A stretch of DNA of 64,000 nt from Vicinamibacteria bacterium (lineage in GTDB: Bacteria; Acidobacteriota; Vicinamibacteria; Vicinamibacterales; JAENWD01): assembly GCA_963763095.1 (NCBI GenBank), contig CAVXNR010000003.1, forward strand, positions 815-64,814. Direction: 5' to 3'. A program made the position numbers and the translations under genes. This document shows, one piece after another, positions 1 through 64,000 of this stretch (its first letter is position 1; the number at the start of each line of letters is the position of its first letter). The notes beneath the pieces were generated by a model. It made no database searches, had not been told where the DNA came from, and worked only from the letters and a program-made list of their open reading frames with translations.

Positions 1-14
1 ACCCGGAGGTCTCA

Positions 15-356
15 ATGAAACACTTGTTTTCTTCCCGCTTTGCCCTGGCTTGCTTCGGCTTGCTTTCAGTCGCTGTTTCCCCCGCCGCGCAGGCGCAATT
101 CAAGTGCGATCAGCCGCATCTCACGCGCGTCGATGCCACCGCTTGCGCCCTCGGAGCGAAGGACGCTGCATCCCTGCGGCGCTACGTCACACGCACGCAA
201 GCGATTTACGGCCTGCAGATGAAGGACTACGTGCGCTTTGAGGGTGATGAGCCGATATGGTCTTCAGCGCGGCCAGGCGCGCGGGGATGGCGTCGGTCAT
301 GCGGCTCTCCGTCGTTTCGGTTGCGCATGACCGCTCTGGTCGGGCGGGAGGAGTAG
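15..356 (+). CDS. small secreted hypothetical protein
   Basis: ATG ORF with signal-peptide-like N-terminus MKHLFSSRFALACFGLLSVAVSPAAQA. The 3' third overlaps an opposite-strand ORF, so the true stop is uncertain. Confidence 0.4.
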   Translation: MKHLFSSRFALACFGLLSVAVSPAAQAQFKCDQPHLTRVDATACALGAKDAASLRRYVTRTQAIYGLQMKDYVRFEGDEPIWSSARPGARGWRRSCGSPSFRLRMTALVGREE

Positions 357-467
357 CAAACTCTCTCCGGGGTCGGCAGATACTTCGCTTGACTGTCGGG
401 CGCGGAGCCGGATTAGGCCAAGGGCGAGCAGGTCGCACACCTCGGCGAGACGTTCCCGGCCGTTCAT
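297..467 (-). CDS. small hypothetical protein (LIRLRARQSS...DQSGH motif)
   Basis: 56-aa ORF from the internal ATG (MNGRERLAEVCDLLALGLIRLRARQSS). It sits directly downstream of the replication module. I recall this motif from small ORFs in integrative elements, but have not verified it. Confidence 0.3.
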   Translation of the reverse strand: MNGRERLAEVCDLLALGLIRLRARQSSEVSADPGESLLLLPPDQSGHAQPKRRRAA

Positions 468-626
468 ATGTCGTGGATGCAGCGGGTTCACCGCCACGCC
501 TCTTGATTGTGCACGTCGTCCATCGCCTCAAAGGCGGACCAGGCCTCTCGAACGGCCCGGTGGAGCTGGGCCGCGGAGTAGGCGTGCAGCGGGTGATCTC
601 TCCGAGCTCCGCATTCTAAAGGGTGC

Positions 627-656
627 GGAACTGTAGGAAGAATAGGAACTGTAGGA
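627..656. repeat. iteron-like block: two 12-mers GGAACTGTAGGA separated by AGAATA (copy 1)
   Basis: Read directly. AT-rich relative to its flanks. Its reverse complement recurs at 2512-2541 (27/30 identical). Lies in the gap after the reconstructed DUF3987 stop (716). Confidence 0.8.
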
Positions 657-715
657 CGAGCATCCACGCAGTTCCGCAAGTCCGCGAGCGCGGCGTCCAG
701 GTCGAAGCGGAACGT

Positions 716-2191
716 CACTGGCCGGCCCCCCGCATCACGCGCCATGCTTCGCGGCGGCGCTTGCCGACGATCTCCGCAGCCTCCTGCATCGGGACCAGCC
801 AGCGGTGTTGCGATGAGCCGGGCGAACGCCCGCCGGACCTTTGCTGCGTCCTTGAACGGTCCGCGCTGCAGGGCGTCCGTCACCGAGATGAAGGGCTCCG
901 ACCACTTCCCGACCAGCCACCGACGCATCCGCTCGGCCTCGGCGGTCTCGGCAGAAACGGTCGCCTCCCGGGCCAGGCGAACGGCCTCGTCGAGGTAGAA
1001 CGTGGCGAGCGTCAGTGCGTCGCGCATGGTCGGACCGGTGACTGCCACCGCCTCCGGGTTCGCGAACAGCGTCATCACCGCGGCAAGCCGACAGGCGTGC
1101 TCGGGCGCCTTGCTCGCGAAGGGCCGGACCTCGGCAAGCGCGCCGCCCTCGGCCTGCGCCCTCTCGGTTTCAAGGTAGAACGCCCGTGCCATGTCGCGGG
1201 CCTCGGTGGACAGGGGCAACAAACGAGGGTCCAGCCCGCCGTCGGCCCGAACCGGCATCGGCCGGCGCAGCAGTTCGCCGAGCCGCGCCGCAAAGTGCGC
1301 CAGCGCGGAGTCGCTCTCGGGGTGCCAATCCAGGCGCGTTCGGGTGCCGATAGCGCTCTCCGGCTCGGCGGTCAGGAAGCGCGCCAGGATGCCTTGCCCG
1401 TTCGCGACCGGATCGGCCAACAGCGTGCTCGCCGCGACCGGCTGTGCCATCAGGTGCACCGAAAGGCGCCGCCCTAGAAAGAGGGAGGCGCCATCGCCGG
1501 CCCGGAGCCGACACACGGGAGAGCCGTCCCAGAATGCGGAGAGGGTCGCGATGGTCTTCAGTCGGTTATCGGGGTTCATCCCGACACCACCGAGGAAGGC
1601 GCCACCCTCGTCCGAGAAGAGGCCGAGGGTGGGGCGCAGGCTCGCCATGTTCTTCACGAGCCCTTCCACCGTCGGGTCCGGCGTCACGACGATCGGCAGA
1701 GGCGGTGCCTCCGGCTCGGCGCCCAGCGCATTCAGGTCGGCCTCCCGCGCCGTCCTGTCCTTTTCCTTCTCGCCAAGGGCGCGCTTGCGCTCGGCGTCCC
1801 ACAGAGCGTGCCGGTTGCGCCACGAGGCCGTATTGAGGCCATGCTCGGCCATGAGTGCCGCCTCGAATGCCCGCACCCCCTCCACGGCAAGCCGGTCACA
1901 CGCACTTTTGCGCTCGCCAGACTGAGCGATCGTGAGCAGAAAGAGCGACACCGGCGATGGGCCACCGAGGGTCTCGACGTTCGCGATTGGCTGGACCGCC
2001 AGCGCCGCCGCACCGAGGACAGCATGAGCTGCGATGGCGGTTGGCGCCTGCGTCTTGTCGTGGATCGCCTCCGCAGCCGCCCGAAGCGGACCCAACGCCC
2101 AGAGCGGAAAGGGCTCCGGCGCGCTCGCCTGGTGAACGAGAGGCTCGGGCGCCTCGGGCTGGTGATCCTCAAATGCCGCGTGCGCGTTCAT
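716..2191 (-). pseudogene. DUF3987/YfjI-like (P4 alpha C-terminal, helicase-like) protein, frameshifted near 3' end
   Basis: ORF 488..2269 read from MNAHAAFEDH. After ...KVRRAFARLI, a different frame gives the family-typical tail HRWLVPMQEAAEIVGKRRREAWRVMRGAGQ with stop at 716-718. The ATG overlaps the primase stop (ATGA). Confidence 0.75.
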
Positions 2192-3123
2192 GGCGTCGCG
2201 GCTCCTTGCTGAAGGACCTCGTTCCAGTCCTTGCGGCCGGCTGGCGGGCGCAGGTACTGCACGGTCCACCCGAGGGTGCAGGCGCGATCGGCGAGCGCGG
2301 TCGCAGCCTTGCGTCCTGCCGCGTCGTTGTCGGGGGCGATGACCAGCCGCCCTGGCTGCCCGTCCGGCAGCGCGAGACCACTCATGCCGCTCGTGCTGAG
2401 GGTCGCCAGGAGGCTTGGCGATGAACCGAGGAGGGCGGCCGGCAGGCTCAGGGCCGTCTCGATGCCCTCAGCCACGACGACGGGATCGCCCGAAACTCGC
2501 GGCTGCCCCCGTCCTACTGTTCCTATTCTTCCTACAGTGAGCCGAACGGCCCCGCCGCCGACCGGCCCGAGCGAGGCTTTGACCGGGTCAACATCCGCCT
2601 TGCGCCCGGGCTCGGCGAGGTAGACGCGGTGCACGCCGACCGGCCTTGCCTCGCCCTCCCTCTCGACCAGCGCCAGGAGAACGGGCAGCCGTTGCCCTGA
2701 GGCATGCCAGCAGGCCCCGTGGAAGCGCAGGGTCGGGGGCAGGTCGGCAGTAATCGACCGGTTCCGCAGGTAGCGCTCGGCGAGGGTGCCGCCGATCGAG
2801 ACCGCCTTCTGCCAGACCTCCAGTGCCTGCCTCCGGCGCTTCTCGGTCTCCTGACGCTCGTCCAACCGCCGGCGGACCTGCTCGAGGGGGTCGGGCAGGG
2901 CGTAGCTGACACGGCGCTCCAGAAGCCCCATGCCGCGCAAGACGCCGGCCACCGACCCGAATGTGCAGCCCGCCGAGCAGAGCGCGAGCAGGCGCCCGTC
3001 GCTGCCATTCGCCAGGCGAAGTGCCGGCGTGCGCCGGTTTTCGTGCACCGGGCAAAAGGCCACCCCGTAGCGGCCATACCACTTGCCGCGAAGGGCAAGG
3101 GTGATGCTCTGCGCGTCACTCAC
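2188..3123 (-). CDS. Toprim-domain DNA primase (P4-like, zinc-finger N-terminus)
   Basis: 311 aa. Has CPVHENRRTPALRL...CSAGC zinc-finger-like N-terminus and a Toprim core VVVAEGIETALS...VIAPDNDAAGRKAA. Confidence 0.85.
   Translation of the reverse strand: MSDAQSITLALRGKWYGRYGVAFCPVHENRRTPALRLANGSDGRLLALCSAGCTFGSVAGVLRGMGLLERRVSYALPDPLEQVRRRLDERQETEKRRRQALEVWQKAVSIGGTLAERYLRNRSITADLPPTLRFHGACWHASGQRLPVLLALVEREGEARPVGVHRVYLAEPGRKADVDPVKASLGPVGGGAVRLTVGRIGTVGRGQPRVSGDPVVVAEGIETALSLPAALLGSSPSLLATLSTSGMSGLALPDGQPGRLVIAPDNDAAGRKAATALADRACTLGWTVQYLRPPAGRKDWNEVLQQGAATP
2512..2541. repeat. iteron-like block, inverted copy 2 (TCCTACTGTTCC TATTCT TCCTACAGTGAG)
   Basis: Reverse complement of 627-656 with 3 mismatches. 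Embedded in-frame in the primase (encodes TVGRIGTVGR in a linker before the Toprim motif). Confidence 0.8.
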
Positions 3124-3404
3124 GGCGGCCCACCGACGCCGGAGCCGGCCGAAGTTTCATGGGCCAGAACATCGACCATACGGTAGAGCACCCGCCGGCC
3201 GAACCGGACATGGCTCGGGCCTGTGCCGCTCTGGCGCCATCGCTGCAGCGTCCGTACCGACTGCCGCCAGCGCTGCGCCAGTTCGGTCTCGAAGAGGAAG
3301 ACGTTTGGCGGGTCGAGGCCCATGTCCGATGAGGCTCTTGGGGCGAGCCCCGGACGATTGGCGGCCTCGGTCATGCCTGCTCGAGTGGTGCGGAACGAAT
3401 TCAT
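3120..3404 (-). CDS. helix-turn-helix DNA-binding protein (excisionase/MerR-like)
   Basis: FLFETELAQRWRQSVRTLQRWRQSGTGPSHVRFGRRVLY resembles phage HTH_17-type regulators. Its stop overlaps the primase ATG (ATGA). Start choice is uncertain. Confidence 0.6.
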   Translation of the reverse strand: MNSFRTTRAGMTEAANRPGLAPRASSDMGLDPPNVFLFETELAQRWRQSVRTLQRWRQSGTGPSHVRFGRRVLYRMVDVLAHETSAGSGVGGPP

Positions 3405-3406
3405 CA

Positions 3407-3610
3407 CTAGCCCAGGCCACCGGGCTGACGGACGGCTGCGCGGTCCACCGCGGCGATCAGATCTGACCGCCGCCAGCGGGTGAGGCCGCCGAGCTTCAGC
3501 GGCGGCGGGAGGGTCCGGTCAGAAACGCGACGCCAGAACGTCGCGCGAGAGATGCCGAGCAACGCCGCGCCGGCGTGATCGGAAAGGAGAAGTGCGGGCT
3601 CGTCGGCCAT
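3407..3610 (-). CDS. alpA: AlpA-family phage transcriptional regulator
   Basis: MADEPALLLSDHAGAALLGISRATFWRRVSDRTLPPPLKLGGLTRWRRSDL is an AlpA-type HTH pattern. Confidence 0.7.
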   Translation of the reverse strand: MADEPALLLSDHAGAALLGISRATFWRRVSDRTLPPPLKLGGLTRWRRSDLIAAVDRAAVRQPGGLG

Positions 3611-3685
3611 CGCTGTGTCCTTGCCACAGGTTGCGATGGCCTTGAGATAGGGTGCGAGCAAGCGGCCGCATGCCGATGAAAGGGG

Positions 3686-4444
3686 TTACTTTTCCGGCAC
3701 AGCGAACGGCGCCTTGCCCAAGCGCACGAAGAGAGGAGGTTCTTCCGAGCGGCTGGTCTCGTGGATTTCCCGGATGGTGCGAGCCTCTTCCCTGAGCTTC
3801 CTGTTCCCCCAGATTTCCTTCATGAGCTTGTAGTTCAACTTGGGGTAGCCGGCTTCCGCGAATACCTCCGAAAGAATATCGCAAGCACTGTCCTTTAGTT
3901 TTGTCACGTCGTTTCTTGTCGGGCGGACTTTGAACCGTTCGACCAGAGTATCCAGGAACGTCTGGATGAAGTAATCTCGCTGCCAGTTGTCCGCGCGGTT
4001 CCGGCCGTGTTTTTTCGGGCGGGTCAGGCTCCCGCCCAGGATCTGAGATATTAGCGACCTCAGCTCCGCCGGCATGGGCGCGTTACCAACGACATTGAAC
4101 TGTCCGATCATGCGGACGAGATCGTAGGTTTCCGGGCACGTGGAGGCGTGGAGTGACAGATAGCGAGCCGCCTGCTCGCTCACCTGATATCCACGCCGGT
4201 TTCCATCCTTCCACCACTTAATTCCTAAGCCTGACATGAGCGCCACGTGGACCGGACCGATCCCTTCGCCGCCCGCGGCACAGTGTCCGGCCGAAAATGC
4301 GCAGTGCTCCTTCGCCCATGCTCGCGCTTCCTCGACGCGGGCGATGTGCTGCACCGCTCCGGGAACTCCGGCCGCGGGCGCGGCGGGGCCTCCAATCGTT
4401 CGCCTCGACTGCACCCGGCGGGGCGCGGGCGGTTGGTTTCGCAT
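3686..4444 (-). CDS. hypothetical protein, lower-GC cargo gene
   Basis: 252-aa ORF. The 3' two-thirds (about 3700-4230) is visibly more AT-rich than its surroundings. No motif recognised. The start may be the internal MSGLGIKWW. Confidence 0.5.
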   Translation of the reverse strand: MRNQPPAPRRVQSRRTIGGPAAPAAGVPGAVQHIARVEEARAWAKEHCAFSAGHCAAGGEGIGPVHVALMSGLGIKWWKDGNRRGYQVSEQAARYLSLHASTCPETYDLVRMIGQFNVVGNAPMPAELRSLISQILGGSLTRPKKHGRNRADNWQRDYFIQTFLDTLVERFKVRPTRNDVTKLKDSACDILSEVFAEAGYPKLNYKLMKEIWGNRKLREEARTIREIHETSRSEEPPLFVRLGKAPFAVPEK

Positions 4445-4732
4445 GCAATTTTCTCCATCATACCAGGCCGGAAAGGCCGAGAACGGGCAGCGATGCTTAG
4501 CAGGCCGCGACGGTTAGTGACCGGGGGTGACGGCCCTCTTCCCCTTCAACCCTTCGTTACCTTGTCACTATGGATGGATCTCGATTTCCGGCGTTGGCCA
4601 CAGCGGCGCGGCAATTGTGTCCTTGTGTCGTTCATCGTGCTTTTATGTCATGATTACAATGGTTTCTCTTCGTGCTATTCTTCAAAGAGGCCCTGGAAAT
4701 TCGCGGGTCGAGCCGGACGAGGAGCCTGTCGC

Positions 4733-6019
4733 ATGTCGGTTCGAGTGCCCGACGCCGAGACCTCCGACCTTGCCATCGACTACCGCCCGGTCGCGTAGCC
4801 TGATCCCCTACGCGCGGAACGCCCGCACCCACAGCGAGAGCCAGGTGGCGCTGATCGCCGGCTCGATCCGCGAGTACGGCTTCACCAACCCGGTGCTGGT
4901 CGACGGCGAGAACGGCATCATCGCCGGCCACGGCCGGGTGCTGGCGGCCCGCAAGCTCGGCCTCGCCTCGGTGCCGGTGATCGAGCTCGGCGCATCTCAG
5001 CGAGGCGCAGAAGCGCGCCTACATCCTCGCCGACAACAAGCTCGCCGAGCAGGCCGGCTGGGACCGCGAGCTGCTCGCCCTGGAGCTCGGGGAGCTGGCG
5101 GAGCTCGGCACCGATCTCGGCGCGCTCGGCTTCGAGGCGGGCGAGCTCGATGCGCTGTTCGGCAACGCGCGCCCGACCCCCGCGAGGAGGAGACACCCGA
5201 GCCGCCGGGCGTGCCGGCGTCCCGGCCCGGCGACCTCTGGCTGCTCGGCAACCACCGGCTGCTCTGCGGCAGCGCCACCGAAGCGTCCGACGTGGCGCGG
5301 CTGCTTGGCGGCGGTGCGGCCGCATCTGATGGCGACCGATCCGCCGTTCGGGGTCAACTACGACCCCGGGTGGCGCAACAAGGCCGGACTGTCAGCGACG
5401 AGCCGCACCGGCAAGGTGCTGAACGACCACCGCGCCGACTGGCGCGAGGCCTGGGCGCTGTTCCCGGGCGAGGTGGTTTACGTCTGGCACGGTGCGCTGC
5501 ACGCCACCACCGTCGCCGAGAGCCTCACGGCCTGCGGCTTCGCCATCCGCTCGCAGATCATCTGGGCCAAGGAGCGGCTGGTGCTCTCGCCGCGGCGACT
5601 ACCACTGGCAGCACGAGCCCTGCTTCTACGCGGTGAAGACAGGCGCGAGGGGCTGCTGGAACGGCGACCGCAAGCAGACCACGCTCTGGTCGATCCCGAG
5701 CCGCGACCAGGACGCCAGGACGGTGCACGGCACCCAGAAGCCGGTCGAGTGCATGCGCCGGCCGATGCTGAACAACAGCTCGCCCGGCCAGGCGGTGTAC
5801 GAGCCCTTCTCCGGATCGGGGAGCTCGATCATCGCCGCCGAGACCTGCGGCCGCGTCTCGCTGTCGATGGAGCTCGACCCGGCGTACGTCGATGTCGCGG
5901 TGACCAGGTGGCAGGCGTTCACCGGGGAGGCGGCGACGCTCGACGGCGACGGCCGCAGCTTCGGGGAGATCGCGGCGGAGCGGGCGGCCGAGACCGCGTG
6001 TGGCAACCGTGACGGATGA
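4733..6019 (+). pseudogene. ParB-like nuclease domain / DNA methyltransferase fusion, multiple frameshifts
   Basis: Pieces lie in different frames: LIPYARNARTHSESQVALIAGSIREYGFTNPVLVD; HLSEAQKRAYILADNKLAEQAGW; DLWLLGNHRLLCGSA; MATDPPFGVNYDP; HGTQKPVECMRRPMLNNSSPGQAVYEPFSGSGSS. At least 5 frame changes. Confidence 0.85.
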
Positions 6020-6020
6020 C

Positions 6021-6380
6021 AGGATGGACGACATGGCCCGCAAGCCGATCGAGCTGACCGACGCGCAGCGCGGCGAGATCGAGACCCTCGGCGCGCTCCT
6101 GAACCAGGACCAGATCGCCGACTACCTCGGCATCGGCCGCACCACCTTCCATGCGATCATGGGGCGCGATCCCGACATCGCGGAACGCTATAAAAGGGGC
6201 AAGGCCAAGGCCATCGCCCACGTGGCGCGCGGCCTGCTGCAGAAGGCGCGCTCCGGCGACACCGTGTCGTCGATCTTCTACCTCAAGACCCAGGCCGGCT
6301 GGCGCGAGACCGACCGGCTCGAGCACGCCGGCGGGCTGACCATCAATGTCATCGACCGCTTCGACGACGATCCCGCATGA
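6021..6380 (+). CDS. putative terminase small subunit (HTH)
   Basis: MDDMARKPIELTDAQRGEIETLGALLNQDQIADYLGIGRTTFH, immediately upstream of and overlapping the large terminase. Confidence 0.55.
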   Translation, partial: RMDDMARKPIELTDAQRGEIETLGALLNQDQIADYLGIGRTTFHAIMGRDPDIAERYKRGKAKAIAHVARGLLQKARSGDTVSSIFYLKTQAGWRETDRLEHAGGLTINVIDRFDDDPA

Positions 6381-7693
6381 CTGGCGGCCGCGCCCGCACC
6401 AGCTGAGCCTGTTCGACCAGTTCGGGCACGGCAAGCGCTACCGGCGCGGCTGCGCGGTCTGGCACCGCCGCGCCGGCAAGGACAGCTGCGCGCTGAACCT
6501 GACGGCGCGGGACATGTTCCGGCGGGTCGGCAGCTACTGGCACCTGTTCCCCGAGCAGGCGCAGGCGCGCCGCGCGGTCTGGAACGGCATCGACGGCCAG
6601 GGCCGGCGGATCATCGACCAGGTGCTGCCGCCGCAGGTCCGCGCCCGCACCAGCGGCCAGGAGATGCTGATCGAGACCCTGAACGGCTCGATGTGGCAGA
6701 TGGCCGGGTCGGACAACTACGACAGCCTGGTCGGGTCGAACCCGGTCGGGGTCGTCTTCTCCGAGTGGTCGCTCGCCAACCCCGACGCCTGGGAGTACAT
6801 CCGCCCGATCCTGGTCGAGAACGACGGCTGGGCGCTCTTCATCTACACGCCCCGCGGCCGCAACCACGGCCATGCCACCTACCTCGGGCGCTCGAGGCCG
6901 ACACCTGGTTCTGCGAGAAGCTGACCGTCGACGACACCGGGCTGATCACCCCTGCGCAGATCGACGAAGAGCGCCGCGCCGGGATGAGCGACGGCAAGAT
7001 CGGCCAGGAGTTCTACTGCAGCTTCGATGCCGACATCGACGAGCAGCTGATCCCCTACGACCTGGTCAGCGCCGCGATGGCGCGGCAGGCCACCGCCGAG
7101 GCCTGGGAGGAGAAGGTGATCGGCGTCGACGTGGCGCGGTTCGGCGACGACAAGTCGGCGCTCTACTTCCGCCACGGCCGCGACGGCAATCCCCGGCCCT
7201 ATGAGCGCTACGCCGGCCTCGACACCATGGCAGCTCGCGGCCAAGGTCGCCGAGCGGATCAGCCACTGGAGCCCGGATGCGGTCTTCGTCGACGATGGCG
7301 GCGTCGGCGGCGGGGTGGTCGACCGCCTGCACCAGCTGGGCTTCCGCCAGGTGATCGGCGTCAACTTCGGCGGCAAGGCCGATCGCGGCGGCAGCCGGTC
7401 TCCGGGCCGGCAACAAGCGCAGCGAGATGTGGCTCGCGGCGCGGGAGTGGCTGCAGCGCGGCGCGCTGCCGCGGGACGAGCTGCTGGCGGCCGAGCTGAC
7501 CGCACCGATGTACGCCTACAACGCGGCCAACGCGCTGATGCTCGAGCCCAAGGCCGACATGAAGCGCCGCGGCATTCCCTCCCCGGACGTGGCCGATGCC
7601 TTCGCCCTCACCTTCGCCTACCCCGTCGCGCGCTGGGAAGACGAGGAGGAGCCGACGCTGGACCTGGGTCGCTCCCAGACAGGCGGCTACTGA
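6346..7693 (+). pseudogene. phage terminase large subunit, about 3 frameshifts
   Basis: Walker-A-like WHRRAGKDS, then FIYTPRGRNH, then (other frames) VIGVDVARFGDDKSALYF and GNKRSEMWLAAREWLQ...PSPDVADAFALTF. Confidence 0.85.
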
Positions 7694-7803
7694 TCATTCA
7701 TGAGAACCAGACCTGGCTCCAATACTTCGCTACACTGTCTCCCTCCTCAGGAGTACAGAACTGCGCAACGAACGTTACGCAGTTCTGGTCGGAGGCGGCG
7801 GAC

Positions 7804-8499
7804 TTGCGGATCATCGGCTACGAGCGGGTCAGCACGGCCCGCCAGGGGGCGAGCGGGCTCGGGATCGAGGCGCAGCGGCAGGCGATCGACGGCTTCGTCG
7901 CACAGCGCGAGGCCACGCTGATCGCCCGCTTCACCGAGGTGGAGAGCGGGCGCAACCCGGACCGGCCGGAACTCGGCAAGGCGCTGCACCTCGCCAAGGT
8001 CACCGGTGCGACGCTGGTGATCGCCAAGCTCGACCGGCTGTCGCGCAACGCCGCCTTCCTGCTGACGCTCAGGGACAGCGGGGTGAGGTTCGCCGCGGTC
8101 GATCTGCCGGAGGCGAACGACCTGACCGTCGGGATCATGGCGCTGGTGGCGCAGGCGGAGCGCGAGGCGATCTCGAAGCGCACCAGGGAGGCGCTGGCGG
8201 TGGCCGGAGCCGCGGGGTGAAGCTGGGCAACCCGAACGGCGCAGCGGCGCTGAGGCGGGCTGGCAAGGGCGGTGCGCCGCTCAGGGCGGCCATTGCCCGC
8301 AACGCCGACCGGCATGCACGAGACCTGGCGCCGGTGGTCGACGACATTCGGGCCCGTGGGGTTGATGAGCCTGCGGACGATCGCGGGCGAGCTGAACGCG
8401 CGCGGAATGCTCACCCGCCGCGGCGGACGCTGGCACGTCTCGACGGTGATGAACCTGCTCGACCGCCTCGGGGAGCAGCGATGCCGCAATCCCGGCTGA
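7804..8499 (+). pseudogene. serine recombinase (resolvase/invertase family), 2 frameshifts
   Basis: TTG start after GGAGG. IIGYERVSTARQ catalytic-Ser motif and LVIAKLDRLSRN. The C-terminal HTH segment SLRTIAGELNARGMLTRRGGRWHVSTV is in another frame. Confidence 0.85.
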
Positions 8500-8692
8500 T
8501 GTCGCTCGTCGAGGCGGTGACGAATGTCGCGGTCGGCTACGGCATGCGGTAGTGACGCAGCTGCTGGTGTTCCCGATGTTCGGGCTGGCCACGACGCTCG
8601 GGCAGAACCTCGCGATCGGTGCGATCTTCACCACGGTCTCGTTGGCGCGGAGCTACGTGCTGCGGCGGGGGTTCGAGGCCTTCCGACGGTGA
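8481..8692 (+). pseudogene. small membrane protein, frameshifted
   Basis: MPQSRLMSLVEAVTNVAVGYG, then in another frame VTQLLVFPMFGLATTLGQNLAIGAIFTTVSLARSYVLRR. The start overlaps the recombinase stop. Confidence 0.5.
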
Positions 8693-9011
8693 CCGCCCCG
8701 CAGCGGCCCTGGGCGAGTCACTGACGGCCCTCCCGCCGGTCGTGCTGTCCATGATTCCACAGAGGAAGCTGAGTCTGTAGCGGCCGCTCTGAGGCGCTGC
8801 GGGGGATTGGAGCCTGCGCGGGCTCTCGTAGTGCCTTCGGCGCAGAGGGTCGTCGTCGCATCAAGCCCCGAGGCGACTAGAACCTGGTCGGGGGAGAATT
8901 CATCGAGCATCGCGTGGAATCCTTTTTTCGTCGCGGCGGATTTGATGGCAGAATGCGAGCGCGTCGCCCCGGCGCGTTGCAGATGGCCATGGCTCTGTCG
9001 GAGGACTTCCG

Positions 9012-10535
9012 ATGCGGTTTGCCTTGTTGTCCGCCTGCGCCGCGCTGTGCGGCCTCGCCGCCGCGGCGCTGGCGGCCGGCGCCCAGCCGGTCGATGGGAA
9101 GGCGGCCTCAGGCGGGTACGCCACTTCGACGCCCGAGAGCGTGGCGATCCCCGACCGCATCGAGAGCCGGATCGGCACGCTCGGCTTCTTCGGCGGGGCA
9201 CCGGATGAGGCGACGGCGAGCCTGCTGCACGACAACCTCGACTTCCAGCGGGCGGTGCAGGCCTACCTGCTGGCGCTGCCGGTGGTGAGCCAGGCGGCGC
9301 ACCGGGCCGCGATGCTCTCGATCGGCCCGGCCAACACCACGGTGCCGATCTGGCAGCGCCCGGTCGATGCGCGAACGGTGGCGCTGGCGGCGAACGACAA
9401 CGCCCCGTTCGCCTGGTTCTGGCTCGACCTCGGCGAAGGCCCACTCGTCCTCGAGACGTCACCAAGGCTCGTCGGCTTCGCCGACGACATCTGGCACGCC
9501 TGGGTGGGCGACTTCGGCATCGCCGGGCTCGACAAGGGCAAGGGCGGCAAGTACCTGCTGCTGCCGCCGGGCTGGCGGGCCCCGGTTCCCGGTGGCTACA
9601 TCGTGCTGCGTCCGGGCTCGAACTCGGTCCGGGTCTTCTGGCGCGACTTCGCGATCTACGGCGACCCGGAGACCGCCGCCGACCTCATTAGGGCGCATAC
9701 CCGGATCTACCCGCTCGGCGGCGAGGCGAATCAGCCCGCGCTCGAGTTCGTCGACATGTCGGACAAGCCGTTCAACACGGTGGGGCCGGCCGACTATGCT
9801 TTCTGGGAGCTGCTGAACGAGGTGGTCCAGACCGAGCCGACCCGCGCGGTGGACGCGACAACGCTCGGCTTCTGGGCCTCGGTCGGCATCGAGAAGGGCA
9901 GGCCCTTCACGCCGGACGCGCGGATGCGGGCGATCCTGACCGAGGCGGCGACGGTGGGCGACGCGACGGCGCGGACGCTTCTGCACGACTGGAGCAATCC
10001 TGACGGCGCGTGGTATCCCGACCGCAACTGGCGGCGCGGTTTCGTCGGCGGGCACACCTTCTCGAGCCGCGGTGGGCGCGATCTCGACGCCTATGCGCGC
10101 TACTTCCTCCATGCCACGGGCGTCACGCCGGCGATGGACGAGCGGATTGTCGGCGAGGGCTCGCAGACGCTGGAGGCCTTCGTCGACGCGGAGGGAGCGA
10201 TCCTCGACGGTGGCAGGACCTACCGGCTGCACCTGCCGAGGGAGATCCCGGTCAGAAGCGTCTGGTCGGTCATCGTCTACGACAACCAGACCCGCTCGAT
10301 GATCCAGACCGACCAGCAGTTCCCGAGCGTCAGCAACGCGACGCGGGCGCTCAGGTTGAACGACGACGGCTCGATCGACGTCTGGTTCGGCCCCACCGCG
10401 CCCGAGGGCTGGGAAGAAAACTGGGTGCAGACCGTTCCCGGGCGGAGCTGGAGCACGCTCCTGCGGCTCTTCGGGCCGCTCGAGGCCTTCTACGACAGGA
10501 GCTGGCGGCCGGGCGACATAGAACTCGTGCGGTGA
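9012..10535 (+). CDS. DUF1254/DUF1214 domain-containing secreted protein
   Basis: Intact 507 aa with a signal peptide. Motif GLDKGKGGKYLLLPPGW is typical of DUF1254; the C-terminal half is DUF1214-like. Confidence 0.8.
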   Translation: MRFALLSACAALCGLAAAALAAGAQPVDGKAASGGYATSTPESVAIPDRIESRIGTLGFFGGAPDEATASLLHDNLDFQRAVQAYLLALPVVSQAAHRAAMLSIGPANTTVPIWQRPVDARTVALAANDNAPFAWFWLDLGEGPLVLETSPRLVGFADDIWHAWVGDFGIAGLDKGKGGKYLLLPPGWRAPVPGGYIVLRPGSNSVRVFWRDFAIYGDPETAADLIRAHTRIYPLGGEANQPALEFVDMSDKPFNTVGPADYAFWELLNEVVQTEPTRAVDATTLGFWASVGIEKGRPFTPDARMRAILTEAATVGDATARTLLHDWSNPDGAWYPDRNWRRGFVGGHTFSSRGGRDLDAYARYFLHATGVTPAMDERIVGEGSQTLEAFVDAEGAILDGGRTYRLHLPREIPVRSVWSVIVYDNQTRSMIQTDQQFPSVSNATRALRLNDDGSIDVWFGPTAPEGWEENWVQTVPGRSWSTLLRLFGPLEAFYDRSWRPGDIELVR

Positions 10536-10964
10536 AGCTGGCGCCACCTATCGCCGGCCGCGCCGGGCGAGCGATGAAGGCAGGGGCCGCTGAACGTCAG
10601 AGCCCGACGGCGTTACCCGCACCGCTGGACCTCCCTCGTTATGGCGCTCTATCTTTCGGCCTTGCCCGGTCGGCTCGTCGCCCGCACATTGGTGTGGGGG
10701 ATGGGGGCGAAGACCATGGACCGTGATGACGATGAGGCCGCTCGCGACCTACCGGACGACCGGCATTTGGATTTGCTGGGGACCGTTTCGATCTTGGCCC
10801 TGGTGGCCTCCGCTTTGGCTGTGTGGTTGCTCTGACGCCTGGGCTATTGGGAGAAGTCGGACGAGTTGCAGGCGCAGCAGAGGAACAGACGGGTCGCGAC
10901 CGTCAATCCCGGACGCGAGGCGGTCTCAGGGCGCACTAAGGAGGGGCTGAGCATGGCCAGGAGC

Positions 10965-11224
10965 CGGCGCTCAGGCGGTCTGGTAAGGGCGGTGCGCCGC
11001 TCCGGGCGGCCATTGCGAGGAACGCGGACCGGCATGCCCAGGACCTCGCGCCGGTGGTGGAGTGTATCCGCTCGTGCGGCGCGACCAGTCTCAGAGCGAT
11101 CGCGGCGGAACTGAACGCCCGAGGCATGCTGACCCGGCGCGGCGACCGTTGGCACGTCTCCACGGTGACGAACCTGCTCGACCGGCTGGGGCTCGGGGGG
11201 GCGGCATGCGCCAGTCCCGGCTGA
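10965..11224 (+). pseudogene. 5'-truncated serine-recombinase C-terminal fragment (paralog of 8240-8499)
   Basis: In-frame ...GKGGAPLRAAIARNADRHAQDLAPVVECIRSCGATSLRAIAAELNARGMLTRRGDRWHVSTV. About 75-80% nucleotide similarity by eye to 8240-8499. No catalytic domain. Confidence 0.7.
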
Positions 11225-11382
11225 TGTCGCTGGTCGAGGCGATGGCCAACATGTCGTCAGCATGCTCGTCGCGGTCGCAAGCCAGATCAAGGGGTGGCGA
11301 AAACTGGTAGTGGGTCAGTTTGAATTAGGGAAGCCGTAACGCGGCGTTTGAAAGGTAGCCGGCGCGGCGCCATATACGAGGC

Positions 11383-11562
11383 ATGACGGCGCAGGATCAC
11401 TTCTCCATAAAGCTGAAATGTCCATCTTGCGGGAAAGTGGGTACAGCGAAGCTGTCTCACGCGAACGTGGACTTCCTGCCAGAGGGTTTCCATGTCGGAG
11501 CGGGAGGGGGCGCTCGCGTGTCGCTGTATTGCTCAAGATGCAATGTCCCGGCAAAGGCATGA
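11383..11562 (+). CDS. 59-aa zinc-ribbon protein (below the 60-aa track cutoff)
   Basis: ATG ORF MTAQDHFSIKLKCPSCGKVGTAKLSH...LYCSRCNVPAKA with two CxxC pairs, in a lower-GC patch. Confidence 0.4.
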   Translation: MTAQDHFSIKLKCPSCGKVGTAKLSHANVDFLPEGFHVGAGGGARVSLYCSRCNVPAKA

Positions 11563-11787
11563 CCAACTGACAGAAACGCACGCGTGACGCCAACAGGATC
11601 GCAAAGCAGATCGTTGAGTTGGCTACGGGCGATGCTCAGGAGCCTAAGCCGAGCGCTCAGCACGCTCGCGCGGGATCGATTGGCGGACGGGCACGCTCAG
11701 AGCGCCTGAGCGCCGAGCGGCGTGAGCAAATCGCCAAGGACGCCGCTAATCGTCGGTGGGCAAAAGGCGCTGTCTGTCATCCGGCAA

Positions 11788-11990
11788 TGCGGTAGACCAG
11801 GCCGAGTTGACGGTCACCCGAGCCGCCTCTTCAGCGCTCCGGCGAAGGCGCCGCGCACCGTGGGCGGCTGCCTGCCGGTCGTCGCGACCATCTCGTCGAT
11901 CGTCGCGCCCTCGGCGCGGCCGAGCATGCCGATCAGCAGCGCCTGCTTCGCGCCCTCGCAACTGCCGAGGGGTGCTACTGAATTATCGCT
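11788..11990 (-). pseudogene. DUF3489 C-terminal remnant
   Basis: Encodes ...KQALLIGMLGRAEGATIDEMVATTGRQPPTVRGAFAGALKRRLG. About 85% nucleotide identity by eye to 19470-19640. 5'-truncated with a degenerate end. Confidence 0.6.
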
Positions 11991-12044
11991 TTCCGATCAC
12001 CGGGCGCAACGCTACTGAAACACCGTGCGAGGGGGAATCAGCCA

Positions 12045-12617
12045 ATGGCGCGACGCTTCGTTCTCGCACTTCTCCTCGTGCCGCAGCGTGCCTTGGCGCA
12101 CAGCGCCATGGAGACCGACGTAGCGGCGCACACTGCCCCAATTCTCGCTGGCATGATCCATCCGATCCTGCATCCGACACATCTCCTCGCCGCCATCACC
12201 GTCGGTCTTCTCGCCGCGGTGTCCGGGGGCACCGCCCGCTGGGCCTATCCGGCAAGTTCATTCGGTGCGTTGATGCTGGGCGCGGTCATCGGGTTTTCTT
12301 CGCCACTCTCCCACCCCGTTGTGGCAGCGCTGGGGCTCGCCGTCGGCCTTGCCGTTCTGTCGCTCCTTGCGCGCTCTTCGCTGGTCGGCTTCTGCGCCGC
12401 GCTCGCGCTCTTGGGAGCCGGCCATGGCTATAGCCATGGGCTTGAAGTTCGCGCGCTCGGCAGCCCGCTCTTTGGCGTTGGCGTCCTCGCAATGATCGTG
12501 CTCCTGCAAGCCAACGGGTTCGTGCTCGGCTTCGCTCTTGGGACGCTCAGACCCGGAATCATCAGGGCCGTTGCAGCCCTGACGTTGCTCACAGGTCTGG
12601 TGGTGGTCGTTGCTTAG
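12045..12617 (+). CDS. HupE/UreJ family metal (Ni/Co) transporter
   Basis: 190 aa, signal peptide, multi-TM, with the signature-like GMIHPILHPTHLLAAITVGLLA. Confidence 0.8.
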   Translation: MARRFVLALLLVPQRALAHSAMETDVAAHTAPILAGMIHPILHPTHLLAAITVGLLAAVSGGTARWAYPASSFGALMLGAVIGFSSPLSHPVVAALGLAVGLAVLSLLARSSLVGFCAALALLGAGHGYSHGLEVRALGSPLFGVGVLAMIVLLQANGFVLGFALGTLRPGIIRAVAALTLLTGLVVVVA

Positions 12618-13534
12618 AGCCTGTCCGAGAAGCCGCTGAGAGGGGTTGAGCAGCCGCCGTTGGCCTGACTCACCGTTGTTCCTGGCAAGAGACGACGGGG
12701 GATCGAATGGCGTGGACGGCGGCCACCCGGGGCGACTATGTGCGCGCGAGCGGGAGCTATGCAAGCGATGTGACGGATCGGGAATGGGCGCTGATTGCGC
12801 CGCTCTTCCCGGCAGCTCGGCCCGGCGGGCGACCGCGAACGACCTGCCTGCGGCGGGTGGTGGACGCGATCTTCTACCTGCTGCAGGCCGGTTGCCAGTG
12901 GCGGATGCTGCCGAGGGACTTCCCGCCCCGCAGCACGGTCTACGGCTACTTCCGGGCGTGGATCGCGGCCGGGGTCTGGGCGCACGTCCACGACGTGCTC
13001 TATCGCCGGACCCGGGAGCTGGAGGGCCGCGACGAGAGCCCGACCGCGGCGATCATCGACAGCCAAAGCGTCAGAACCGGCGCGGAAGCCCGCGAAATGG
13101 TCGGATACGACGCCGGAAAGCGGGTCAAGGGCAGCAAGCAGCATCTGGTCACCGACACCCTCGGCCTGATGCTGCGCATCGAGGTCCATTCCGCCAGCGT
13201 GCAGGATCGCGACGGCGCGGCCCTGGTCCTCGACCGGATCACCCGGCGCTTCCCCTTCCTCGAGCGCACCTTCTCGGACGCCGGCTACCAGGGGCCGCGC
13301 GTCGCCGCCGCCGCCCCGCGTCCCGTCGAGATCATCAAGCGCACCGACACCGGGTTCGTCGTGCAGCCGACGCGCTGGGTCATCGAGCGCACCTTCACCT
13401 GGGCCTGCATCAACCGCCGCCTCGCCCGTGACGTCGAGCGCTTCGCCGAGACCGTGAAGGCGCTCTTCCAGATCGCCATGATCAAGCTGATGATCCGCCG
13501 CATCGCCCGCTTCAGGGACTTCTGAGTCAAACTC
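12617..13534 (+). mobile_element. IS5-family insertion sequence (IS427/IS1031-like), 918 bp, TTA target duplication
   Basis: Terminal inverted repeats GAGCCTGTCCGAGAAG (12617) and GAGTTTGACTCAGAAG (reverse complement, ending 13534), flanked by TTA at 12614-12616 and 13535-13537. Confidence 0.9.
12707..13525 (+). CDS. IS5-family DDE transposase
   Basis: Intact 272 aa. Contains LTDREW-like DVTDREWALIAPLFP, DAIFYLLQAGCQWRMLP, IIDSQSV, FSDAGYQG and ERTFTWACINRRLARDVER. Confidence 0.9.
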   Translation: MAWTAATRGDYVRASGSYASDVTDREWALIAPLFPAARPGGRPRTTCLRRVVDAIFYLLQAGCQWRMLPRDFPPRSTVYGYFRAWIAAGVWAHVHDVLYRRTRELEGRDESPTAAIIDSQSVRTGAEAREMVGYDAGKRVKGSKQHLVTDTLGLMLRIEVHSASVQDRDGAALVLDRITRRFPFLERTFSDAGYQGPRVAAAAPRPVEIIKRTDTGFVVQPTRWVIERTFTWACINRRLARDVERFAETVKALFQIAMIKLMIRRIARFRDF

Positions 13535-14011
13535 TTAGTGTGTGGGAGCGTCGGACGGGTGGACATAAGTGATGCCGCCCGGATCACTCACCTGAACGTC
13601 GATGATCCCCCCTTCGTCACCGGTCCAGACGTAGTGGTTGCCGCCGGCCTCAAGTGCGAAGAAGGCACCTGGTTCCAGCCACGGCCCACTCTTGTCGACC
13701 GTGTCCCCAAAACCGAACCCCACTTTGCCGCTGATCAGCCACACTGCCTCGGCGTTGGGGTGTGAATGCGGCGGAACGACATAGTTGGGGGGGAATTTTA
13801 CGCGCACGACGCTCCAATCGCCCGCCGACGCGAGCACAGCGGCCTGAGCACCAGGGGGAAGGACGTCTATGGGTGCCCACTTGAGCTCAGACGAATCGGT
13901 GGTCAGGACCGGCGTCCGTTTCGCCTCCTTCTGAGCTGCCCAGGCCGGCGCAATGAGAGCAGCGCAAACAGCGACAGTCCCTGCCAACGTACAGATTGTT
14001 CGGGTTCGCAT
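13535..14011 (-). CDS. secreted cupin-domain protein
   Basis: Start MRTRTICTLAGTVAVCAALIAPAWA after GGAGGAAG. Cupin motif PPHSHPNAEAVWLISGKV. Confidence 0.8.
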   Translation of the reverse strand: MRTRTICTLAGTVAVCAALIAPAWAAQKEAKRTPVLTTDSSELKWAPIDVLPPGAQAAVLASAGDWSVVRVKFPPNYVVPPHSHPNAEAVWLISGKVGFGFGDTVDKSGPWLEPGAFFALEAGGNHYVWTGDEGGIIDVQVSDPGGITYVHPSDAPTH

Positions 14012-14063
14012 GACTTCCTCCTTTGAGTGTTGACGATGGGTGGTGGCGCCGCTGCCAGCCCGA

Positions 14064-14279
14064 TCAGATTGAGGAAACGCCTTTGGCGACGAGCCCGCAG
14101 CGCCAGCGCATGACTGTCCAGTGCGGATGGCTCTCCTTCCATCGGGCAACCTCGACCTGGCCCATAGCGACACAAGTTATCAGCGACACCTCGCGGGCGT
14201 CGTAGAGCAGCGCGACGTCGCGGCACGCGCCATGGGCCAGGCAGGCGACGATCAGGAGCTGGATCAACGGACGACCCAC
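14064..14279 (-). CDS. small hypothetical protein
   Basis: 71-aa ORF with a hydrophobic N-terminus, wedged between two same-strand genes. No motif recognised. Confidence 0.3.
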   Translation of the reverse strand: MGRPLIQLLIVACLAHGACRDVALLYDAREVSLITCVAMGQVEVARWKESHPHWTVMRWRCGLVAKGVSSI

Positions 14280-14611
14280 ACATCCGCCGTGTCGCCCGCT
14301 TGGTCCGCCGGTTCGCTCACCAGGAGCGCGTCGCCGATGCGTACCACCTCGAATTCAATGGAGGGCTCGCCAACGCCCTGGGGCACCGAGATCAGCATGC
14401 AGTGCCCGACGAACCGGATCGGCGAGTCCTCCGGCCCGGACGCCAGGGTCGCGACCACCCGGTAGTCGTCCTCCTCCGTGGTGTAATAGACGGCGCCGGT
14501 GAAGCCACCAAGGTGAATGCTGTGGCCCGTCGCCGGCGCCAGTGCCCCGGCGGCGGCAAAACCCGTCGGGGCGAGGCAGGCCACTGCGAACACGGTAAAA
14601 TGCCAGGTCAT
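14264..14611 (-). CDS. secreted hypothetical protein
   Basis: The internal start MTWHFTVFAVACLAPTGFAAAGA looks like a signal peptide. 115 aa. Confidence 0.5.
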   Translation of the reverse strand: MTWHFTVFAVACLAPTGFAAAGALAPATGHSIHLGGFTGAVYYTTEEDDYRVVATLASGPEDSPIRFVGHCMLISVPQGVGEPSIEFEVVRIGDALLVSEPADQAGDTADVWVVR

Positions 14612-14761
14612 CGCGGTTCTCTTGCAAATCCGCGGGCCCGGAAGCATCGGGACGGCGAACCCCCACACCCGCACGGCCAGTGTGCGCGCCGGGGCGCGCG
14701 CGGTCATCGGTGCGGCTACCCAATTTTCAGGCGACGCTCACCCAAGTTTGGCGGTCACCGC

Positions 14762-17482
14762 CTAATTTTGCTGAGGTTGCAGCCCCTCGGGGGGAGCGAG
14801 CAGCCACGGCTCGCTGCGTAGGCGCAGGAGGACTTCCATCCGATTCGCGGCGTTAAGCTTGCTTAGCACGGAGGAAATCTGGTGCTCGATGGTGCGCCGC
14901 GAGCGCGACAGGCGGCGGGCGACCTCCTTGTTGCACATGCCCTGCGCCACCAGCGCGAGTACCTGTTGCTCATGCTGCGTCAGGCCGAGCGGATGGCGTT
15001 GGGCGTCCTTATAGGGCCCCCGACGCAACTTGGGCAGCGCGTCCGCGACCCCGATCCTCTGCGCCAGCCTGCGTGCTAGCATCGCAGCGGGCCGCGCCTC
15101 GATCTCCTCGAGCATCGTGACCGCGCGCGCCAGCGCCGCCCCCGCGTCGGCCTTGCCGGCCTGGGTCAAGGCGAGCGCCGCCTCATAGGGAACGCCGAGG
15201 GCTGACCACTCCTCCGCAGCCGCCAAGGGATCGCCGCGCAGCTCCGCGGACCGCGGCGACGGAATCCGCGCCATCGACACCGCCGGCGGCCACACCATCT
15301 CGCATCGCCTCCACCAGACCGCGAACTCGCCGGCGTCCCAGAGGCTGAAGTGGTCAAGGTCCATCCCCGCGAGGGCGCTAAGTTGTGCCTGCGCGCCTGC
15401 GACGTCCTCGGAGAGCCAGGCAGCCTCGACCAGCGCCAAGCGCACTGGCACGATGCGCTGGAGCTCGCCCGTCTCCAACCCTTCCCGTAGCGCCTGCTGC
15501 AGGAGCGTCTCGGCGCCGGGCTCGCCCAAACGTACGCGCACCCTTCCGAGCACGGTCAGCGCCGGCAGGTGCATGACCATGGGCAATCGCTCCAGGCCCA
15601 TGACGCCGGCCGCGATGGTCTCTGCCTCGCGGAAGCGGCCCTGCTCCATGCGGAGCTGCGCCTGCCAGCCGGTTAGGTACTGCGCCGCCGAATCCAGATC
15701 GTGCCGGACAGCGAATGCAATTCCCTCGGATAGGAGACGCTCGGCCAAGCCGAAGTCCTGGAATAGAACCGCGTATTCGGCGAAGTTGGTGTACGCCCGC
15801 GCGGCGTGATCGTGAAAGCCGTGCTCGAGCGCCAGGGCGAGACTTTCCTCCATCGGTTCGCGGCCGCCTGCGCGATCGGAAAAAAGCAGCGAGATGCCGA
15901 CGTTGTTCAGAGCATGCACGCGCGTCTTGACCTCGCCCAAGCGATCGGCGAGCGCGATCGCCCGCTGTCCCCACTCGATTGCCTCATCAAAGCGATAGTG
16001 CAGCATCTGCAACTGAGAGCGAACGCTGTAGGCCATCGCCAGCTCCGGCCCCGGAGGCTGACGTTCCAGCTCACGGACCGCCTCGTCCGCGAATTGCTCC
16101 GCGCGGTCGGCCTCGCCTCGGCGCCAGTGCAGCCGCGAGAGCCAGCGCAGATTCAGGCCGACCTTGTCGATGCGCCCGAGTTCCCGCCAGATCGCGATGG
16201 CGCGGTGGCGGGCTGCGATGACCTCGTCGTAGTTGTAGAGTACCAGCCCGGCCTCGTAGGCCCAGTCCTCGTGCAACTGCGCCGCGAGCGCCGGCGGCGC
16301 CTGCGTGACGTACTTCAGCGCCGTCTCCAGATGCGCAGTCGCCTGCTGGTGCGCCCCCAGCCGCGCGGCCTGCGCAGCGGCCTGGGGCGCCAGTGCCAGC
16401 ACCGACCGTGCATCCTCGGCCCCGGCGGCGTGATGCACCCGGCGTGACAGCATGCCACCGCCGGCGCGCTCCGCGCGCAACGTGCGGATCGCCCGCTCGG
16501 CCCTGGCATGAAGCGACCGCTGCGCAGTAGGCGGCAACCGCTCAAGTGTCGCCAGCCGGGCGAGTTCGTGACGGAACGTCACGGCGCCCTGAGCCCCGGA
16601 CCGGAGAAGCCCGTATGTGATGCATCGGTCGACCAGCGCGTCGGCCTCGCCGCCGAGCAGCGCCCGCACCAGCCAGGGTTCCGCACTCCCCGGCACGATG
16701 CTTAGCGTTTCCAGCACCCTCCGCTCGTCCGGGGAAAGCCGAGATAGCCGCGACCACACGGCGTCGCGGACGGAGTCCGGGATGCGTCCGGGCGCGCGCT
16801 CCCTGCTCGCTAGGAGTTCAGTGACGAAGAACGGGTTGCCCTCGGTGATGCGATACAGGTCGGCCCCGGCGCACCCCACCTCCCGCGCCAGCGCCACCAC
16901 CGCGTCGGCCGACAATGGGCTGAGGGCGACGCGGTTCACCGTTGCCGACGGCAGGTCGCCGACAACGTGCGTCAGGGGATGATCGGCGCCGACTTCCTCA
17001 CTCCGCACGCTGAGCACGAGCATCGCGCGGACCAGCGCGACGCGACGGCCGAGGTATTTTATGAGATCAAGTGTCGCATTGTCGGCCCAGTGCACGTCCT
17101 CAAAGACGAGCACGGTCGGCCGCTCCACGTGCTGCAGCGCGTTCAGCAACGTCGGAAATAACCGCTCCGGCTCGGCCGTCTGCTCAAGAAGCGCCGCGAT
17201 CTGCGGGTCGAGCGCCTGAGCCATGTCTTGAAGGGGCCCGAGCGGACGGGGCGTGAAGAGCGCTTCGCACCAGCCCCAGAGCACCCGGCAACTCTTGTCG
17301 GCATGAACCGCGAACTCGCGCAGCAGAGAGGTCTTGCCGATGCCAGCCTCTCCTTCGAGTAGCACCGTGCCACCCCGCCCCGCCGCGGCGTTCCGCGCCG
17401 TCGCGAGCAGCTCGTTGAGCGGACCGTCGCGCTCAAGCAGCATCCGCGTCATCGCCAGCTCCACCAGTACAGTATATCGCAA
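14762..17482 (-). CDS. LuxR-family regulator with N-terminal AAA ATPase and TPR region (MalT/LAL-like)
   Basis: Intact 906 aa. Walker A GEAGIGKTSLL, a long helical-repeat middle, and C-terminal LTQHEQQVLALVAQGMCNKEVARRLSRSRRTIEHQISSVLSKL. The start may be M11 (17452). Confidence 0.9.
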   Translation of the reverse strand: MRYTVLVELAMTRMLLERDGPLNELLATARNAAAGRGGTVLLEGEAGIGKTSLLREFAVHADKSCRVLWGWCEALFTPRPLGPLQDMAQALDPQIAALLEQTAEPERLFPTLLNALQHVERPTVLVFEDVHWADNATLDLIKYLGRRVALVRAMLVLSVRSEEVGADHPLTHVVGDLPSATVNRVALSPLSADAVVALAREVGCAGADLYRITEGNPFFVTELLASRERAPGRIPDSVRDAVWSRLSRLSPDERRVLETLSIVPGSAEPWLVRALLGGEADALVDRCITYGLLRSGAQGAVTFRHELARLATLERLPPTAQRSLHARAERAIRTLRAERAGGGMLSRRVHHAAGAEDARSVLALAPQAAAQAARLGAHQQATAHLETALKYVTQAPPALAAQLHEDWAYEAGLVLYNYDEVIAARHRAIAIWRELGRIDKVGLNLRWLSRLHWRRGEADRAEQFADEAVRELERQPPGPELAMAYSVRSQLQMLHYRFDEAIEWGQRAIALADRLGEVKTRVHALNNVGISLLFSDRAGGREPMEESLALALEHGFHDHAARAYTNFAEYAVLFQDFGLAERLLSEGIAFAVRHDLDSAAQYLTGWQAQLRMEQGRFREAETIAAGVMGLERLPMVMHLPALTVLGRVRVRLGEPGAETLLQQALREGLETGELQRIVPVRLALVEAAWLSEDVAGAQAQLSALAGMDLDHFSLWDAGEFAVWWRRCEMVWPPAVSMARIPSPRSAELRGDPLAAAEEWSALGVPYEAALALTQAGKADAGAALARAVTMLEEIEARPAAMLARRLAQRIGVADALPKLRRGPYKDAQRHPLGLTQHEQQVLALVAQGMCNKEVARRLSRSRRTIEHQISSVLSKLNAANRMEVLLRLRSEPWLLAPPEGLQPQQN

Positions 17483-17506
17483 CTAGGCGAGCTTTCCACG
17501 GTCTAA

Positions 17507-17888
17507 GAGTCTGACTCAAAAGTCCCGGTAGCGTGCGATCCGACGGGTCATGAGCTTGATCATGGCGATCTGGAAGAGTGCCTTCACGGTCTAGGCGAAG
17601 CGCTCGACGTCGCGGGCGAGGCGGCGGTTGATGCAGGCCCAGGCGAAGGTGCGCTCGATGACCCAGGTAGAAGATCGCGTCCGCCACCCGCCGCAGGCAG
17701 GTCGTTCGCGGTCGCCCGCCCAGCCGCGCTGCCGGGAGCAATGGCGCGATTCCGCTCGGGCGCACATAGTCGCCCCGGGTGGCCGTCGTCCATGCCATCC
17801 GATCCCCCGTCGTCTCTTGCCAGAAACCACGGTGAATCAGGCCGGCGGCGGCTGCTCAACCTCTCTTAGCCACTTCTCGGACAGGCTC
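17507..17888 (-). mobile_element. internally deleted copy of the IS5-family element (MITE-like, 382 bp)
   Basis: Both terminal repeats are present (GAGTCTGACTCAAAAG at 17507; GAGCCTGTCCGAGAAG reverse complement ending 17888). The transposase is reduced to MAWTTATRGDYVRP...DAIFYL joined to ...ACINRRLARDVERFA. Inverted relative to the full copy. Confidence 0.85.
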
Positions 17889-18251
17889 TGAGTATCAATC
17901 ACTGACCAGTTCGCCATATCGCGCAGAACTACGCCTAGCTAATGGACGGGCTACCTTTTAGGCATTTTCAACCAGGCAGTTCGAAGGGCTTTGGGCTACG
18001 CCGGTCGCCATATGGGGGTGTCCCCTTCGGCAGCAGGTAAATAGTTGTCGACGATGCCGAGAAAACCGCCGAAGTTCGTCACCGCGTACGGCGACCTGCC
18101 CGCTGATCTTGTCGACCATGACGCTGCAGACACTGCCATTCCATTCCTCCGAAGGATTGATCCAGCGGTGCAACGCCAGCTGGGAAAACCATTTGACGCT
18201 GGCCGCCCGGAAGCCGCGAGCAAAGAAGGCGGCGGGGCGACCCGGCGTCGC

Positions 18252-18482
18252 CTATTCGATGAGGGAGGCCAGCGCCGCTTTGCGGTCGGCTGGTCTTAGC
18301 TTCAGGAACAGCATCCGCGCCTGCTTGATGTCGCGGTCGGTGCCGGTCTCTGCCGCCTGCCGGAGGGCGACTACGACCGGATCGTCCAGTCTCCCGATGA
18401 AAGCCAGGGCTTTCGCCAAGCGTCCCATGGTCTCGCGGTCGATCTTGGTCTCTTCCATTCTCGGGTTCCCTCGCGCGCTCAT
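18252..18482 (-). CDS. small hypothetical protein
   Basis: ORF MSARGNPRMEETKIDRETMGRLAKALAFIGRLDDPVVVALRQAAETG... No motif recognised. Confidence 0.35.
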   Translation of the reverse strand: MSARGNPRMEETKIDRETMGRLAKALAFIGRLDDPVVVALRQAAETGTDRDIKQARMLFLKLRPADRKAALASLIE

Positions 18483-18976
18483 GGATTCAGTTTGAAGGTC
18501 GGGGCAGCTGCGCAGTCTGGTTAAGCAGAATCGTCCGCTGGCAAACCGCACGAGGCGCTAAATCGTGACGGAGAGCTTTGCCCGGCAATAGAGCCCGCCA
18601 ACCCACGCCGCGCGCAGAACAGGCGTACTCCAGCCGGCCGAACAGTTCGACGTTGCCATACGGCCCCCAGGCCTAGGCCCGACCGGCAGGGGCCTCCACT
18701 GATTCGCCCTTGCGCCTTCGTGTACCGACGGCAGCGAACGCCGCGCCCGGCGCCGGCCTCGGTCTCCGCCTGCCTTCTGAGCTGTGCGCGGCCGGCCTGG
18801 CCGCGAGGATCGGACCGAGGGGTAAGGTAAGCAGACTGACGTTGGTCGCGCAGTTGCTCCGGACGCCGGGCCCGGTATGACGCCGCCCCTCAACAGGCGG
18901 AAGCCGCTTGGAGAACCTATGACGAAGGCGCTGGACGCGAGCAGCCAGCAGCCGCCCGCTCGCTTCCGCTGCGAGC

Positions 18977-19342
18977 TCACCGTCGCGACGGTGCACGGGT
19001 CAACGGCGGTGCCGACGACTGTCGCTGCTCGCGCAGGAGCGCGTCAAGCTCAAGCTGGCGATTGAATTTAAGCCGCTCAACGGCATGCAGCACGGGAAGC
19101 AAATCGACGAGCGCCGGGTCGTTCCGGTCGAAGACCCGCAGCGACATCTGCATCCGCTGAAGCCGTCGTTCCGCCTGCGCGAGGTTTGTCCTGGCGTGCG
19201 CGATACTATCGGCCAGGGATGCGTCAACCGAATGCCGAACACCCTCCCGCGCGGCCGGCATTGTGCTCCCGAGGTGCGAGTGGGCGGATTCAGGGACGCC
19301 CGCCCCCATTGCCTCGTGAACAGCCTCCTCCGTGTGATCCAT
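18977..19342 (-). CDS. hypothetical protein
   Basis: Start MDHTEEAVHE after GGGAG. 121 aa, helical-looking. Abuts the DUF3489 gene. Confidence 0.4.
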   Translation of the reverse strand: MDHTEEAVHEAMGAGVPESAHSHLGSTMPAAREGVRHSVDASLADSIAHARTNLAQAERRLQRMQMSLRVFDRNDPALVDLLPVLHAVERLKFNRQLELDALLREQRQSSAPPLTRAPSRR

Positions 19343-19429
19343 GATCCGCTCCCACCCCGGATTGATCCGCGAGCCCCTAACTCGCGGACCCCGAGCACCG
19401 TTCCGGCGATTGCGCAAGGAGCGGCCCAC

Positions 19430-20047
19430 TCAGCCAGCGATCCGGTAGACCCGACCGCGACCTTCGACCCTGTCGGAAACGATGGTCAGCCCGAGCCGCT
19501 TCTTCAGCGCGCCGGCGAAGGCGCCGCGCACCGTGTGTGGCTGCCAGCCGGTTGCCGCGACGATCTCGTCGATCGTGGCGCCCTCGGCGCGGCCGAGCAT
19601 GCCGACGAGCAGCGCCTGCTTGGTGCCCTCGCGGGTCTTGCCCCGCAGCGGCGCTGTGTGACTCGCTGCGGGGCCTTGGGCCGTCGCCGCGCCCAAGGGA
19701 CTCCGCGAGGCTGGTGAGTCTGTGTGGCCCGCTCCGGGCCGCTGCGGGGCCTCGGTCGCCTGCGACGCCCCCGGCTCGATGCCGAGCGCGTCGAGACCGG
19801 CCGGCGTGATCCGCAGCAGGATGCCGCGTCCGTCGTCGGCATTGCGCCAGAGCGTGTTGAGCGCGGGGTCGGCCTTGGCGGTGTTCTCCACGGTCTGCTC
19901 CTCGACCAGCCCGCGGGCGAGCAGCGCGGCGACCACCTTGGTCGCGGCACCGCCCCGCAGCGAGCCGGGCAAGGGCAGCAGGTTGCCGTCGGCGCGCTGC
20001 GCGGCGGCGGTCAGCAGGATCGACTGGGTGTCGGAAAGCTTCGGCAT
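19430..20047 (-). CDS. DUF3489 domain-containing protein
   Basis: MPKLSDTQSILLTAAAQRADGNLLPLP...TKQALLVGMLGRAEGATIDEIVAATGWQPHTVRGAFAGALKKRLGL. Start follows GGAGAA. Confidence 0.8.
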   Translation of the reverse strand: MPKLSDTQSILLTAAAQRADGNLLPLPGSLRGGAATKVVAALLARGLVEEQTVENTAKADPALNTLWRNADDGRGILLRITPAGLDALGIEPGASQATEAPQRPGAGHTDSPASRSPLGAATAQGPAASHTAPLRGKTREGTKQALLVGMLGRAEGATIDEIVAATGWQPHTVRGAFAGALKKRLGLTIVSDRVEGRGRVYRIAG

Positions 20048-20148
20048 CGGGGTTCTCCGGTCGGCAGGCCGGGACCATCCCGGCGCTGCTACCACCCCGA
20101 GCCGCGCGTCCCGCAGGAGCGCGGCGGTCCCGTCTGGAGGGGCAAGGA

Positions 20149-20358
20149 TCAGTCTTCGGTCGGCCCGACGATCTCGTCCCGCCAGACGCGGAACAGCCGA
20201 AGGTCCTCGGGCCGGGCGTGCCGTCGCCAGCCGAGGCGGCGGGCCTCGATCAGGCGGGCGGCGGCGTCGGCGAAGAGCGGATCGCCCGCATCGACCGCCG
20301 ATGCCCGGAACGCGCGGAGCTGGCGGTCGAGCGGGGTGAGAAAGTCGCGGGCGGGCAT
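20149..20358 (-). CDS. small hypothetical protein
   Basis: MPARDFLTPLDRQLRAFRASAVDAGDPLFADAAARLIEARRLGW... after GGAG. 69 aa. Confidence 0.45.
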   Translation of the reverse strand: MPARDFLTPLDRQLRAFRASAVDAGDPLFADAAARLIEARRLGWRRHARPEDLRLFRVWRDEIVGPTED

Positions 20359-20571
20359 GGCAGGCTCCATCGTGCGTCGGCTGATGGCCATACATGCGTG
20401 GATCGGCGGGCAAGCCAAGCGCATAAGCCGATCAGATCATTGCTTTCTTCAGTACGGCAGGGACGCGAAGCCGCCAGGCATGCCTGACCGGCAACCGCCG
20501 GCTCATCCAGCGCGCACCCTACGCCGATGCGCGCTAGCCAACTCGACAGATGTTTCTTTATTGTTCTCACC

Positions 20572-20736
20572 ATGCCGATCCGACTGAGCGACCTCGCCGA
20601 CGACAACGCGAGCCTGCACGTCCGCTGTCGCCAGTGTGGGCGGAGCGTCGAAATACCGGGCAAACTGCTGGCGATGCGGTACGGGGCGCGAACCACGCTT
20701 GTCCTCCCTGCTGGCCCGGCTGCGCTGCGGGCATGA
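20572..20736 (+). CDS. small CxxC hypothetical protein, possibly frameshifted
   Basis: MPIRLSDLADDNASLHVRCRQCGRSVEIPGKLLAMRYG. A plausible continuation (LARLRCGHDR...) is in another frame. Confidence 0.3.
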   Translation: MPIRLSDLADDNASLHVRCRQCGRSVEIPGKLLAMRYGARTTLVLPAGPAALRA

Positions 20737-20845
20737 CCGGATGGTGCCAGACGCCAGGATCGGGTTCGATGGCGTCGAGGCAAGCCGCGAGGCCTACCGC
20801 CGGAGATTGGCGGTGCACCTCCAGAGTGGTCCTGCACCCAGAGGC

Positions 20846-21010
20846 TCACTCCTCGCGCCGGGTCTCCACGTCGATGACCTCGGGCTGCCGTTCGATGCGC
20901 CGTACTGCGATCCTCTCGGCCGTGACGATGTCCGGTCCGTGCACCGTCTCCTCGCGAACTTTAATCTCACCCGCGTGCGTGCGGAACGTGACCTTTGCGA
21001 CGTAGCGCAT
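20846..21010 (-). CDS. 54-aa hypothetical protein (below track cutoff)
   Basis: ATG ORF MRYVAKVTFRTHAGEIKVREETVHGPDIVTAERIAVRRIERQPEVIDVETRREE. Confidence 0.35.
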   Translation of the reverse strand: MRYVAKVTFRTHAGEIKVREETVHGPDIVTAERIAVRRIERQPEVIDVETRREE

Positions 21011-21088
21011 GGCGATGCTCCCACCACTGCCTTGGCTGGGTCAGCGACCGAAGACGGGCACGCCCAGAACCCCAGAGAGTGAAGAAGA

Positions 21089-21599
21089 TCAAGGGTTGCC
21101 GCCCGGCACCGTCGAAATGGCGACGAGCCACGACGGCTCAGGCTCGGGCGTCTCCTGCGGACGGAGGGATGGCGGCAGCCACGGCCAGTTCGCGGTCCGC
21201 TGCCAGAGAAGCCGCTCGACCTCGGCCCACTTGCTCCGGTCGGCCATCAGCCCGCGTAGTGCAGCCACACAGGCCCGGCCCAGCGCCACGTAGACACCGG
21301 CCCCGCCGAGGCGCAGATGCCCCACACCGCCGGCCTGACCCGCCAGCCGTGGCCGACCATGTCCGGCCCCCGCCTTCGCATAGTTGCGTTCAACGGAAGG
21401 TGGTCCAGACGATGTAGGGGATCACCACGCACATCCCGGCCAGCATCCCGTAGTTGATGACGTCCAGCGGGCCTGAGGGCAGATCGGCGCCGCCTTCATC
21501 ATCGATCTCCACCGGCTCGGGTCCGTGGATTTCGTCCCTGACCCAATCGGGTATCGTCACCCATCCCGACCGCTCGTGCATATGCTTGCCCACCAACAT
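21089..21599 (-). pseudogene. small membrane-protein family member, copy 1 (frame-disrupted)
   Basis: The two ORF pieces 21390..21599 and 21089..21325 share ...WAEVERLLWQRTANWPWLPPSLRPQETPEPEPSW with 25960-26070 at the nucleotide level. Confidence 0.3.
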
Positions 21600-21859
21600 T
21601 CCCCGAGCGCAATCTGCGGGTGGTCCGCGTTGGCGGCAACGGTGGAAGGGTGAAACGGTAAAGGCGTGCCTGACTTGCAGGGCTTTCTCCGCGCGGCGGA
21701 CAGCTACCTCGCCGCCGACCGCGCCACTTACTTATCCCATAGGTACGGTAGGAGCGAGGACACCTTTAAGGGGCCGGCCCTCCCCTTCGTCTAGCAGAGC
21801 CGACCCGACTTCTCGCACCTCGCGATGGGCACCGTCCCCACGGTGCTGAAACTAGATGA

Positions 21860-22198
21860 TCAGGAAATCAACCACGGTAAGCGTGGGGGGCGGGAACTCA
21901 GGGTCGCGATGTGTTCGCGGGCGCCTGCGTCAGTCCCGTCGGGGTCCCAGTAGAGGAATCCGTCGTCGGTGTCATAGAGCAGCCATCAGAGGCCACTGCC
22001 CCCGGCAATCGGGTCGCTTCCCGTCGACACGGAGACTTGTGAGCCGACGCCTTGGGCCGACCCATTTACCGCGCTGACGACAACGGTATCACCCTGGAGC
22101 GTCGGCGCATCGTTTCTGCGGACATTCCCCGTGACTCGTACGGCGTCTTCGATGATCGATCGTAGGTCATCGACCGCCGACCCTGTCGCGATTGGCAT
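21860..22198 (-). pseudogene. short RTX-type calcium-binding-like protein with in-frame TGA
   Basis: MPIATGSAVDDLRSIIEDAV...DPIAGGSGL-TGA-WLLYDTDDGFLYWDPDGTDAGAREHIATL. The C-terminal block is typical of RTX/hemolysin-type protein ends. GGAGGGG precedes the ATG. Confidence 0.55.
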
Positions 22199-22251
22199 CG
22201 GTTGCCCCTCCAAAGCCCGGTTCGGTTGTCTGGCGGCTATTCAGCTCGCCG

Positions 22252-22356
22252 CTAGAAGGCTGAGGCCATTGACCGATCGGCGACGAGAGTCAGCAGAAAC
22301 AGCAACAAGCCGCTGAAGGCGGCCATCCTAGGTGCGGAACGGATCGATCCCTTCAT
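22252..22356 (-). CDS. 34-aa single-TM mini-protein (cassette A)
   Basis: MKGSIRSAPRMAAFSGLLLFLLTLVADRSMASAF after the conserved CATCCAGGAGATCGC. Paralog at 27428-27544. Confidence 0.5.
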   Translation of the reverse strand: MKGSIRSAPRMAAFSGLLLFLLTLVADRSMASAF

Positions 22357-22447
22357 TTGCGATCTCCTGGATGCCGAGCCTTGGGGGAGAGAATCGCTGC
22401 GGCTACTTGCAGCGCGAACAGGGTGCCGCCCCTGCGCGACGCCGGCA

Positions 22448-22463
22448 TCTATCATCTGATAGA
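22448..22463. promoter_or_regulatory. perfect 16-bp palindrome TCTATCA-TC-TGATAGA (operator-like, site A)
   Basis: Read directly. Lies 23 nt after the regulator A stop and 91 nt before the mini-protein start. Confidence 0.6.
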
Positions 22464-22486
22464 GACAGACCCAACTTCCGCGGAAG

Positions 22487-24224
22487 TCAGGCCGACGGCA
22501 GGCGGGCAGGCTCAAAAAACTCGAGGATCGTGGGGACTAGCGCGGCCTCTATCAGGTCGAGCACCTCTGGCCAGCGGACATGAGCAACGAACTCACCCTC
22601 GTCGTGATAGCCGAGGAAGCGCCACGCCGGGTAGAGCCCGCAGTAGTCCAGTGCGGTCTCAAACGGAGCGTTGGCGTCCTGCTCGCCATGGATCAGCGTC
22701 ACCGGGCAGGCGACGTCGCCGAGCCCCTCGGGCCAATCCTGGTGGAAAAGCGCGAGCTCGGCGGCCATCGCGCCCTCCGACCAGGAGTCGGCGAAGAATA
22801 GCTTGTCGGCTGCGGCGAGAAAGGCGACCGCGATCTCCGGGTCGGCGAAGGCCTGCGCGTCAGCGGGAATTCGCGCCAGGATGCCGCGCATGTACCGCTC
22901 GAGCCCGTAGCGCGCAACCGTGGCCCGCAGGCCACGAAGCATGAACGGCAGAACTTTCGGGCTGTAACGCGCACAGGCCCGGACAAAGCGGGCCGGCGGG
23001 AACAGCCGGCGATACTGCACGTCGTTCAGGATCGGAAAGCCCGCGCCGATGCCGAAGATCGCCCGCACCCGCGCCGGGTCGGCTTTGGCCAGCAGCAGCG
23101 CGATGCGGATGTCATCGCCGGGCGCGACCACCACGGCGGAGGCGATGCGGAGCTGCAGCATCAGCGCCCGCATGTCGGCGACGGCGACCTCGAAGGTGTT
23201 GCGGCCCTTTGGAAGCAGATCGCTTCCGCACCAGCCGGCGCGGAACGGTATCAGCACCTTGAGCCCGCGGCGGGCAAAGTCCTGCTTCGGCGACCCGCGG
23301 CAGTCGCCAGAAGCCGTAGGTCGACTGCATCCAGATCACCGGCCGACCGGCAGGGTCGCCGAAGCTCAAGACCTCGATCTGCCGGCCGTCGGGCATCCTG
23401 AGGAAGCGCTGGTGCTGCTCAACGGAGCGCACGGGCCGCTTCGGCTCGGCCTCGGCCGGCACCGACTGCATCAACAGGAGTCCGAGACGCGCCACCTCAG
23501 CCTGGCTGCGAGTGGCGGTCTTCTGCAGGATGGCGTGGAGCTGCGAGCGCACGGTGCCGGCTCTGCGGCCCGTCGCAGCGGCGATCCCCGCCACGGTTTC
23601 GCCGGCCACCAGCCGTCGCATGACTTCGACTTCGGCGGCAGTGAGCGCGAACATCCGAGCTAGGAACTCGGAGACCGCCTCGGGCCAGGCGAGCTCGCTG
23701 GTGACCGCAAGTACCCGCCGTCGGGCGCCCGGCATCGCCTTCAGGTGCACGAGCAGCAACCGGTCGAACCCCGCGGGGCGCAGCTGGACGATCTCGTCGC
23801 CGCCGGTGCCTTCGGCCGCTACGTGGGCGACCCTCGACGTCAGCTCGTCAAGACCGGGCGCCTCGAGCGGCATGCCGCGGATCGAGCCGCCGGGGCGCAG
23901 CCCGAACACCGCCGCCGCGGCGTCGTTGGCAGCCAGGACCTCGCCGTCGTCGTCGAGCACCATCGCCGCGCCGAGGATGGTCGAGAGCAGGTCATTGGCC
24001 CGCGCCAGCTCGGCGGCGCGAAGCTGTTCGAGGATCTGCATCACGCCGCCGATCTGGCGCGCGAACACCGAGCCCGCGAAACCGCCGAGCCGCACCGCTC
24101 CCTTCGGATCGACGCCCGCGATCTGGGCGTCCCAGATGCCGATCAGCTCGTCGAGCCGCTCAGGGCTGACTGAGGCGTCGAACAGGTGCTCGACGAGTTC
24201 CCAGGACCGAACCTCGCCTTCCAA
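22487..24224 (-). pseudogene. LuxR-type HTH / alpha-beta-hydrolase-fold fusion regulator A (one frameshift near 23270)
   Basis: TTG start after CAGGGG. N-domain, then HTH LTAAEVEVMRRLVAGETVAGIAAATGRRAGTVRSQLHAILQKT. The hydrolase-fold half continues in ORF 22487..23257. Paralog of 27877-29581. Confidence 0.8.
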
Positions 24225-24482
24225 GTCGCATCCCCTGCATCAAGGCTGGCGGGCGATCGAAGACCGAATTGACTGTTCAACTTATGGGCGTATCAGTGCT
24301 CGTCGAATAATCGCAGGAAAAGGCCCCGGTCACAATAGTCCCGCGCGCGGCGCGCAATAATCTGTCCCACGGCGGCGTTCGCCTCCGCGCGGCGTTGGGC
24401 TTCGTCGGTCACCGGCGTCGAGGAGATGCCGGTCCGCAGCCCGAAAAGGCCGAGGTGGATTCAAGCGTCACGTGGCCGTGTC

Positions 24483-25439
24483 TCAGGTCGCTTGGTCAGG
24501 GCTCAGCTCCCTTGGATGCAGATCAATGCGTCGCCGGGCTCCCGCGGCCCCCGCGTGACGCTCGGCGCGAAACAGCACCACCATCGCCACGAGCATCAGG
24601 AGGCAGCCAGCGGCCTCCGACGGGGCGAGCCGTTCGCGCAGCACCAAGGCGGCGAGCAAAGCCGCAACGCCAGGCTCGATCAGGGTTGCCGCGAGCCCCG
24701 AGGCCGCGGACCGGCTCCGATGCAGGCCCAGCACAAATGCGAGGTACGCCGCGCCTGTCGCCGCGAGACCGGTATAGCCGAGAATTGCCACGTCCCCCGC
24801 GGGCAGCCTGCCGAGCGTGGCGAGCTCGATTCCCGGGGAGACCAGCACCACCAGCCCGAGCGCGCCTGCGGTGACCCCGAGCCCGAGGCCGGTCGCCCTC
24901 AGCGGGTGCACGTCGCGCGCCATCACCCGCGCCGCCGCCGCCACCACCGCATAGGCGACCGAGGCGGTGGCGAGCAGGGTGACCCCACGCCAGTCCACGC
25001 CCCGCCCGCCGCCCTCGTGCGGGGCGCCACCCACCATCGCCAGCACGACCCCGAGGGTCGCGATGCCGATGGCCGCCGAAGCGCCTGTCTCGGGCCAGCG
25101 CCGCAGCCAGACGGCCTCGGCCACCACCACCAACACCACTGGCGCGCAGACCGTGACCGCCACGGTCACGGTGACGCCCACCTGCGCGAAGGCGGCGAAG
25201 AGGCAGACCTGGAACACCGATCCCGCGAGCCCAAAGGTCGCCAGTAGGCCGAACGGCAGCCGCCCTGCCCAGGGCAAGCGCATCGCCTCGGCCGCGACCA
25301 GCAGGCTCAGTGCCCCGAGCGCGGTGCGGGCCAGCCCGACGAGCGCCGGGTCCGCCGCACTTTCGGCCATCAGGCTGTTCGCGACGCCCGTCGTGCCCCA
25401 GAGCACAGCGGCAACGCTGACGAGGAGGATGCCGCTCAC
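24483..25439 (-). CDS. EamA/DMT-family transporter
   Basis: Intact 318 aa (GTG start), about 10 TM segments. The LWGTTGVA and repeated EamA-like halves are typical. Confidence 0.85.
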   Translation of the reverse strand: MSGILLVSVAAVLWGTTGVANSLMAESAADPALVGLARTALGALSLLVAAEAMRLPWAGRLPFGLLATFGLAGSVFQVCLFAAFAQVGVTVTVAVTVCAPVVLVVVAEAVWLRRWPETGASAAIGIATLGVVLAMVGGAPHEGGGRGVDWRGVTLLATASVAYAVVAAAARVMARDVHPLRATGLGLGVTAGALGLVVLVSPGIELATLGRLPAGDVAILGYTGLAATGAAYLAFVLGLHRSRSAASGLAATLIEPGVAALLAALVLRERLAPSEAAGCLLMLVAMVVLFRAERHAGAAGARRRIDLHPRELSPDQAT

Positions 25440-25449
25440 GGCCGCGCCG

Positions 25450-25683
25450 TCACCTGGATACCGTGTAGCCTGCCGGCGACAATCCTGCGCATTCCTGCTC
25501 TCCCGTCAGACGCGGCGATTGCCAGTGTGACTTTGGTCGCTCCAAGTGATCATTGCGCGAACGACGCGGTGCCGGCGCGCGATCCGGCTCGCCCAGGCAG
25601 CGGTGAGAGTGGCGCCGTAGAAGCGTCTCTCGGGCGAGGATGCTCGAGGGGCCCGGCTCGGCCAGAGACGGTATGACAATCAT
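25450..25683 (-). CDS. 77-aa upstream ORF of the EamA gene
   Basis: ATG 9 nt after GGAGG, ending 10 nt before the EamA GTG. No motif recognised; could instead be a non-coding leader. Confidence 0.25.
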   Translation of the reverse strand: MIVIPSLAEPGPSSILARETLLRRHSHRCLGEPDRAPAPRRSRNDHLERPKSHWQSPRLTGEQECAGLSPAGYTVSR

Positions 25684-25775
25684 CGACGGCTTGCCTCCAA
25701 GCTCCTCTGCGAATCGAAAGCCGGTGAGTAATTCGCGAGACCGATCGAGATTCGAGTAGTTGCGCGTTGCGCGCA

Positions 25776-25791
25776 TCTATCAGGTGATAGA
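25776..25791. promoter_or_regulatory. perfect 16-bp palindrome TCTATCA-GG-TGATAGA (site C)
   Basis: Read directly. Lies about 335 nt upstream of the EamA start on the minus strand. Confidence 0.55.
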
Positions 25792-25830
25792 AGCTGCGGT
25801 GTTTCGACCTGCGCCGTCAGGCCTAGCCAG

Positions 25831-25872
25831 GGGGGGTGTGCGCAGCGCGATACCCGCGCCCCCTCTTTTTCT
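25831..25872 (+). terminator. hairpin plus T-tract (plus-strand orientation)
   Basis: GGGGGTGTG...CGCGCCCCC stem (with G-U pairs) followed by TCTTTTTCT. Abuts the stop of a minus-strand small ORF. Confidence 0.4.
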
Positions 25873-26090
25873 CAGCTGTATCCGAAGCCCCTAGTGAAGC
25901 CCCAGACCGACAGCGCCACGAAGGCGAGCGCCGGGTTCAGGTAGAGCGCGGCCAGCCACCACGGCTCAGGTTCGGGCGTCTCCTGCGGCGGCCGTAGGGA
26001 CGGCGGCGCTCACGGCTAATTCGCGGTGCTGCCGCAGAAGTTGCTCGATCTCTGGCCCAGTCTTGGGGCGCCGTTAGGCGGCCTTCCATG
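25873..26090 (-). pseudogene. small membrane-protein family member, copy 2 (frame-disrupted)
   Basis: One frame gives ...EIEQLLRQHRELA, another gives PQETPEPEPWWLAALYLNPALAFVALSVWGFTRGFGYS-stop. Related to 21089-21330. A third degenerate copy lies at about 26300-26445. Confidence 0.3.
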
Positions 26091-26251
26091 ACTGAAGCGG
26101 GCGCGACCCTGCCGCTGCATCGGCATCTACAAGACAGCCAGCCTATGTCACGAGAGCGCGGGACACTTAGCTCCGTGGGTTGTGCCGGTGTCTCGCTAAA
26201 CGATAGGTCAGCAGTCCTGTCGTGTGGCCCAACCCACGACAGGAGTAACTT

Positions 26252-26292
26252 AGGGGCGCGTGGCACGCCTGCACCCGCGCCCCTCTTTTCTC
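26252..26292 (+). terminator. intrinsic-terminator-like hairpin plus T-tract (plus-strand orientation)
   Basis: Perfect 9-bp stem AGGGGCGCG/CGCGCCCCT, 15-nt loop, then CTTTTCTC. Preceded by a second perfect 10-bp hairpin at 26214-26243. Confidence 0.55.
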
Positions 26293-26451
26293 GACTTCTA
26301 CCCAGCCCTCTGATAAACCCCTGGAGCGAGAACGCCAGCGGGCGAGCGCACGCGCACCGTGTTCGGCTGCCAGTCGTGGCGGCAATTACCTCGACGATCG
26401 CCGCGCCCTCGTGGCCGAACGGCGCCCGCCTGACATGGCGCACCGCCGCTC

Positions 26452-27336
26452 TCAGTTGAAGATCAGGTCATCGACGGCAAGTGTGTCGATGCCGATCAGC
26501 CGCACCTGGAAGTCCGCGGTGGTATCATCGTCCTCGTTGATCGCCAGGATGCCGTTGTTGCAGCGGATCTCGCCCGGAGTGCCGGAAAACGGGGCATCGC
26601 CGATGTAGGTGTTTACGTCTCCGATGTTGCCGAGGACGATCTTGTCGCGGCCTTTGGTGAAGTCGACGATGACGTCGCGTAGCGCGCCCGGCGTCAACTC
26701 GCTCATCTCAGTGTACTCGAATCTGTCGGCGCCGGCGTTGCCGTGCATTACGTCGCGGCCAGCATCACCTCGAATGCGGTCGGCGCCACCGCCCCCGAAA
26801 ATGGTGTCCCGATCGTCGCCGCCGAAGAGGTCGTCGTTGCCCGAGCCGCCGAAGATGAAGTCATCGCCGGCCCCGCCGCCGATGCCGTCCCCGCCAGCGT
26901 TACCGAAGAGAAAGTCCCCACCGAAGATTCCGACGATCACATCGCGTCCGGTGCCGCCGATGAGCAGGTCTGCTTCGTCGCTGCCGCTCAGGATGTCGTC
27001 CCCATCCTCGCCGAACAACACGGCCCCGGTAATGGGACCGTAGCCCTCGCCGGGTAGGCCGCGCACTCGGTCGTTGCCGTCGTCCCCCCAGAAGAGCTCG
27101 CGGCTCACGCCGGGCTCAGGCGCGTCTTCCTGGCCCTGGTCGATGAAGTCAGCGATGAGATCGTCGAGCTCGTCGAAGAGGTCGTCGAGACGGTCGCCGG
27201 CCACATCGATCGCGTCGTCGAGCGCGTCGACCAGCGCTTCCCCGGCATCGCCGAAGTCGTCGAGAAGGTCGTCGATGGCGTCGCCGACGTCGTCGAACAG
27301 GTCACCGAGCGAGAAGGCGGCGGATGTGGCGGGCAT
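26452..27336 (-). CDS. RTX (hemolysin-type calcium-binding repeat) protein
   Basis: Intact 294 aa. Extremely acidic N-terminus, then nonapeptide repeats GGAGDDFIFGGSGNDDLFGGDDRDTIFGGGGADRIRGDAGRDVMHGNAGADRF. Confidence 0.9.
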   Translation of the reverse strand: MPATSAAFSLGDLFDDVGDAIDDLLDDFGDAGEALVDALDDAIDVAGDRLDDLFDELDDLIADFIDQGQEDAPEPGVSRELFWGDDGNDRVRGLPGEGYGPITGAVLFGEDGDDILSGSDEADLLIGGTGRDVIVGIFGGDFLFGNAGGDGIGGGAGDDFIFGGSGNDDLFGGDDRDTIFGGGGADRIRGDAGRDVMHGNAGADRFEYTEMSELTPGALRDVIVDFTKGRDKIVLGNIGDVNTYIGDAPFSGTPGEIRCNNGILAINEDDDTTADFQVRLIGIDTLAVDDLIFN

Positions 27337-27427
27337 GGGAACTCTCCGGCTTGGGGACGGCCCCGCAGGCGACCTAAGGTGGGACCTCTGTTAGGGCCGA
27401 GGTACGGCCCGCTTGCAGTGCCGGCTT

Positions 27428-27544
27428 TCAGCCCGGCGTCAGCAGGACGTCCGCCATCGACCGATCGGCGAGGACAGTAAGCAGGATCAGGAGCAAGCTG
27501 CAGTAAGCAGCGATCCTTTGTGCAGATAGGATAGGTCCCAGCAC
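27428..27544 (-). CDS. 38-aa single-TM mini-protein (cassette B)
   Basis: GTG start 7 nt after GGAG. (M)LGPILSAQRIAAYCSLLLILLTVLADRSMADVLLTPG shares the core R-x-AA-x3-LLL-x-LLT-x2-ADRSMA with 22252-22356. Confidence 0.5.
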   Translation of the reverse strand: MLGPILSAQRIAAYCSLLLILLTVLADRSMADVLLTPG

Positions 27545-27631
27545 GGCGATCTCCTGGATGTAAGAACTGGGAGAGAGTCGCTCCCGCTGCTCGCGGTGCG
27601 ACCAGCGTGTCGCATCGCTTGTTCTCTTGCA

Positions 27632-27647
27632 TCTACCATTTGATAGA
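27632..27647. promoter_or_regulatory. 16-bp palindrome TCTACCA-TT-TGATAGA (site B, 1 mismatch)
   Basis: Read directly. Lies between the divergent mini-protein/RTX unit and regulator B. Confidence 0.55.
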
Positions 27648-27876
27648 GAACAGCTCGCTTTCGCGCCAAGCAGAGGCCAAGCTGTCGGGTGGAAGTCGGG
27701 CGGGTCAAGGGCCCCTCGTGGGGCCGAGCACCCTGTCGCCCTTGACTACGCCTCAGCCTCGGTGTCCGGCACTGCACGGCTGTTGGCCATGATCGCAGCG
27801 CACGTAGTAGCTCGCCTATAAGGAAAAGTGTGTTAAGCTCCCGTTCGAGAGGGCATCCCTTCGTCAGGGGGCAGAA

Positions 27877-29581
27877 TTGGCACGCGATCTCGTGGAGCAG
27901 CTCTACGAGACATCTCTTGAACCCGAACGCCTCGACGAACTGATTGCGGCTTGGGACGAACGCATCGGCGCAAGCGATCCCGACAGCGCGGTCGAATTGC
28001 GTCTGTTGGCGGAGCGAGATGTCATCCCCCATCTCGCGCGAGCCCTCGCGATACTCGATCGGATAACCGTTGCCGAAGCGCAGCGTGTTCAGGCGGTTCT
28101 GGCGGGTGTCGAGAGCGCCGCGATGGTCATCGGCACTTTCGGTATTGTCATCGCAGCCAATCAGCCGGCACAGGTCGCGCACGGCCTCTTTCCTGGCGAC
28201 ACGATCTCTAATGCATCATCCAACCCAGTCACGCTCGAGATCCTAGACCGGATGGACACGCTCCTAACGAGAGGGTCCGGGGCGGAAGCCGTTGTGTGCC
28301 TGCGCAGCCCGGACACCGATCGTCTCGTCGTCCTGCACCTCCGCACCATCGAGGCCGAACGCGGCACACGGCAACTGCTTGCCATCACCAGTGAGTGCAT
28401 CTGGCCGGAGCGGCTGTCGGTGCTTCTCGCGGATGCATTTGATCTTACGGCGGCGGAAATCAGTGTCCTCCGGGCGGTCACAGCTGGCGACACGGTTGCG
28501 CAAATTGCTGCCCGGGCGGGGCGCAGCCAAGGAACGGTGCGCACCCAGGTGCACGCTCTGTTGGCGAAGACGGGCGCCCGCAGCCAAGTCGAACTGGTCC
28601 GGCTGACCAACCTCTTGCTTAGGTCGCTCCCGGGCACTGATGCGAGCACACCGGACAATGACCGTCGGCCGATTCTGCGGCGGCGCCCGCTTTTGCTTCC
28701 GGACGGGCGACGGTTGGATGTCTTTCTTTTTGGCGACCCCCGGGGACGCCCGGTGCTCTGGCTGCAATCTACGCTCGGATTGTTTGTGCCGACGCGCTCG
28801 GCTGACAGCGACCTGCGCCGTCGCCGCATTCGCGTTTTGGTGCCGATCCGTGCCGGATTCGGCGCGAGTGACCCGGCGCCCGAGGGCAGCGATGTCTATG
28901 CTCTGGCCGTCGCCGACACCCTCGCCACCTTGGCTGAGTTCGGCTTGGAATTCTGCTCTCGTCGTTGCTCCGGTCGACGACATCCGCCTTGCCCTCATGC
29001 TAGCGCATGACGCCCCGCACGCGGTGCGCGGCATTTTCGCTATTGGCGCGGGCTTTCCGATCCAGACGTTCGCCCAATACCAGCGCCTCCATGCTCTCGG
29101 ACGCTTCTTCCGCATTTGCGCGAGGCATACGCCCCAGGCGCTGCCTTTCGCGGCAAAGGCTTTCTATGCCGTCGTCCGGCGATTCGGCATCGAGAGCATG
29201 ATGCGCAAGACATACGCAGAAGTCCCTGCGGATGCGGGTGCCTTCGCTGAGGCGGAAGTAGCTGAGGCTCTCATGTCAGGTTTCACTTACATGATGAGCG
29301 GGGATCATGCAGAAGCAGCATTCTGCGCCGACCTCATCAGACTACATGAACACTGGCCGGCCAGCCTCGGTCACGTGCAGTGTCCGGTCTTGCTCGTGCA
29401 CGGCGAGGAGGACCGAAACGCTCCCCTGGACACGGTCCGCGAGTACTGCGCCCGCTACCCGGAGTGGCGGCTGATTACCTTTCCCGGCGAAGGCCAGCTA
29501 ATTGGATATGCGCGGCGAGCTGAGGTATTCGACCTGATCGAGGCGGCGCTCGGGGACGGTGCTGGGCAGTCAGATCCATAG
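27877..29581 (+). pseudogene. LuxR-type HTH / alpha-beta-hydrolase-fold fusion regulator B (one frameshift near 28960)
   Basis: TTG start after CAGGGGG. HTH LTAAEISVLRAVTAGDTVAQIAARAGRSQGTVRTQVHALLAKT. The hydrolase-fold half continues in ORF 28640..29581. Confidence 0.8.
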
Positions 29582-29603
29582 AACCGCCGAAACCAGCCGA
29601 ATC

Positions 29604-29619
29604 TACATCATCTGATAGA
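29604..29619. promoter_or_regulatory. degenerate palindrome TACATCA-TC-TGATAGA (site D, 2 mismatches)
   Basis: Read directly. Lies 22 nt after the regulator B stop, the same position as site A relative to regulator A. Confidence 0.45.
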
Positions 29620-29621
29620 TG

Positions 29622-30533
29622 AAGGCAGAACCATGACGTGAGAGCCTGCTCGCGGGGCGTTCATTCCTGTTCCGCTTTGCTGCTTCTCGTACGCAGGCCA
29701 GCGCCTGTGACACGGTTTCCCGGCTCTGAGTCCGACCCGTGCTTTGCCGCCCTGCGGTTCCCTTGGCCCCTCCCCTTCCCTCCACGGCCTCAGCGCCCGG
29801 TCGCCCGGGTTTGTTCGGCCGCTTCCCTGGTACTATGGGCGGGTCCGACTTCCCTGGATCGTGCATCAGCGGGTTACGGCCGTAGCCTTGCCGCTGCGGC
29901 CTGGCGCCACCGCGCCAGGCAATCGAGGGACCTCCCGGTTTCCGTGTGGATGGTGTCCCGGCGTGCATGGGGTCTCGGACCGCGCGGGGCCGGCGTGCAC
30001 CTCGCCATGACGGTGCCTACCGTGTTGCCTTCCGCTTTTCTCTACAGCGTCGGCGCCCCGGAGATTTAACATTACGCGGCTCAATACCCAGCCCGCTGTT
30101 TCCCCTGTCAACGCTTCGACGCCGCCCTCGCGAGCGACGCCGCATGACTCGGGGCCGTTGTGGGCGGCTACCCTTCAACGTACGACTCTTTCATTCGCAT
30201 CCATCCACCGGCCTCCCGGCGCGCAGAGACTGTTAGACCGCAGTCCCCGTTCCTCCGCCAACCTCCCGACACAACCCATTCTCCGTCGTTCGCGCGGCCG
30301 AAATTTCTCGTTGTTTTCGAGGGTTGTAGCTGCGGGGCTGACCACTTCGCCCGGCGATACGGCCGAAATCCGTTCTCTCCGGGCCGGTATTCTCCAGACC
30401 TGTTGACTTTGGGTGATTTGGTGTGGTGCTTCAGGGTACTGTTTTCATTAAGAATTTTTCGCAGCAACGATCGGATTCCGACGAATTCTTTGGGTGGCGA
30501 AGGAAGTCTGAAATCCAACTCACGCCGCCAAAG
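29622..30533 (-). mobile_element. 5' fragment of a group II intron (ribozyme domains plus first ~70-85 codons of the intron-encoded RT)
   Basis: The minus-strand ORF from 29866, MHDPGKSDPPIVPGKRPNKPGRPGAEAVEGRGGAKGTAGRQSTGRTQSRETVSQALACVREAAKRN, matches the typical N-terminus of bacterial intron RT/maturases. About 660 nt of structured, non-coding-looking upstream sequence starts near GTGAG (30533). No RT domain or domain V/VI is present. Confidence 0.7.
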
Positions 30534-30574
30534 AAGCGGCCGGAACGTTGAAGGCCACTTGCAGGCTCGTCATG

Positions 30575-31156
30575 TCATCCGAGCCGGAACGCTGGCTTCG
30601 CTAGAATCCGTACAGCAATGCTGATCGCGAAGATCGCGTCGGGCCGCAGGAGTTCCGCTGCCGACGTGCGCTCGTCCATGCTCCGACGATCGAGATGGCC
30701 TCCGTCATGGACATGCCGAAAGTGCGACAGCGGGTTCCGCAGGTCAATCATTCGACGAAGATCGGCGACATCGTCGTCCGAAATCACGTCGCGCTCACGG
30801 CAGCGGCGGAGGGTGTCGGCGAACTTGATGCGCTCGGGAACGTCATCGATCAACAGGCCGGCATGCAGATAGGCGGCCAGCAGGTGTTCGACGAGGCCCT
30901 GACACAAGAGGATGGTAGCCACGAAATTGCCGTGCACGAACGACGAGCGCGCCTCGACCCACGCGAGATAGGCCGCATGGCCACCGAAGATCATCGTGCC
31001 GGAGCGCCCCATCTTGCTGCCGAGATCGGTCAGCATTCGGAAACGGCCGACCTTCTCCGGCAGATCGTCATGCAGGTCCGCCAGCAGATGCCGGACAAAA
31101 TCCAGATCCGACAAGTCTGAAAGCAGATCAGGCTGATCGCCCCCGCCCGCGGTCAC
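30575..31156 (-). CDS. HEPN-like (Rx4H motif) protein linked to the type I R-M operon
   Basis: Intact 193 aa from a GTG that overlaps the hsdS stop (GTGA). Helical, and contains DLRNPLSHFRH (R-x4-H). Confidence 0.5.
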   Translation of the reverse strand: MTAGGGDQPDLLSDLSDLDFVRHLLADLHDDLPEKVGRFRMLTDLGSKMGRSGTMIFGGHAAYLAWVEARSSFVHGNFVATILLCQGLVEHLLAAYLHAGLLIDDVPERIKFADTLRRCRERDVISDDDVADLRRMIDLRNPLSHFRHVHDGGHLDRRSMDERTSAAELLRPDAIFAISIAVRILAKPAFRLG

Positions 31157-32313
31157 GCAGCCGTCGCCCGGCCGTTGAAGACCTCGTGCAGCATGGCGGG
31201 GATCAGCGCCTCTACCTCCTGCGCGGTGTGAGCGCGGATGCTTTGAACCTCGCTCGCTTTGGCTTGGAGGCGGTCGAACCAACGCTGAATTTCCAAAGGG
31301 GGCACAGGGACTTCGATGGTTGGAAGTTCTTTGAGGACAGCGTTTTGTTGCGGGCGATCGTTCCTGGCGAATGGCCAACGACACTCGTGAATCCTTCGAG
31401 GGTCCGGAAATAGGTCATCAGAAAGCCTGGTGTTGCGAGAGCAGGATCGACCTCGCAAGTCAGCATCCGGTGATCCCCGACGGTGCCTTCGTCATACGCT
31501 GCCGCGACCGCGATGGCCTTCTCCCAAGCCATGAGATTGCTGAAAACAAGGTCGCCTTCCCTGATCCAGAAAAGGTCCTGCCAGCTGAATTCGGACCCCC
31601 GCATCGAGCGTCCGTGGAAAATGCCGTCGTCAAGAAACTGCGGACCCGCAATTCCATGTATTCCCGATCGGGATCGATCTCGACAGGCCGGCGCATAAGG
31701 GGGCGACTTCGCCCATCGGGCGAAAGGGGGCGCCGTCGATGGCGCGTTGGAAGGCTTTCAGCAGCAGGGCCTGGGTTTCGCGCTCGGCGCCGTCGATGGC
31801 ACGACGGCGTTCCTCCACCAGGGCCGCGACAGTGTCCAGCCGGTGGACGATGCGGCGCTGTTCGTCGAGGGACGGAAGGGCGATCCTGAAGCCGAGAACC
31901 TGCTCAGGATGAACACGCTGCCTGCGGTCGCCCATGCCCTTGCTGCCAACAGCAACCTGTCGCCACACATCCGGGCGCTTGAACATCCACAACAGATAGC
32001 GGGAAGCAATCGGTCGTGATCGACGTCAAACGTGGGATACTCGATTGGAGACGAAGACACCGTCCATTTCCTCAGGAACAATGGCATACGCCCCCTCGAA
32101 CGCGAAAAGGCGGCTATAGATGAATTGGTTCTTCCGCACTCTGTAAAGGGTGGATGCGCTGGTCTTCGCGCCGTCAATCGGCGGCTTGCTGAAAACGCCG
32201 CGGGCAAAACCATAGATCCCAAGATTGGGATAGCTCTGCTGCGGATCGACGCGACAAAGCTCAGACACCAAGGCCATCAAATCTGAAAGCGGAACGGTCG
32301 ACGTGGCCATCAC
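31153..32313 (-). pseudogene. hsdS: type I restriction-modification specificity subunit HsdS, at least 3 frameshifts
   Basis: Two target-recognition-domain-like halves and conserved helices (LPSLDEQRRIVHRLD; VPVPPLEIQRWFDRL) are spread over four frames. Confidence 0.8.
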
Positions 32314-33877
32314 ACGCGCTCCGCCAGGGCGGCCTTGATCTCGTCCATGATGCCGAGGATCCGCTGTTCCTGCGCGATAATCGCGTCCACGATCTCAGAT
32401 GGCGCGCGGTGATCTTCGACCTCGCCAGAATGCGGGTTCTTGATGTCGAGGTTGCAGGCGGTGACGCGATCCTGCGCGTCGCGCTGGATCAGGCCTGCCG
32501 CCGGCACCTTCCAGGCGCGCTCGTTCTCCTCGCGATTGTTCCACCAGGCCAGGCAGCCCGCGAACTCCTCATAGGCCATCGGCGCGGTCTTCGAGTATTT
32601 CTTGCGGCCCTCCGGCAGCGGCAGTCTCGTAGTACCAGATGTCCTTCGTCGGCCCGCTGGTGTCGAAGAAGAGCAGGTTCGCCGGGATGTCGGTGTAGGG
32701 CGCGAACACCCCTTCGCGCAGGCGGACGACCGTGTGCAGGTTGAACTTCTCCAGCAGGTCGGCCTTGATCCGCGCCGAGATGCCGTCGCCGAACAGCGTG
32801 CCGTTCGGCACGACGACCGCGGCCCGCCCGCGCCCGGCGCGCTTCAGCCGCCGCATGATGAGCTGCAGGAACAGCAGCGCCGTCTCGGCCGTGCGCCGGT
32901 CCTCGGGGAAGTTGTTGAGGATGCCCGCCTCCTCCTCGCCGCCGAAGGGCGGGTTGGTCAGGATCACGTCGACGCGCTGATCCTCGCCGATCTCGGCCAG
33001 ACGGAAGCGCAGGGCGTTGCCGGGGTCGATGTGCGGGGCGTCCAGGCCGTGCAGCAGGAGGTTCATCTGGGCCAGCAGGTATGGCAGCGGCTTCGCCTCG
33101 CCGCCGTGGAAGCTGCTCCTCCTGCAGGATGCGGCGCTTCTCGACCGTGTCGGCCTGGCGCTCGAGGTGCAGGAAGGCCTCGACCAGAAAGCCGCCCGTG
33201 CCGCAGGCGGGGTCGAGGACGGTCTCGCCGAGTTGCGGGTTCGTCACCTCGACCATGAAGCGCACCACCGGCCGGGGCGTGTAGAACTCGCCCGAGTCGC
33301 CGGCGGCGTCGCGCATCTCGCGCAGCATCGACTCGTAGAGGCGGCCGAGGGTGTGGACCTCGTCCGGACGAGTCGAAGTGGATGCCGTCGATCTTGTTGA
33401 CGACGTCGCGCAGCAGGTAGCCGCTCTCCATCCGGTTGGTGAAGCCCTGGAAGACGGTGGCGATCACGTCGCGCCGCTCGCGCCGCCCGTTATCGCCGCG
33501 CAAGGCGCGGAGATAGGCGAACAGGCCCGGGCCGCGGGTGCCGTCGGGGCGTTCGGCCTGCTCGGCGGTGAGAAACGACAGCAGGTCCGGCCCGGTGATC
33601 CCGTCGGCGTCCGCCGCCCAGTCGCGCCAGCGATAGGGCGGCTCGATGATCGAGCGGTAGTCCTTGCCCGCCAGTCCGCGCGCTCTTCCTCGATCCGCTC
33701 CATGTCGTCGAGGAACTTCAGGAACATGATCCAGGTGAGCATCGGCAGGCGGTCGAGGTCGCCGTTCAGCCCCTTGTCCTTGCGCATGATCTTGCGCGCG
33801 GACTTGATGATGCTGTCGAGGCGCTGGGCAGTGGTCAGTTGCTTCGGCGCAGCCTTCTTGCGGGCGGTTCTGGCCAA
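32310..33877 (-). pseudogene. hsdM: type I R-M DNA methyltransferase HsdM, about 4 frameshifts
   Basis: N-terminal HsdM_N-like LTWIMFLKFLDD, GEFYTPRPVVRFMVE, DPACGTGGFL and the catalytic ILTNPPFGG lie in different frames. Confidence 0.9.
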
Positions 33878-33894
33878 TGTCGGTCTCCTTCAAT

Positions 33895-36262
33895 TCAGGC
33901 GGTGTAGAGCAGGCGCTGCAGCTCGGTGACGGCGCTGCGCAGCTCCTTGCCGCCGCCGAAGCGGGCGGCGATTTCGATCACGTTGCCCCATTCGTTGAAC
34001 GGGGGCACTTCCAGGATGTCGGGCAGCTTGAACTGGGCGCTGCCGTGTTCGGCATATTTCTCGAGCAGGGCGTCCAGGACTTCGCGGGCGTCGGGTCCGA
34101 AGCGGGCAAGAAACTCGTCCTGGTCCTTTAGCAGGCGGTCCGCGCGCTCGCGGCGGGTGCGCAGCGGCGCGTTGTAGGCGAGATGGCAAAGGAGGTCGAA
34201 CGGGTCGGCCTCCGGCTTTCCGACAGCATCAGCCAGGAAGTCGAGGTCGATGCCCTTCTCCTCCAGCCGCTCGACGATCTCGGCGCGGCGCTCGGGGTCG
34301 AGCCAGTCGGTGCGCAGGTCCGAGGCATTCGGGTAGAGCGTGCGGACCTTGTCGCCGGTGTAGTCGGTGATTGACGGCAGGCGAGCTGCCGTCCATCGGC
34401 ATCGAGCTCGTAGACGAGGTGCCGGACGATCTCGACCTCGCCGCCGTCGACATAGAACTTGCGTGGCCGGTCTCGGGCTCGTCGTCGAGATCGACAGGCC
34501 CGTCCGGAACATCCGGGAAATCGTCGGGCTCCGGCGCCGTCTCCTCGATCTCGCGTTCCTCGACGACCTCACCCTGCCTCGTTGATCACGGCTTCGTCCT
34601 CGCGAACGGGATCGCCGTCGAAGGCAGGGTCGGCGAACATGCGCGTGGCCGTGCCGGTGTAGTCGAGGATGTTGAAGCAGAGCTTGCCGTAGTCGGGCCT
34701 GAGGCGCGTGCCGCGTCCGATGATCTGCTTGAACTCGGGCATCGAGCCGACGACGCGGGCAAGCACGACGTTCTTGCAGGTCGGCGCATCGACGCCGGTG
34801 GTGAGAAGCTGCGAGGTGGTGAGGACGGCCGGCGTCTGGGTCTCGACATCCTGGAACTTGGCCAGGTGCGCGCTGCCGACATCGCCCTCGTCGGACGTCA
34901 CGCGGCAGACGTAGTCCGGGTGATCCTTCACGAGATCGGTGTTCAATGCGGAGAGCGCCTGGCGCATCTCGAGCGCGTGCTCCTGGTCGACGCAGAAGAC
35001 GATGGTCTTGGCGAAGCGGTCGGTCTCCGTCAGGAAGCCGGCGAGGTGGCTCGCGATGGCCTGCGTCCGCGCGCGAAGCGCCACGACCCGCTCGAAGTCC
35101 CTCGTCGAGTACTCGTCGTCGGGGATCTCGCGCCCGTAGCGGTCAAGCTCGCCCCGCGTCGGCCGCCAGCCGGCGGCGTCGTAGTCCGTGATGACGCGGT
35201 GAACGCGGTATGGCGCCAGGAAGCCATCGTCGATGCCCTGCGCAGGCTGTATTCGTAAAGCGGATCGCCGAAGTAGTGGTAGGTGTCGCGGTTGTCCTCG
35301 CGCAGCGGCGTCGCCGTCATGCCGATCTGCGTGGCCGGCTCGAACTATTCGAGGATCTCGCGCCAAGTGCTGTCGTCGCGCGCGCTGCCCCGGTGGCACT
35401 CGTCCACGATGATGAGGTCGAAGAAGTCCCGGGCGTATTCGCGATAGAGGCCGGGGCGGTTCTCGTCTCGGCGATGGCCTGGTAGATGGCGAAATACATG
35501 TCGCGGCTCTTGACCGCGACGCCGCCCGCGATCTTGTGGCGCGCATCGCCGAACGGGCTGAAGTCCTTGGCCATCGGATCGTCGACGAGGATGTTGCGGT
35601 CGGCGAGAAACAGGATCTTCGGGTTGCGGTTGACGCCCTTTGCGTTCCAGCGGGCCGACCAGAGTTTCCAGCAGATCTGGAAGGCGACGGCGGTCTTGCC
35701 CGCCCCCGTGCAGAGGGTGAGCAGCGTCCGCTTCCTGCCCTGCAGCGCCGCCTGAACGGCGCGGTTGACGGCGATCTCCTGATAGTAGCGAAGGGGCTTC
35801 GCCCGGTCCGGAAACGTGGGCGTCAGCAGCCGATCGGCTACCTGGTCATCGAGAATGCTCTCCGCGCGACGCAGGCGGGACCATAGTTCGTCGGGCGCTG
35901 GGAAATCCCCGATCGTCCGCTCGATTCCGGTCGTATAGTCGAACTCGACGATCTCGATTCCGTTGGTGGAATACGCGAACTGCAGGCCGAGGATTTCGGC
36001 ATATTCCTTGGCCTGCTGAAGACCCTCCGCTGCATGCCTGTAGCGGGACTTGGCCTCCACAACCGCGATCGGGAAGTCCGGATTGTACCGGAGCAGGTAG
36101 TCCGACGCGCTTCTGCTTTCCCCGGCGGGCCTTGCCGCCGACGAATACAACTCGGCCGTCGGTGAAGGTTCTTTGCTCGTTGATGGCATGAGGACGATCA
36201 TCCCAACCTGCCGCTTGCAGCTTCGGGACGACGAACTTCCTGCAGGTATCGGCTTCGTTCAT
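33895..36262 (-). pseudogene. hsdR: type I R-M restriction endonuclease/helicase HsdR, at least 5 frameshifts
   Basis: MNEADTCRKFVVPKLQAAGW N-terminus, [12 protein letters not shown] (motif I), [11 protein letters not shown] (DEAH-like), MTATPLRED and TSQLLTTGVDAPT lie in different frames. Confidence 0.9.
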
Positions 36263-36411
36263 GCGCAGACAACTTCGCTCAGTTCCGATATGCCGCCGCA
36301 TGGCCGGCCGCCGGCAAGGTTTAGCTCAATGCGCAATTCTTTGCTTTGGCAGCGCTTTCGCCTGACGGCGGCCCGCCGAAGCTACTGTCCGCGCGAGCGG
36401 TGTCGCAAGCC

Positions 36412-36900
36412 CTATTGCGATTGATCCAGAAACCAATCCTTCTGCTGCTCCCATGCCAACGGAAACTGCTCCCGCAGCGCATCAAGGGTTACAGCGTCCC
36501 CTTGCCGACCGTCCAGGATCGCCTCCACGTGGTCTGGCGAGAGCAGCGTCAACCGCAGGATGCGGCTGACATACGTCGCGTTGACGCCCTTCGCCCGGGC
36601 CAGGTCCTCCAACGTTGCGTGCACGCCCTCGCCATCTTCCGCCACCGGAACGCCCGCGCCAACGCCTTGACCATAGCGTTGCCGACTCGCGGCCGCGGCG
36701 CCCACGGCGCACCGTCGGGCGTGGAACGTGAGCGGGACGTGCCCCGTGATTGTCCCATCGTCCCCGAAACTGTCGCCCGCCTGTTCACTCTGCTCTCCTC
36801 CTTCAGTGCACGCAATCTCGCGGACCAGACCGGACAGCCCGTTCGCTCGAAGTCGGAATGTCGATGTTGTCCGAACTCTTGCCTCAGGTGCAGGGGGAAA
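36412..36900 (-). pseudogene. C-terminal fragment of a recombinase-family protein (frameshifted, N-terminus missing)
   Basis: ...PDGAPWAPRPRVGNAMVKALARAFRWRKM, then LEDLARAKGVNATYVSRILRLTLLSPDHVEAILDGRQ. As I recall, this tail belongs to large serine recombinases. No catalytic part lies upstream. Confidence 0.5.
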
Positions 36901-36924
36901 CGGGTCACAGCAGGGAACTTCGAG

Positions 36925-37306
36925 ACTTAGTCAAGGATATTTCGCCGACAGGGACTCGCGCAGCTTCGTGGTGGTCATGAACCATCACCTCGAGCGCGAC
37001 CGCGAGAGCCTGCGCTTCGGGCTCGGCTCGGAGGCGCTCTACATCGGCGTCCTCGGGCCGCGGTTGCGGTTCCGGAAGCTGCTGGCAGCGCTGAAGGATC
37101 GGGGACAGGCGCCGGACGCCGCTGCGCTCGCGCGCGTGCGCAGCCCGATCGGGCTCGCGCTCGGCGCCGAGACGCCGGACGAGATCGCCTTGTCGATCCT
37201 CGGCGAGATCGTCGCGATACGCCGCGGGTTCGACGGCGGCTTCCTCGACGGCCGCGACGCCAGTCTTCACCGCGCCCCGGACACGAACCGTTTCGCGCGC
37301 TCGTAG
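36925..37306 (+). pseudogene. XdhC/CoxI-family accessory protein, C-terminal ~115 aa only
   Basis: SFVVVMNHHLERDRESL...ALYIGVLGPRLRFRKLL...SPIGLALGAETPDEIALSILGEIVA is the end of the XdhC Rossmann-like domain. The N-terminal domains are absent. Confidence 0.7.
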
Positions 37307-37851
37307 TCCTCGGGCGTATCGATGTCCAGCAGCAGGTCCGGCGGGAGCTCCACGACACGGGTGCGGTCCCGGTGTCGCTGCAGGACCGGCCGTGCCCCGT
37401 GCTCGAGAACGGCCAGCTCAGGGAAGAACTCCCGATCGAAGACGTGGGGCGGCGCCGTGACGTTGCCGTAGCGGGCACACACGATCCCGTGGCCGCGCTC
37501 GAGGAACGCCTCGATCAGCCGCCGGTAATCCGACGCCGCGACGAAGGGCTGGTCCGCCAGCGCGAACATCGCCGCGCCGCTCTCGCCGAGCTCCGCGATC
37601 GCGATCCGGAACGAGGACCCCATTCCCGTCGCGTAGTCACCATTGAGAGCGTGACGGCACGGCAGCCCCTCGAGTGCCGGCAGGATTCGGTCGTGCTCGC
37701 ACCCGACGACGACGAGCACGTCGTCAACGCCGGAATCCGCCACCTGGCGAACGGTGCGGCGGACGATCGGCTCGTCGCCGAGCGGCAGCAGCAGCTTGTT
37801 CGTCCCCATGCGCGTGGCCGCCCCGGCCGCGAGGATCACGCCGGTGATCAT
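37267..37851 (-). CDS. mocA: MobA-like NTP transferase (molybdenum cofactor cytidylyltransferase, MocA-like)
   Basis: MITGVILAAGAATRMGTNKLLLPL nucleotide-binding motif. 194 aa. Confidence 0.8.
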   Translation of the reverse strand: MITGVILAAGAATRMGTNKLLLPLGDEPIVRRTVRQVADSGVDDVLVVVGCEHDRILPALEGLPCRHALNGDYATGMGSSFRIAIAELGESGAAMFALADQPFVAASDYRRLIEAFLERGHGIVCARYGNVTAPPHVFDREFFPELAVLEHGARPVLQRHRDRTRVVELPPDLLLDIDTPEDYERAKRFVSGAR

Positions 37852-37892
37852 GGGAGGATTCTACGCTCGGTGTCTCTCGCTTCGCTCGCGGA

Positions 37893-38074
37893 CGGGCGTG
37901 GGCGGTGGGCGGTCGGCGGTCGGCGGTGGGTGGTAGGCGGTCGGCGGGCGGCTGGCGGGCGCGAAAGCCAGACACAGCCCGGACCCCGGAGCCCGGAGCC
38001 CGGAGCTGAAGCCTGAAGCTGGAGCCTGGAGCCTGGAGCCTGGAGCCTGGAGCCTGGGGCCTGAGCCTGGAGCC
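37893..38074. repeat. two adjacent tandem arrays: (GGCGGT/GGGCGGT)n at 37893-37960 and (CCGGAGC/CTGAAGC/CTGGAGC)n at 37985-38074
   Basis: Read directly, inside the mocA-coxM divergent intergenic region. Confidence 0.85.
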
Positions 38075-38195
38075 TGAGCCTGCATCCCCGTGCCGTTATC
38101 CTCGCTCCGCTCGAAGTAGAATGGGTCCCCCCGCGACCGGACGATGCTGCACGCGCAGTGCGGCCCCGCGACGTTCGTGAAAGGAGGTTCGTGAG

Positions 38196-39071
38196 GTGAT
38201 CCCAGCCGCCTTCGCGTATTTCCGTGCCCATTCAGCCGATGAGGCCGCCGCGTTGCTCGCGCAGCACGGAGCCGAGGCCCGCGTGCTCGCGGGCGGGCAG
38301 AGCCTCGTGCCTGCGATGCGGTTCCGCCTGGCACGCCCAGGGGTCCTCGTCGACATCAACCCGGCGAAGGATCTCGACTACATCCACCTCGATGGCGCGC
38401 TCGTCATCGGGGCGATCACGCGCGACGCCGCGATTGAACGCGCCGCGTGGATCCGCGATCGCCAATGGAGCCTGCTGCACGACGTCTCGCGCGTCGTGGC
38501 CGACCCTGTCGTTCGCCAGACCGCCACCGTCGTCGGGAGCCTCTGCCACAACGACCCGGCCGGCGACTGGACAACTGTCGCGCTCGCCGCTCGCGCCGAC
38601 GTCGACGTGCGCGGCAAGGGCGGCATCCGCACCGTCGCGATGGACGATTTCCTCGTGGACAGCTTCACGACCGCTGTCGGTGAAGGCGAGCTCGCCGTCG
38701 CGGTGCGGTTCCCGGTGCCAGACGATCGCACCGCCGGGTCGTACCAGAAGATCGAGCGCAAGGTGGGCGACTTCGCTACAGCCGCGGCCGCGGTGCAGGT
38801 CTCGCTCAACGTGGACGGCACCGTGCGCCAGGCCGGCATCGCCCTCTCGGCCGCCGGACCGCACGCGGTGCGCGTTGAGGAGGCGGAGCAGCTGCTGGCC
38901 GGTCGTCAGCCGACCCCTGACGTCATCCGCGCGGCAGCCGATGCCGCGTCGCGCCGCAGCGAACCGCAAGCGGATCTCCGCGGCGGCGTCGATTACAAGA
39001 AACACCTGGCCGGCGTCCTCGTGGCGCGCGGGCTGCGCCAGGCCCTGGCGCGTCTGGGGGGGCAGGCATGA
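38196..39071 (+). CDS. coxM: CO dehydrogenase / xanthine dehydrogenase family FAD-binding medium subunit
   Basis: GTG start 8 nt after [25 protein letters not shown]-binding motif. ATGA overlap with coxS. Confidence 0.9.
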
Positions 39072-39553
39072 ACGTGAAGATTTCGGTGAATGGCGTCGCG
39101 TACGAGCGCGACGTCGAGGCGCGCACGCTGCTCGCCTACTTCCTCCGCGAGCACTGCGGCCTGACCGGCACCCACGTCGGCTGCGACACCTCGAGCTGCG
39201 GCTGCTGCGTCGTCGTCCTCGACGGCGAGCGCGCGGTGAAGGCGTGCACGATGTTCGCGGTGCAGGCCGACGGTCACGAGGTGATGACGGTCGAAGGGCT
39301 GGCGGTCGCCGGCGCACTGCACCCGATCCAGCAGGCCTTCTGGGACAAGCACGGGCTGCAGTGCGGTTTCTGCACGCCGGGCATGATGCTCGCGTCGTAC
39401 GTGCTCCTGAAGCAGAACCCCGAGCCGAGCGAAGCGGACATCCGCGAGGGGCTCGCGGGCAATCTCTGCCGGTGCACGGGGTACCAGAACATCGTCAAGG
39501 CCGTGCAGCAGGCGGCGGACACGCTGCGCCAGCCCGCCGCGGCGGGCCAGTGA
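39068..39553 (+). CDS. coxS: (2Fe-2S)-binding small subunit
   Basis: [15 protein letters not shown] and CGFCTPGM...CRCTGYQNI cluster-binding motifs. Confidence 0.95.
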
Positions 39554-39566
39554 TCGGGGGGACACG

Positions 39567-41918
39567 ATGAGCGTCGAAGCCAAGCCCAGACACGCCCTCG
39601 GTCACGGGATGAAGCGTAAGGAGGATCCGCGCTTCCTCCAGGGAAAGGGCAATTTCGTCGAAGACGTCATGCTGCCACGCATGCTGCACATGGTTCTCGT
39701 GCGCAGCACCTATCCCCACGCGGAGATCAAGGCGATCGATATCAGCGACGCGATGAAGGTCCCTGGCGTCGTCGCGGTCGTCACCGGCAAGGACCTGGAG
39801 GCCGCGGGCCTCGGGTGGCTGCCGACGTTCCACGGCTACGACAAGCAGATGGTGCTCGCCATCGGCAAAGTGCTGTTCCAGTACCAGGAGGTGGCCGCCG
39901 TGTTCGCCGAGACGCGGGGCGCGGCCGAAGACGGGGCCGAGGCCGTGCAGGTGGAGTACGAGGCGCTGCCTGTCGTTGCCGATCCGTTCACCGCCAAGAA
40001 GGACGAGGTGCTCCTGCGGCCCGACCGCGAGAGCAAGACCAACCACATCTACCACTGGGAGGTCGGCGACAGGGAGGGCGCGGCGCGGGCGCTGGACGCC
40101 AGCGCGAAGCGCGTGAGCCAGCGGATCTGGTTCCAGCGCTGCCATCCGGCGCCGCTCGAGCCGTGCGGGTGTGTCGCGCACTTCGACGCGATGGGGCGCC
40201 TGCAGTTCCACGTCACGTCGCAGGCCCCACACGTCTACCGGACGGCGCTCGCGATCGTCACCGGCATCCCGGAAGACAAGATCCACGTCATCGCGCCCGA
40301 CATCGGAGGGGGCTTCGGAAACAAGGTGCCGGTCTATCCGGGGTACGTGTGCGCCATCGTGGGCGCGCTGAAGATCGGCCGCCCGGTCAAGTGGATCGAG
40401 TCGCGCACCGAGAACCTCACGTCAACGGGGTTCGCGCGCGATTACCACATGGACGTCGAGCTCGGCGCCGCGCCGGACGGCCGGCTCACCGCGCTGCGCG
40501 TCTCCACGACCGCCGACCACGGCGCCTTCGACGCCGCAGCGGACCCCACGAAGTACCCCGCGGGGATGTTCGGCGTCGTGACCGGCAGCTACGACGTCCC
40601 GGTGGCGCACGCCGAGGTGGATGCCTACTTCACCAACAAGGCCCCCGGCGGGATCGCGTATCGCTGCTCCTTCAGGGTGACCGAGGCCAGCTACGCGATC
40701 GAGCGCGCGATGGACATCCTCGCCGACGATCTCGGCATCGACGCAGTGGAGCTGCGGAGGCGGAACTTCGTCAAGAAGGAGCAGTTCCCTTACAAGTCGG
40801 CCCTCGGGTTCACCTACGACAGCGGCGACTATCACCAGACCCTCGAGAAAGCCCTCGGCATGATCGGCTATGAGGCTCTGCTGAAGGAGCAGGTCGAGAA
40901 GCGCGCGCGCGGCGAGCTGATGGGGATCGGGTTCTCCACGTTCACCGAAGTGGTCGGCGCCGGCCCGTCGAAGCACTTCGACATTCTCGGCATCAAGATG
41001 TTCGACGGCGCCGAAGTCCGCATCCATCCGACGGGCGCGGGCATCGTGCGGGCCGGCACGAAGTCGCAGGGCCAGGGCCACGAAACGACGTGGGCGCAGA
41101 TCGTGGCGGAGGAGCTGGGCCTGGATCCGCAGAACATCATGGTCGAGGAGGGGGATACCGACACCGCGCCCTACGGGCTCGGCACGTACGCGAGCCGCAG
41201 CACGCCGGTCGCCGGCGCGGCAATCGCGACGGCCTCCCGCCGGGTGCGCGAGAAGGGGCGAAAAATCGCGGCGCACCTGCTCGAGGTCGGTGAGGACGAC
41301 GTCGAGTGGACCGATTACAAGTTCCAGGTGAAGGGAGTGCCGGCGAAGAGCGTGACGATGAAGGAGGTCGCGTTCGCCGCGTACACGAACCCGGGGCCGA
41401 ACGAGCCTGGCCTCGAGGCCACGAACTACTACGACCCGCCGAACATGACCTTCCCCCACGGCACCTACATCGCGGTCGTGGACATCGATCGCGACACGGG
41501 TGAGGTGAAGGTGCGGCGCTTCCTGGCCGTGGACGACTGCGGCACGGTCATCAATCCGGTCATCGTCGAGGGGCAGATCCACGGCGGCCTGACCGAGGGC
41601 TTTGCGATCGCGTTCATGCAGGAAATCCAGTACGACGCGGACGGCAACAACCTGAACACGAACTTCACCGATTACCTGCTGCCGACGTCGCTCGAGACGC
41701 CGCACTGGGAAACGGCCAACACCGTCACCCCGAGCCCGCACCATCCGATCGGCGCGAAGGGCGTCGGCGAGAGCCCGAACGTCGGCAGTCCCGCGGCCTT
41801 CGTCAACGCCGTGATCGACGCGCTTTCGCCGCTCGGGGTCCGTCACCTGGAGATGCCGCTCACGCGCGACAAGGTGTGGCGTGCCATCCAGCAAGGCGAA
41901 AGGCTAAAGGAGGGCTAA
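39567..41918 (+). CDS. coxL: molybdopterin-binding large subunit with form-I CODH active-site motif
   Basis: 783 aa. The active-site loop reads GGIAYRCSFR (the AYxCSFR signature of form I CoxL). Gene order is M-S-L. Confidence 0.9.
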   Translation: MSVEAKPRHALGHGMKRKEDPRFLQGKGNFVEDVMLPRMLHMVLVRSTYPHAEIKAIDISDAMKVPGVVAVVTGKDLEAAGLGWLPTFHGYDKQMVLAIGKVLFQYQEVAAVFAETRGAAEDGAEAVQVEYEALPVVADPFTAKKDEVLLRPDRESKTNHIYHWEVGDREGAARALDASAKRVSQRIWFQRCHPAPLEPCGCVAHFDAMGRLQFHVTSQAPHVYRTALAIVTGIPEDKIHVIAPDIGGGFGNKVPVYPGYVCAIVGALKIGRPVKWIESRTENLTSTGFARDYHMDVELGAAPDGRLTALRVSTTADHGAFDAAADPTKYPAGMFGVVTGSYDVPVAHAEVDAYFTNKAPGGIAYRCSFRVTEASYAIERAMDILADDLGIDAVELRRRNFVKKEQFPYKSALGFTYDSGDYHQTLEKALGMIGYEALLKEQVEKRARGELMGIGFSTFTEVVGAGPSKHFDILGIKMFDGAEVRIHPTGAGIVRAGTKSQGQGHETTWAQIVAEELGLDPQNIMVEEGDTDTAPYGLGTYASRSTPVAGAAIATASRRVREKGRKIAAHLLEVGEDDVEWTDYKFQVKGVPAKSVTMKEVAFAAYTNPGPNEPGLEATNYYDPPNMTFPHGTYIAVVDIDRDTGEVKVRRFLAVDDCGTVINPVIVEGQIHGGLTEGFAIAFMQEIQYDADGNNLNTNFTDYLLPTSLETPHWETANTVTPSPHHPIGAKGVGESPNVGSPAAFVNAVIDALSPLGVRHLEMPLTRDKVWRAIQQGERLKEG

Positions 41919-42052
41919 GGGCTAGGGTTAAGGCTAAGGGCTAAAGGCTAAGGGACGAAGCGATGATGCAGCTCCGGCAATTAGGCGGGCCAAAGCTGGC
42001 CCCTCCCCGGCTTCAGCCTTCAGCCTTCAGCCCTTAGCCCTTTTAGCCCTTT
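41899..42052. repeat. heptamer arrays forming an imperfect long hairpin: (AAGGCTA/AGGGCTA)n ... (CTTCAGC)3(CCTTAGC)n
   Basis: Read directly. The left array contains the coxL stop codon (TAA 41916-41918). Centre hairpin GGGCCaaagctGGCCC. Confidence 0.85.
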
Positions 42053-42061
42053 GAGATTTGC

Positions 42062-42526
42062 ATGAAGCTCCAGTACACAGGCCAGGAGCGAATTCCGGCT
42101 GACGGTGACACCGTGTGGGCGTTCATCACCGATCCCGAGAAGGTGGGCCGCTGCCTGCCGGAGGTGATCGAGGTCAGCGTCCACGACCCGGTGCACTTCG
42201 ACGCGGTCGTGCGCGTCGGCGTCGGCCCGGTCCGGGGGACGTTCAGGTTCAAGTTCGAGCTGCAGCCCGACGCGGCGGCGCGGCGGATGACCATGAAGAT
42301 CGCGGGCGGCGGCCTCGGCAGCGCGATGGATCTGACGGCGGGCGCCGATCTCGCGCCGGCCGGCGAACAGGGCACGCTGCTCAACTGGAGCGGCGAGGCG
42401 GTGATGCGCGGCCCCGTCGCCGCCGTCGGCGGCCGTGTGCTCGACGCCCAGGCACAAAAGCTCATCTCACAGACGTTCGCAAACGTGAAGGAGAAGATTT
42501 CCTTGGCGGTAGGCGGTAGGCGGTAG
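42062..42526 (+). CDS. coxG: SRPBCC-fold CoxG-like protein
   Basis: 154 aa. MKLQYTGQERIPADGDTVWAFITDPEKVGRCLP is typical of CoxG/polyketide-cyclase-fold proteins. The last codons LAVGGRR-stop lie in a repeat. Confidence 0.8.
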   Translation: MKLQYTGQERIPADGDTVWAFITDPEKVGRCLPEVIEVSVHDPVHFDAVVRVGVGPVRGTFRFKFELQPDAAARRMTMKIAGGGLGSAMDLTAGADLAPAGEQGTLLNWSGEAVMRGPVAAVGGRVLDAQAQKLISQTFANVKEKISLAVGGRR

Positions 42527-42620
42527 GCGGTAGGGGGCGATTCCGGCTGCACTGAAATTCAGTGTTCGGCCCTCGCCAGGCCTACCAGCCAACCCACGGC
42601 CTACCGCCCACCGCCCACGG
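42505..42620. repeat. (GGCGGTA)4 array, palindromic centre CACTGAAATTCAGTG, complementary (CCTACCG/CCCACCG) array
   Basis: Read directly. The left array supplies the coxG stop (TAG 42524-42526). The right array ends 11 nt before the next ATG. Confidence 0.85.
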
Positions 42621-42631
42621 CCTGAGCTGTC

Positions 42632-43675
42632 ATGCCTGACTTCTTCGACAAGATCGCCACGCTCCGGCGCCGCGGGGAGGCGTTCGCGGTGGCCACCGTC
42701 GTGGCCCGGCGTGCGCCCGTGTCGGCGCATCTCGGCGACCAGGCCATCGTGTATGCGGACGGACGGATGGAGGGGTTCGTGGGCGGCGCGTGCTCGCGCG
42801 AGATCGTGCGGAAGCAGGCGCTGGCTTCGCTGCGGGCCCGCCATGCCTGTCTCGTGTCCATTCGCCCGGATGCCGCCGCCGCCAGCGCGTCCGACCCCGA
42901 GCACGTCGTCGTTCCGATGACGTGCGTCTCGGAGGGCGCCGTGGACGTGTACGTCGAGCCCTTCATCCAGGCACGCCGTCTCATCGTCGTCGGCTCAACC
43001 CCAGTGGCTGACGCGCTGACCCGCACCGCGCGCAGCCTCGACTACGACGTCGTGCGGGTCGTCGCAGCGGGCGAGCAGCGGGACCTCGAGGCGGGCGCCG
43101 GTGCGCTCGGCGTCGGTGTGGCGGCTCTCGATTCGCTCGAGGCGACGCTGAGGCAGGCGGGCGCCGACGTCGCCGCGATTGTCGCGTCGCAGGGTCACTA
43201 CGACGAGGAGGCGCTCGAGACGATCTTGACATGCGGCGCCTGGTACGTGGGGCTCGTCGCGTCGCGCAAGCGCGGCGCCGCCGTGCGCGCGTTCCTCGAA
43301 GAGCGTGGGGCGGCGGGGCTCGACCGCCTCCACATCCCCGCGGGCCTCGATCTCGGTGCGCGCACACCGCCCGAGGTCGCCCTCTCGATCCTCGCGCAGA
43401 TCGTCAAGGCGCGTCCGAGTCAGTCGGTGACGCGCGCGGACGCTGTGACACAGAGCGATGCGACGCAGGGGGTCAGCCCTGAGAGCGAGAGCGCCGTCAG
43501 CAGCCCTGAAGGGCTGCCCCACGTCGCGATCGATCCCGTCTGCCAGATGGAGGTGACCATCGCGACGACCCGGCACAGCGCCGAGGTTGGCGGGACGATG
43601 TACTACTTCTGTTGTCCGCAGTGCAGGGCGCGGTTCGTGAAGGATCCAGCCAGCTACCTCGAAGCACGCTCATGA
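42632..43675 (+). CDS. XdhC/CoxF-family maturation protein fused to a C-terminal YHS/TRASH-type metal-binding domain
   Basis: N-terminal XdhC_CoxI-like RRGEAFAVATVVARRAPVSAHLGDQAIV...GFVGGAC, a Rossmann-like middle, and C-terminal DPVCQMEVTIATTRHSAEVGGTMYYFCCPQCRARFVKDPASY. Confidence 0.85.
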   Translation: MPDFFDKIATLRRRGEAFAVATVVARRAPVSAHLGDQAIVYADGRMEGFVGGACSREIVRKQALASLRARHACLVSIRPDAAAASASDPEHVVVPMTCVSEGAVDVYVEPFIQARRLIVVGSTPVADALTRTARSLDYDVVRVVAAGEQRDLEAGAGALGVGVAALDSLEATLRQAGADVAAIVASQGHYDEEALETILTCGAWYVGLVASRKRGAAVRAFLEERGAAGLDRLHIPAGLDLGARTPPEVALSILAQIVKARPSQSVTRADAVTQSDATQGVSPESESAVSSPEGLPHVAIDPVCQMEVTIATTRHSAEVGGTMYYFCCPQCRARFVKDPASYLEARS

Positions 43676-44622
43676 TGGAGTCTGCGGCGATTCGCGAGCG
43701 CTTTCGATCGCGCGGCTTCATCGTCACCGAGGCCTTCGCCACGGCGCTGCAGCTCGTGCTCGCGCTCGAGAAGCCGCTGCTGGTGGAGGGGCCCGCCGGG
43801 GTGGGCAAGACCGAGAGCGCGAAAGTGCTCGCCGATGTGCTCGGCGCCCGGCTCATCCGCCTGCAGTGCTACGAGGGGCTCGACGCGCTGACCGCGCTCT
43901 ACGAGTGGAACTACCCGCGGCAGATGCTCCGCATCCGCATGAGCGAGGCCGACGGCACCTCCCTCGAGGAACGCGAGGCTCAGATCTTCGGCGAGTCGTT
44001 CCTGCTGAAACGGCCGCTGCTCGAGGCGATCACGCAGGAGCGTCCGCCGGTGCTGCTCATCGACGAGGTCGATCGCGCCGACGAGGCCTTCGAGGCGTTC
44101 CTGCTGGAGGTGCTGGCCGAGTGGCAGGTCACGATCCCCGAGATCGGGACGATTCACGCGAGTCACCGCCCGCATGTGATTCTCACGAGCAACCGGACGC
44201 GCGAGCTGTCGGATGCGCTGCGGCGGCGGTGCCTCTTCTTCTGGCTCCCCTATCCCACGCTGGAGGAGGAGATCGCGATCCTGCACGCGCGCATCCCCGA
44301 TGTGTCTCGACGGCTCGCGGAACAAATCGCGCGCGCGATGCAGGCATTGCGCGGCATGCCGCTCCAGAAGGCCCCGGGTGTCGCCGAGAGCCTCGACTGG
44401 GCCCGGGCGCTCCTGAGCCTCCACCGCGATCACCTCGACGCGCAGGCGCTGGAGGCAACGCTCGGCTGCGTGCTGAAGGTCCGGGAAGACCATGGTGTCC
44501 TGCAGGGGCATCGCGACCGCCTCGTCCCGATCCTCGGGGGCGAAACCAGCGCGCCCTCACCCGGAGGGCACAGCCTCGACACCGATTTCGGGTACGGCTC
44601 GATCTCCCGGCCGCGCGGGTGA
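43672..44622 (+). CDS. coxD: MoxR-type AAA+ ATPase (CoxD-like)
   Basis: LVEGPAGVGKT Walker A and LLIDEVDRA Walker B. ATGA overlap with the upstream gene. Confidence 0.9.
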   Translation: MMESAAIRERFRSRGFIVTEAFATALQLVLALEKPLLVEGPAGVGKTESAKVLADVLGARLIRLQCYEGLDALTALYEWNYPRQMLRIRMSEADGTSLEEREAQIFGESFLLKRPLLEAITQERPPVLLIDEVDRADEAFEAFLLEVLAEWQVTIPEIGTIHASHRPHVILTSNRTRELSDALRRRCLFFWLPYPTLEEEIAILHARIPDVSRRLAEQIARAMQALRGMPLQKAPGVAESLDWARALLSLHRDHLDAQALEATLGCVLKVREDHGVLQGHRDRLVPILGGETSAPSPGGHSLDTDFGYGSISRPRG

Positions 44623-45821
44623 TGTATCCATTTGCCAGCCTGCCCGCGAATCTCGCGGCGTTCTGCGCGGAGCTCCGCCGGGACCACGGTTTCCGCATCG
44701 GGCCGCGCGAGCTGCAGGACGCGGCGCGCGCGCTGCAGGTGACCGCGATCGCCGACGAGCACGCAGTGCGGGACGTGCTCCGACCGGTCCTGAGCCGGAG
44801 GCTCGAGGACGTCAGGTGCTTCGACCAGGCGTTCGATCGGTTTTTCCATCCTCGCGCGAATCTCGCCCGCGGGCTGCAGCGCGCGGAGGCGCGTCCCGAA
44901 GAGGCAACAGGGGGGGCCGCGCCCAAGAGTCGCGCCGCCGTTGCGCCTGGCGAGACCGAGGGCCGCCAGGATGATGTGGCGGGTCACCCGGGCCGTGCCG
45001 TAGCGGCGACATCCGGCAGCGTCGATGCAGAGGCCGCCCCGCCAGCCGGCATTCTGCAATCGGCCTACAGCCCCGCGGAGGCCGAGGGATCGGCGCTCGA
45101 CCTCGTCCCCGTGAATGGATCCTGGCGTGCGGCGGCCGCGGTGTTCGTCGCGCGTGTCGAAACGGCGCTCTCACGGCGGTGGACGCCCGCGCTCCTCGGC
45201 CGCCGGTTCGACCTGCGCCGCACGTTGCGCGCCAGCCTGCACACCGGCGGCGAGGCGGTGCTCCCCCGCTGGCGGACACGCGCGCACCGGCGCGCACGGT
45301 TCGTGGTGATCATCGACGGGAGCCGGTCAATGGCGGCGCATCGCCGGCCGGCGGTCGACACGGCCGTCGCCATCGCGGCCGTCGTGCCTGACGTCCAGGT
45401 CTTCGTCTTCTCGACGGCGTTGCGCGAGATCACACGCGACGTGCGGCGGGCCGCCGCAGGCGAGCACCGGCGCCTGCCGGAGCTCCACCACGCGTGGGGC
45501 GGCGGAACAGGGATCGGCGTTTGCCTGCGCGAGGTCGTGCACCGACACGGTTGGCAGTTGCTTCGCCGTGACGCGGTCGTCATCGTCGCAAGCGACGGGC
45601 TGGACCTCGGTCCTCCCGAGGTGTTGGGCCAGGCGATGGCGCGGATCCATCGGCGCGTGGCTGCCATCATCTGGCTGAACCCGCTCGTCGAGACAGCCGG
45701 TTACGAACCGACAGCGACCGGCATGCGCACGGCGCGACCGTTCGTGAGCACCTTCGCGTGGGCCGGCGACGCCGACGGCCTGGTGCGTCTCGCGCGGGTG
45801 GTGCGCGTCAGGAAGCGCTGA
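44622..45821 (+). CDS. coxE: VWA-domain protein (CoxE-like)
   Basis: FVVIIDGSRSM MIDAS-like motif and C-terminal WLNPL. The start overlaps the coxD stop. Confidence 0.85.
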   Translation: MYPFASLPANLAAFCAELRRDHGFRIGPRELQDAARALQVTAIADEHAVRDVLRPVLSRRLEDVRCFDQAFDRFFHPRANLARGLQRAEARPEEATGGAAPKSRAAVAPGETEGRQDDVAGHPGRAVAATSGSVDAEAAPPAGILQSAYSPAEAEGSALDLVPVNGSWRAAAAVFVARVETALSRRWTPALLGRRFDLRRTLRASLHTGGEAVLPRWRTRAHRRARFVVIIDGSRSMAAHRRPAVDTAVAIAAVVPDVQVFVFSTALREITRDVRRAAAGEHRRLPELHHAWGGGTGIGVCLREVVHRHGWQLLRRDAVVIVASDGLDLGPPEVLGQAMARIHRRVAAIIWLNPLVETAGYEPTATGMRTARPFVSTFAWAGDADGLVRLARVVRVRKR

Positions 45822-45873
45822 GCGGGAAAATCCCGTGCTCGGACGCCCGTGCAACAGGCATTACTTGCGCCGG

Positions 45874-46269
45874 TCAGGCGTCGTCAGCCATCTTGGCGCC
45901 GCGTTCCCGCAGCAGCTCGCGCAGCACCGATCGATGGCAGCGGCGCTCGTCCGGGCAGTAGCACCCAACCGAGAGATCCGTCTTGTGCGAGAGCGCGGCG
46001 AGCAAGTCCAGCAGCCGGCCGGCGGCCGCCCCTCGCATTTCGCCGCGGTACCGGCGCGCAAAGGCGAGCCACTCGCGGTCGGTCCGCGCTTTCTGCCCCG
46101 CCTTGACGAGCGCATCACTTGGAGCCACGTCCGGCAGCCACACGTCGAAATAGTCGCGCGCGGCGAACTCAATTCTGGGCACCCCGCGTGGCGGGCGCCG
46201 CACGGTGCCGATTCGCAGTCCCTCGCCAGGCACGCGAGGGCTCCCCAGCCGCACGATCCGCAGGGGCAT
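45874..46269 (-). CDS. DUF488 family protein
   Basis: MPLRIVRLGSPR...DVWLPDVAPS...CYCPDERRCHRSVLRELL. Confidence 0.75.
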   Translation of the reverse strand: MPLRIVRLGSPRVPGEGLRIGTVRRPPRGVPRIEFAARDYFDVWLPDVAPSDALVKAGQKARTDREWLAFARRYRGEMRGAAAGRLLDLLAALSHKTDLSVGCYCPDERRCHRSVLRELLRERGAKMADDA

Positions 46270-46423
46270 GACGACTCCACTCACCAATCGTCACGAGGGC
46301 GACGTGTTCGCGCCGCGGCGTTGGTGGCCCTGGTGACGGCCGCTGACCACGGGCGGTTGACCGCTGGACGCCGCCGGACGTCCTGACACACGCGATACTC
46401 CTATCGCGCAGGGACACAGGCGA

Positions 46424-48190
46424 CTACACGGCCCGGGCAAAGATCACCGTTGCGCCTGCGCTGTCGAGGGCAGCCTGGAGCTGCCGATCGTGACGGCCCA
46501 GCACCACCATCACGACGTCTTCAGGCAGGACGCCGTCCCGCCGGAGATGTTCCGCGAGGTCGGGTCGGGGTGCGCCCTTTGTCAGAACGGCCAACACCGT
46601 CTGCGTCCCTGCGGAATGCCGCAAGGCCTTGGCTGCCAGCCACGCCCGCTGCACCGCCCTCTCGGAGGCGAGTGCGCGAGCGAGAGCGGCGACATCGAGC
46701 GCCGGATGCGAGCCGGGCGAAAACCTGTCGATCCCGGTGACCTCCGTCCGCTCCGCCGCAGCCATCCGGTTGTGCGTCGCCTGTCGGCTCTGCCGGACCT
46801 GGTACGGGTGTGCGTCCGCGAATCGGCCCTGGCCTTGCAGAAATTCGACGATCGCGCTGCAGCCGTCCTCGACGTGCATCGGGTCAGCCGCCATCGCCGC
46901 ATCGATGAGGGCCACACCTGCCGGGTCGTCGCGAAGCAGGAGCAGGCGGCCGGCCGCCAACCCTGCAGGCGCGTGCCCTTGTGCGGAAGCCGACCTGTAC
47001 AGGTCGAGCGCCTCCTGCTCGTGGCCGTCGCACTCCGTGAGGTCCGCACGTTCAAAGATCTGCTCAGGGGTAGGTGCCGGCACAGCGGCGAGCTGTGCCA
47101 GGCGCTGGCCGCGGTCGCGCAGCACCTGGTGCTCGCGCGTCCATCCGCTGCCAACGGCCGACTGCCAATCCTGATCGAGTGCAGCCGCGATCGGCCCCTT
47201 GTCGATCCCGAGAAACTGATCGGCCGCGGTGCATGCGGCTGGCGCCGGCATCTGCGCGGGCTGGCGGAGCGTCGCCAGCCGCTCCCGCAGGCTTGGATGC
47301 GTGTCGAACGGCGCTGTCTCGTCCTGAAGCGCCTCGGCCAGCAGGGATGCCGCGTCGTCGTGTTGTGCCCAGATCGCCGGTCCCATCTCCCCGTACGGCC
47401 GCGGCGGCTCAGGGTCGTTCCGAACGCGGTCGAACACGCGCGGCCAGAACGTCCGGTCCAGCATCCGTCCGCCGATGTCGATCGCGACGAGCGCCTGCGC
47501 AGCGGTGTCGGCGCCGGCCACCTGCGCGGCGAGCCGGTCCGCGAGCAGCTCCTGCCGCCGCGACACCGCCGCCGCCGCCAGCTGGAGCCGCGGGACGTAC
47601 CACCGGAACAGCAGGTGCGCGTAGACCGGGGTGGCGCCATCGCGATCCAGCGCATCCATCAGATGCACCCACGACGCCCGCGTACGATGAACCCAGGCGG
47701 CAAACCATCCATGCGCGTGCGTGATGTGCCCGAGCTCGTGCGCCAGCACGGCGCGCGCCTGTTCCGGCGTCAGCGTCGCCAGCAGCGGGTATCCGATCAA
47801 CAGCGTGTTTCTCGTCCAGAACGGCCCGAACCGCGGGCGCTGCAGCGCCGATGCGTTGAAGGCGCCGGTCACGAGCAGACGGTGCATCCGCGGAGCGCCG
47901 AGCCGCCTGCGGATGTCTTCGACAGCGGCGTGCAACGTGCCGGCGAGCGCCGGCGAAACAGCCACGCCCTTCGGCTCGGGAAAGACGATGCACAGCGCGC
48001 GGATGGCGCGGCCGGTGGTGAGCACCAGCGGTGCGCCGATCATCACCGCCAGCAGCCCGACGACGGGGCGGCGGTTGAACAGGCCCCACGCCAGAAATCC
48101 CAAGGCGCCGCAGAAGGTCCCCACGATGAGCGCGAGATGGAAATACCCCTCCAGGATGAGCCACATCAGCCATGCCTGTGATACCGGCAT
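46424..48190 (-). CDS. M48-family zinc metallopeptidase with large C-terminal helical domain
   Basis: Two N-terminal TM helices and the HELGHITHAHG zinc motif. Start chosen at MPVSQAWLMW. Confidence 0.8.
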   Translation of the reverse strand: MPVSQAWLMWLILEGYFHLALIVGTFCGALGFLAWGLFNRRPVVGLLAVMIGAPLVLTTGRAIRALCIVFPEPKGVAVSPALAGTLHAAVEDIRRRLGAPRMHRLLVTGAFNASALQRPRFGPFWTRNTLLIGYPLLATLTPEQARAVLAHELGHITHAHGWFAAWVHRTRASWVHLMDALDRDGATPVYAHLLFRWYVPRLQLAAAAVSRRQELLADRLAAQVAGADTAAQALVAIDIGGRMLDRTFWPRVFDRVRNDPEPPRPYGEMGPAIWAQHDDAASLLAEALQDETAPFDTHPSLRERLATLRQPAQMPAPAACTAADQFLGIDKGPIAAALDQDWQSAVGSGWTREHQVLRDRGQRLAQLAAVPAPTPEQIFERADLTECDGHEQEALDLYRSASAQGHAPAGLAAGRLLLLRDDPAGVALIDAAMAADPMHVEDGCSAIVEFLQGQGRFADAHPYQVRQSRQATHNRMAAAERTEVTGIDRFSPGSHPALDVAALARALASERAVQRAWLAAKALRHSAGTQTVLAVLTKGAPRPDLAEHLRRDGVLPEDVVMVVLGRHDRQLQAALDSAGATVIFARAV

Positions 48191-48221
48191 GGCGCCGGCA
48201 TCGACGTCCGCCTTCGGTGCC

Positions 48222-49544
48222 TCAGGCCGGCTCGTCACGTTCGGCGCTCCGCGAAGGGGTCGATTCCAGGCCGCGCAGGGCCTGCTCCCTGACGGAGGGC
48301 TCGGGCTCCAGGTCGAGTGCGTCACGATAGGCCTCGGCTGCCGCATCCGGCCGACCCATCGCGGCAAGGACGTCACCGCGGCTCACGTGGGCCAGGGCGA
48401 GTTCCGGGGCGAGTGCGACGGCCTGCTCGCAGTCGCGCAGCGCCTGGGCAAGATCACCCTTCCTCCAGAACGCGCAGCCGCGGCTCACGTGCGCACGGGC
48501 GTCATCGTGGTCGAGCCCGATCGCGCGACCGTAGTGCTCGATCGCACGATCCACGTTGCCCTGCCTGTCAAAGGCCATCCCCAGGGCACGTTGAATCTTG
48601 CCCAATCCCGGAGCCCGCTCGAGCGCCGATTCGAGTGACGCGATCGCCTCGATGATCGCGCCACGATCCAGAAGGTGCGTCCCACGATTGAGGTGCGGTT
48701 CCGGATCGTCCGGGCTGAGCGCCGATGCCTTGTCCCAGTCGGCGATGGCGCGCTCGGGTTCGTCCATCCTGGACCACGCAACACCTCGGAGAGTGTAGTA
48801 GTGCGCGTGATCCGGATCGACGGCAATCGCGCGGTCGAAGTAGGCGACCGCCTTCGGGGCGAAGTTCGGGTTGTGCAGATACAGCAGGCCCATCTGGCCC
48901 AACGCCTGCGCCTCGTCCCACACGCGTGCCAGCAGCGCGCCCATGGGGACGGCCAGCAGGCCGCCCGCCAGGGCACCGGTCATGGCCGCGCCCTGCAGAC
49001 TGTCCGCCATGCCCGGCATGTGGCGCAGCACGTAGGTCGCGAGCCCCGAGCCGAGAGGCGCCAGCGGAAGCGCGGTCATCATCCAGAGATCCTCGCGCCT
49101 CGTCACGCCTGGCGTAATCGCGCCGTACATCAGCCCGATGAATCCGCCGCACCCGAGGCTGATCGCATACGCCCAGAGGGCGGCGTCGACGCGAGCACCG
49201 AGCACTGCGGAGAACCCGAGCAGCACTGTCCAGAACATCGCGAGCCCCGCGAGCCAGCCGACAGCCCGTCCCAGGAGGCGAACCGTCAGCAGGTGCACGC
49301 CGCGGACGACCAGCGCACCAGCGACCAGATAGCCGACGAATGCCAGCGGCTGCCGGATGGCAGGGCTCAGCGTCACCCCACCGAATGCGCCGCCGAGGAT
49401 TCCGGCGAGTCCGATCCACGCGCCCGCCGCGGCTTTCGACCCACCGTACTGCAGCGTTGGCTCGATCGTCGCGGCCGTGTCAGCGACGCTCCGGTCGTCC
49501 ATGTAGAACGACAGGTCGTTCATCCACTCAGTCGGGTCTTTCAT
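48222..49544 (-). CDS. polytopic membrane protein with C-terminal TPR repeats
   Basis: Start MKDPTEWMNDLSFY. About 6 TM segments, then repeated A..YF..AI..DP TPR-like units. Confidence 0.75.
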   Translation of the reverse strand: MKDPTEWMNDLSFYMDDRSVADTAATIEPTLQYGGSKAAAGAWIGLAGILGGAFGGVTLSPAIRQPLAFVGYLVAGALVVRGVHLLTVRLLGRAVGWLAGLAMFWTVLLGFSAVLGARVDAALWAYAISLGCGGFIGLMYGAITPGVTRREDLWMMTALPLAPLGSGLATYVLRHMPGMADSLQGAAMTGALAGGLLAVPMGALLARVWDEAQALGQMGLLYLHNPNFAPKAVAYFDRAIAVDPDHAHYYTLRGVAWSRMDEPERAIADWDKASALSPDDPEPHLNRGTHLLDRGAIIEAIASLESALERAPGLGKIQRALGMAFDRQGNVDRAIEHYGRAIGLDHDDARAHVSRGCAFWRKGDLAQALRDCEQAVALAPELALAHVSRGDVLAAMGRPDAAAEAYRDALDLEPEPSVREQALRGLESTPSRSAERDEPA

Positions 49545-49879
49545 GGCGTGTTTCCGAATTTGCGACGGAGCCGTTGATAGTAGTTGCGCTCCTGGCGTTC
49601 CCGCGTGTGTGGGTCTTCCCCCTCGACGCGGTCCGGCGCGGTCGGAGAACTGGACTGTACGACCGTGATCGTAATCCGATCGCCCAGACCGAGCTCGCGC
49701 TCCAGCCACGACCAGTGCTGCCGGTCCGGCGCCGTGACCAGCCCACCGACCTGCAACTCCATTTGCGGCACCCCGCCCTCCCAGCGCATCACAGCCATCG
49801 CGGTCACAACAGCCAGCGAGTCGCCACCCGCCACGACCGCTGGTGCGCCGTTGAGAGATATCTCGAAGCAGAGACTCAT
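49541..49879 (-). CDS. hypothetical protein (112 aa)
   Basis: Start MSLCFEISLNGAP. Its stop overlaps the next ATG (ATGA), implying an operon with the TPR and M48 genes. Confidence 0.5.
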   Translation of the reverse strand: MSLCFEISLNGAPAVVAGGDSLAVVTAMAVMRWEGGVPQMELQVGGLVTAPDRQHWSWLERELGLGDRITITVVQSSSPTAPDRVEGEDPHTRERQERNYYQRLRRKFGNTP

Positions 49880-49967
49880 GGTCCGGTCCTCCGGATGATG
49901 GCCGGTAAGGCGGCTACGGGCTGCTGTCCAGACGTGTTGGCCCGACCAGGCAACGAACCCGTCCGTA

Positions 49968-50201
49968 TTGTGGCAGCTCGTCACCCTCTGCGGAACTCGC
50001 TTTGCGTGTGGAGGCGACGATGTTTCGCTCGGGTCGACAACATTCTGGACGTGGAAGCGCTGGCAGCAGCATCCCTGCAACGCCGCCAAGGGGGCCGTGC
50101 CCGAGTCGCCGCCCGTTCTCTGGAACGAGATCCTCCCCGCGTACGCCGAGGATCACGTGGGCCAATTCGAGGAGTGGAGACTCTCGCAGGTGAACCGCTG
50201 A
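49968..50201 (+). CDS. possible small hypothetical protein
   Basis: TTG ORF whose TGA overlaps the deacetylase ATG by 1 nt. No motif recognised. Confidence 0.25.
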   Translation: MWQLVTLCGTRFACGGDDVSLGSTTFWTWKRWQQHPCNAAKGAVPESPPVLWNEILPAYAEDHVGQFEEWRLSQVNR

Positions 50202-50947
50202 TGCCCTGGCTGGTCGTAGCGCTGCTGGGAGTGGCGATTCTGGCGCACACGGCGCCCTTCCCGTTCATCCTCGACTGGATGCACCCGGGCGTCGCGGTGT
50301 GGCGCATGCCGCGCGGCCGCACGCCGTCCGTGTATCTGACGTTCGATGACGGGCCGAATCCGGCAGCTACGCCGCAGCTGCTCGATGTGCTCCGCCGGCA
50401 CGACGTGCACGCCACCTTCTTCCTGATCGATCGTCATTTGACGGAAGGCACAGCGCCGATCGTTCGGCGGATGTTCGAAGAGGGACACGCCGTGGGGGTT
50501 CACTCGCACACCCGTCGTTTGATGATGATGCAGCCCGAAACGCTCGGAGCGGTGATCACCGCCGCCGCGGATCGCATTGAGCGGTTGACCGGGCATCGTC
50601 CCTGCTCCGCGTTCCGTCCGCATGCGGGCTGGCGGAGCTGGATGATGATGCGAGGACTCGGACGACGCGGCTTCCACCTGGTCGGGTGGGGCCTGCGCCT
50701 GTGGGATGCGGAGCTGTTCCGCTCGCGGACGGCGGAACGCCTTGTGCCACGGCTGGCCCGGCATGCCGGGGACGGGTCCATCATCGTCATGCACGACGGG
50801 CACCATGTCGATCCGGCGGCCGACCGCCGCTATGCCGTGGAGACCGTGGATCGCCTCATTCCGCGGCTCCGTGCCAAGGGCCTCGAGTTCGGCACCATAT
50901 GCGAACCGGAGCCTGGAGACGTCGAGGAGGCTGAACTCGCGAGGTAG
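50201..50947 (+). CDS. polysaccharide deacetylase (NodB-homology) family protein
   Basis: N-terminal TM, the YLTFDDGP motif, HSHTR and IIVMHDG. Confidence 0.85.
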   Translation: MPWLVVALLGVAILAHTAPFPFILDWMHPGVAVWRMPRGRTPSVYLTFDDGPNPAATPQLLDVLRRHDVHATFFLIDRHLTEGTAPIVRRMFEEGHAVGVHSHTRRLMMMQPETLGAVITAAADRIERLTGHRPCSAFRPHAGWRSWMMMRGLGRRGFHLVGWGLRLWDAELFRSRTAERLVPRLARHAGDGSIIVMHDGHHVDPAADRRYAVETVDRLIPRLRAKGLEFGTICEPEPGDVEEAELAR

Positions 50948-50983
50948 ACTGCGCGCGCGATTCTGAACCAGCGAGAGGGTCCT

Positions 50984-51154
50984 ATGAGCGTCCCGGCGAG
51001 TGCGCTGCTCCTGCTGCGGCTGATGCTGACGTTGATGGTCGTCGCGGCCGCCTGGCGATTCGGTCTGCGGGGCGTGCTGGCGGTGCTGCTGGCGGTTGTC
51101 GCGATCATCGCGCTGTCGAAGGCAGGCAGCCGGCGGCGGGACCTGGAGGACTGA
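50984..51154 (+). CDS. 56-aa membrane mini-protein (below track cutoff)
   Basis: MSVPASALLLLRLMLTLMVVAAAWRFGLRGVLAVLLAVVAIIALSKAGSRRRDLED; two hydrophobic helices. Confidence 0.4.
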   Translation: MSVPASALLLLRLMLTLMVVAAAWRFGLRGVLAVLLAVVAIIALSKAGSRRRDLED

Positions 51155-51334
51155 CGCGGCGATTGTACGCTGGAGGAGAACCCATTAGTGGCGTGTCTCG
51201 GCCGAAGGTGTAGCGTCCCGGTACTCTCGCTCGTCGCGCCTTGCCAGTCGGGCGCCCCGTTCCGAAATCCACTACTCCTTCAGCCGAGACCCGCGACTAG
51301 ACCCAGTGCTCGCTTCGGTGTCACCGCACCGTTG

Positions 51335-51402
51335 ATGTGGGGCAGGGCTTCAGCCCTGCAAATCGGCCTGCGCTCTAGCAGGCCTGAAGGCCTGCCCCAC
51401 AT
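51335..51402. repeat. REP-like composite palindrome
   Basis: 25-bp inverted arms ATGTGGGGCAGGGCTTCAGCCCTGC / GCAGGCCTGAAGGCCTGCCCCACAT (23/25). Each arm contains its own hairpin. Confidence 0.75.
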
Positions 51403-51424
51403 GACTACACAAGTGAATCGCGGT

Positions 51425-51952
51425 TTAGGACGTCGGCAATCGATCGCCGGACCTCGGTGCCGGCGGAGCCGGGGAGAGCGCGCAGCCGTGACGCGCACGC
51501 CGGTGCGCGACAGACTTGTACAGCGCTTGTCCGATCCATCTGACGCCCGGCACATACAGGATCGGCACGATTACCCAGGTGACCGGCAGTGCCCGGGCGA
51601 GCACGCGGTAGGCGTCGAACCCGCGTTCTCTGCGGCCATCGGGCCTCAGCACGTGCATCTCGTCGAGGCACGCGGCCTGCGACAGCATGGGGTACCGCCG
51701 CTCAACGGAGGGCCAGTCGCGCGCCGCATCGAGCACGTCGACTCGTCCGAGCACGTCGAGACGCTGCACGATGTCGACCGTGCGTCGGCACACCCCGCAA
51801 GTGCCGTCGTACAGCATGGCGTAGCGGCCGCGCGCCGGCCACGCATTCCGCAGGGCGGCGGCCACGGCCGTCCAGGGGATCCAGAAGGCGAACACGAGGA
51901 GGAAGCCGCCGAACGTCGGGCCCATCAGCACGCGGATGCCGACCAGCATCAT
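51425..51952 (-). CDS. DCC1-like thiol-disulfide oxidoreductase (DUF393)
   Basis: YDGTCGVCRRTVD motif after an N-terminal TM segment. Confidence 0.75.
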   Translation of the reverse strand: MMLVGIRVLMGPTFGGFLLVFAFWIPWTAVAAALRNAWPARGRYAMLYDGTCGVCRRTVDIVQRLDVLGRVDVLDAARDWPSVERRYPMLSQAACLDEMHVLRPDGRRERGFDAYRVLARALPVTWVIVPILYVPGVRWIGQALYKSVAHRRARHGCALSPAPPAPRSGDRLPTS

Positions 51953-52173
51953 GAACCTCCCACGATCCCCAGGGTCAGAAGCGTGCTCAGGCATTCCCCC
52001 GCACGATCCGTGCCTGCGCGTGTGACGCCCGGACGGGACGAGCGACTATACAGATGATGTATGGAACGTCCAGCCGAACAGTCCCCCGTCGCATTCTCAG
52101 GTATACCAGAGCGAACGGGATGGAAAAGCACCTAGCGGAGTGGTGATGGGGTTCGGACGTGGAGATGCGGTGC

Positions 52174-52482
52174 TTAGCTTCCCGCGTGCCCGTTGTTGCC
52201 GTTGCCGTGGTTCCCGTTGTTGCCGTTGCCGTGGTTCCCGTTGTTGCCGCTGTTCCCGTTTCCGCCGTTCCCGCCGCTCGCATTGCCAGCACCGCTCCTG
52301 CCGCCCGAGCCCTCTGTCGAGAGTTCAGTCGCGGTGGCCGAATACCTTGCGCTTACGACCGGCCCGAGCGATTGCACTGCTACGAGCGACCCGAGCGAGA
52401 CGATCGCCACCAGCAACGCATACTCGACGAGATCCTGCCCCAGGTCTTCCTGAATGAAGCGTCCGAACCCGCGCTGTGCCAT
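52174..52482 (-). CDS. flp: Flp-family type IVb pilin with long Gly/Asn-rich C-terminal extension
   Basis: Flp motif GQDLVEYALLVAIVSLGSLVAV. The tail GNGGNGNSGNNGNHGNGNNGNHGNGNNGH is encoded by a 24-bp tandem repeat (52191-52250). Confidence 0.8.
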   Translation of the reverse strand: MAQRGFGRFIQEDLGQDLVEYALLVAIVSLGSLVAVQSLGPVVSARYSATATELSTEGSGGRSGAGNASGGNGGNGNSGNNGNHGNGNNGNHGNGNNGHAGS

Positions 52483-52588
52483 GTGTGTCCGGCAATGTAC
52501 GCGGAACGGGCACGGGCGTGTAATGGTCCGGAGGTACTAGGACCAGGATGGTATGCGGCAAGCGGGACCGAACGCCCGAGACGAGCCA

Positions 52589-53761
52589 TCAGGCATATCT
52601 CAGCCACCAGTCAGTACGTTCCTCTTTGAACCGCGCGAACCAGCGGCATGGAACGTACATCAGCAGGACCACCGCGATCCAGCAGAGGTACACGCCCCAC
52701 AGCGGCACGCCGAACCACGGCGGAATCGATGCCGGGTCACTCACCACGGGGAACCGGCGCAGCTCGCCGGATTGCGCGAGCCCGAGCAGAATCGCCACGG
52801 CGTGGGCGACGTAGATGTGTCCGATGTAGTAGAAGAGCGGCACGCGCCCATACACCGACAACCAGCCCGCTAGGCGGCCGCGCAGCCCCTCGGCGTACGC
52901 GAGCCCGACCAGGATCGGCCCGAGCGTCATCAGCAGGAAGAGCAGCGATGGTGGGTACTTGTTCACGTTGAGAAACGCCGCGACCGTGAGGGCGGGCGTC
53001 CTCAGTGCCGACCATGGCGCTGGGTTCCCGTAGCCGTTCACCAGGCGAAGCGCGACGAACGAAGCCGTCGCCAGGGCGCCGCTCCACACCAGCACGCGGC
53101 GGCGACGCGCGGGCGTCCATTCGTAGATCGGCGCAAGCACATACCCGAGCGCCATGACGGCGAACCACGGGACCAGCGGATACCCGATGAACAGCGTTCC
53201 CGGGATGGCGAACCCTGGCACGTGAACAAAATGCCAGAGAGGCGCGAACCGGCCAAGCGCCTCCGGTGGTAGACCGTCGAGCAGGTTGTGCAACGCAATG
53301 GCAGCCAGGGACACGCTGGCGATCACCCCGCGCGGCGCGTGCACGAGAGCCGCCATCACGATCATCGACCATCCCAGCGCCCAGATGACGAGGGCGAACG
53401 CCGGCAGGAGATCGAAGCCGAACTGCCAGCCGATGGCACTGACGGTCAGGTCGAGGAACACGAGCCAGAGGCCGCGGGTCAGGAGCAAGCGGCTCATATG
53501 CGCGGAGCTCCTGCCGCGGCCCATGGAGATGCCAATCCCGACACCCGCGAGCAGGAAGAAGGCTGGAGCGCAGAAGTGCGTGACCCATCGCGTCGCGAAC
53601 AGCGCCACGCTCGCGCGGCTCAGATCCTCGGGACGGATCCTCACGTTGGTGACGTAGTCGCGCACGTGGTCGAGCGCCATGAGCACCATGACGGTTCCAC
53701 GCACGATGTCGACCGAATGCACGCGGCTCTCACGTCCGGTGCTTCTTGCCATAGGCGCCAA
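52589..53761 (-). CDS. DUF1624/heparan-alpha-glucosaminide N-acetyltransferase-like membrane protein
   Basis: SVDIVRGTVMVLMALDHVRDY N-terminal motif and about 10 TM segments. Confidence 0.75.
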   Translation of the reverse strand: MAPMARSTGRESRVHSVDIVRGTVMVLMALDHVRDYVTNVRIRPEDLSRASVALFATRWVTHFCAPAFFLLAGVGIGISMGRGRSSAHMSRLLLTRGLWLVFLDLTVSAIGWQFGFDLLPAFALVIWALGWSMIVMAALVHAPRGVIASVSLAAIALHNLLDGLPPEALGRFAPLWHFVHVPGFAIPGTLFIGYPLVPWFAVMALGYVLAPIYEWTPARRRRVLVWSGALATASFVALRLVNGYGNPAPWSALRTPALTVAAFLNVNKYPPSLLFLLMTLGPILVGLAYAEGLRGRLAGWLSVYGRVPLFYYIGHIYVAHAVAILLGLAQSGELRRFPVVSDPASIPPWFGVPLWGVYLCWIAVVLLMYVPCRWFARFKEERTDWWLRYA

Positions 53762-54278
53762 TTGTTAGAGCGCGCCTGGTGCTGCCGTCAAGGTGGCGCC
53801 GGTCCGGAGGCACCCGGACGCGCGTTCACGGAGCCCGCCTCTGCTCTCCATCCGACAACAGTCTGGATGCGCGCGGACTAGTGCGTCTGGTTGTGCCAAC
53901 AGCTGTTCATGCAGGCGCACAGTGACACAAGGCACATCACATGCTGTTGAGAGTGCTGCGGGGCAGCGCGGCGGTGGGTGTTCCGATCACGCCTGGTCGA
54001 CGTGCTCCATGCTCGGGCGGGCGTTCCGCGCGTGCCCTGCGCCACCATAATCGTCTGCACATGAGTGCCTGGCTCGGCTCTCCTCCAGCCGCGTCGGGCA
54101 CTCGCACTCTGCCGTTCGTCATTCATCCTCGATTCGACCGCGCTTGAACATCGCTCGCCACGCCCCGGAACGCGCGCGGCGGAGGTACTAGGACCTTCGG
54201 GTGATAGCGCGCCGATCGCTGAGGCCGTAACGTGCTGTCCAAGAGCCGCGCGGCATTCTCAGCGGGACGGCGGTCTGA

Positions 54279-54575
54279 ATGAGACACTTGAAGGATTTCG
54301 TCTGCATCAACTGCCGTGAGCATGCCGTTCGAGTCGTGTTGGCCCTGGAGCGCCACCTACACCTGCAATGTGATGGCTGCGGCGAACAGTCCTCGATATC
54401 AGAGCGCCGCGCCAGTGTTCGCGATCTCCAACTGTCTCAGCCGAACTCCCGCGCACGGCGCTCGAAGCCGCGGTATTCCGTCAGTGGCGGGGACCGCCGC
54501 TCGGCGATGCTCCACCGCAAGTCGCAGCGGCGGCACACGAGCCAGACCTTGCCGTCAACGACAGAGAAGCGCTGA
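54279..54575 (+). CDS. zinc-ribbon mini-protein (paralog P)
   Basis: C-x2-C-x18-C-x2-C followed by SISERR. The C-terminal ~50 codons are antisense to the paralog, so its real end is uncertain. Confidence 0.35.
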   Translation: MRHLKDFVCINCREHAVRVVLALERHLHLQCDGCGEQSSISERRASVRDLQLSQPNSRARRSKPRYSVSGGDRRSAMLHRKSQRRHTSQTLPSTTEKR

Positions 54576-54643
54576 ACTGCCGCAGATTCGCACGACGGGC
54601 AACGCTGTACGTCGTTCGCAGGGGGCGAATCAAGCTCGGACAT
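54437..54643 (-). CDS. zinc-ribbon mini-protein (paralog M)
   Basis: RCPSCESAAVQRFSVVDGKVWLVCRRCDLRWSIAERR has the same C-x2-C-x18-C-x2-C-x4-SI-x-ERR spacing. Confidence 0.45.
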   Translation of the reverse strand: MSELDSPPANDVQRCPSCESAAVQRFSVVDGKVWLVCRRCDLRWSIAERRSPPLTEYRGFERRAREFG

Positions 54644-54855
54644 CGATGATTCTCACTGTATCTTCCCGCTCCCGAACCCGTGTCCGTCGAGCAACTCCAC
54701 TGGTGTGTGGCCAGCCGAACACCGATGACTCACCACATGCCCACGCCAATTCAGCCGGGGCCACGCCGCACAGTGCCGGTGCTGAACCGCTACCGGGACA
54801 TGATGGACCTGATGCGGATGGTAATCGAAGATGAAGGGTTCGCCGCCGCGACCGC

Positions 54856-54981
54856 CCCAGAGTTCTCGACGAACACAACCAGCACGTCGAAGGCTTTCGG
54901 AGTCAGCCGAACCGGCCGTCCGTTCTTCAAGACCCGTATCACGTCTTCGCTATTCGCAAGGCTCTCGCCGACGCGGACAAC
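54856..54981 (-). pseudogene. fragment of an OmpR/CadC-type winged-helix DNA-binding domain
   Basis: VRVGESLANSEDVIRVLKNGRPVRLTPKAFDVLVVFVENSG. The expected continuation is absent in all frames. Confidence 0.35.
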
Positions 54982-55111
54982 GGGCGTTACATCCAGACCG
55001 TCCCGAGTCGACCCGGCCCCAGAATATCTCGGCCGTACCCGCCTCGGGATGATACATTCCGAGCGTCGCTTCCCGCTCTTCCTCTGACCGTGTCGTCGTG
55101 AATACAGGCAA

Positions 55112-58100
55112 ATGAGGGCCGGGGCCGACGCTGTACGCCTCTTGAATACGGACATGACATCTCTGAGGGCGTGGCTCCGCGTCGCGAGCGGCGCCGGCGG
55201 TGCGGCCGCAACGCGGTACTCGCTCGCGCTGGGCGCCGTTCTCGTGGCTGCGATTGCCCGCGCTGCGTGGACGCCCTGGTTCGGTGGGTCGTTCGACCAT
55301 CTCCTCGCCTATCTCGTGGTCATTTCCGTCGCCCTGTGTGCCGGACGGGGGCCCGCCCTTGCCGCGACCGCCCTGACGATCGTCATGGCCTGGGTGTGGC
55401 CAGGCGTGGCTGACGGCCCACCTGGAGCCGCCAACGCAGCACGGTTGCCCACCCTGGCCATCGGCGGAGCCGCCATGGCTGCGGTTGGTGTGTATTTCCG
55501 CACGGCACATCGCGCGTCCGTCACGGCGGAGTACGCACGCCGGGTCGAGGACATCACCTCGGCGCTCTCCCCTGCTACCACGACCAGAGATACCGGGCAG
55601 CGCGTGCTGGCCTCGGCGGGTTCCGCTCTGGGCTGCGCGACCGGCGCAGTCCTCCGGGTCGATGCCGCGACAGGCAGGTTGATCCCGGTGTGCTCCGCCG
55701 GTGTGACGCCCGAGATGGACGTCCGCTGGCTGCGGATCGCGCTCGACCCCGCGTTCGCCGCCAGTGAAGCCGCCCGCACCGGGCGGGCAGCCGTCATCCG
55801 CGACCTTCAGGAGTGGTCGCGCCGCTACCCGGCCACCGCGATAGAGGCGTCGGCGTCGGGGCTGGCAAACGCGCTCGCGCTGCCATTGGTCGCGGATGGC
55901 CGTGTTGTTGGTGTGCTGGCGCTCACTGGTGTGACCCTGACCAACGCGCATGGCGAATGGGCGTTCGTCGAGGCTGTTCAGACACAGTGCGCCATGGCCA
56001 TGGCTCGGGCCGAGCTGAACGAAACGGCCCGTCGGAATCGTGCGGCCGAGGCCGCGGAAGCGGCCGCTGCGACGCTGGCTGTCGAAGCGGTGGAGCGCGC
56101 GCGTGCGGACAGGCTGCGGACATACCTTCAGCACCTTCAGGACGTCACGGCGGCATTCTCCCGGAGTGGCACCGCATCCGAGGTCGCCGAGGCGTTCGTC
56201 GCCGCGGCGGAAGCCTTGTTCGGCGGGAAGGCAGGGGCACTCTACAAGCTGGTTCCGGGGTGGGGCGTGCTCGAACTGGTAGCGTCGCCGAGATACGCGG
56301 ACACGGTGGCACGCCTGAACGCACGGGTCCCTCTGGAAGCGGAAACGCCGAGCACGGAAGCCGCGCGCACGCGGTGCACCGTAGTGGTGCAGGATCTGGA
56401 GCAGATGAAGCGGCGGTTCCCCGCACTGGTGGCCGGTTTGCGGAAAATCGACGCGACGTCGTGCGTGGCACTCCCCCTGATCTTCGAAGATCGCGTGATT
56501 GGTGCCGTCGGCTTCGCGTCCAAAGACCGGCTCGAGTTCGACGCCGACGACGCGCGGTTCCTGGAGGCCATCGCGGCACAGTGCGCGATCGCGCTCTCGC
56601 GGGCCGAGGCGTACGAGCAGACAGGTCGCGCCCGGGAGGCCGAAGGCGCGCACCGGCTCCGGATGGAGAAGCTCCTGACCCACGCGGAACGCCTGCAGGC
56701 CGCAACTGCTGCGTTGTCGCGGAGCCTCACGGCATCGGACATCGCCGGGGCGGTGATGACGACCGGCCTGCGGTCGATGGGGGCCGTCACCGCCACAATC
56801 GCCCGCGTGGGATCGAGGGGCGAGCTCGAAATCGTCGCCTCCGTCTGGCCGAAGGCCGCTGCCGACAGGCACCAGGCCCGCGATGGCACAGACGAGCAGA
56901 CGTTGTCGGTGGAGGCAGTTCGGCGCCGAATCGCTGTGGTCGTGCGCAGCCCCCACGAGTGGGAACGGCGGTTTCCGGCGTCCGCTGCGGAGGCCAGGAC
57001 GGCAGGCCTGACGTCATGCGTGGCGGTGCCGCTCATCCACGAGAAGAAAATCAGAGGCACGCTGACGTTCGCCTGGAATGACGAGTTCACGCCGGACGCC
57101 GACGAGGTCCGGTTCATGGAGGCCCTTGGTACGCAATACCTTGCCGCCCTCGATCGAGCCGAAGCCTACGAGGCTGAGCGGAAGGCACGCCAGGTCGCCG
57201 AGGAATCGGGCCGCGCGCGCGAGGCGTTCCTCGCCACGGTGTCCCACGAGTTGCGCACCCCCCTGAACTCGATTCTCGGCTGGGCCGACATGCTCAGGCG
57301 CCCGGCGCTGGACCCGAGCCGCGTGCGGCAGGGGCTCGACACCATCGCGAAGAGCGCCCGCATCCAGGCGGATTTGATCGATCAGCTGCTGGAAACGTCG
57401 CGGATCGTCGCTGGCAAAGCACAGCTGCGAATGTCCGCATCCACGCCCGCACTGATCATCGAGAGCGCCGTCGATGTCGTTCGGCCCGCCGCCGAAGCCA
57501 AGGGGATCGCTCTCGACGTGCGGATGGAATCGCCCGCCGAGGCGTACTGGTGCGATCCGCAGCGACTGCAGCAGGTGCTGTGGAACCTGTTGTCGAACGC
57601 TGTCAAGTTCACGCCGGCGGGAGGGCGTGTGTCTCTGACGCAGCGCAATACCCCCGGTGGAACCGAGTTCACGGTCATCGACACCGGGATCGGTATCCCG
57701 AAAGGTTTTCTGGCCCACGTGTTCGATCCGTTCGAGCAGGCGGACAGCAGCAGCACACGGGAATATGGCGGGCTCGGCCTGGGCCTCGCCATCACGCGGC
57801 ACCTGGTCCAATTGCACGGCGGAACCATTCACGCGGAGAGTGACGGGCCCGGCCGCGGGGCGCGCTTCGTCGTCGAACTGCCCGTCCGACGGGTACTTGC
57901 CCGGCAGGATCCGATCAGGCCCTGGCCCGGGTCCGGTCCGGTCGACCCGGCGCCCCTTCCGATCCTGGACGGCGTGAGTGTGCTCGTGGTCGACGATGAC
58001 CCGAGTGCGCGTGAGATGACGGCGACGGGACTGAGCGAGACGGGTGCCTACGTGACGGCGGTGGAGAGCGCCGACGAGGCCCTCGCCATGCTGCGCCAGG

Positions 58101-58378
58101 CCCGGTTCGATGTGGTCGTCGCGGATATCGGGATGCCGGCCAAAGACGGGTACGCGTTGATGCGAGAGCTGCGTAGCAGTGGAGATCGTGAGATGGCGCG
58201 CATCCCTGCGGTCGCCGTGACGGCGTATACGTCGCCGCGAGATCGAACCGCCGCGCTGGAGGCCGGATTCCAGGCCCACCTGCCGAAACCGGTGGATCTG
58301 TCGGCACTGGCACAGATGCTGTTCGTGCTCGCGCGCGGCTCCACCATCCCGCCCGTGGAACAGCGTCGACCCATGTAG
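55112..58378 (+). CDS. hybrid sensor histidine kinase (DUF4118-like TM region, multiple GAF domains, HisKA, HATPase_c, receiver)
   Basis: Intact 1088 aa. H-box SHELRTPLNSILGW, G-boxes IDTGIGI / GGLGLGLAI, and receiver VLVVDDDPSAR...DVVVADIGMPAKDG. Confidence 0.9.
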   Translation: MRAGADAVRLLNTDMTSLRAWLRVASGAGGAAATRYSLALGAVLVAAIARAAWTPWFGGSFDHLLAYLVVISVALCAGRGPALAATALTIVMAWVWPGVADGPPGAANAARLPTLAIGGAAMAAVGVYFRTAHRASVTAEYARRVEDITSALSPATTTRDTGQRVLASAGSALGCATGAVLRVDAATGRLIPVCSAGVTPEMDVRWLRIALDPAFAASEAARTGRAAVIRDLQEWSRRYPATAIEASASGLANALALPLVADGRVVGVLALTGVTLTNAHGEWAFVEAVQTQCAMAMARAELNETARRNRAAEAAEAAAATLAVEAVERARADRLRTYLQHLQDVTAAFSRSGTASEVAEAFVAAAEALFGGKAGALYKLVPGWGVLELVASPRYADTVARLNARVPLEAETPSTEAARTRCTVVVQDLEQMKRRFPALVAGLRKIDATSCVALPLIFEDRVIGAVGFASKDRLEFDADDARFLEAIAAQCAIALSRAEAYEQTGRAREAEGAHRLRMEKLLTHAERLQAATAALSRSLTASDIAGAVMTTGLRSMGAVTATIARVGSRGELEIVASVWPKAAADRHQARDGTDEQTLSVEAVRRRIAVVVRSPHEWERRFPASAAEARTAGLTSCVAVPLIHEKKIRGTLTFAWNDEFTPDADEVRFMEALGTQYLAALDRAEAYEAERKARQVAEESGRAREAFLATVSHELRTPLNSILGWADMLRRPALDPSRVRQGLDTIAKSARIQADLIDQLLETSRIVAGKAQLRMSASTPALIIESAVDVVRPAAEAKGIALDVRMESPAEAYWCDPQRLQQVLWNLLSNAVKFTPAGGRVSLTQRNTPGGTEFTVIDTGIGIPKGFLAHVFDPFEQADSSSTREYGGLGLGLAITRHLVQLHGGTIHAESDGPGRGARFVVELPVRRVLARQDPIRPWPGSGPVDPAPLPILDGVSVLVVDDDPSAREMTATGLSETGAYVTAVESADEALAMLRQARFDVVVADIGMPAKDGYALMRELRSSGDREMARIPAVAVTAYTSPRDRTAALEAGFQAHLPKPVDLSALAQMLFVLARGSTIPPVEQRRPM

Positions 58379-58558
58379 CGCGTGCCCCGGCGGCATGGAG
58401 GCGTCCCCCGTTTTGCACGCCGCTGCCGATCTCCATGCCGGCGGCAGCTCGGATTCCAGCGCGAACGCGCTCCCGCTCCGAGGTCCGTCCCTTGCACGCA
58501 GCGAGGACGAGGCGCCCTGCCACGCGCGCTCCATGCGCTGTCGGCACGGGTCCGATCC

Positions 58559-60001
58559 ATGGCTGCCCTCCGCGTTCGCTTCTCTCGCTCCCTCCCGGGG
58601 TCGATCGCCATAGCTTTGCTGCTCACCTGCGCGCCCGCAGGGTGTGGCCGGTCGAGCAGCAGCGTTGTCGGCCCGACTCCGAGCAAATGCGCCGTGTCCG
58701 TGACGAACAGCATGCCCGAGGTGCCAGCCGCCGGCGGCGGCGGCACTCTTACGGTAAGCGCGCAACGCGAGTGCGCATGGTCGGCGCGCGCGGACGCGTC
58801 CTGGATCACGCTGAGCGGAACCGGCGGGCAAGGAGCCGCAACTGTGAAGTACAGCGTTGCGGCCAACCTCAACGGCACGCCACGACGCGGACAGGTGGTG
58901 GTTTCGGAGCAGAGCCTCGAGATCGTTCAGGCCGCGGCGCCATGCCGCTTCGCGGTGACGCCGTCGACCGTGGAGGTCGCTGCCGCAGGCGGCGAGGTAA
59001 GCGTGAGCCTCGCAGCGCCTGCCGGATGCACGTGGCGCGCGCGCAGCGACTCGTCATGGGTGAGCCGTACGGCGCCTGCCGAAGGCTCTGGGAGCGCGAC
59101 GGTTCGTTTGACCGTGGCACCGAATACGGGCGCGCTCCGCCGCGGGACGGTGACGATTGCCGGCGTGACCGTTCAGGTGCGTCAGTCGGGTCCGGGCGCT
59201 CCCGCCCCCGCCCCAGAGCCACAACCGCCGCCCCAGCCGACCTGCAGCTACACCGTCTCGCCGACCCGCATCACCGCTCGCTCGGGCGGTGAACAGGCGG
59301 TGGTCAACGTCATGGCGCAGGAGGGATGTGCGTGGACGGCGAGCAGCAGCGTGGCGTGGGTCGCCGAGGACGGCGGCGGCACGGGACCCGGTTCGCTGCG
59401 TCTCGCCATCAGCGCGAACGCCGGAAACGCCAGAACGGGCACGGTGACCGTTGCCGGCAAGACGGTCACTATCGAACAGGAGGCGTCTCGCACCTCGTGC
59501 ACCTACGGGATCAAGCCGACTTATTACGATGCCGGCCGCGGGCCAGACGACATACGCGTCAGCGTCACCGCCCCGGGTGGGTGCGCCTGGACCGCGACGA
59601 GCCCGGCTGAGTGGGTGACGGTTGCCGCGGGGCGCAGCGGTTCCGGGGACGGGACCGTACGGCTGCGCGTCGATCCGAACAACGGACCGGAGCGGCGTGC
59701 GGACCTGACCATCGCGGGTCTCACGTTCCGACTGCACCAGAACGGGTGCTCCACCAGCATCAAGCCCAAGTCGTACCACGCAGGGCGGGGTCCGGACGAC
59801 ATCCGCATTGCTGTCACCGCGGAGGGCGGCTGCACGTGGACGGCCGCGAGCACCGTCTCGTGGGTCAGCGTATCCGAGGGACAAACTGGTTCCGGAGACG
59901 GCAGGGTCCGGCTGCTCGTCGAGCGGAACAGCGGTGCGGACCGCTCGGTGACGCTGATCATCGCGGGGCACGCATTCGAGCTGCGTCAGTCAGGCCACTA
60001 G
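58559..60001 (+). CDS. lipoprotein with five tandem ~85-aa Cys-pair beta-domain (BACON-like) repeats
   Basis: Lipobox-like LLLTCAPAGC. Each repeat follows C-x-[FY]-x-[VI]-x-P...GG...C-x-W-x-A-x-S...W[VI]...G-x-G-x-V...N-x-G...R. Confidence 0.75.
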   Translation: MAALRVRFSRSLPGSIAIALLLTCAPAGCGRSSSSVVGPTPSKCAVSVTNSMPEVPAAGGGGTLTVSAQRECAWSARADASWITLSGTGGQGAATVKYSVAANLNGTPRRGQVVVSEQSLEIVQAAAPCRFAVTPSTVEVAAAGGEVSVSLAAPAGCTWRARSDSSWVSRTAPAEGSGSATVRLTVAPNTGALRRGTVTIAGVTVQVRQSGPGAPAPAPEPQPPPQPTCSYTVSPTRITARSGGEQAVVNVMAQEGCAWTASSSVAWVAEDGGGTGPGSLRLAISANAGNARTGTVTVAGKTVTIEQEASRTSCTYGIKPTYYDAGRGPDDIRVSVTAPGGCAWTATSPAEWVTVAAGRSGSGDGTVRLRVDPNNGPERRADLTIAGLTFRLHQNGCSTSIKPKSYHAGRGPDDIRIAVTAEGGCTWTAASTVSWVSVSEGQTGSGDGRVRLLVERNSGADRSVTLIIAGHAFELRQSGH

Positions 60002-60095
60002 GGCGGACTCGCACCTCCCGTGCCGGCGACTCCGAAGCGCCGGTCTGGCGCGCTGGAGATCCGGGACGATCGCCTGCTGCGATAATGCAGACCTC

Positions 60096-62987
60096 GTGAT
60101 GACCCGCCGCGCCGCAGCGCCCCCCTACCGCCCGGTTCACCTCTTCGGTCTCTGGTCGCTCGTCGTCGCGCAGCCCGTCTACGACGTGCTCCGGCAGAAC
60201 GGCGAGTTCTTCGTGGCGCATCGCGCCTCGCCGATGGACTTGCTGCTGCTCACGGGCGCCCTCTCGGTGGCATTGCCGGCGATCCTCGTCCTGGTGGTCG
60301 TCGGGGTGGCGAGAGTCTCGGGCACTGCCGCCCGCATCCTGCACCTCGCTTTCGTCAGTGTGCTCGCCGGCGTGTTCACGTCGCAGGTGCTGGGCACCAT
60401 GTCGTCGGTCGGCCTGGCGACGCACGTCACCGTTGCCGTTGCAGGCGCTGTTCTGGGTGCATGGGCGTACGCGCGTGTTGCGCCGGCTCGGATGGTGGCC
60501 TCGGTGCTCGTGGTCCTCGTGCCCGTGTCCGCCGGCGCCTTCCTGCTCCATCCGGACATGGCGCCGTTCCTGCGGCCGACCGACGCCTCGCGCGACGCGG
60601 CGGCGCGAGTCCCTTCTGGCGCTCCCCCGGTCGTTGTGGTGGTGCTCGATCAGTTGCCGGTGTCGTCGTTGATGCTGCCAGACGGGGCGATCGATGCACA
60701 GCGATATCCCGGATTCGCTGCGCTCGCCCAGACGACGACCTGGTTTCGCAATGCGACAGCGAACGCGGAGCTTACCGGGTTTGCCGTGCCTGCCCTGCTC
60801 TCAGGGAGGTTGCCCCGCCGTGCCCGCTTGCCGGTCGCCGCACATCATCCGCAGAACGTGTTCACCGTGCTGGGCGGGAGCTATCGGATGCAGGTTACCG
60901 AGCCCATCACGCAGCTCTGCCCCGAGCGCCTCTGCCCGATCGGTGTGGAGCCTCGAAGCGAGCGTCTCACGGCCATGACCCTGGATGCCATGGTGGTGTT
61001 CGAGCATGTCGTTACGCCCCGCACCCTGCGCGGCAGCCTGCCGTCGCTTGCGAACAACTGGAGGGACTTCGTCCAGGCTGCGCACTGGCAGCGGCGCTGG
61101 GTGCACACGCGAACGGGTGACCGTCGCGAACCGGCCACCCGGTTCATCGACGCGATCCGCCGGTCCGATGCGCAGCCGACCCTGTACTACCTGCACGCGC
61201 TGCTGCCTCATGAGCCGTACATCTACATGCGTACGGGCCAGCAGTTCACGCATGACACGGGGCTCCCCGGACTGAACCGTGTGGACCGGTGGATATCGGA
61301 GGAGTGGCCGGTTCTGCAGGCCTATCAGCGCCACCTGCTCCAGGTGGAGTATGCGGACGCGCTGCTTCAGCGCCTGTTGCAACGACTGAAGGCCGAGGGA
61401 CTGTTCGATCCGTCGCTCATCGTGATCACCGCCGATCACGGCGCGAGCTTCAGGCCCGGACGCCCGTTCAGGGGCCTCGACCGGTTCACGGCGCCCGACA
61501 TCATGGGGGTGCCGCTCTTCATCAAGGCGCCCGGCCAGCGTAGCGGACGGATTGACGACCGGAACGTGCAGGCGATCGACCTGCTGCCAACGCTCGCCAA
61601 CAGCCTCGGCGTGCGTCTTCGATCGGCTGTGGACGGCACCGCGGTCGTTGACGGCGCCGGCCGTCCAACCCGTAAAGTGATCCGGCACAGCGGTGCGACG
61701 CGAGAGATGGCGTTCGATGCCGAGTGGCTCGCCAGGGCGCAGATGGCATCCGTCACGCGGCGCTGGCACCTCTTCGAGGGCAGCGTCTCGCCGGTGCCCT
61801 CTGGTGCGCCGCGCCGGCTGCTCGGGCTGCCCGCACCGGCAACGGGCGGAGACGCGGCGCAGGAACCGATGCAGGTGCTGCTCCGCGATCCGCAGCTGCT
61901 GCGCACGGTCGATCTCTCCGCGCCGGTACTTCCTCTGGCGCTCGATGGCCGGCTCGTGGATCGCGACGGGCAACCTGCCGCGTCGATGCTGGCGATTGCC
62001 GTCAACGGGCAGATCCGGGCGCTCACCAGAACGCTGGATCGGCTGGCCCCGGGCACGTGGTCCGCGCAGCTGGAGCCCGGTGCGCTGCGCGCAGGATCGA
62101 ACGACATCAGGATATTCCTCGTGTCCCGAGACGGCGGGCAGCTGCAGCTGGCGTATGCGGCAGGCCCGCGGCCGCCCACGGTCGATCTGGCATCCGACAC
62201 TGCGGCGCGGTTCTGGTCGGTTCGACAGACCGGACTATCCCCGCCGCAACAGGCGTCGGTGCCCTTCCGCTGGACTGACCGCGAGGCATCGATCATCGCG
62301 CCGCTCGAGGACGAACAGCCCCCCGGATCGCTTCGGATCGGGATTGCCGGACCCCCTCCGTCCGGCGCGCATCTGGGGCTGCGGGTGAACGGCTGTGCGC
62401 TCTACGAGGGACCGGTGGAATCCACGCCCTGGTACCGGACGTTCTCGCTCGCTCGCTGTTCAGGGCTCCGGGCCATCACCGAGGCTCGCATCGTCATCCA
62501 GGCAGTGGGAGGAGCCGCCCACGGGCCGGCTGGTATGGCGCTCGAGACGGTGAACCTGTTTCCCGGCCCGTGGCCGCCGCCGCACCCTCCCCTCGATCTC
62601 CGCGCAGCCGTGCGCGTCGTGGGCGGCGCACGCGAGCTGGTGGCGCACACCGATCTGCTCGTCGTCGACGTGCAGAACCGTGGAGCGACCGCCTGGGCGG
62701 ACGCATCAGGGGACCGCGATCCATCCGGCAATGCCGCCCTGGAACTGCGTTGGCGTCGTTCCCCCTCCGGCGTGGAGGATCGCACGCAACGAATGCGGTT
62801 TCCGCGCGTGCTGCATCCGGGAGACAACGTGCGAGTGGAGGTTCCGATCGTCCCGCCACCGTCTGTCGCCGGCGCAGGCCCGTGGGACGTCGCCGTGGTG
62901 CCGGTCACGACCGAGGGCGCCGAAATCGTGCTCGACGCGCCATGCACGGTGCGCGTCCGTGCGGCGCCGGCGAATGGCGCCGAGTGA
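60096..62987 (+). CDS. sulfatase/LTA-synthase-like (alkaline-phosphatase superfamily) membrane protein with ~450-aa unknown C-terminal region
   Basis: Five N-terminal TM segments, VVVVVLDQLP, LPHEPY and ITADHGASF. Confidence 0.75.
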   Translation: MMTRRAAAPPYRPVHLFGLWSLVVAQPVYDVLRQNGEFFVAHRASPMDLLLLTGALSVALPAILVLVVVGVARVSGTAARILHLAFVSVLAGVFTSQVLGTMSSVGLATHVTVAVAGAVLGAWAYARVAPARMVASVLVVLVPVSAGAFLLHPDMAPFLRPTDASRDAAARVPSGAPPVVVVVLDQLPVSSLMLPDGAIDAQRYPGFAALAQTTTWFRNATANAELTGFAVPALLSGRLPRRARLPVAAHHPQNVFTVLGGSYRMQVTEPITQLCPERLCPIGVEPRSERLTAMTLDAMVVFEHVVTPRTLRGSLPSLANNWRDFVQAAHWQRRWVHTRTGDRREPATRFIDAIRRSDAQPTLYYLHALLPHEPYIYMRTGQQFTHDTGLPGLNRVDRWISEEWPVLQAYQRHLLQVEYADALLQRLLQRLKAEGLFDPSLIVITADHGASFRPGRPFRGLDRFTAPDIMGVPLFIKAPGQRSGRIDDRNVQAIDLLPTLANSLGVRLRSAVDGTAVVDGAGRPTRKVIRHSGATREMAFDAEWLARAQMASVTRRWHLFEGSVSPVPSGAPRRLLGLPAPATGGDAAQEPMQVLLRDPQLLRTVDLSAPVLPLALDGRLVDRDGQPAASMLAIAVNGQIRALTRTLDRLAPGTWSAQLEPGALRAGSNDIRIFLVSRDGGQLQLAYAAGPRPPTVDLASDTAARFWSVRQTGLSPPQQASVPFRWTDREASIIAPLEDEQPPGSLRIGIAGPPPSGAHLGLRVNGCALYEGPVESTPWYRTFSLARCSGLRAITEARIVIQAVGGAAHGPAGMALETVNLFPGPWPPPHPPLDLRAAVRVVGGARELVAHTDLLVVDVQNRGATAWADASGDRDPSGNAALELRWRRSPSGVEDRTQRMRFPRVLHPGDNVRVEVPIVPPPSVAGAGPWDVAVVPVTTEGAEIVLDAPCTVRVRAAPANGAE

Positions 62988-62998
62988 CGCGCGATCCT

Positions 62999-64000
62999 CT
63001 ACATGACGTGCCTGGCGGGCCGCACGGTGAAAAACAGGCTGAAGCCTGGTTCGACGCGGCGGTAGTACCCGTGCGTGAGCTCACGCGGCACCAGGCCCGC
63101 CGAGACGCTGCCCCCGACGCCGGAGACGAGTCCCTTGCGGGGCGCGAAGTTGTGCACGTACCCGCCCTGCAGCTTCCCGACCGTGAAGACACTGGTCGCG
63201 TACTCGTGCGCGTGCAGGTCGTGGGCGGGTTTCTCTACGGCCTCAGCCCTTCCGAACCATGTGTGCCGATCGCCGAGGTTCACCGCCGTCTCGAGCATCA
63301 GTGCAAACGTGTCAGCCGTGAACTCGCCCTGCGGAATGACTTCGCGCGCCGAGTTGACGCCCAGGGCGATCGTCGTGGCCCAGATCCCGCCTTGCCTGAG
63401 GGGCCGGTGATACGTGACCGATGCGGTCGCCCTGTTCACGTCGGTTGGCGGCTCCGGAGCAAACCCTGCCTCCGCTTCGTTCAGGTGCCCTGCCGATACC
63501 TGGAACGCGAGGGTGTCGGTCGGAAGAAACGAGACGCGCGCGGACACGGAATCGAGGGGACCCAAATCGAGGTCGGCCCGACCCTCGTCGGGTTCGCGTC
63601 CATTGAAAACAGACACCTCCGCCTTCCAGCGGCGATCGTAGAGCCCCGTCGTCACCAGCCCGAAGGTGATGTGCGTGGCGTCGAGCCAGTGGTGCGAGAT
63701 GGGCGCGATTGGATTGGGGCTCGCCGAGAGCCGGTGCGGGAACGCGGCGGGCCCCAGAGCCGGTTCTCCAGCCAGGCCCGCATAGACCTGCCAGCGCAGC
63801 GACCCGCGGATCGGCCGGTCATAATCGCCGGCAAGCTCCATGAAGAGGTCGTGCGGATGTTGCCGGTCGTGAATCGTGTCACCCTCGCATGTCTCGCCAG
63901 TCGCCAGCTGATTCAGATACCCGCAGCCCGGGATCGTCAATGGCTCGGCGCTCAGCATGGCCCGGACGCCGACACGACCGGCCCCAGCAGGGCGCCTGGC
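62999..64000 (-). CDS. hypothetical (possibly outer-membrane beta-barrel) protein, 5'-partial at window edge
   Basis: The frame is open to the window end. Alternating beta-like segments and a C-terminal ...GFSLFFTVRPARHVM. Confidence 0.45.
   Translation of the reverse strand, partial: ARRPAGAGRVGVRAMLSAEPLTIPGCGYLNQLATGETCEGDTIHDRQHPHDLFMELAGDYDRPIRGSLRWQVYAGLAGEPALGPAAFPHRLSASPNPIAPISHHWLDATHITFGLVTTGLYDRRWKAEVSVFNGREPDEGRADLDLGPLDSVSARVSFLPTDTLAFQVSAGHLNEAEAGFAPEPPTDVNRATASVTYHRPLRQGGIWATTIALGVNSAREVIPQGEFTADTFALMLETAVNLGDRHTWFGRAEAVEKPAHDLHAHEYATSVFTVGKLQGGYVHNFAPRKGLVSGVGGSVSAGLVPRELTHGYYRRVEPGFSLFFTVRPARHVM

What the first reader, a model, noticed from the sequence alone, without database searches (positions are those of the whole stretch)
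21860..29621. Twice-repeated cassette: LuxR-HTH/alpha-beta-hydrolase fusion regulator, palindromic operator, TM mini-peptide, RTX calcium-binding protein
- Two paralogous sets sit 4 kb apart.
- Cassette A is all on the minus strand: regulator 24224-22487, palindrome 22463-22448, 34-aa TM peptide 22356-22252, RTX-like protein 22198-21860.
- Cassette B: RTX 27336-26452 and 38-aa peptide 27544-27428 on the minus strand, palindrome 27632-27647, then regulator 27877-29581 on the plus strand with a further palindrome at 29604-29619.
- The regulators share architecture and many residues (ELVE-L-----PERLDELI--WD; HTH; PDGR---V--FGDP-GRPV-W-QST). Both use TTG starts behind CAGGGG.
- No type I secretion genes, acyl-homoserine-lactone synthase or other known partner is nearby.
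- I know of no described system with this gene set, so it is a candidate self-contained sensing/secretion or membrane-acting module carried on mobile DNA.
Basis: partly seen in the sequence, partly recalled or inferred. Interest (0 to 1): 0.8.

Follow-up and report, generated by a model that had tools for sequence, protein, structure and literature searches.

The report
LuxR-type regulator with conserved downstream operator
Two diverged copies of an unstudied but widespread bacterial gene switch (sensor domain, DNA-binding domain and an inactive hydrolase-like domain) sit in a mobile island, each next to a conserved palindromic DNA site that most likely controls the adjacent genes for exported or membrane proteins; it is a regulator-operator pair with changeable targets, not a fixed four-part machine.

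Summary
Two paralogous regulators (44% identical once one frameshift in each is repaired), a palindrome and a 34/38-aa hydrophobic mini-ORF occur twice. Corrections:
- There are four palindromes, not three.
- Both regulators are frameshifted in this assembly.
- The "RTX" gene of cassette A has no RTX profile hit and is not homologous to the genuine RTX gene of cassette B.

The regulator belongs to a large uncharacterised family of about 580 aa: PAS-like domain, GerE/LuxR helix-turn-helix, then an alpha/beta-hydrolase fold that lacks the nucleophile and the histidine.

The conserved core is the regulator plus a 7-2-7 inverted repeat, TCTATCA-NN-TGATAGA(TGC). At up to 3 mismatches the repeat lies within 200 nt after the regulator's stop codon in 19 of 30 related loci. 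It always points at the next gene.

That next gene varies: RTX proteins, EamA exporters, small membrane or lipoproteins, a methyltransferase. The window's mini-peptide was found nowhere else. An intact ortholog of regulator B elsewhere lacks the peptide-RTX pair.

Best reading: a one-component transcription factor with its operator and swappable envelope or secretome targets, carried here in a decaying mobile island. It is a new variant of a known kind, of moderate interest.

The parts
22487..24224 (-). Regulator A. Domains: N-terminal helices, PAS-like, GerE/LuxR HTH, catalytically dead alpha/beta-hydrolase fold. TTG start. A one-base insertion near 23281 splits it into ORFs 23112-24224 and 22487-23257.
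   Evidence: The repaired 578-aa protein aligns end to end with intact homologs at 61-71% identity.
22445..22465 (-). Site A. A 7-2-7 inverted repeat, TCTATCA-GA-TGATAGA followed by TGC on the minus strand. It lies 24 nt after the regulator A stop codon and 89 nt before the peptide A start.
22357..22444 (-). Conserved leader A. It contains a block GCGATTCTCTCC that can pair with the Shine-Dalgarno sequence GGAGATCGC.
   Evidence: No covariation is available from only two sequences.
22252..22356 (-). Mini-ORF A, 34 aa: MKGSIRSAPRMAAFSGLLLFLLTLVADRSMASAF. One hydrophobic segment. Shine-Dalgarno AGGAG.
21852..22198 (-). Third gene of cassette A, about 115 aa when repaired. It has an in-frame TGA at 21986-21988 and a -1 shift in the C6 run 21885-21890. 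It ends ...PPTLTVVDFLII. It is not a demonstrable RTX protein.
24483..25439 (-). EamA/DMT exporter gene, 65% identical to the exporter that follows a related regulator in L008.
25773..25793 (-). It points at the EamA gene 334 nt away.
26452..27336 (-). RTX-B, 294 aa. Acidic N-terminal region, RTX nonapeptide repeats, serralysin-type C-terminal domain. Intact.
27428..27544 (-). Mini-ORF B, 38 aa: (M)LGPILSAQRIAAYCSLLLILLTVLADRSMADVLLTPG. GTG start and the same Shine-Dalgarno sequence as mini-ORF A.
27545..27628 (-). Conserved leader B.
27629..27649 (-). Site B: TCTATCA-AA-TGGTAGA followed by TGC on the minus strand. It points at peptide B and RTX-B, not at regulator B.
27877..29581 (+). Regulator B, 568 aa when repaired. 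TTG start. A one-base insertion near 28951 splits it. The intact ortholog in L026 is 85% identical in a single frame.
29604..29622 (+). Site C: TACATCA-TC-TGATAGA followed by TGA. It lies 22 nt after the regulator B stop and is identical to the site in L026. Its target gene, an EamA exporter in L026, is missing here. Homology to L026 ends at 29660.
29640..30560 (-). Truncated group II intron. It marks the rearrangement that removed the site C target and is not part of the system.
   Evidence: RF02005 at 29970-30189, 190 bits; the reverse-transcriptase N-terminal ORF 29603-29968 breaks off.

Best explanation
Each unit is a one-component transcription factor together with its operator.

**The protein.** It is about 580 aa. 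It has an N-terminal helical region and a PAS-like sensor domain, a central GerE/LuxR-type helix-turn-helix, and a C-terminal alpha/beta-hydrolase fold. The hydrolase fold has lost its nucleophile and its histidine. It is therefore inferred to be a ligand-binding or partner-binding domain, not an enzyme.

**The operator.** The protein is inferred to bind as a dimer to the 16-bp 7-2-7 inverted repeat TCTATCA-NN-TGATAGA. This repeat lies directly 3' of the regulator gene, in the promoter region of the next gene. The repeat is extended on one side (TGC), and that side always faces the controlled gene.

**The targets.** The controlled genes are interchangeable cargo, mostly exported or membrane proteins: RTX calcium-binding proteins, EamA exporters and small membrane or lipoproteins.

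**In this window.** Two old paralogs of the regulator and four operators sit in a degenerate mobile island.
- Two operators drive a mini-ORF followed by a probable type I secretion substrate.
- One operator drives an EamA exporter.
- One operator has lost its target to a rearrangement.

**Shown here:** the domain architecture, the loss of the catalytic triad, and the conservation, position and orientation of the site.

**Inferred only:** that this protein binds this site, whether it activates or represses, and what the signal is.
For: Architecture:
- GerE HTH and PAS hits.
- A profile of the family matches solved alpha/beta hydrolases (9wlv, E 3e-12) and NarL/RcsB-type HTH domains.
- The AF2 model has mean pLDDT 78.8, with a PAS-like sheet at 84-179, HTH helices at 183-259 and a hydrolase fold at 273-565.
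- Foldseek gives TM 0.85 to 9wlv.

Dead enzyme:
- The nucleophile column is G/T/D/A/W/M, the histidine column is Q/E, and the aspartate is invariant.
- The same holds in 111 full-length representatives of the wider family: the histidine column is Q in 74 and H in 2.

Family size:
- Intact ~580-aa members occur in Paracoccus, Amaricoccus, Rubellimicrobium and Meridianimarinicoccus.
- 1077 cluster representatives score E<=1e-30.

The site:
- Four copies lie within 7.4 kb of the window, against 0.04 expected by chance.
- In 320 kb of 32 family loci, all 21 sites with <=2 mismatches lie within about 1.3 kb of the regulator gene, in the promoter region of it or of a neighbouring gene.
- 15 of 30 loci have a site within 200 nt after the stop codon, and 19 of 30 at <=3 mismatches.
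- The TGC side always faces the next gene, including divergent upstream genes in L021 and L046.
- A 379-aa Rhizobium LuxR regulator has no hydrolase domain but the same recognition helix (GTIRTQLH). It carries the site 9 nt after its stop codon. This ties the site to the HTH.
- The 7-2-7 geometry is that of NarL-family sites (own knowledge).

Variable targets.
Against: - No binding or expression data exist; co-occurrence is the only link between the protein and the site.
- Eleven of 30 loci, mostly the divergent Amaricoccus clade with a convergent downstream gene, have no recognisable site near the gene.
- No sigma-70-like promoter was found next to the sites, although that scan is poorly suited to high-GC alphaproteobacteria.
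- Both regulators in this window carry a frameshift. Long ORFs elsewhere in the window are intact. The local copies may therefore be dead relics.
Confidence: 0.7

Rival explanations
1. It is a dedicated four-part module. Regulator, palindrome, TM mini-peptide and RTX protein would work together as one sensing, secretion or membrane-acting system. For example, the peptide might anchor or modulate the RTX protein or feed back on the regulator.
For: - The order site, leader, mini-ORF, then a gene with a type I secretion-like C-terminus occurs twice in the window.
- The mini-ORF shows a coding pattern of substitutions and an invariant LLxLLTxxADRSMA.
- In five soil loci the site is followed by a different small protein with a C-terminal TM helix. 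In three of these a GGNDTL-repeat protein follows.
- RTX genes are frequent neighbours.
Against: - The peptide was found nowhere outside the window.
- The soil small protein is not detectably related to it, and the GGNDTL-repeat protein has no RTX Pfam hit.
- The two downstream 'RTX' genes in the window are unrelated to each other.
- The regulator B ortholog lacks the pair.
- Most relatives of regulator A have other targets.
- No type I secretion genes are in the window.
Confidence: 0.15
2. The palindrome is a recombination or mobility site (an att, res or inversion site, or an element end) rather than an operator. The repeated cassettes would then reflect site-specific shuffling of gene cassettes.
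For: - Regulator B lies between two oppositely oriented sites, B and C. Inverting that segment would recreate the cassette A order.
- DNA homology between cassettes A and B stops within 2 nt of the outer edge of the site.
- The region is full of recombinases and IS elements.
- Site C lies about 40 nt from a rearrangement breakpoint.
Against: - The breakpoints relative to the L026 ortholog are at 27789 and 29660, not at the sites.
- In 32 loci from many genomes the site holds a constant position and orientation between the regulator and the next gene, without flanking recombinases.
- The site also follows a short LuxR regulator in Rhizobium chromosomal contexts.
- At 71% identity, unconstrained sequence beyond the site would have diverged beyond detection anyway.
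Confidence: 0.07
3. It is a relic without present function. The two cassettes would be decaying cargo of two related, degenerate integrative elements, with both regulators and the cassette A third gene inactivated.
For: - Frameshifts occur in regulator A, regulator B and the cassette A third gene, which also has a stop codon.
- hsdM and hsdR carry at least 10 one-base indels and an 8-nt deletion.
- Housekeeping and other ORFs of 783-1088 aa in the same window are intact.
- The region also has a truncated group II intron, a lost target of site C, and duplicated island backbone fragments.
Against: - Each regulator has only one indel and otherwise aligns perfectly with intact homologs.
- The frameshift in the third gene lies in a C6 homopolymer, a typical consensus error.
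- Related metagenome proteins from similar assemblies show the same kind of frameshift tails.
- Islands in metagenome-assembled genomes often have poorer consensus.
- This rival concerns only the local copies, not the nature of the system.
Confidence: 0.35

Closest known systems
NarL/FixJ/GerE-type (LuxR C-terminal) DNA-binding domains and their 7-2-7 sites
   Same: - The HTH matches GerE (PF00196) and solved NarL/RcsB/DesR-type domains.
- The site is two inverted heptamers separated by 2 bp, the classic NarL arrangement (own knowledge).
   Different: - There is no receiver domain.
- The HTH is central rather than C-terminal.
- The heptamer TCTATCA is unrelated to the NarL heptamer TACYYMT.
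- The input domains are a PAS-like domain plus a pseudo-hydrolase.
RsbQ-PAS bipartite sensing module (Bacillus subtilis RsbQ/RsbP and relatives; PMC3183031)
   Same: An alpha/beta-hydrolase fold and a PAS domain are combined as the input of a signalling protein. RsbQ relatives are also the ancestors of the plant D14/KAI2 receptor-hydrolases.
   Different: - In RsbQ-PAS the hydrolase is a separate protein encoded upstream, and its catalytic triad is required.
- Its outputs are PPM phosphatase, histidine kinase or GGDEF domains, never a DNA-binding domain.
- Here all parts are in one chain in the order PAS, HTH, hydrolase.
- Here the triad is lost.
- No sequence relationship to RsbQ was tested beyond weak superfamily hits to D14.
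PAS-LuxR regulators (BagY/FevT and PimM type)
   Same: A PAS-like domain is followed by a LuxR HTH. There is a weak NCBIfam hit to BagY_FevT over residues 64-244.
   Different: - The score is 27 bits against a cut-off of 700.
- Those proteins are about 200-370 aa actinobacterial cluster-situated regulators without a hydrolase domain.
LuxR-type quorum-sensing receptors (TraR and LuxR)
   Same: The same HTH superfamily, palindromic operators, and the annotation label 'LuxR'.
   Different: - No autoinducer-binding domain (PF03472) is detected.
- No AHL synthase is nearby.
- The site does not resemble a lux box.
tetO / TetR operator
   Same: The half-sites TCTATCA / TGATAGA are the same as in tetO (recalled from memory).
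   Different: - tetO has one central base (15-bp core) and these sites have two.
- No TetR gene accompanies the sites.
- The constant partner of the sites is the LuxR-type regulator.
RTX / type I secretion substrates of alphaproteobacteria (serralysin-C type calcium-binding proteins)
   Same: RTX-B has nonapeptide repeats and a Peptidase_M10_C-type C-terminal domain.
   Different: - It has no protease or other catalytic domain, only an acidic N-terminal region.
- No secretion genes are nearby.

Membership tests
GerE/LuxR C-terminal HTH superfamily (PF00196) | Four-helix HTH domain matching the GerE profile above the gathering score | tested here: met
   Regulator A scores 24.9 bits and regulator B 32.2 bits against a cut-off of 23.5. 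The family profile also matches solved RcsB, DesR and VpsT HTH domains.
LuxR-type quorum-sensing receptors | N-terminal autoinducer-binding domain (PF03472) | tested here: not met
   No such hit appears in either regulator at E<=0.1 or in the precomputed Pfam annotation of 67 homologs.
NarL/FixJ response regulators | N-terminal receiver domain with a phospho-acceptor aspartate | tested here: not met
   There is no Response_reg hit. The NarL and NarP NCBIfam hits cover only the HTH.
PAS domain | PAS fold: a five-stranded antiparallel sheet with flanking helices, and a profile match | tested here: inconclusive
   Regulator A scores 21.4 bits for PAS_4 against a cut-off of 23.1. Several homologs carry precomputed PF08448 or PF00989 hits. 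The AF2 model shows strands 84-98 and 142-179 with intervening helices. No fold search was run on this domain alone.
alpha/beta-hydrolase superfamily (fold) | Canonical alpha/beta-hydrolase fold | tested here: met
   The family profile matches PDB entry 9wlv at E 3e-12. Foldseek gives E 1e-14 and TM 0.85 relative to the target.
alpha/beta-hydrolase superfamily (active enzymes) | Catalytic triad of nucleophile (Ser, Cys or Asp in Sm-x-Nu-x-Sm), acid and His | tested here: not met
   The nucleophile column is G/T/D/A/W/M. The His column is Q/E. Only the acid is kept. In 111 wider-family members the His column is H in 2.
RsbQ-PAS bipartite module | A separate RsbQ-type hydrolase with an intact triad, encoded next to an N-terminal RsbP-type PAS domain that is coupled by a coiled coil to a PPM, HK or GGDEF output | tested here: not met
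   Here the parts form a single chain, the triad is lost and the output is an HTH. Definition taken from PMC3183031. The RsbP-PAS signature residues were not tested.
RTX calcium-binding proteins (cassette B gene) | Tandem GGxGxDxUx nonapeptides matching PF00353 | tested here: met
   HemolysinCabind E 2e-17 over 5 stretches, and Peptidase_M10_C E 1.4e-9.
RTX calcium-binding proteins (cassette A gene) | Tandem GGxGxDxUx nonapeptides matching PF00353 | tested here: not met
   No Pfam or NCBIfam hit, whether broken or repaired. There is at most one GGSGL motif. It is not homologous to RTX-B.
Type I secretion system locus | ABC transporter, membrane-fusion protein and outer-membrane factor genes adjacent to the substrate | tested here: not met
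   No LSGGQ signature occurs in any of the six frames of the window. Pfam scans of the large ORFs find none.
Type I toxin-antitoxin small hydrophobic peptides (considered for the mini-ORF) | A small TM toxin ORF with a cis-encoded or adjacent antisense RNA and a structured, SD-occluding mRNA | tested here: inconclusive
   A possible SD-sequestering pairing is conserved in both leaders, but with no covariation. No antisense promoter or RNA family was detected. Toxicity cannot be tested here.

The most novel reading that the evidence does not exclude
The catalytically dead alpha/beta-hydrolase domain is a receptor, comparable to plant GID1 or D14/KAI2. It would bind a small hydrophobic signal, or the hydrophobic mini-protein encoded next door. 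Fused in one chain with a PAS domain and a DNA-binding domain, it would give a widespread and so far unrecognised class of bacterial 'receptor-hydrolase' one-component regulators. These would switch sets of secreted RTX proteins, exporters and small membrane proteins.
Probability: 0.2. Interest if true: 0.7.

Novelty: new variant of a known kind. Interest (0 to 1): 0.45.

Why it matters
If the model holds, it defines a large family that public annotation labels only as 'LuxR C-terminal-related transcriptional regulator'. More than 1000 cluster representatives at 50% identity score E<=1e-30. The work supplies three things:

- **A predicted operator.** TCTATCA-NN-TGATAGA makes the family's regulons readable directly from sequence. 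The genes found next to the site so far are mostly envelope or secretome genes.
- **A new architecture.** A pseudo-hydrolase joined to a PAS domain and an HTH in one chain gives a tractable bacterial case of an alpha/beta-hydrolase fold reused as a sensory domain.
- **A simple test system.** The gene immediately after the regulator is the predicted target.

It does not reveal a new secretion or toxin machine.

Tried and rejected
- **Peptide homolog search.** tblastn and DNA-pattern searches over all 48 fetched loci found nothing. The weak L008 match turned out to be the signal peptide of a 244-aa protein with a C-terminal sorting-signal-like tail.
- **Source contig.** Looking up P0051, which is the window's own 370-aa ORF, returned no record.
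- **Plasmid similarity.** Only the restriction-modification genes matched. In protein mode, the family is present on only two PLSDB plasmids.
- **Literature.** Two full-text searches found no paper on this architecture.
- **Close RTX-B homologs.** They sit on 1.2-kb contigs. One has only 73 nt of upstream sequence. The other has 264 nt and no peptide.
- **Frameshifts as uniform assembly error.** I first favoured this after finding six frameshifts in hsdMR. I then rejected it as a complete explanation, because ORFs of 783-1088 aa elsewhere in the window are intact.
- **Palindrome as a terminator.** Rejected: the arms are 7-bp and AT-rich with a 2-nt loop, and no T-run follows.
- **TetR operator.** Rejected on spacing and on the absence of a TetR partner.
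- **Soil-locus GGNDTL-repeat protein.** It could not be confirmed as RTX, so it is not counted in the RTX tally.

Full report
**1. What is in the sequence**

The window is about 68% G+C. In the region 21.8-29.7 kb, the ORF table and direct reading confirm two regulator genes, two short hydrophobic ORFs and the palindromes at the stated coordinates.

Each regulator is broken into two overlapping ORFs in different frames.
- Regulator A is 23112-24224 plus 22487-23257 on the minus strand.
- Regulator B is 27877-29010 plus 28640-29581 on the plus strand.
- Both gene lengths are 1 modulo 3.
- Comparison with intact homologs places a single inserted base in each: gcaGgac near 23281, and gaaTtct near 28951.
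- The repaired proteins are 578 and 568 aa and 44% identical along their whole length. They are old paralogs, not a recent duplication.

The palindrome search found four sites, against 0.04 expected by chance in 64 kb. It lies upstream of an EamA/DMT exporter gene at 24483-25439.

Aligned, the sites share an oriented motif: TCTATCA-NN-TGATAGA followed by TGC or TGA.

**2. The other cassette parts**

- *Mini-ORFs.* They are 59% identical and share the Shine-Dalgarno block CATCCAGGAGATCGC. Their differences fall 9/4/12 by codon position, with seven synonymous changes and an invariant LLxLLTxxADRSMA. This indicates a translated, constrained ORF.
- *Leader.* The site, leader and mini-ORF form a 237-nt segment of 71% DNA identity in direct orientation. 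The leader can pair a GCGAyTCTCC block with the Shine-Dalgarno sequence. With only two sequences there is no covariation.
- *Cassette B third gene.* It is a genuine RTX protein with a serralysin-type C-terminal domain.
- *Cassette A third gene.* It has an in-frame TGA and a -1 shift in a C6 run. Even when repaired it has no Pfam or NCBIfam hit. It is not homologous to RTX-B (E 0.25). Only its last ~41 residues resemble the end of an RTX protein in L015.

So the repeated unit is regulator, site, leader and mini-ORF. It is not a four-gene set.

**3. The regulator family**

- A profile search found 67 relatives. Most are intact proteins of 570-590 aa from Paracoccus, Amaricoccus and metagenomes. 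Both repaired window proteins align with them end to end.
- An exhaustive profile search found 1077 cluster representatives at E<=1e-30. More than 100 of these match end to end at about 580 aa. The architecture is therefore widespread.
- Public names are only 'LuxR C-terminal-related transcriptional regulator' or 'pimeloyl-ACP methyl ester carboxylesterase/CsgD family regulator'.
- Domains are a weak PAS and a clear GerE HTH, followed by a C-terminal alpha/beta-hydrolase fold. The fold matches 9wlv by profile at E 3e-12, and the AF2 model has mean pLDDT 78.8. Foldseek gives TM 0.85.
- The catalytic machinery is gone. The nucleophile position is G/T/D/A/W/M and the histidine is Q/E. Only the aspartate is kept.
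- The same is true of 111 full-length representatives of the wider family, where the histidine column is H in 2.
- The recognition helix GT(V/I)R(S/T)QLH is nearly invariant.

**4. The site goes with the regulator**

I fetched 32 loci encoding relatives: 17 from genomes, 10 from metagenomes, 4 by exact protein look-up and 1 annotated plasmid.

- At up to 2 mismatches there are 21 sites in 320 kb. Every one lies within about 1.3 kb of the regulator gene, in the promoter region of it or of a neighbouring gene.
- 15 of 30 loci with enough 3' flank have a site 13-88 nt after the stop codon. At 3 mismatches this rises to 19 of 30.
- The TGC-extended side always faces the adjacent gene. This includes the divergent upstream genes in L021 and L046.
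- In the window, sites A, B and D point to minus-strand genes and site C points rightward.
- A 379-aa Rhizobium regulator has the same recognition helix but no hydrolase domain. It carries the site 9 nt after its stop codon. The same holds in four metagenome loci.
- Loci without a site mostly have a convergent downstream gene.

The 7-2-7 geometry is that of NarL-family sites (own knowledge). This is strong comparative evidence for a cognate operator. Binding itself remains inferred.

**5. The targets vary**

Genes found downstream of the site:
- RTX proteins in L002, L005, L007 and L011.
- EamA exporters in L009 and L026. In L008 and the P. liaowanqingii plasmid an exporter follows after one intervening gene.
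- A 68-aa lipoprotein-like ORF beginning MIELLISAC in several Paracoccus genomes.
- A 56-66-aa protein with a C-terminal TM helix in five soil contigs. In three of these a GGNDTL-repeat protein follows. It has no RTX Pfam hit.
- A methyltransferase, DUF6623, or an FG-GAP protein.

RTX genes lie within a few kb in 9 of 33 loci, counting window cassette B.

The window's mini-peptide has no relative in any fetched locus. It is also absent upstream of a 64%-identical RTX-B homolog.

L026 carries an intact ortholog of regulator B, 85% identical in one frame. Its site is identical to site C, and an EamA gene follows. DNA homology with the window runs only from 27789 to 29660. Two things follow.
- The peptide B and RTX-B pair is not ancestrally linked to regulator B.
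- The window has lost the target of site C, next to a truncated group II intron.

**6. Context and state of the copies**

- The left 36 kb of the window is a mosaic mobile island. It holds a DUF3987/Toprim replication-type pair, two resolvase paralogs and inverted IS5 copies around a MalT-like regulator. It also holds duplicated DUF3489 fragments, a type I restriction-modification system and a group II intron.
- A 114-nt backbone fragment is repeated downstream of both cassettes. This suggests two related elements that each carry a cassette.
- From about 36.7 kb onward, CO-dehydrogenase-type and other chromosomal genes follow.
- hsdM and hsdR carry at least ten one-base indels compared with an 87%-identical plasmid homolog.
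- Yet ORFs of 783, 906, 963 and 1088 aa in the same window are intact. The frameshifts are therefore not a uniform assembly error.
- Either the island is decaying, or its consensus is locally poor, as happens in metagenome bins. I cannot tell which without the reads.
- No ABC-transporter signature occurs anywhere in the window.

**7. Mechanism and rivals**

The best-supported model (confidence about 0.7) is a one-component regulator. Its PAS-like and pseudo-hydrolase domains receive a signal, and its HTH dimer binds the 7-2-7 site in front of the neighbouring gene. It thereby controls interchangeable envelope or secretome cargo.

Rivals:
- *Fixed four-part module (about 0.15).* It is weakened by the private distribution of the peptide and the variable targets.
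- *Recombination site (about 0.07).* It is weakened by breakpoints that do not coincide with the sites, and by the constant promoter-proximal position of the site in many unrelated contexts.
- *Local copies are relics (about 0.35).* This is not exclusive of the main model.

The sign of regulation, the ligand and the role of the mini-ORF are unknown.

**8. Comparison with what is known**

- The HTH is a member of the GerE/LuxR superfamily.
- The protein is not a quorum-sensing LuxR, because it has no autoinducer-binding domain. It is not a response regulator, because it has no receiver domain.
- The closest functional analogue is the RsbQ-PAS sensing module (PMC3183031). That module uses a separate, catalytically active hydrolase and non-DNA-binding outputs.
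- The half-sites equal those of tetO, but the spacing differs by one base and no TetR gene is present.

I rate this as a new variant of a known kind. The family is sizeable and unstudied, has an unusual architecture and comes with a readable operator. It is of moderate interest (0.45) and is not a new kind of secretion or toxin system.

Noticed in passing
window 29603-30560 (-): A group II intron, truncated. Rfam RF02005 scores 190 bits at 29970-30189. The reverse-transcriptase ORF begins near 29968 and breaks off near 29640-29660. That is exactly where homology to the regulator B ortholog locus L026 ends.
   Followed up: partly
window 32310-36262 (-): The type I restriction-modification genes hsdM and hsdR are broken into 3 and 5 frame segments. 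They carry at least 10 one-base indels and an 8-nt deletion compared with an 87%-identical intact homolog on Marinibacterium anthonyi plasmid pLA6_006. Long ORFs elsewhere in the window are intact. hsdS (~31150-32313) is also fragmented.
   Followed up: partly
window 12603-13545 and 17496-17902: Two inverted copies (88-91% identical) of an IS4/IS5-family element (DDE_Tnp_1) flank a 906-aa MalT-like AAA+/TPR/LuxR-HTH regulator at 14762-17482. The layout resembles a composite transposon.
   Followed up: no
window 8245-8524 vs 10965-11249; 11817-11959 vs 19490-19632; 21120-21229 vs 25948-26059: Several island backbone segments are duplicated at 80-91% identity: the resolvase C-terminal region, a DUF3489 gene and a small ORF encoding ...PPSLRPQETPEPEPxWL. 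This suggests two or more related integrative elements in tandem or nested, each carrying one of the cassettes.
   Followed up: partly
window 22357-22444 and 27545-27628 (-): The leader between the operator and the mini-ORF is conserved. RNAalifold pairs GCGAyTCTCC with the Shine-Dalgarno sequence GGAGATCGC, which could be translational occlusion. No covariation is available from two sequences.
   Followed up: partly
L022, L023, L025, L028, L029 (soil metagenome contigs): Downstream of the site lies a conserved 56-66-aa protein with a C-terminal TM helix (...HPFDWWDFLLLMxPIATVVLTMWW). In L022, L028 and L029 it is followed by a protein with ~24-aa repeats containing GGNDTL that matches no Pfam family. 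In L023 and L025 a different ORF (MSTT.EHNK..IRRF.EAWNNR) follows instead.
   Followed up: partly
L002-L005 and L047 (Paracoccus spp.): A conserved 68-aa ORF, MIELLISAC...(four more Cys)...REVxL, with a lipobox-like N-terminus directly follows the site. NCBI annotates it as a hypothetical protein on the P. liaowanqingii plasmid.
   Followed up: no
L008 9344-10081: A 244-aa secreted protein lies between the site and the EamA gene. It has a C-terminal VPLPPTLALMATALGGGALLRARRR tail, which looks like a VPLPA/PEP-CTERM-type sorting signal. It has no Pfam or NCBIfam hit.
   Followed up: no
window 52186-52282 and 37973-38093: Two short-period tandem repeats inside coding-looking sequence. One has a 9/15-nt period (GTTGCCGTTGCCGTGGTTCCC...). 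The other is built of 6-7-nt units (GAGCCC/GAGCCTG).
   Followed up: no

Follow-up and report, generated by a model that had tools for sequence, protein, structure and literature searches.

Four palindromic sites and the genes around them

The window (the whole 64-kb stretch of DNA analysed here) contains two paralogous regulator genes, A and B, an EamA/DMT transporter gene, a gene for an RTX-type calcium-binding protein, the small ORFs pep1 and pep3, and four copies of a 7-2-7 palindromic dyad (Table 1). A scan for TCTATCANNTGATAGA with up to two mismatches returned exactly four matches (0, 0, 1, and 2 mismatches), the same four that the initial annotation had listed, against a chance expectation of 0.02 in 100 dinucleotide-preserving shuffles, none of which contained four. 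A weight matrix trained solely on sites from other organisms recovered all four in the right orientation at 29–36 bits. There was no fifth site in the 64 kb, in line with the scan by eye in the initial annotation: the next best score, 12.3 bits, was at chance level, below the maxima of random sequence (~20 bits).

Table 1. Dyads, predicted −10 elements, and neighbouring genes in the window. The strand given for a dyad is the one toward which it points; bits are weight-matrix scores.
Feature	Coordinates	Strand	Description	Score, domain match, or prediction
pep1	22252..22356	−	34-codon paralogue of pep3; first ORF after site 1	
Predicted −10, site 1	22420..22425	−	CACCCT, +38 to +43 from dyad start	Predicted transcription start near 22413
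Site 1	22448..22463	−	Perfect 7-2-7 dyad, TCTATCATCTGATAGA, 0 mismatches; 23 nt past stop codon of gene A, facing pep1	29.2 bits
Regulator gene A	22487..24224	−	PAS-like, GerE/LuxR HTH, and alpha/beta-hydrolase-like domains	Pfam GerE and PAS
EamA/DMT transporter gene	24483..25439	−	Downstream of site 2, upstream of gene A	Pfam EamA
Predicted −10, site 2	25748..25753	−	GAATCT	Predicted transcription start near 25741
Site 2	25776..25791	−	Perfect dyad, TCTATCAGGTGATAGA, 0 mismatches; facing EamA gene, with gene A behind it	35.9 bits
RTX-type calcium-binding protein gene	26452..27336	−	Downstream of site 3 and pep3	Pfam HemolysinCabind, Peptidase_M10_C
pep3	27428..27544	−	38-codon hydrophobic-peptide ORF, strong AGGAG ribosome-binding site; first ORF after site 3	
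Predicted −10, site 3	27604..27609	−	CACGCT	Predicted transcription start near 27597
Site 3	27632..27647	−	TCTACCATTTGATAGA, 1 mismatch, GGTAGA half-site; facing pep3 and RTX-type gene, 230 bp upstream of and divergent from gene B	31.2 bits
Regulator gene B	27877..29581	+	Paralogue of gene A	
Site 4	29604..29619	+	TACATCATCTGATAGA, 2 mismatches, both in distal half; 22 nt past stop codon of gene B, target gene lost	31.8 bits
Predicted −10, site 4	29642..29647	+	GAGCCT	Predicted transcription start near 29654

Read toward the downstream gene, all four sites ended in TGATAGA-TG or TGGTAGA-TG. The asymmetric extension described in the initial annotation is thus real. At sites 1 and 4, which lie 22–23 nt 3′ of a regulator stop codon and not in front of a regulator, the gene meant by gene-proximal is the one downstream of the regulator.

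Sites 1 and 3 cannot be counted as independent: the ~260 nt around both are a paralogous duplication (81% column identity) spanning promoter, leader, and small ORF, and many differences in the pep1–pep3 alignment were synonymous. The flanks of sites 2 and 4 are unrelated. The 45 nt downstream of site 4 were homologous to the leaders of two loci from other contigs (L012 and L014), after which homology broke off; a rearrangement has its breakpoint ~40 nt from the site, at a truncated group II intron. The target gene of site 4 has been lost, with the intron in its place. Mobile-element genes are present in the window region.

Co-occurrence of the dyad with a regulator family

Members of the regulator family consist of a PAS-like domain, a GerE/LuxR helix-turn-helix (HTH), and an alpha/beta-hydrolase fold that lacks the catalytic triad, in this order; the nucleophile and His positions of the hydrolase domain are not conserved. 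Comparison with PDB profiles matched the HTH to RcsB, DesR, FixJ, and VpsT, and the hydrolase domain weakly to D14 structures (E about 0.002). Among NCBIfam models, the HTH of P0052 matched NarL weakly, and the BagY/FevT model gave a weak match over residues 68–247 (28 bits, far under its cutoff of 700). Regulator gene B shared ~42% identity with gene A and 86% with P0052. Both window genes are frameshifted by one single-base insertion each: gene A near 23277–23281, where tblastn with intact homologues showed a frame switch, and gene B near 28949. Given these frameshifts, the sites in the window may be orphans, or a paralogue encoded elsewhere in the genome may act on them.

The dyad accompanied regulator homologues in Paracoccus species, an Amaricoccus MAG, and many metagenome contigs. 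It lay between a position overlapping the regulator stop codon and 142 nt beyond in 17 of the 18 family loci whose sequence includes a 3′ flank, counts that overstate independence since the sites are often phylogenetically related (roughly 11–14 independent flanks). In these linked loci (window genes A and B, L001, L002, L006, L008–L012, L014, L016–L019, L021, and L022), the commonest distance was 8–36 nt, and the dyad always pointed toward the next gene. The sole exception, L007, had a 20-bit site ~735 nt from the gene end, facing a convergent neighbouring gene. Linkage persisted down to 36% protein identity, and the dyad was absent from two loci at 28% identity. A 41.7-kb stretch of a P. liaowanqingii plasmid contained a single site, at the regulator 3′ end, and the dyad was found at no other place in ~215 kb of related DNA.

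Neighbouring genes differed wholly between loci, and the regulator gene was the only one common to them. Because it is the only constant partner of the dyad, its LuxR-type product is the candidate binder; the comparison supports, as far as computation allows, the earlier suggestion that the dyad is the operator of a dimeric HTH protein and that the two LuxR-type fusion regulators may bind it. Alignment to the GerE HTH placed the putative recognition helix at a GTVRSQLH stretch, which was nearly invariant in 28 family proteins down to 33% identity; that it is, like the half-site, nearly invariant supports the pairing of regulator and dyad.

The genes behind the dyads were heterogeneous (a 68-aa protein, a cupin, DUF6623, a methyltransferase, RTX-type proteins, and EamA), with RTX-type calcium-binding proteins, EamA transporters, methyltransferases, and small proteins recurring. 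HemolysinCabind or RTX-like genes followed the dyad in L004, L017, and L022, and EamA genes did so in L022 and L006; the leaders of L012 and L014 run into an EamA-like ORF, recognised only by eye from its translated N-terminus. No coherent physiological role emerges for these genes.

Element structure and predicted promoter geometry

The spacer was 2 bp in all 24 sites, and symmetrical half-site changes were frequent (TCCATCA/TGATGGA, TCTACC/GGTAGA, and TCAATCA/TGATTGA), a combination that we regard as suggestive of recognition by a protein. T16 and G17 were invariant (20/20 sites). Because the distal flank often reads CA in other organisms, the full element is a ~20-bp dyad, C-N-TCTATCA-NN-TGATAGA-T-G, with a better conserved proximal half.

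Alignment anchored on the dyad revealed a −10-like signal, nAnnnT, at a fixed +38 to +43 from the dyad start. Of 17 sites, 15 had T at +43 and 12 had A at +39, a signal reached in 0 of 5000 circular-shift permutations; T also stood at +43 in each of the four sites found later. An A-tract lay just upstream, at −14 to −12. The −10 hexamers in Table 1 were predicted from this fixed-spacing signal, and every start codon comes after the predicted transcription start. A promoter scan found no consensus sigma-70 promoter, which fits activator dependence. The invariant TG would fall at −34/−33 and the dyad would be centred near −42.5, as in class II activator promoters, a placement that stands or falls with nAnnnT being a −10 element.

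Proposed function and comparison with known systems

Taken as a whole, the comparative evidence makes it probable that the dyad is the operator of the PAS/HTH/pseudo-hydrolase LuxR regulators in class II activator-type promoters. We infer that a dimer of the one-component, LuxR/GerE-type regulator would occupy the two 7-bp half-sites, 2 bp apart, and that each dyad would be embedded in a promoter in which the invariant T-G beyond the proximal half-site represents a −35 remnant, followed by a 17-bp spacer and a minimal −10 (nAnnnT). With its centre near −42.5, as in lux-box and other class II activator-dependent promoters, this layout suggests that the regulator most likely activates the gene that the dyad faces. 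The site 1 promoter would serve pep1 and the ORFs behind it, and site 3 would serve pep3 and the RTX-type protein. Site 2 would drive the EamA transporter and probably also gene A, which is on the same strand and may form one operon with it; site 4 would have served the target now replaced by the intron.

The same regulator might instead repress from the dyad, or switch between repression and activation with a ligand, which we consider unlikely. The dyad overlaps the predicted −35 position, where a bound protein could equally shut down a promoter that fires by itself or receives transcription reading through from the regulator gene; no terminator lies between regulator gene and dyad, so that blockable read-through is conceivable, and repressors exist among GerE-family proteins. 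However, the core promoter is very weak, with TG alone conserved in the −35 and A and T alone in the −10, and a weak core without a consensus promoter is typical of activator dependence. The phasing of dyad and −10, together with the A-tract, meets the needs of class II activation, whereas repression would tolerate looser spacing.

Binding of the dyad by another, unlinked factor, such as a TetR/AmtR-type repressor, with an indirect link to the LuxR-hydrolase gene, is very unlikely. In sequence comparison alone, the half-sites fit the CTAT-N6-ATAG pattern of AmtR boxes, and TCTATCA and TGATAGA are identical to those of tetO1 (ACTCTATCATTGATAGAGT), with a spacer of 2 instead of 1 bp, as the initial annotation correctly stated; the likeness is nevertheless a coincidence. 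We rejected a relationship to tetO: the 2-bp spacing is constant over the 24 sites, the outer flank is AGA-TG and not the AGA-GT of tetO, neither a scan of 40 window ORFs nor the gene lists for related loci showed a TetR-family domain, and no TetR-family gene or divergent tetA/tetR arrangement was found at the dyads. Moreover, only the LuxR-hydrolase gene co-occurs with the dyad across unrelated neighbourhoods, and no other site interrupts the ~215 kb of related DNA.

We attach still less weight to a role as RNA, in which the palindrome would be a 3′-end hairpin that terminates, stabilises, or helps to process the regulator mRNA. The dyad does overlap or directly trail the regulator stop codon in most loci, and a 6-bp stem with a 4-nt loop is possible (minimum free energies of −6.7 to −12.9 kcal/mol for 36-nt segments). 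However, the stems are AU-rich, lack a U-tract, and were not called by a terminator scan; only one of four folded better than shuffles; and sites 2 and 3 and those of L004 and L022 lie upstream of genes instead of at 3′ ends. The sequence itself is kept beyond mere pairing, 6 of 20 sites lose a pair because position 1 is A and position 14 is G, and a hairpin would need neither the invariant flanking TG nor the phased −10. Least probable of all is a recombination or mobile-element site (a cassette boundary or inverted-repeat end) that moves the regulator gene: the many unrelated contexts of regulator and dyad, the intron breakpoint near site 4, and the mobile-element genes of the region would suit it, but the locus gene lists contain no consistently adjacent recombinase or transposase, each gene has a single site and no flanking pair, target-site duplications are absent, the breakpoint falls past the promoter leader instead of at the dyad, and the fixed −10-like distance is left without explanation.

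Lux-box and tra-box promoters of the LuxR/TraR-type quorum-sensing activators contain a ~18–20-bp dyad at −42.5 and undergo class II activation; they share with the present system a GerE/LuxR-type HTH, a ~20-bp dyad operator centred, by our prediction, at −42.5 over a degenerate −35, a weak core promoter, and a regulated gene adjoining the regulator gene. In contrast to LuxR and TraR, the new regulator lacks an autoinducer-binding domain and carries its HTH in mid-protein between PAS-like and pseudo-hydrolase domains; the operator sequences are unrelated, and the dyad abuts or overlaps the stop codon of its own regulator. NarL/NarP heptamer pairs (TACYYMT-NN-AKRRGTA) have the identical geometry of two inverted 7-bp half-sites, 2 bp apart, bound by a GerE-type HTH dimer, but differ in heptamer sequence. 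The new regulator lacks the receiver domain and is thus a one-component protein, not a response regulator.

PimM-type PAS-LuxR regulators of actinomycete polyene clusters recognise a 16-nt palindromic operator, and they and BagY/FevT share with the new family a 16-bp palindromic operator and an N-terminal PAS-like domain followed by a LuxR HTH. Unlike these regulators, the new one has an alphaproteobacterial host, an operator of different sequence, and an additional ~300-aa alpha/beta-hydrolase domain after the HTH. Non-catalytic or receptor alpha/beta-hydrolases function in signalling in RsbQ, with the PAS domain of RsbP, and in D14/KAI2; these systems and the new family alike pair this fold with a PAS domain for signalling. 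RsbQ and D14 retain the Ser-His-Asp triad, whereas the new family, in which the hydrolase domain and a DNA-binding domain are directly fused, has no conservation at the nucleophile and His positions. The LuxR-type regulators with PAS, HTH, and inactive hydrolase domains constitute a previously undescribed, uncharacterised family, in which the activation signal would probably be sensed by the PAS domain, the pseudo-hydrolase domain, or both.

The dyad and its surroundings in the window

A search of the window that tolerated at most two mismatches to TCTATCANNTGATAGA returned exactly four matches (sites 1–4), against a chance expectation of 0.02, and none of 100 dinucleotide-preserving shuffles reached four. 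The four palindromes described in the initial annotation are thus correct and far beyond chance. Because the G+C content of the window is 67.6%, a 16-bp element in which G or C fills just four of the 14 specified positions is conspicuous. A weight matrix built from non-window sites only scored the four sites at 29–36 bits in the correct orientation, and nothing else in the window scored above chance, in agreement with the earlier by-eye impression that the motif was absent elsewhere in the 64 kb. Read in its orientation (minus strand for sites 1–3 and plus strand for site 4), each site terminated in TGATAGA-TG, so that the asymmetric extension noted previously held for all four.

Positions of the dyads, their neighboring genes, and other features discussed (window coordinates unless a locus or protein is named)
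Feature	Position	Strand	Description
Gene A	24224 to 22487	minus	PAS-like region, GerE/LuxR HTH, C-terminal alpha/beta-hydrolase-like region
Gene B	27877 to 29581	plus	PAS-like region, GerE/LuxR HTH, C-terminal alpha/beta-hydrolase-like region
Site 1	22448	minus	0 mismatches; 23 nt past gene A stop codon; faces pep1
Site 2	25776	minus	0 mismatches; faces EamA transporter gene
Site 3	27632	minus	1 mismatch; faces pep3 and RTX-type gene; divergent from gene B
Site 4	29604	plus	2 mismatches; 22 nt past gene B stop codon
pep1	22356 to 22252	minus	34 codons
pep3	27544 to 27428	minus	38 codons
EamA transporter gene	25439 to 24483	minus	same strand as, and ahead of, gene A
RTX-type calcium-binding protein gene	27336 to 26452	minus	behind pep3
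70-codon ORF	21986-22198	minus	behind pep1
A-tract, example	22475-22477		
Extra base, gene A	~23277-23281		
Extra base, gene B	~28949 (28949-28950)		
Terminator-like hairpin	25845-25869	plus	55 nt from site 2
Group II intron fragment	29603-30189	minus	domains D1-D4 at 29970-30189
LAL/MalT-type LuxR regulator	14762-17482	minus	906 aa, intact
Type I restriction-modification system	31150-35550	minus	several frameshifts
Wider context	2191-3156, 12650-13522, 19430-20413, 38181-44619		primase-like, transposase, DUF3489, and CO-dehydrogenase-type genes
L010 dyad	1507-1522		at regulator ORF end
L014 dyad	336-351		at regulator ORF end
L018 dyad	7738-7753		at regulator ORF end
L019 TTGATAGA	7780-7788		downstream of main dyad
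L016 TTGATAGA	about 7985		downstream of main dyad
L017 GCGATCAGTGATCGC	7715-7729		between dyad and predicted -10
P0003 PAS-like alpha/beta domain	residues ~84-179		AlphaFold2 model
P0003 four-helix HTH	residues ~184-255		AlphaFold2 model
P0003 alpha/beta-hydrolase fold	residues ~273-561		AlphaFold2 model

The region from site 1 to pep1 and that from site 3 to pep3 constituted a single duplicated segment with 81% column identity. Pep1 and pep3, the first ORFs after these sites, were paralogous hydrophobic peptides (cores AAFSGLLLFLLTLVADRSMA and AAYCSLLLILLTVLADRSMA, respectively), both with an AGGAG ribosome-binding site and with many synonymous differences; neither matched a Pfam family. The 70-codon ORF behind pep1 likewise had no Pfam match, and past its in-frame TGA, a stretch containing LLYDTDDGFLYWDPDGTDAG resembled C-terminal parts of secreted calcium-binding proteins. 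This ORF may represent the decayed equivalent of the RTX-type gene that follows site 3. Between the RTX-type gene and site 2, on the strand opposite to the site, a terminator-like hairpin (GCGCGATACCCGCGC) was followed by CCCCTCTTTT.

Approximately 45 nt after site 4 were homologous to the leaders of L012 and L014, two regulator-homologue loci in which the leader continues into an ORF whose translated N-terminus was judged by eye to be EamA-like. Since this homology gives way to a truncated, minus-strand group II intron, the original target gene of site 4 has been lost. The intron fragment comprised domains D1–D4 (Rfam RF02005, 190 bits) and then the apparent start of an intron-encoded ORF (identified by eye; no Pfam family), which broke off at ~29650–29660, ~40 nt from site 4. 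The rest of this ORF and domains D5–D6 were missing, and in the relatives the place of the fragment was taken by the EamA-like ORF.

Genes A and B were each split into two overlapping ORFs, and alignment with intact homologues located a single extra base in each (GCAGGAC versus the expected GCAGAC, and GAATTC). These frameshifts represent either real pseudogenes or assembly errors; if real, there is no intact local regulator for the four sites. The truncated intron and the type I restriction-modification system also lie within the same region (~18–36 kb). In the latter, the methylase and restriction genes were each broken up across several frames: parts of the N6_Mtase domain occurred in two frames, and in the restriction subunit, EcoEI_R_C and Helicase_C fell in separate ORFs. 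The confinement of damage to this region, with long ORFs of 906, 835, 1096, and 1009 codons intact elsewhere in the window, suggests that genes have truly decayed within a mobile or island region, as sequencing error would be expected to be uniform. The wider surroundings resembled a plasmid or genomic island, with a Toprim/DUF7146 primase-like gene, an IS4/IS5-family transposase, a DUF3489 protein, and a CO-dehydrogenase-type cluster (CoxM/S/L-like genes, CoxG, XdhC, and an AAA ATPase). A megablast search of 21500–30200 against plasmids gave no match.

Association of the dyad with regulator homologues

Homologues of the regulators were gathered from genomes, metagenomes, and assemblies. The resulting family had about 60 members with 33–95% identity and is known from Paracoccus, one Amaricoccus MAG, and many metagenome contigs, one of them from forest soil. 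The same dyad was found in 17 of the 18 loci for which 3′ flanking sequence was available; it either overlapped the stop codon or followed it by up to 142 nt (usually 8–36 nt), and its orientation was constant. The dyad-bearing loci included Paracoccus niistensis, P. chinensis, P. liaowanqingii, and many metagenome contigs, as well as L021, whose regulator is only 36% identical and whose site reads CATCAATCATTTGATTGATG. The exception was the locus from the Amaricoccus MAG, in which a 20-bit site lay ~735 nt away and faced the convergent neighboring gene. The dyad was absent in L003 and L023, whose proteins (28% identity) belong to a different family; no alternative palindrome occurred downstream of the gene in L003, and L023 was checked for absence of the dyad only.

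The neighboring genes were completely different between loci, which leaves the regulator as the sole constant neighbor of the dyad. In ~215 kb of related DNA, sites occurred only beside the regulator gene or a neighboring gene, and the P. liaowanqingii plasmid contained one site in 41.7 kb. P. acridae had extra sites upstream of the RTX-like gene that precedes the regulator, and L022 had a further site divergent from the regulator, before a DUF1127 gene. Additionally, half-site-like TTGATAGA sequences in L019 and L016 and a second palindrome (GCGATCAGTGATCGC) in L017 may be auxiliary sites.

In several lineages, the regulator ORF stopped within the dyad or right at it (L010, …TSIN-TGA; L014, …ISSDR-TGA). 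There, TGA/TAG triplets of the dyad act as the stop codon of the regulator, and the putative operator thus overlaps its last codons. This habitual joining of the putative operator to the 3′ end of its own regulator gene is an unusual feature.

These comparative data strongly back the initial reading of the dyads as operators with the LuxR-type regulators as candidate binders. Most likely, the dyads serve as operators of the LuxR-hydrolase regulators (genes A and B and their homologues) and are situated within regulator-dependent promoters driving the gene that each faces. The intact LAL/MalT-type LuxR regulator (AAA_16, TPR_MalT, and GerE domains) located 5 kb from site 1 was rejected as the binder, as no such gene accompanied the dyad in other loci.

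Predicted promoter architecture and alternative readings

We anchored 17 non-redundant sites on the 16-mer (positions 0–15, read towards the gene faced). The half-sites of the dyad were arranged as 7-2-7 in 24 of 24 sites, and their variants were symmetrical. In the anchored alignment, T16 and G17 were invariant, and C at −2 in 12 of the 17 sites widened the symmetry to ~20 bp. An A-tract at −14 to −12 (GGAAA or CGAAA), 10–11 nt upstream of the dyad, had A at −13 in 16/17 sites and was kept whether the stretch was coding or non-coding. On the downstream side, A occurred at +39 (12/17) and T at +43 (15/17). When 14 flanks selected for approximate independence were permuted by circular shifts, none of 5000 permutations reproduced an A followed by T four positions on at a fixed offset, and four later-found sites had T at +43 in all cases and A at +39 in three.

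A minimal −10 element is characterized by A at position 2 and T at position 6 of the hexamer. We infer that the nAnnnT at +38 to +43 is the −10 element, and this assignment would place the transcription start at ~+50, the invariant TG at −34/−33 (the TG of TTGACA in a −35 element, separated from the −10 by 17 bp), and the center of the dyad at −42.5. The start codons, annotated or inferred, were all 21–64 nt downstream of the predicted transcription start, and no consensus sigma-70 promoter was found in the dyad region. Promoters that depend on a class II activator, such as those with lux boxes, have a dyad centered at −42.5, and the LuxR-hydrolase regulator is probably a class II activator. 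The A-tract would fall at about −62 to −64. In class II promoters, this stretch upstream of the activator is contacted by the alpha C-terminal domain of RNA polymerase; more speculatively, the A-tract may provide that contact or a DNA bend.

Because the dyad covers the −35 region, the same regulator could instead repress these promoters, a possibility that we consider improbable. Binding by a TetR-type protein is unlikely. The initial annotation had likened the half-sites to those of tetO while noting a 2-nt spacer; the spacer was indeed 2 bp in every site, as opposed to the single central base pair of tetO, and the relationship to TetR–tetO was rejected, given that the flanks also differ, that no TetR_N match occurred among the 40 window ORFs scanned, and that the gene lists of related loci contained none. 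An RNA hairpin or terminator is also unlikely: the AU-rich, 6-bp stems lack a U-tract, were not called by a terminator scan, and mostly folded no better than shuffles, substitutions that break pairs were common, and some sites lay away from any 3′ end. Likewise, a recombination site would leave the phased −10 unexplained and is unlikely with one site per gene and no associated recombinase. Two further readings of the alignment were rejected, namely a leaderless small ORF beginning at the invariant ATG of TGATAGATG, since the peptides were unrelated and arbitrary in length, and an ECF-sigma/sigma-70 promoter with the upstream GGAAA as −35 and the dyad as −10, on the basis of spacing.

The regulator family and its predicted regulon

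Pfam detected GerE in genes A and B, the domain types seen being PAS-type and GerE only. Profile searches against the PDB matched the HTH to RcsB, DesR, FixJ, and VpsT and the C-terminal domain to esterases and epoxide hydrolases. An AlphaFold2 model of the family protein P0003, computed with the family alignment, contained three domains (mean pLDDT of 81), and its top Foldseek match was 9wlv (TM-score of 0.84, normalized by target length). Although the fold is shared with catalytic alpha/beta-hydrolases, the nucleophile–acid–His triad was not conserved in the family alignment: the position aligned to the nucleophile Ser of 9wlv varied (D, H, Y, F, or L), and that of the catalytic His was Q or E. 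These substitutions suggest that the C-terminal domain is most likely non-catalytic and serves as a sensor or interaction module. The putative recognition helix, GTVR(S/T)Q(L/I)H, assigned by alignment to the GerE HTH, was nearly invariant in the family, in agreement with the near-invariant half-site. NCBIfam contained no model for the family, with weak sub-threshold similarity to BagY/FevT and NarL, and literature searches found nothing relevant on the family, the dyad motif, or the lux-box geometry. The domain architecture is uncommon.

The predicted dyad center at −42.5, derived from the phased nAnnnT, would match that of lux-box class II promoters. However, lux-box regulators carry an N-terminal autoinducer (AHL)-binding domain, whereas Pfam detected none here and the model showed PAS-like and then alpha/beta-hydrolase folds. 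NarL/NarP sites share the inverted heptamers spaced as 7-2-7, but they have a TACYYMT consensus and a regulator with a receiver domain, in contrast to TCTATCA and the lack of a Response_reg domain here. The element would be a new, well-defined operator–regulator pair, familiar in kind: a one-component regulator of the LuxR family with a 7-2-7 dyad.

Certain genes recurred downstream of the dyads. RTX-type calcium-binding proteins were encoded at window site 3, L004, L017, and L022; EamA transporters at window site 2, L022, and L006, with EamA-like ORFs in L012 and L014; and methyltransferases at L019 and L022. In L022, genes of all three types formed one string after a single dyad. In the window, site 2 may drive an EamA–gene A operon and thereby autoregulation of gene A, and site 3 is located within the divergent region ahead of gene B. 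A bolder reading, which we regard as doubtful, is that the gene and its 3′-fused dyad promoter form a self-contained, portable sensor–output cassette, in which the pseudo-hydrolase and PAS domains would be a small-molecule receptor wired to a DNA-binding domain. Such a cassette would be the one-component equivalent, in bacteria, of RsbQ/RsbP or D14/KAI2-type hydrolase-receptor signaling and would place the downstream gene under ligand control.

The finding overturns no current concept. A LuxR-type family with only generic annotation gains a predicted operator and promoter architecture together with a first predicted regulon, in which RTX-type calcium-binding proteins, EamA transporters, methyltransferases, and small membrane peptides are represented. 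For GC-rich alphaproteobacteria, the finding also provides a candidate regulator–operator pair that is compact and orthogonal, and it draws attention to an alpha/beta-hydrolase pseudoenzyme that is probably a sensory domain.
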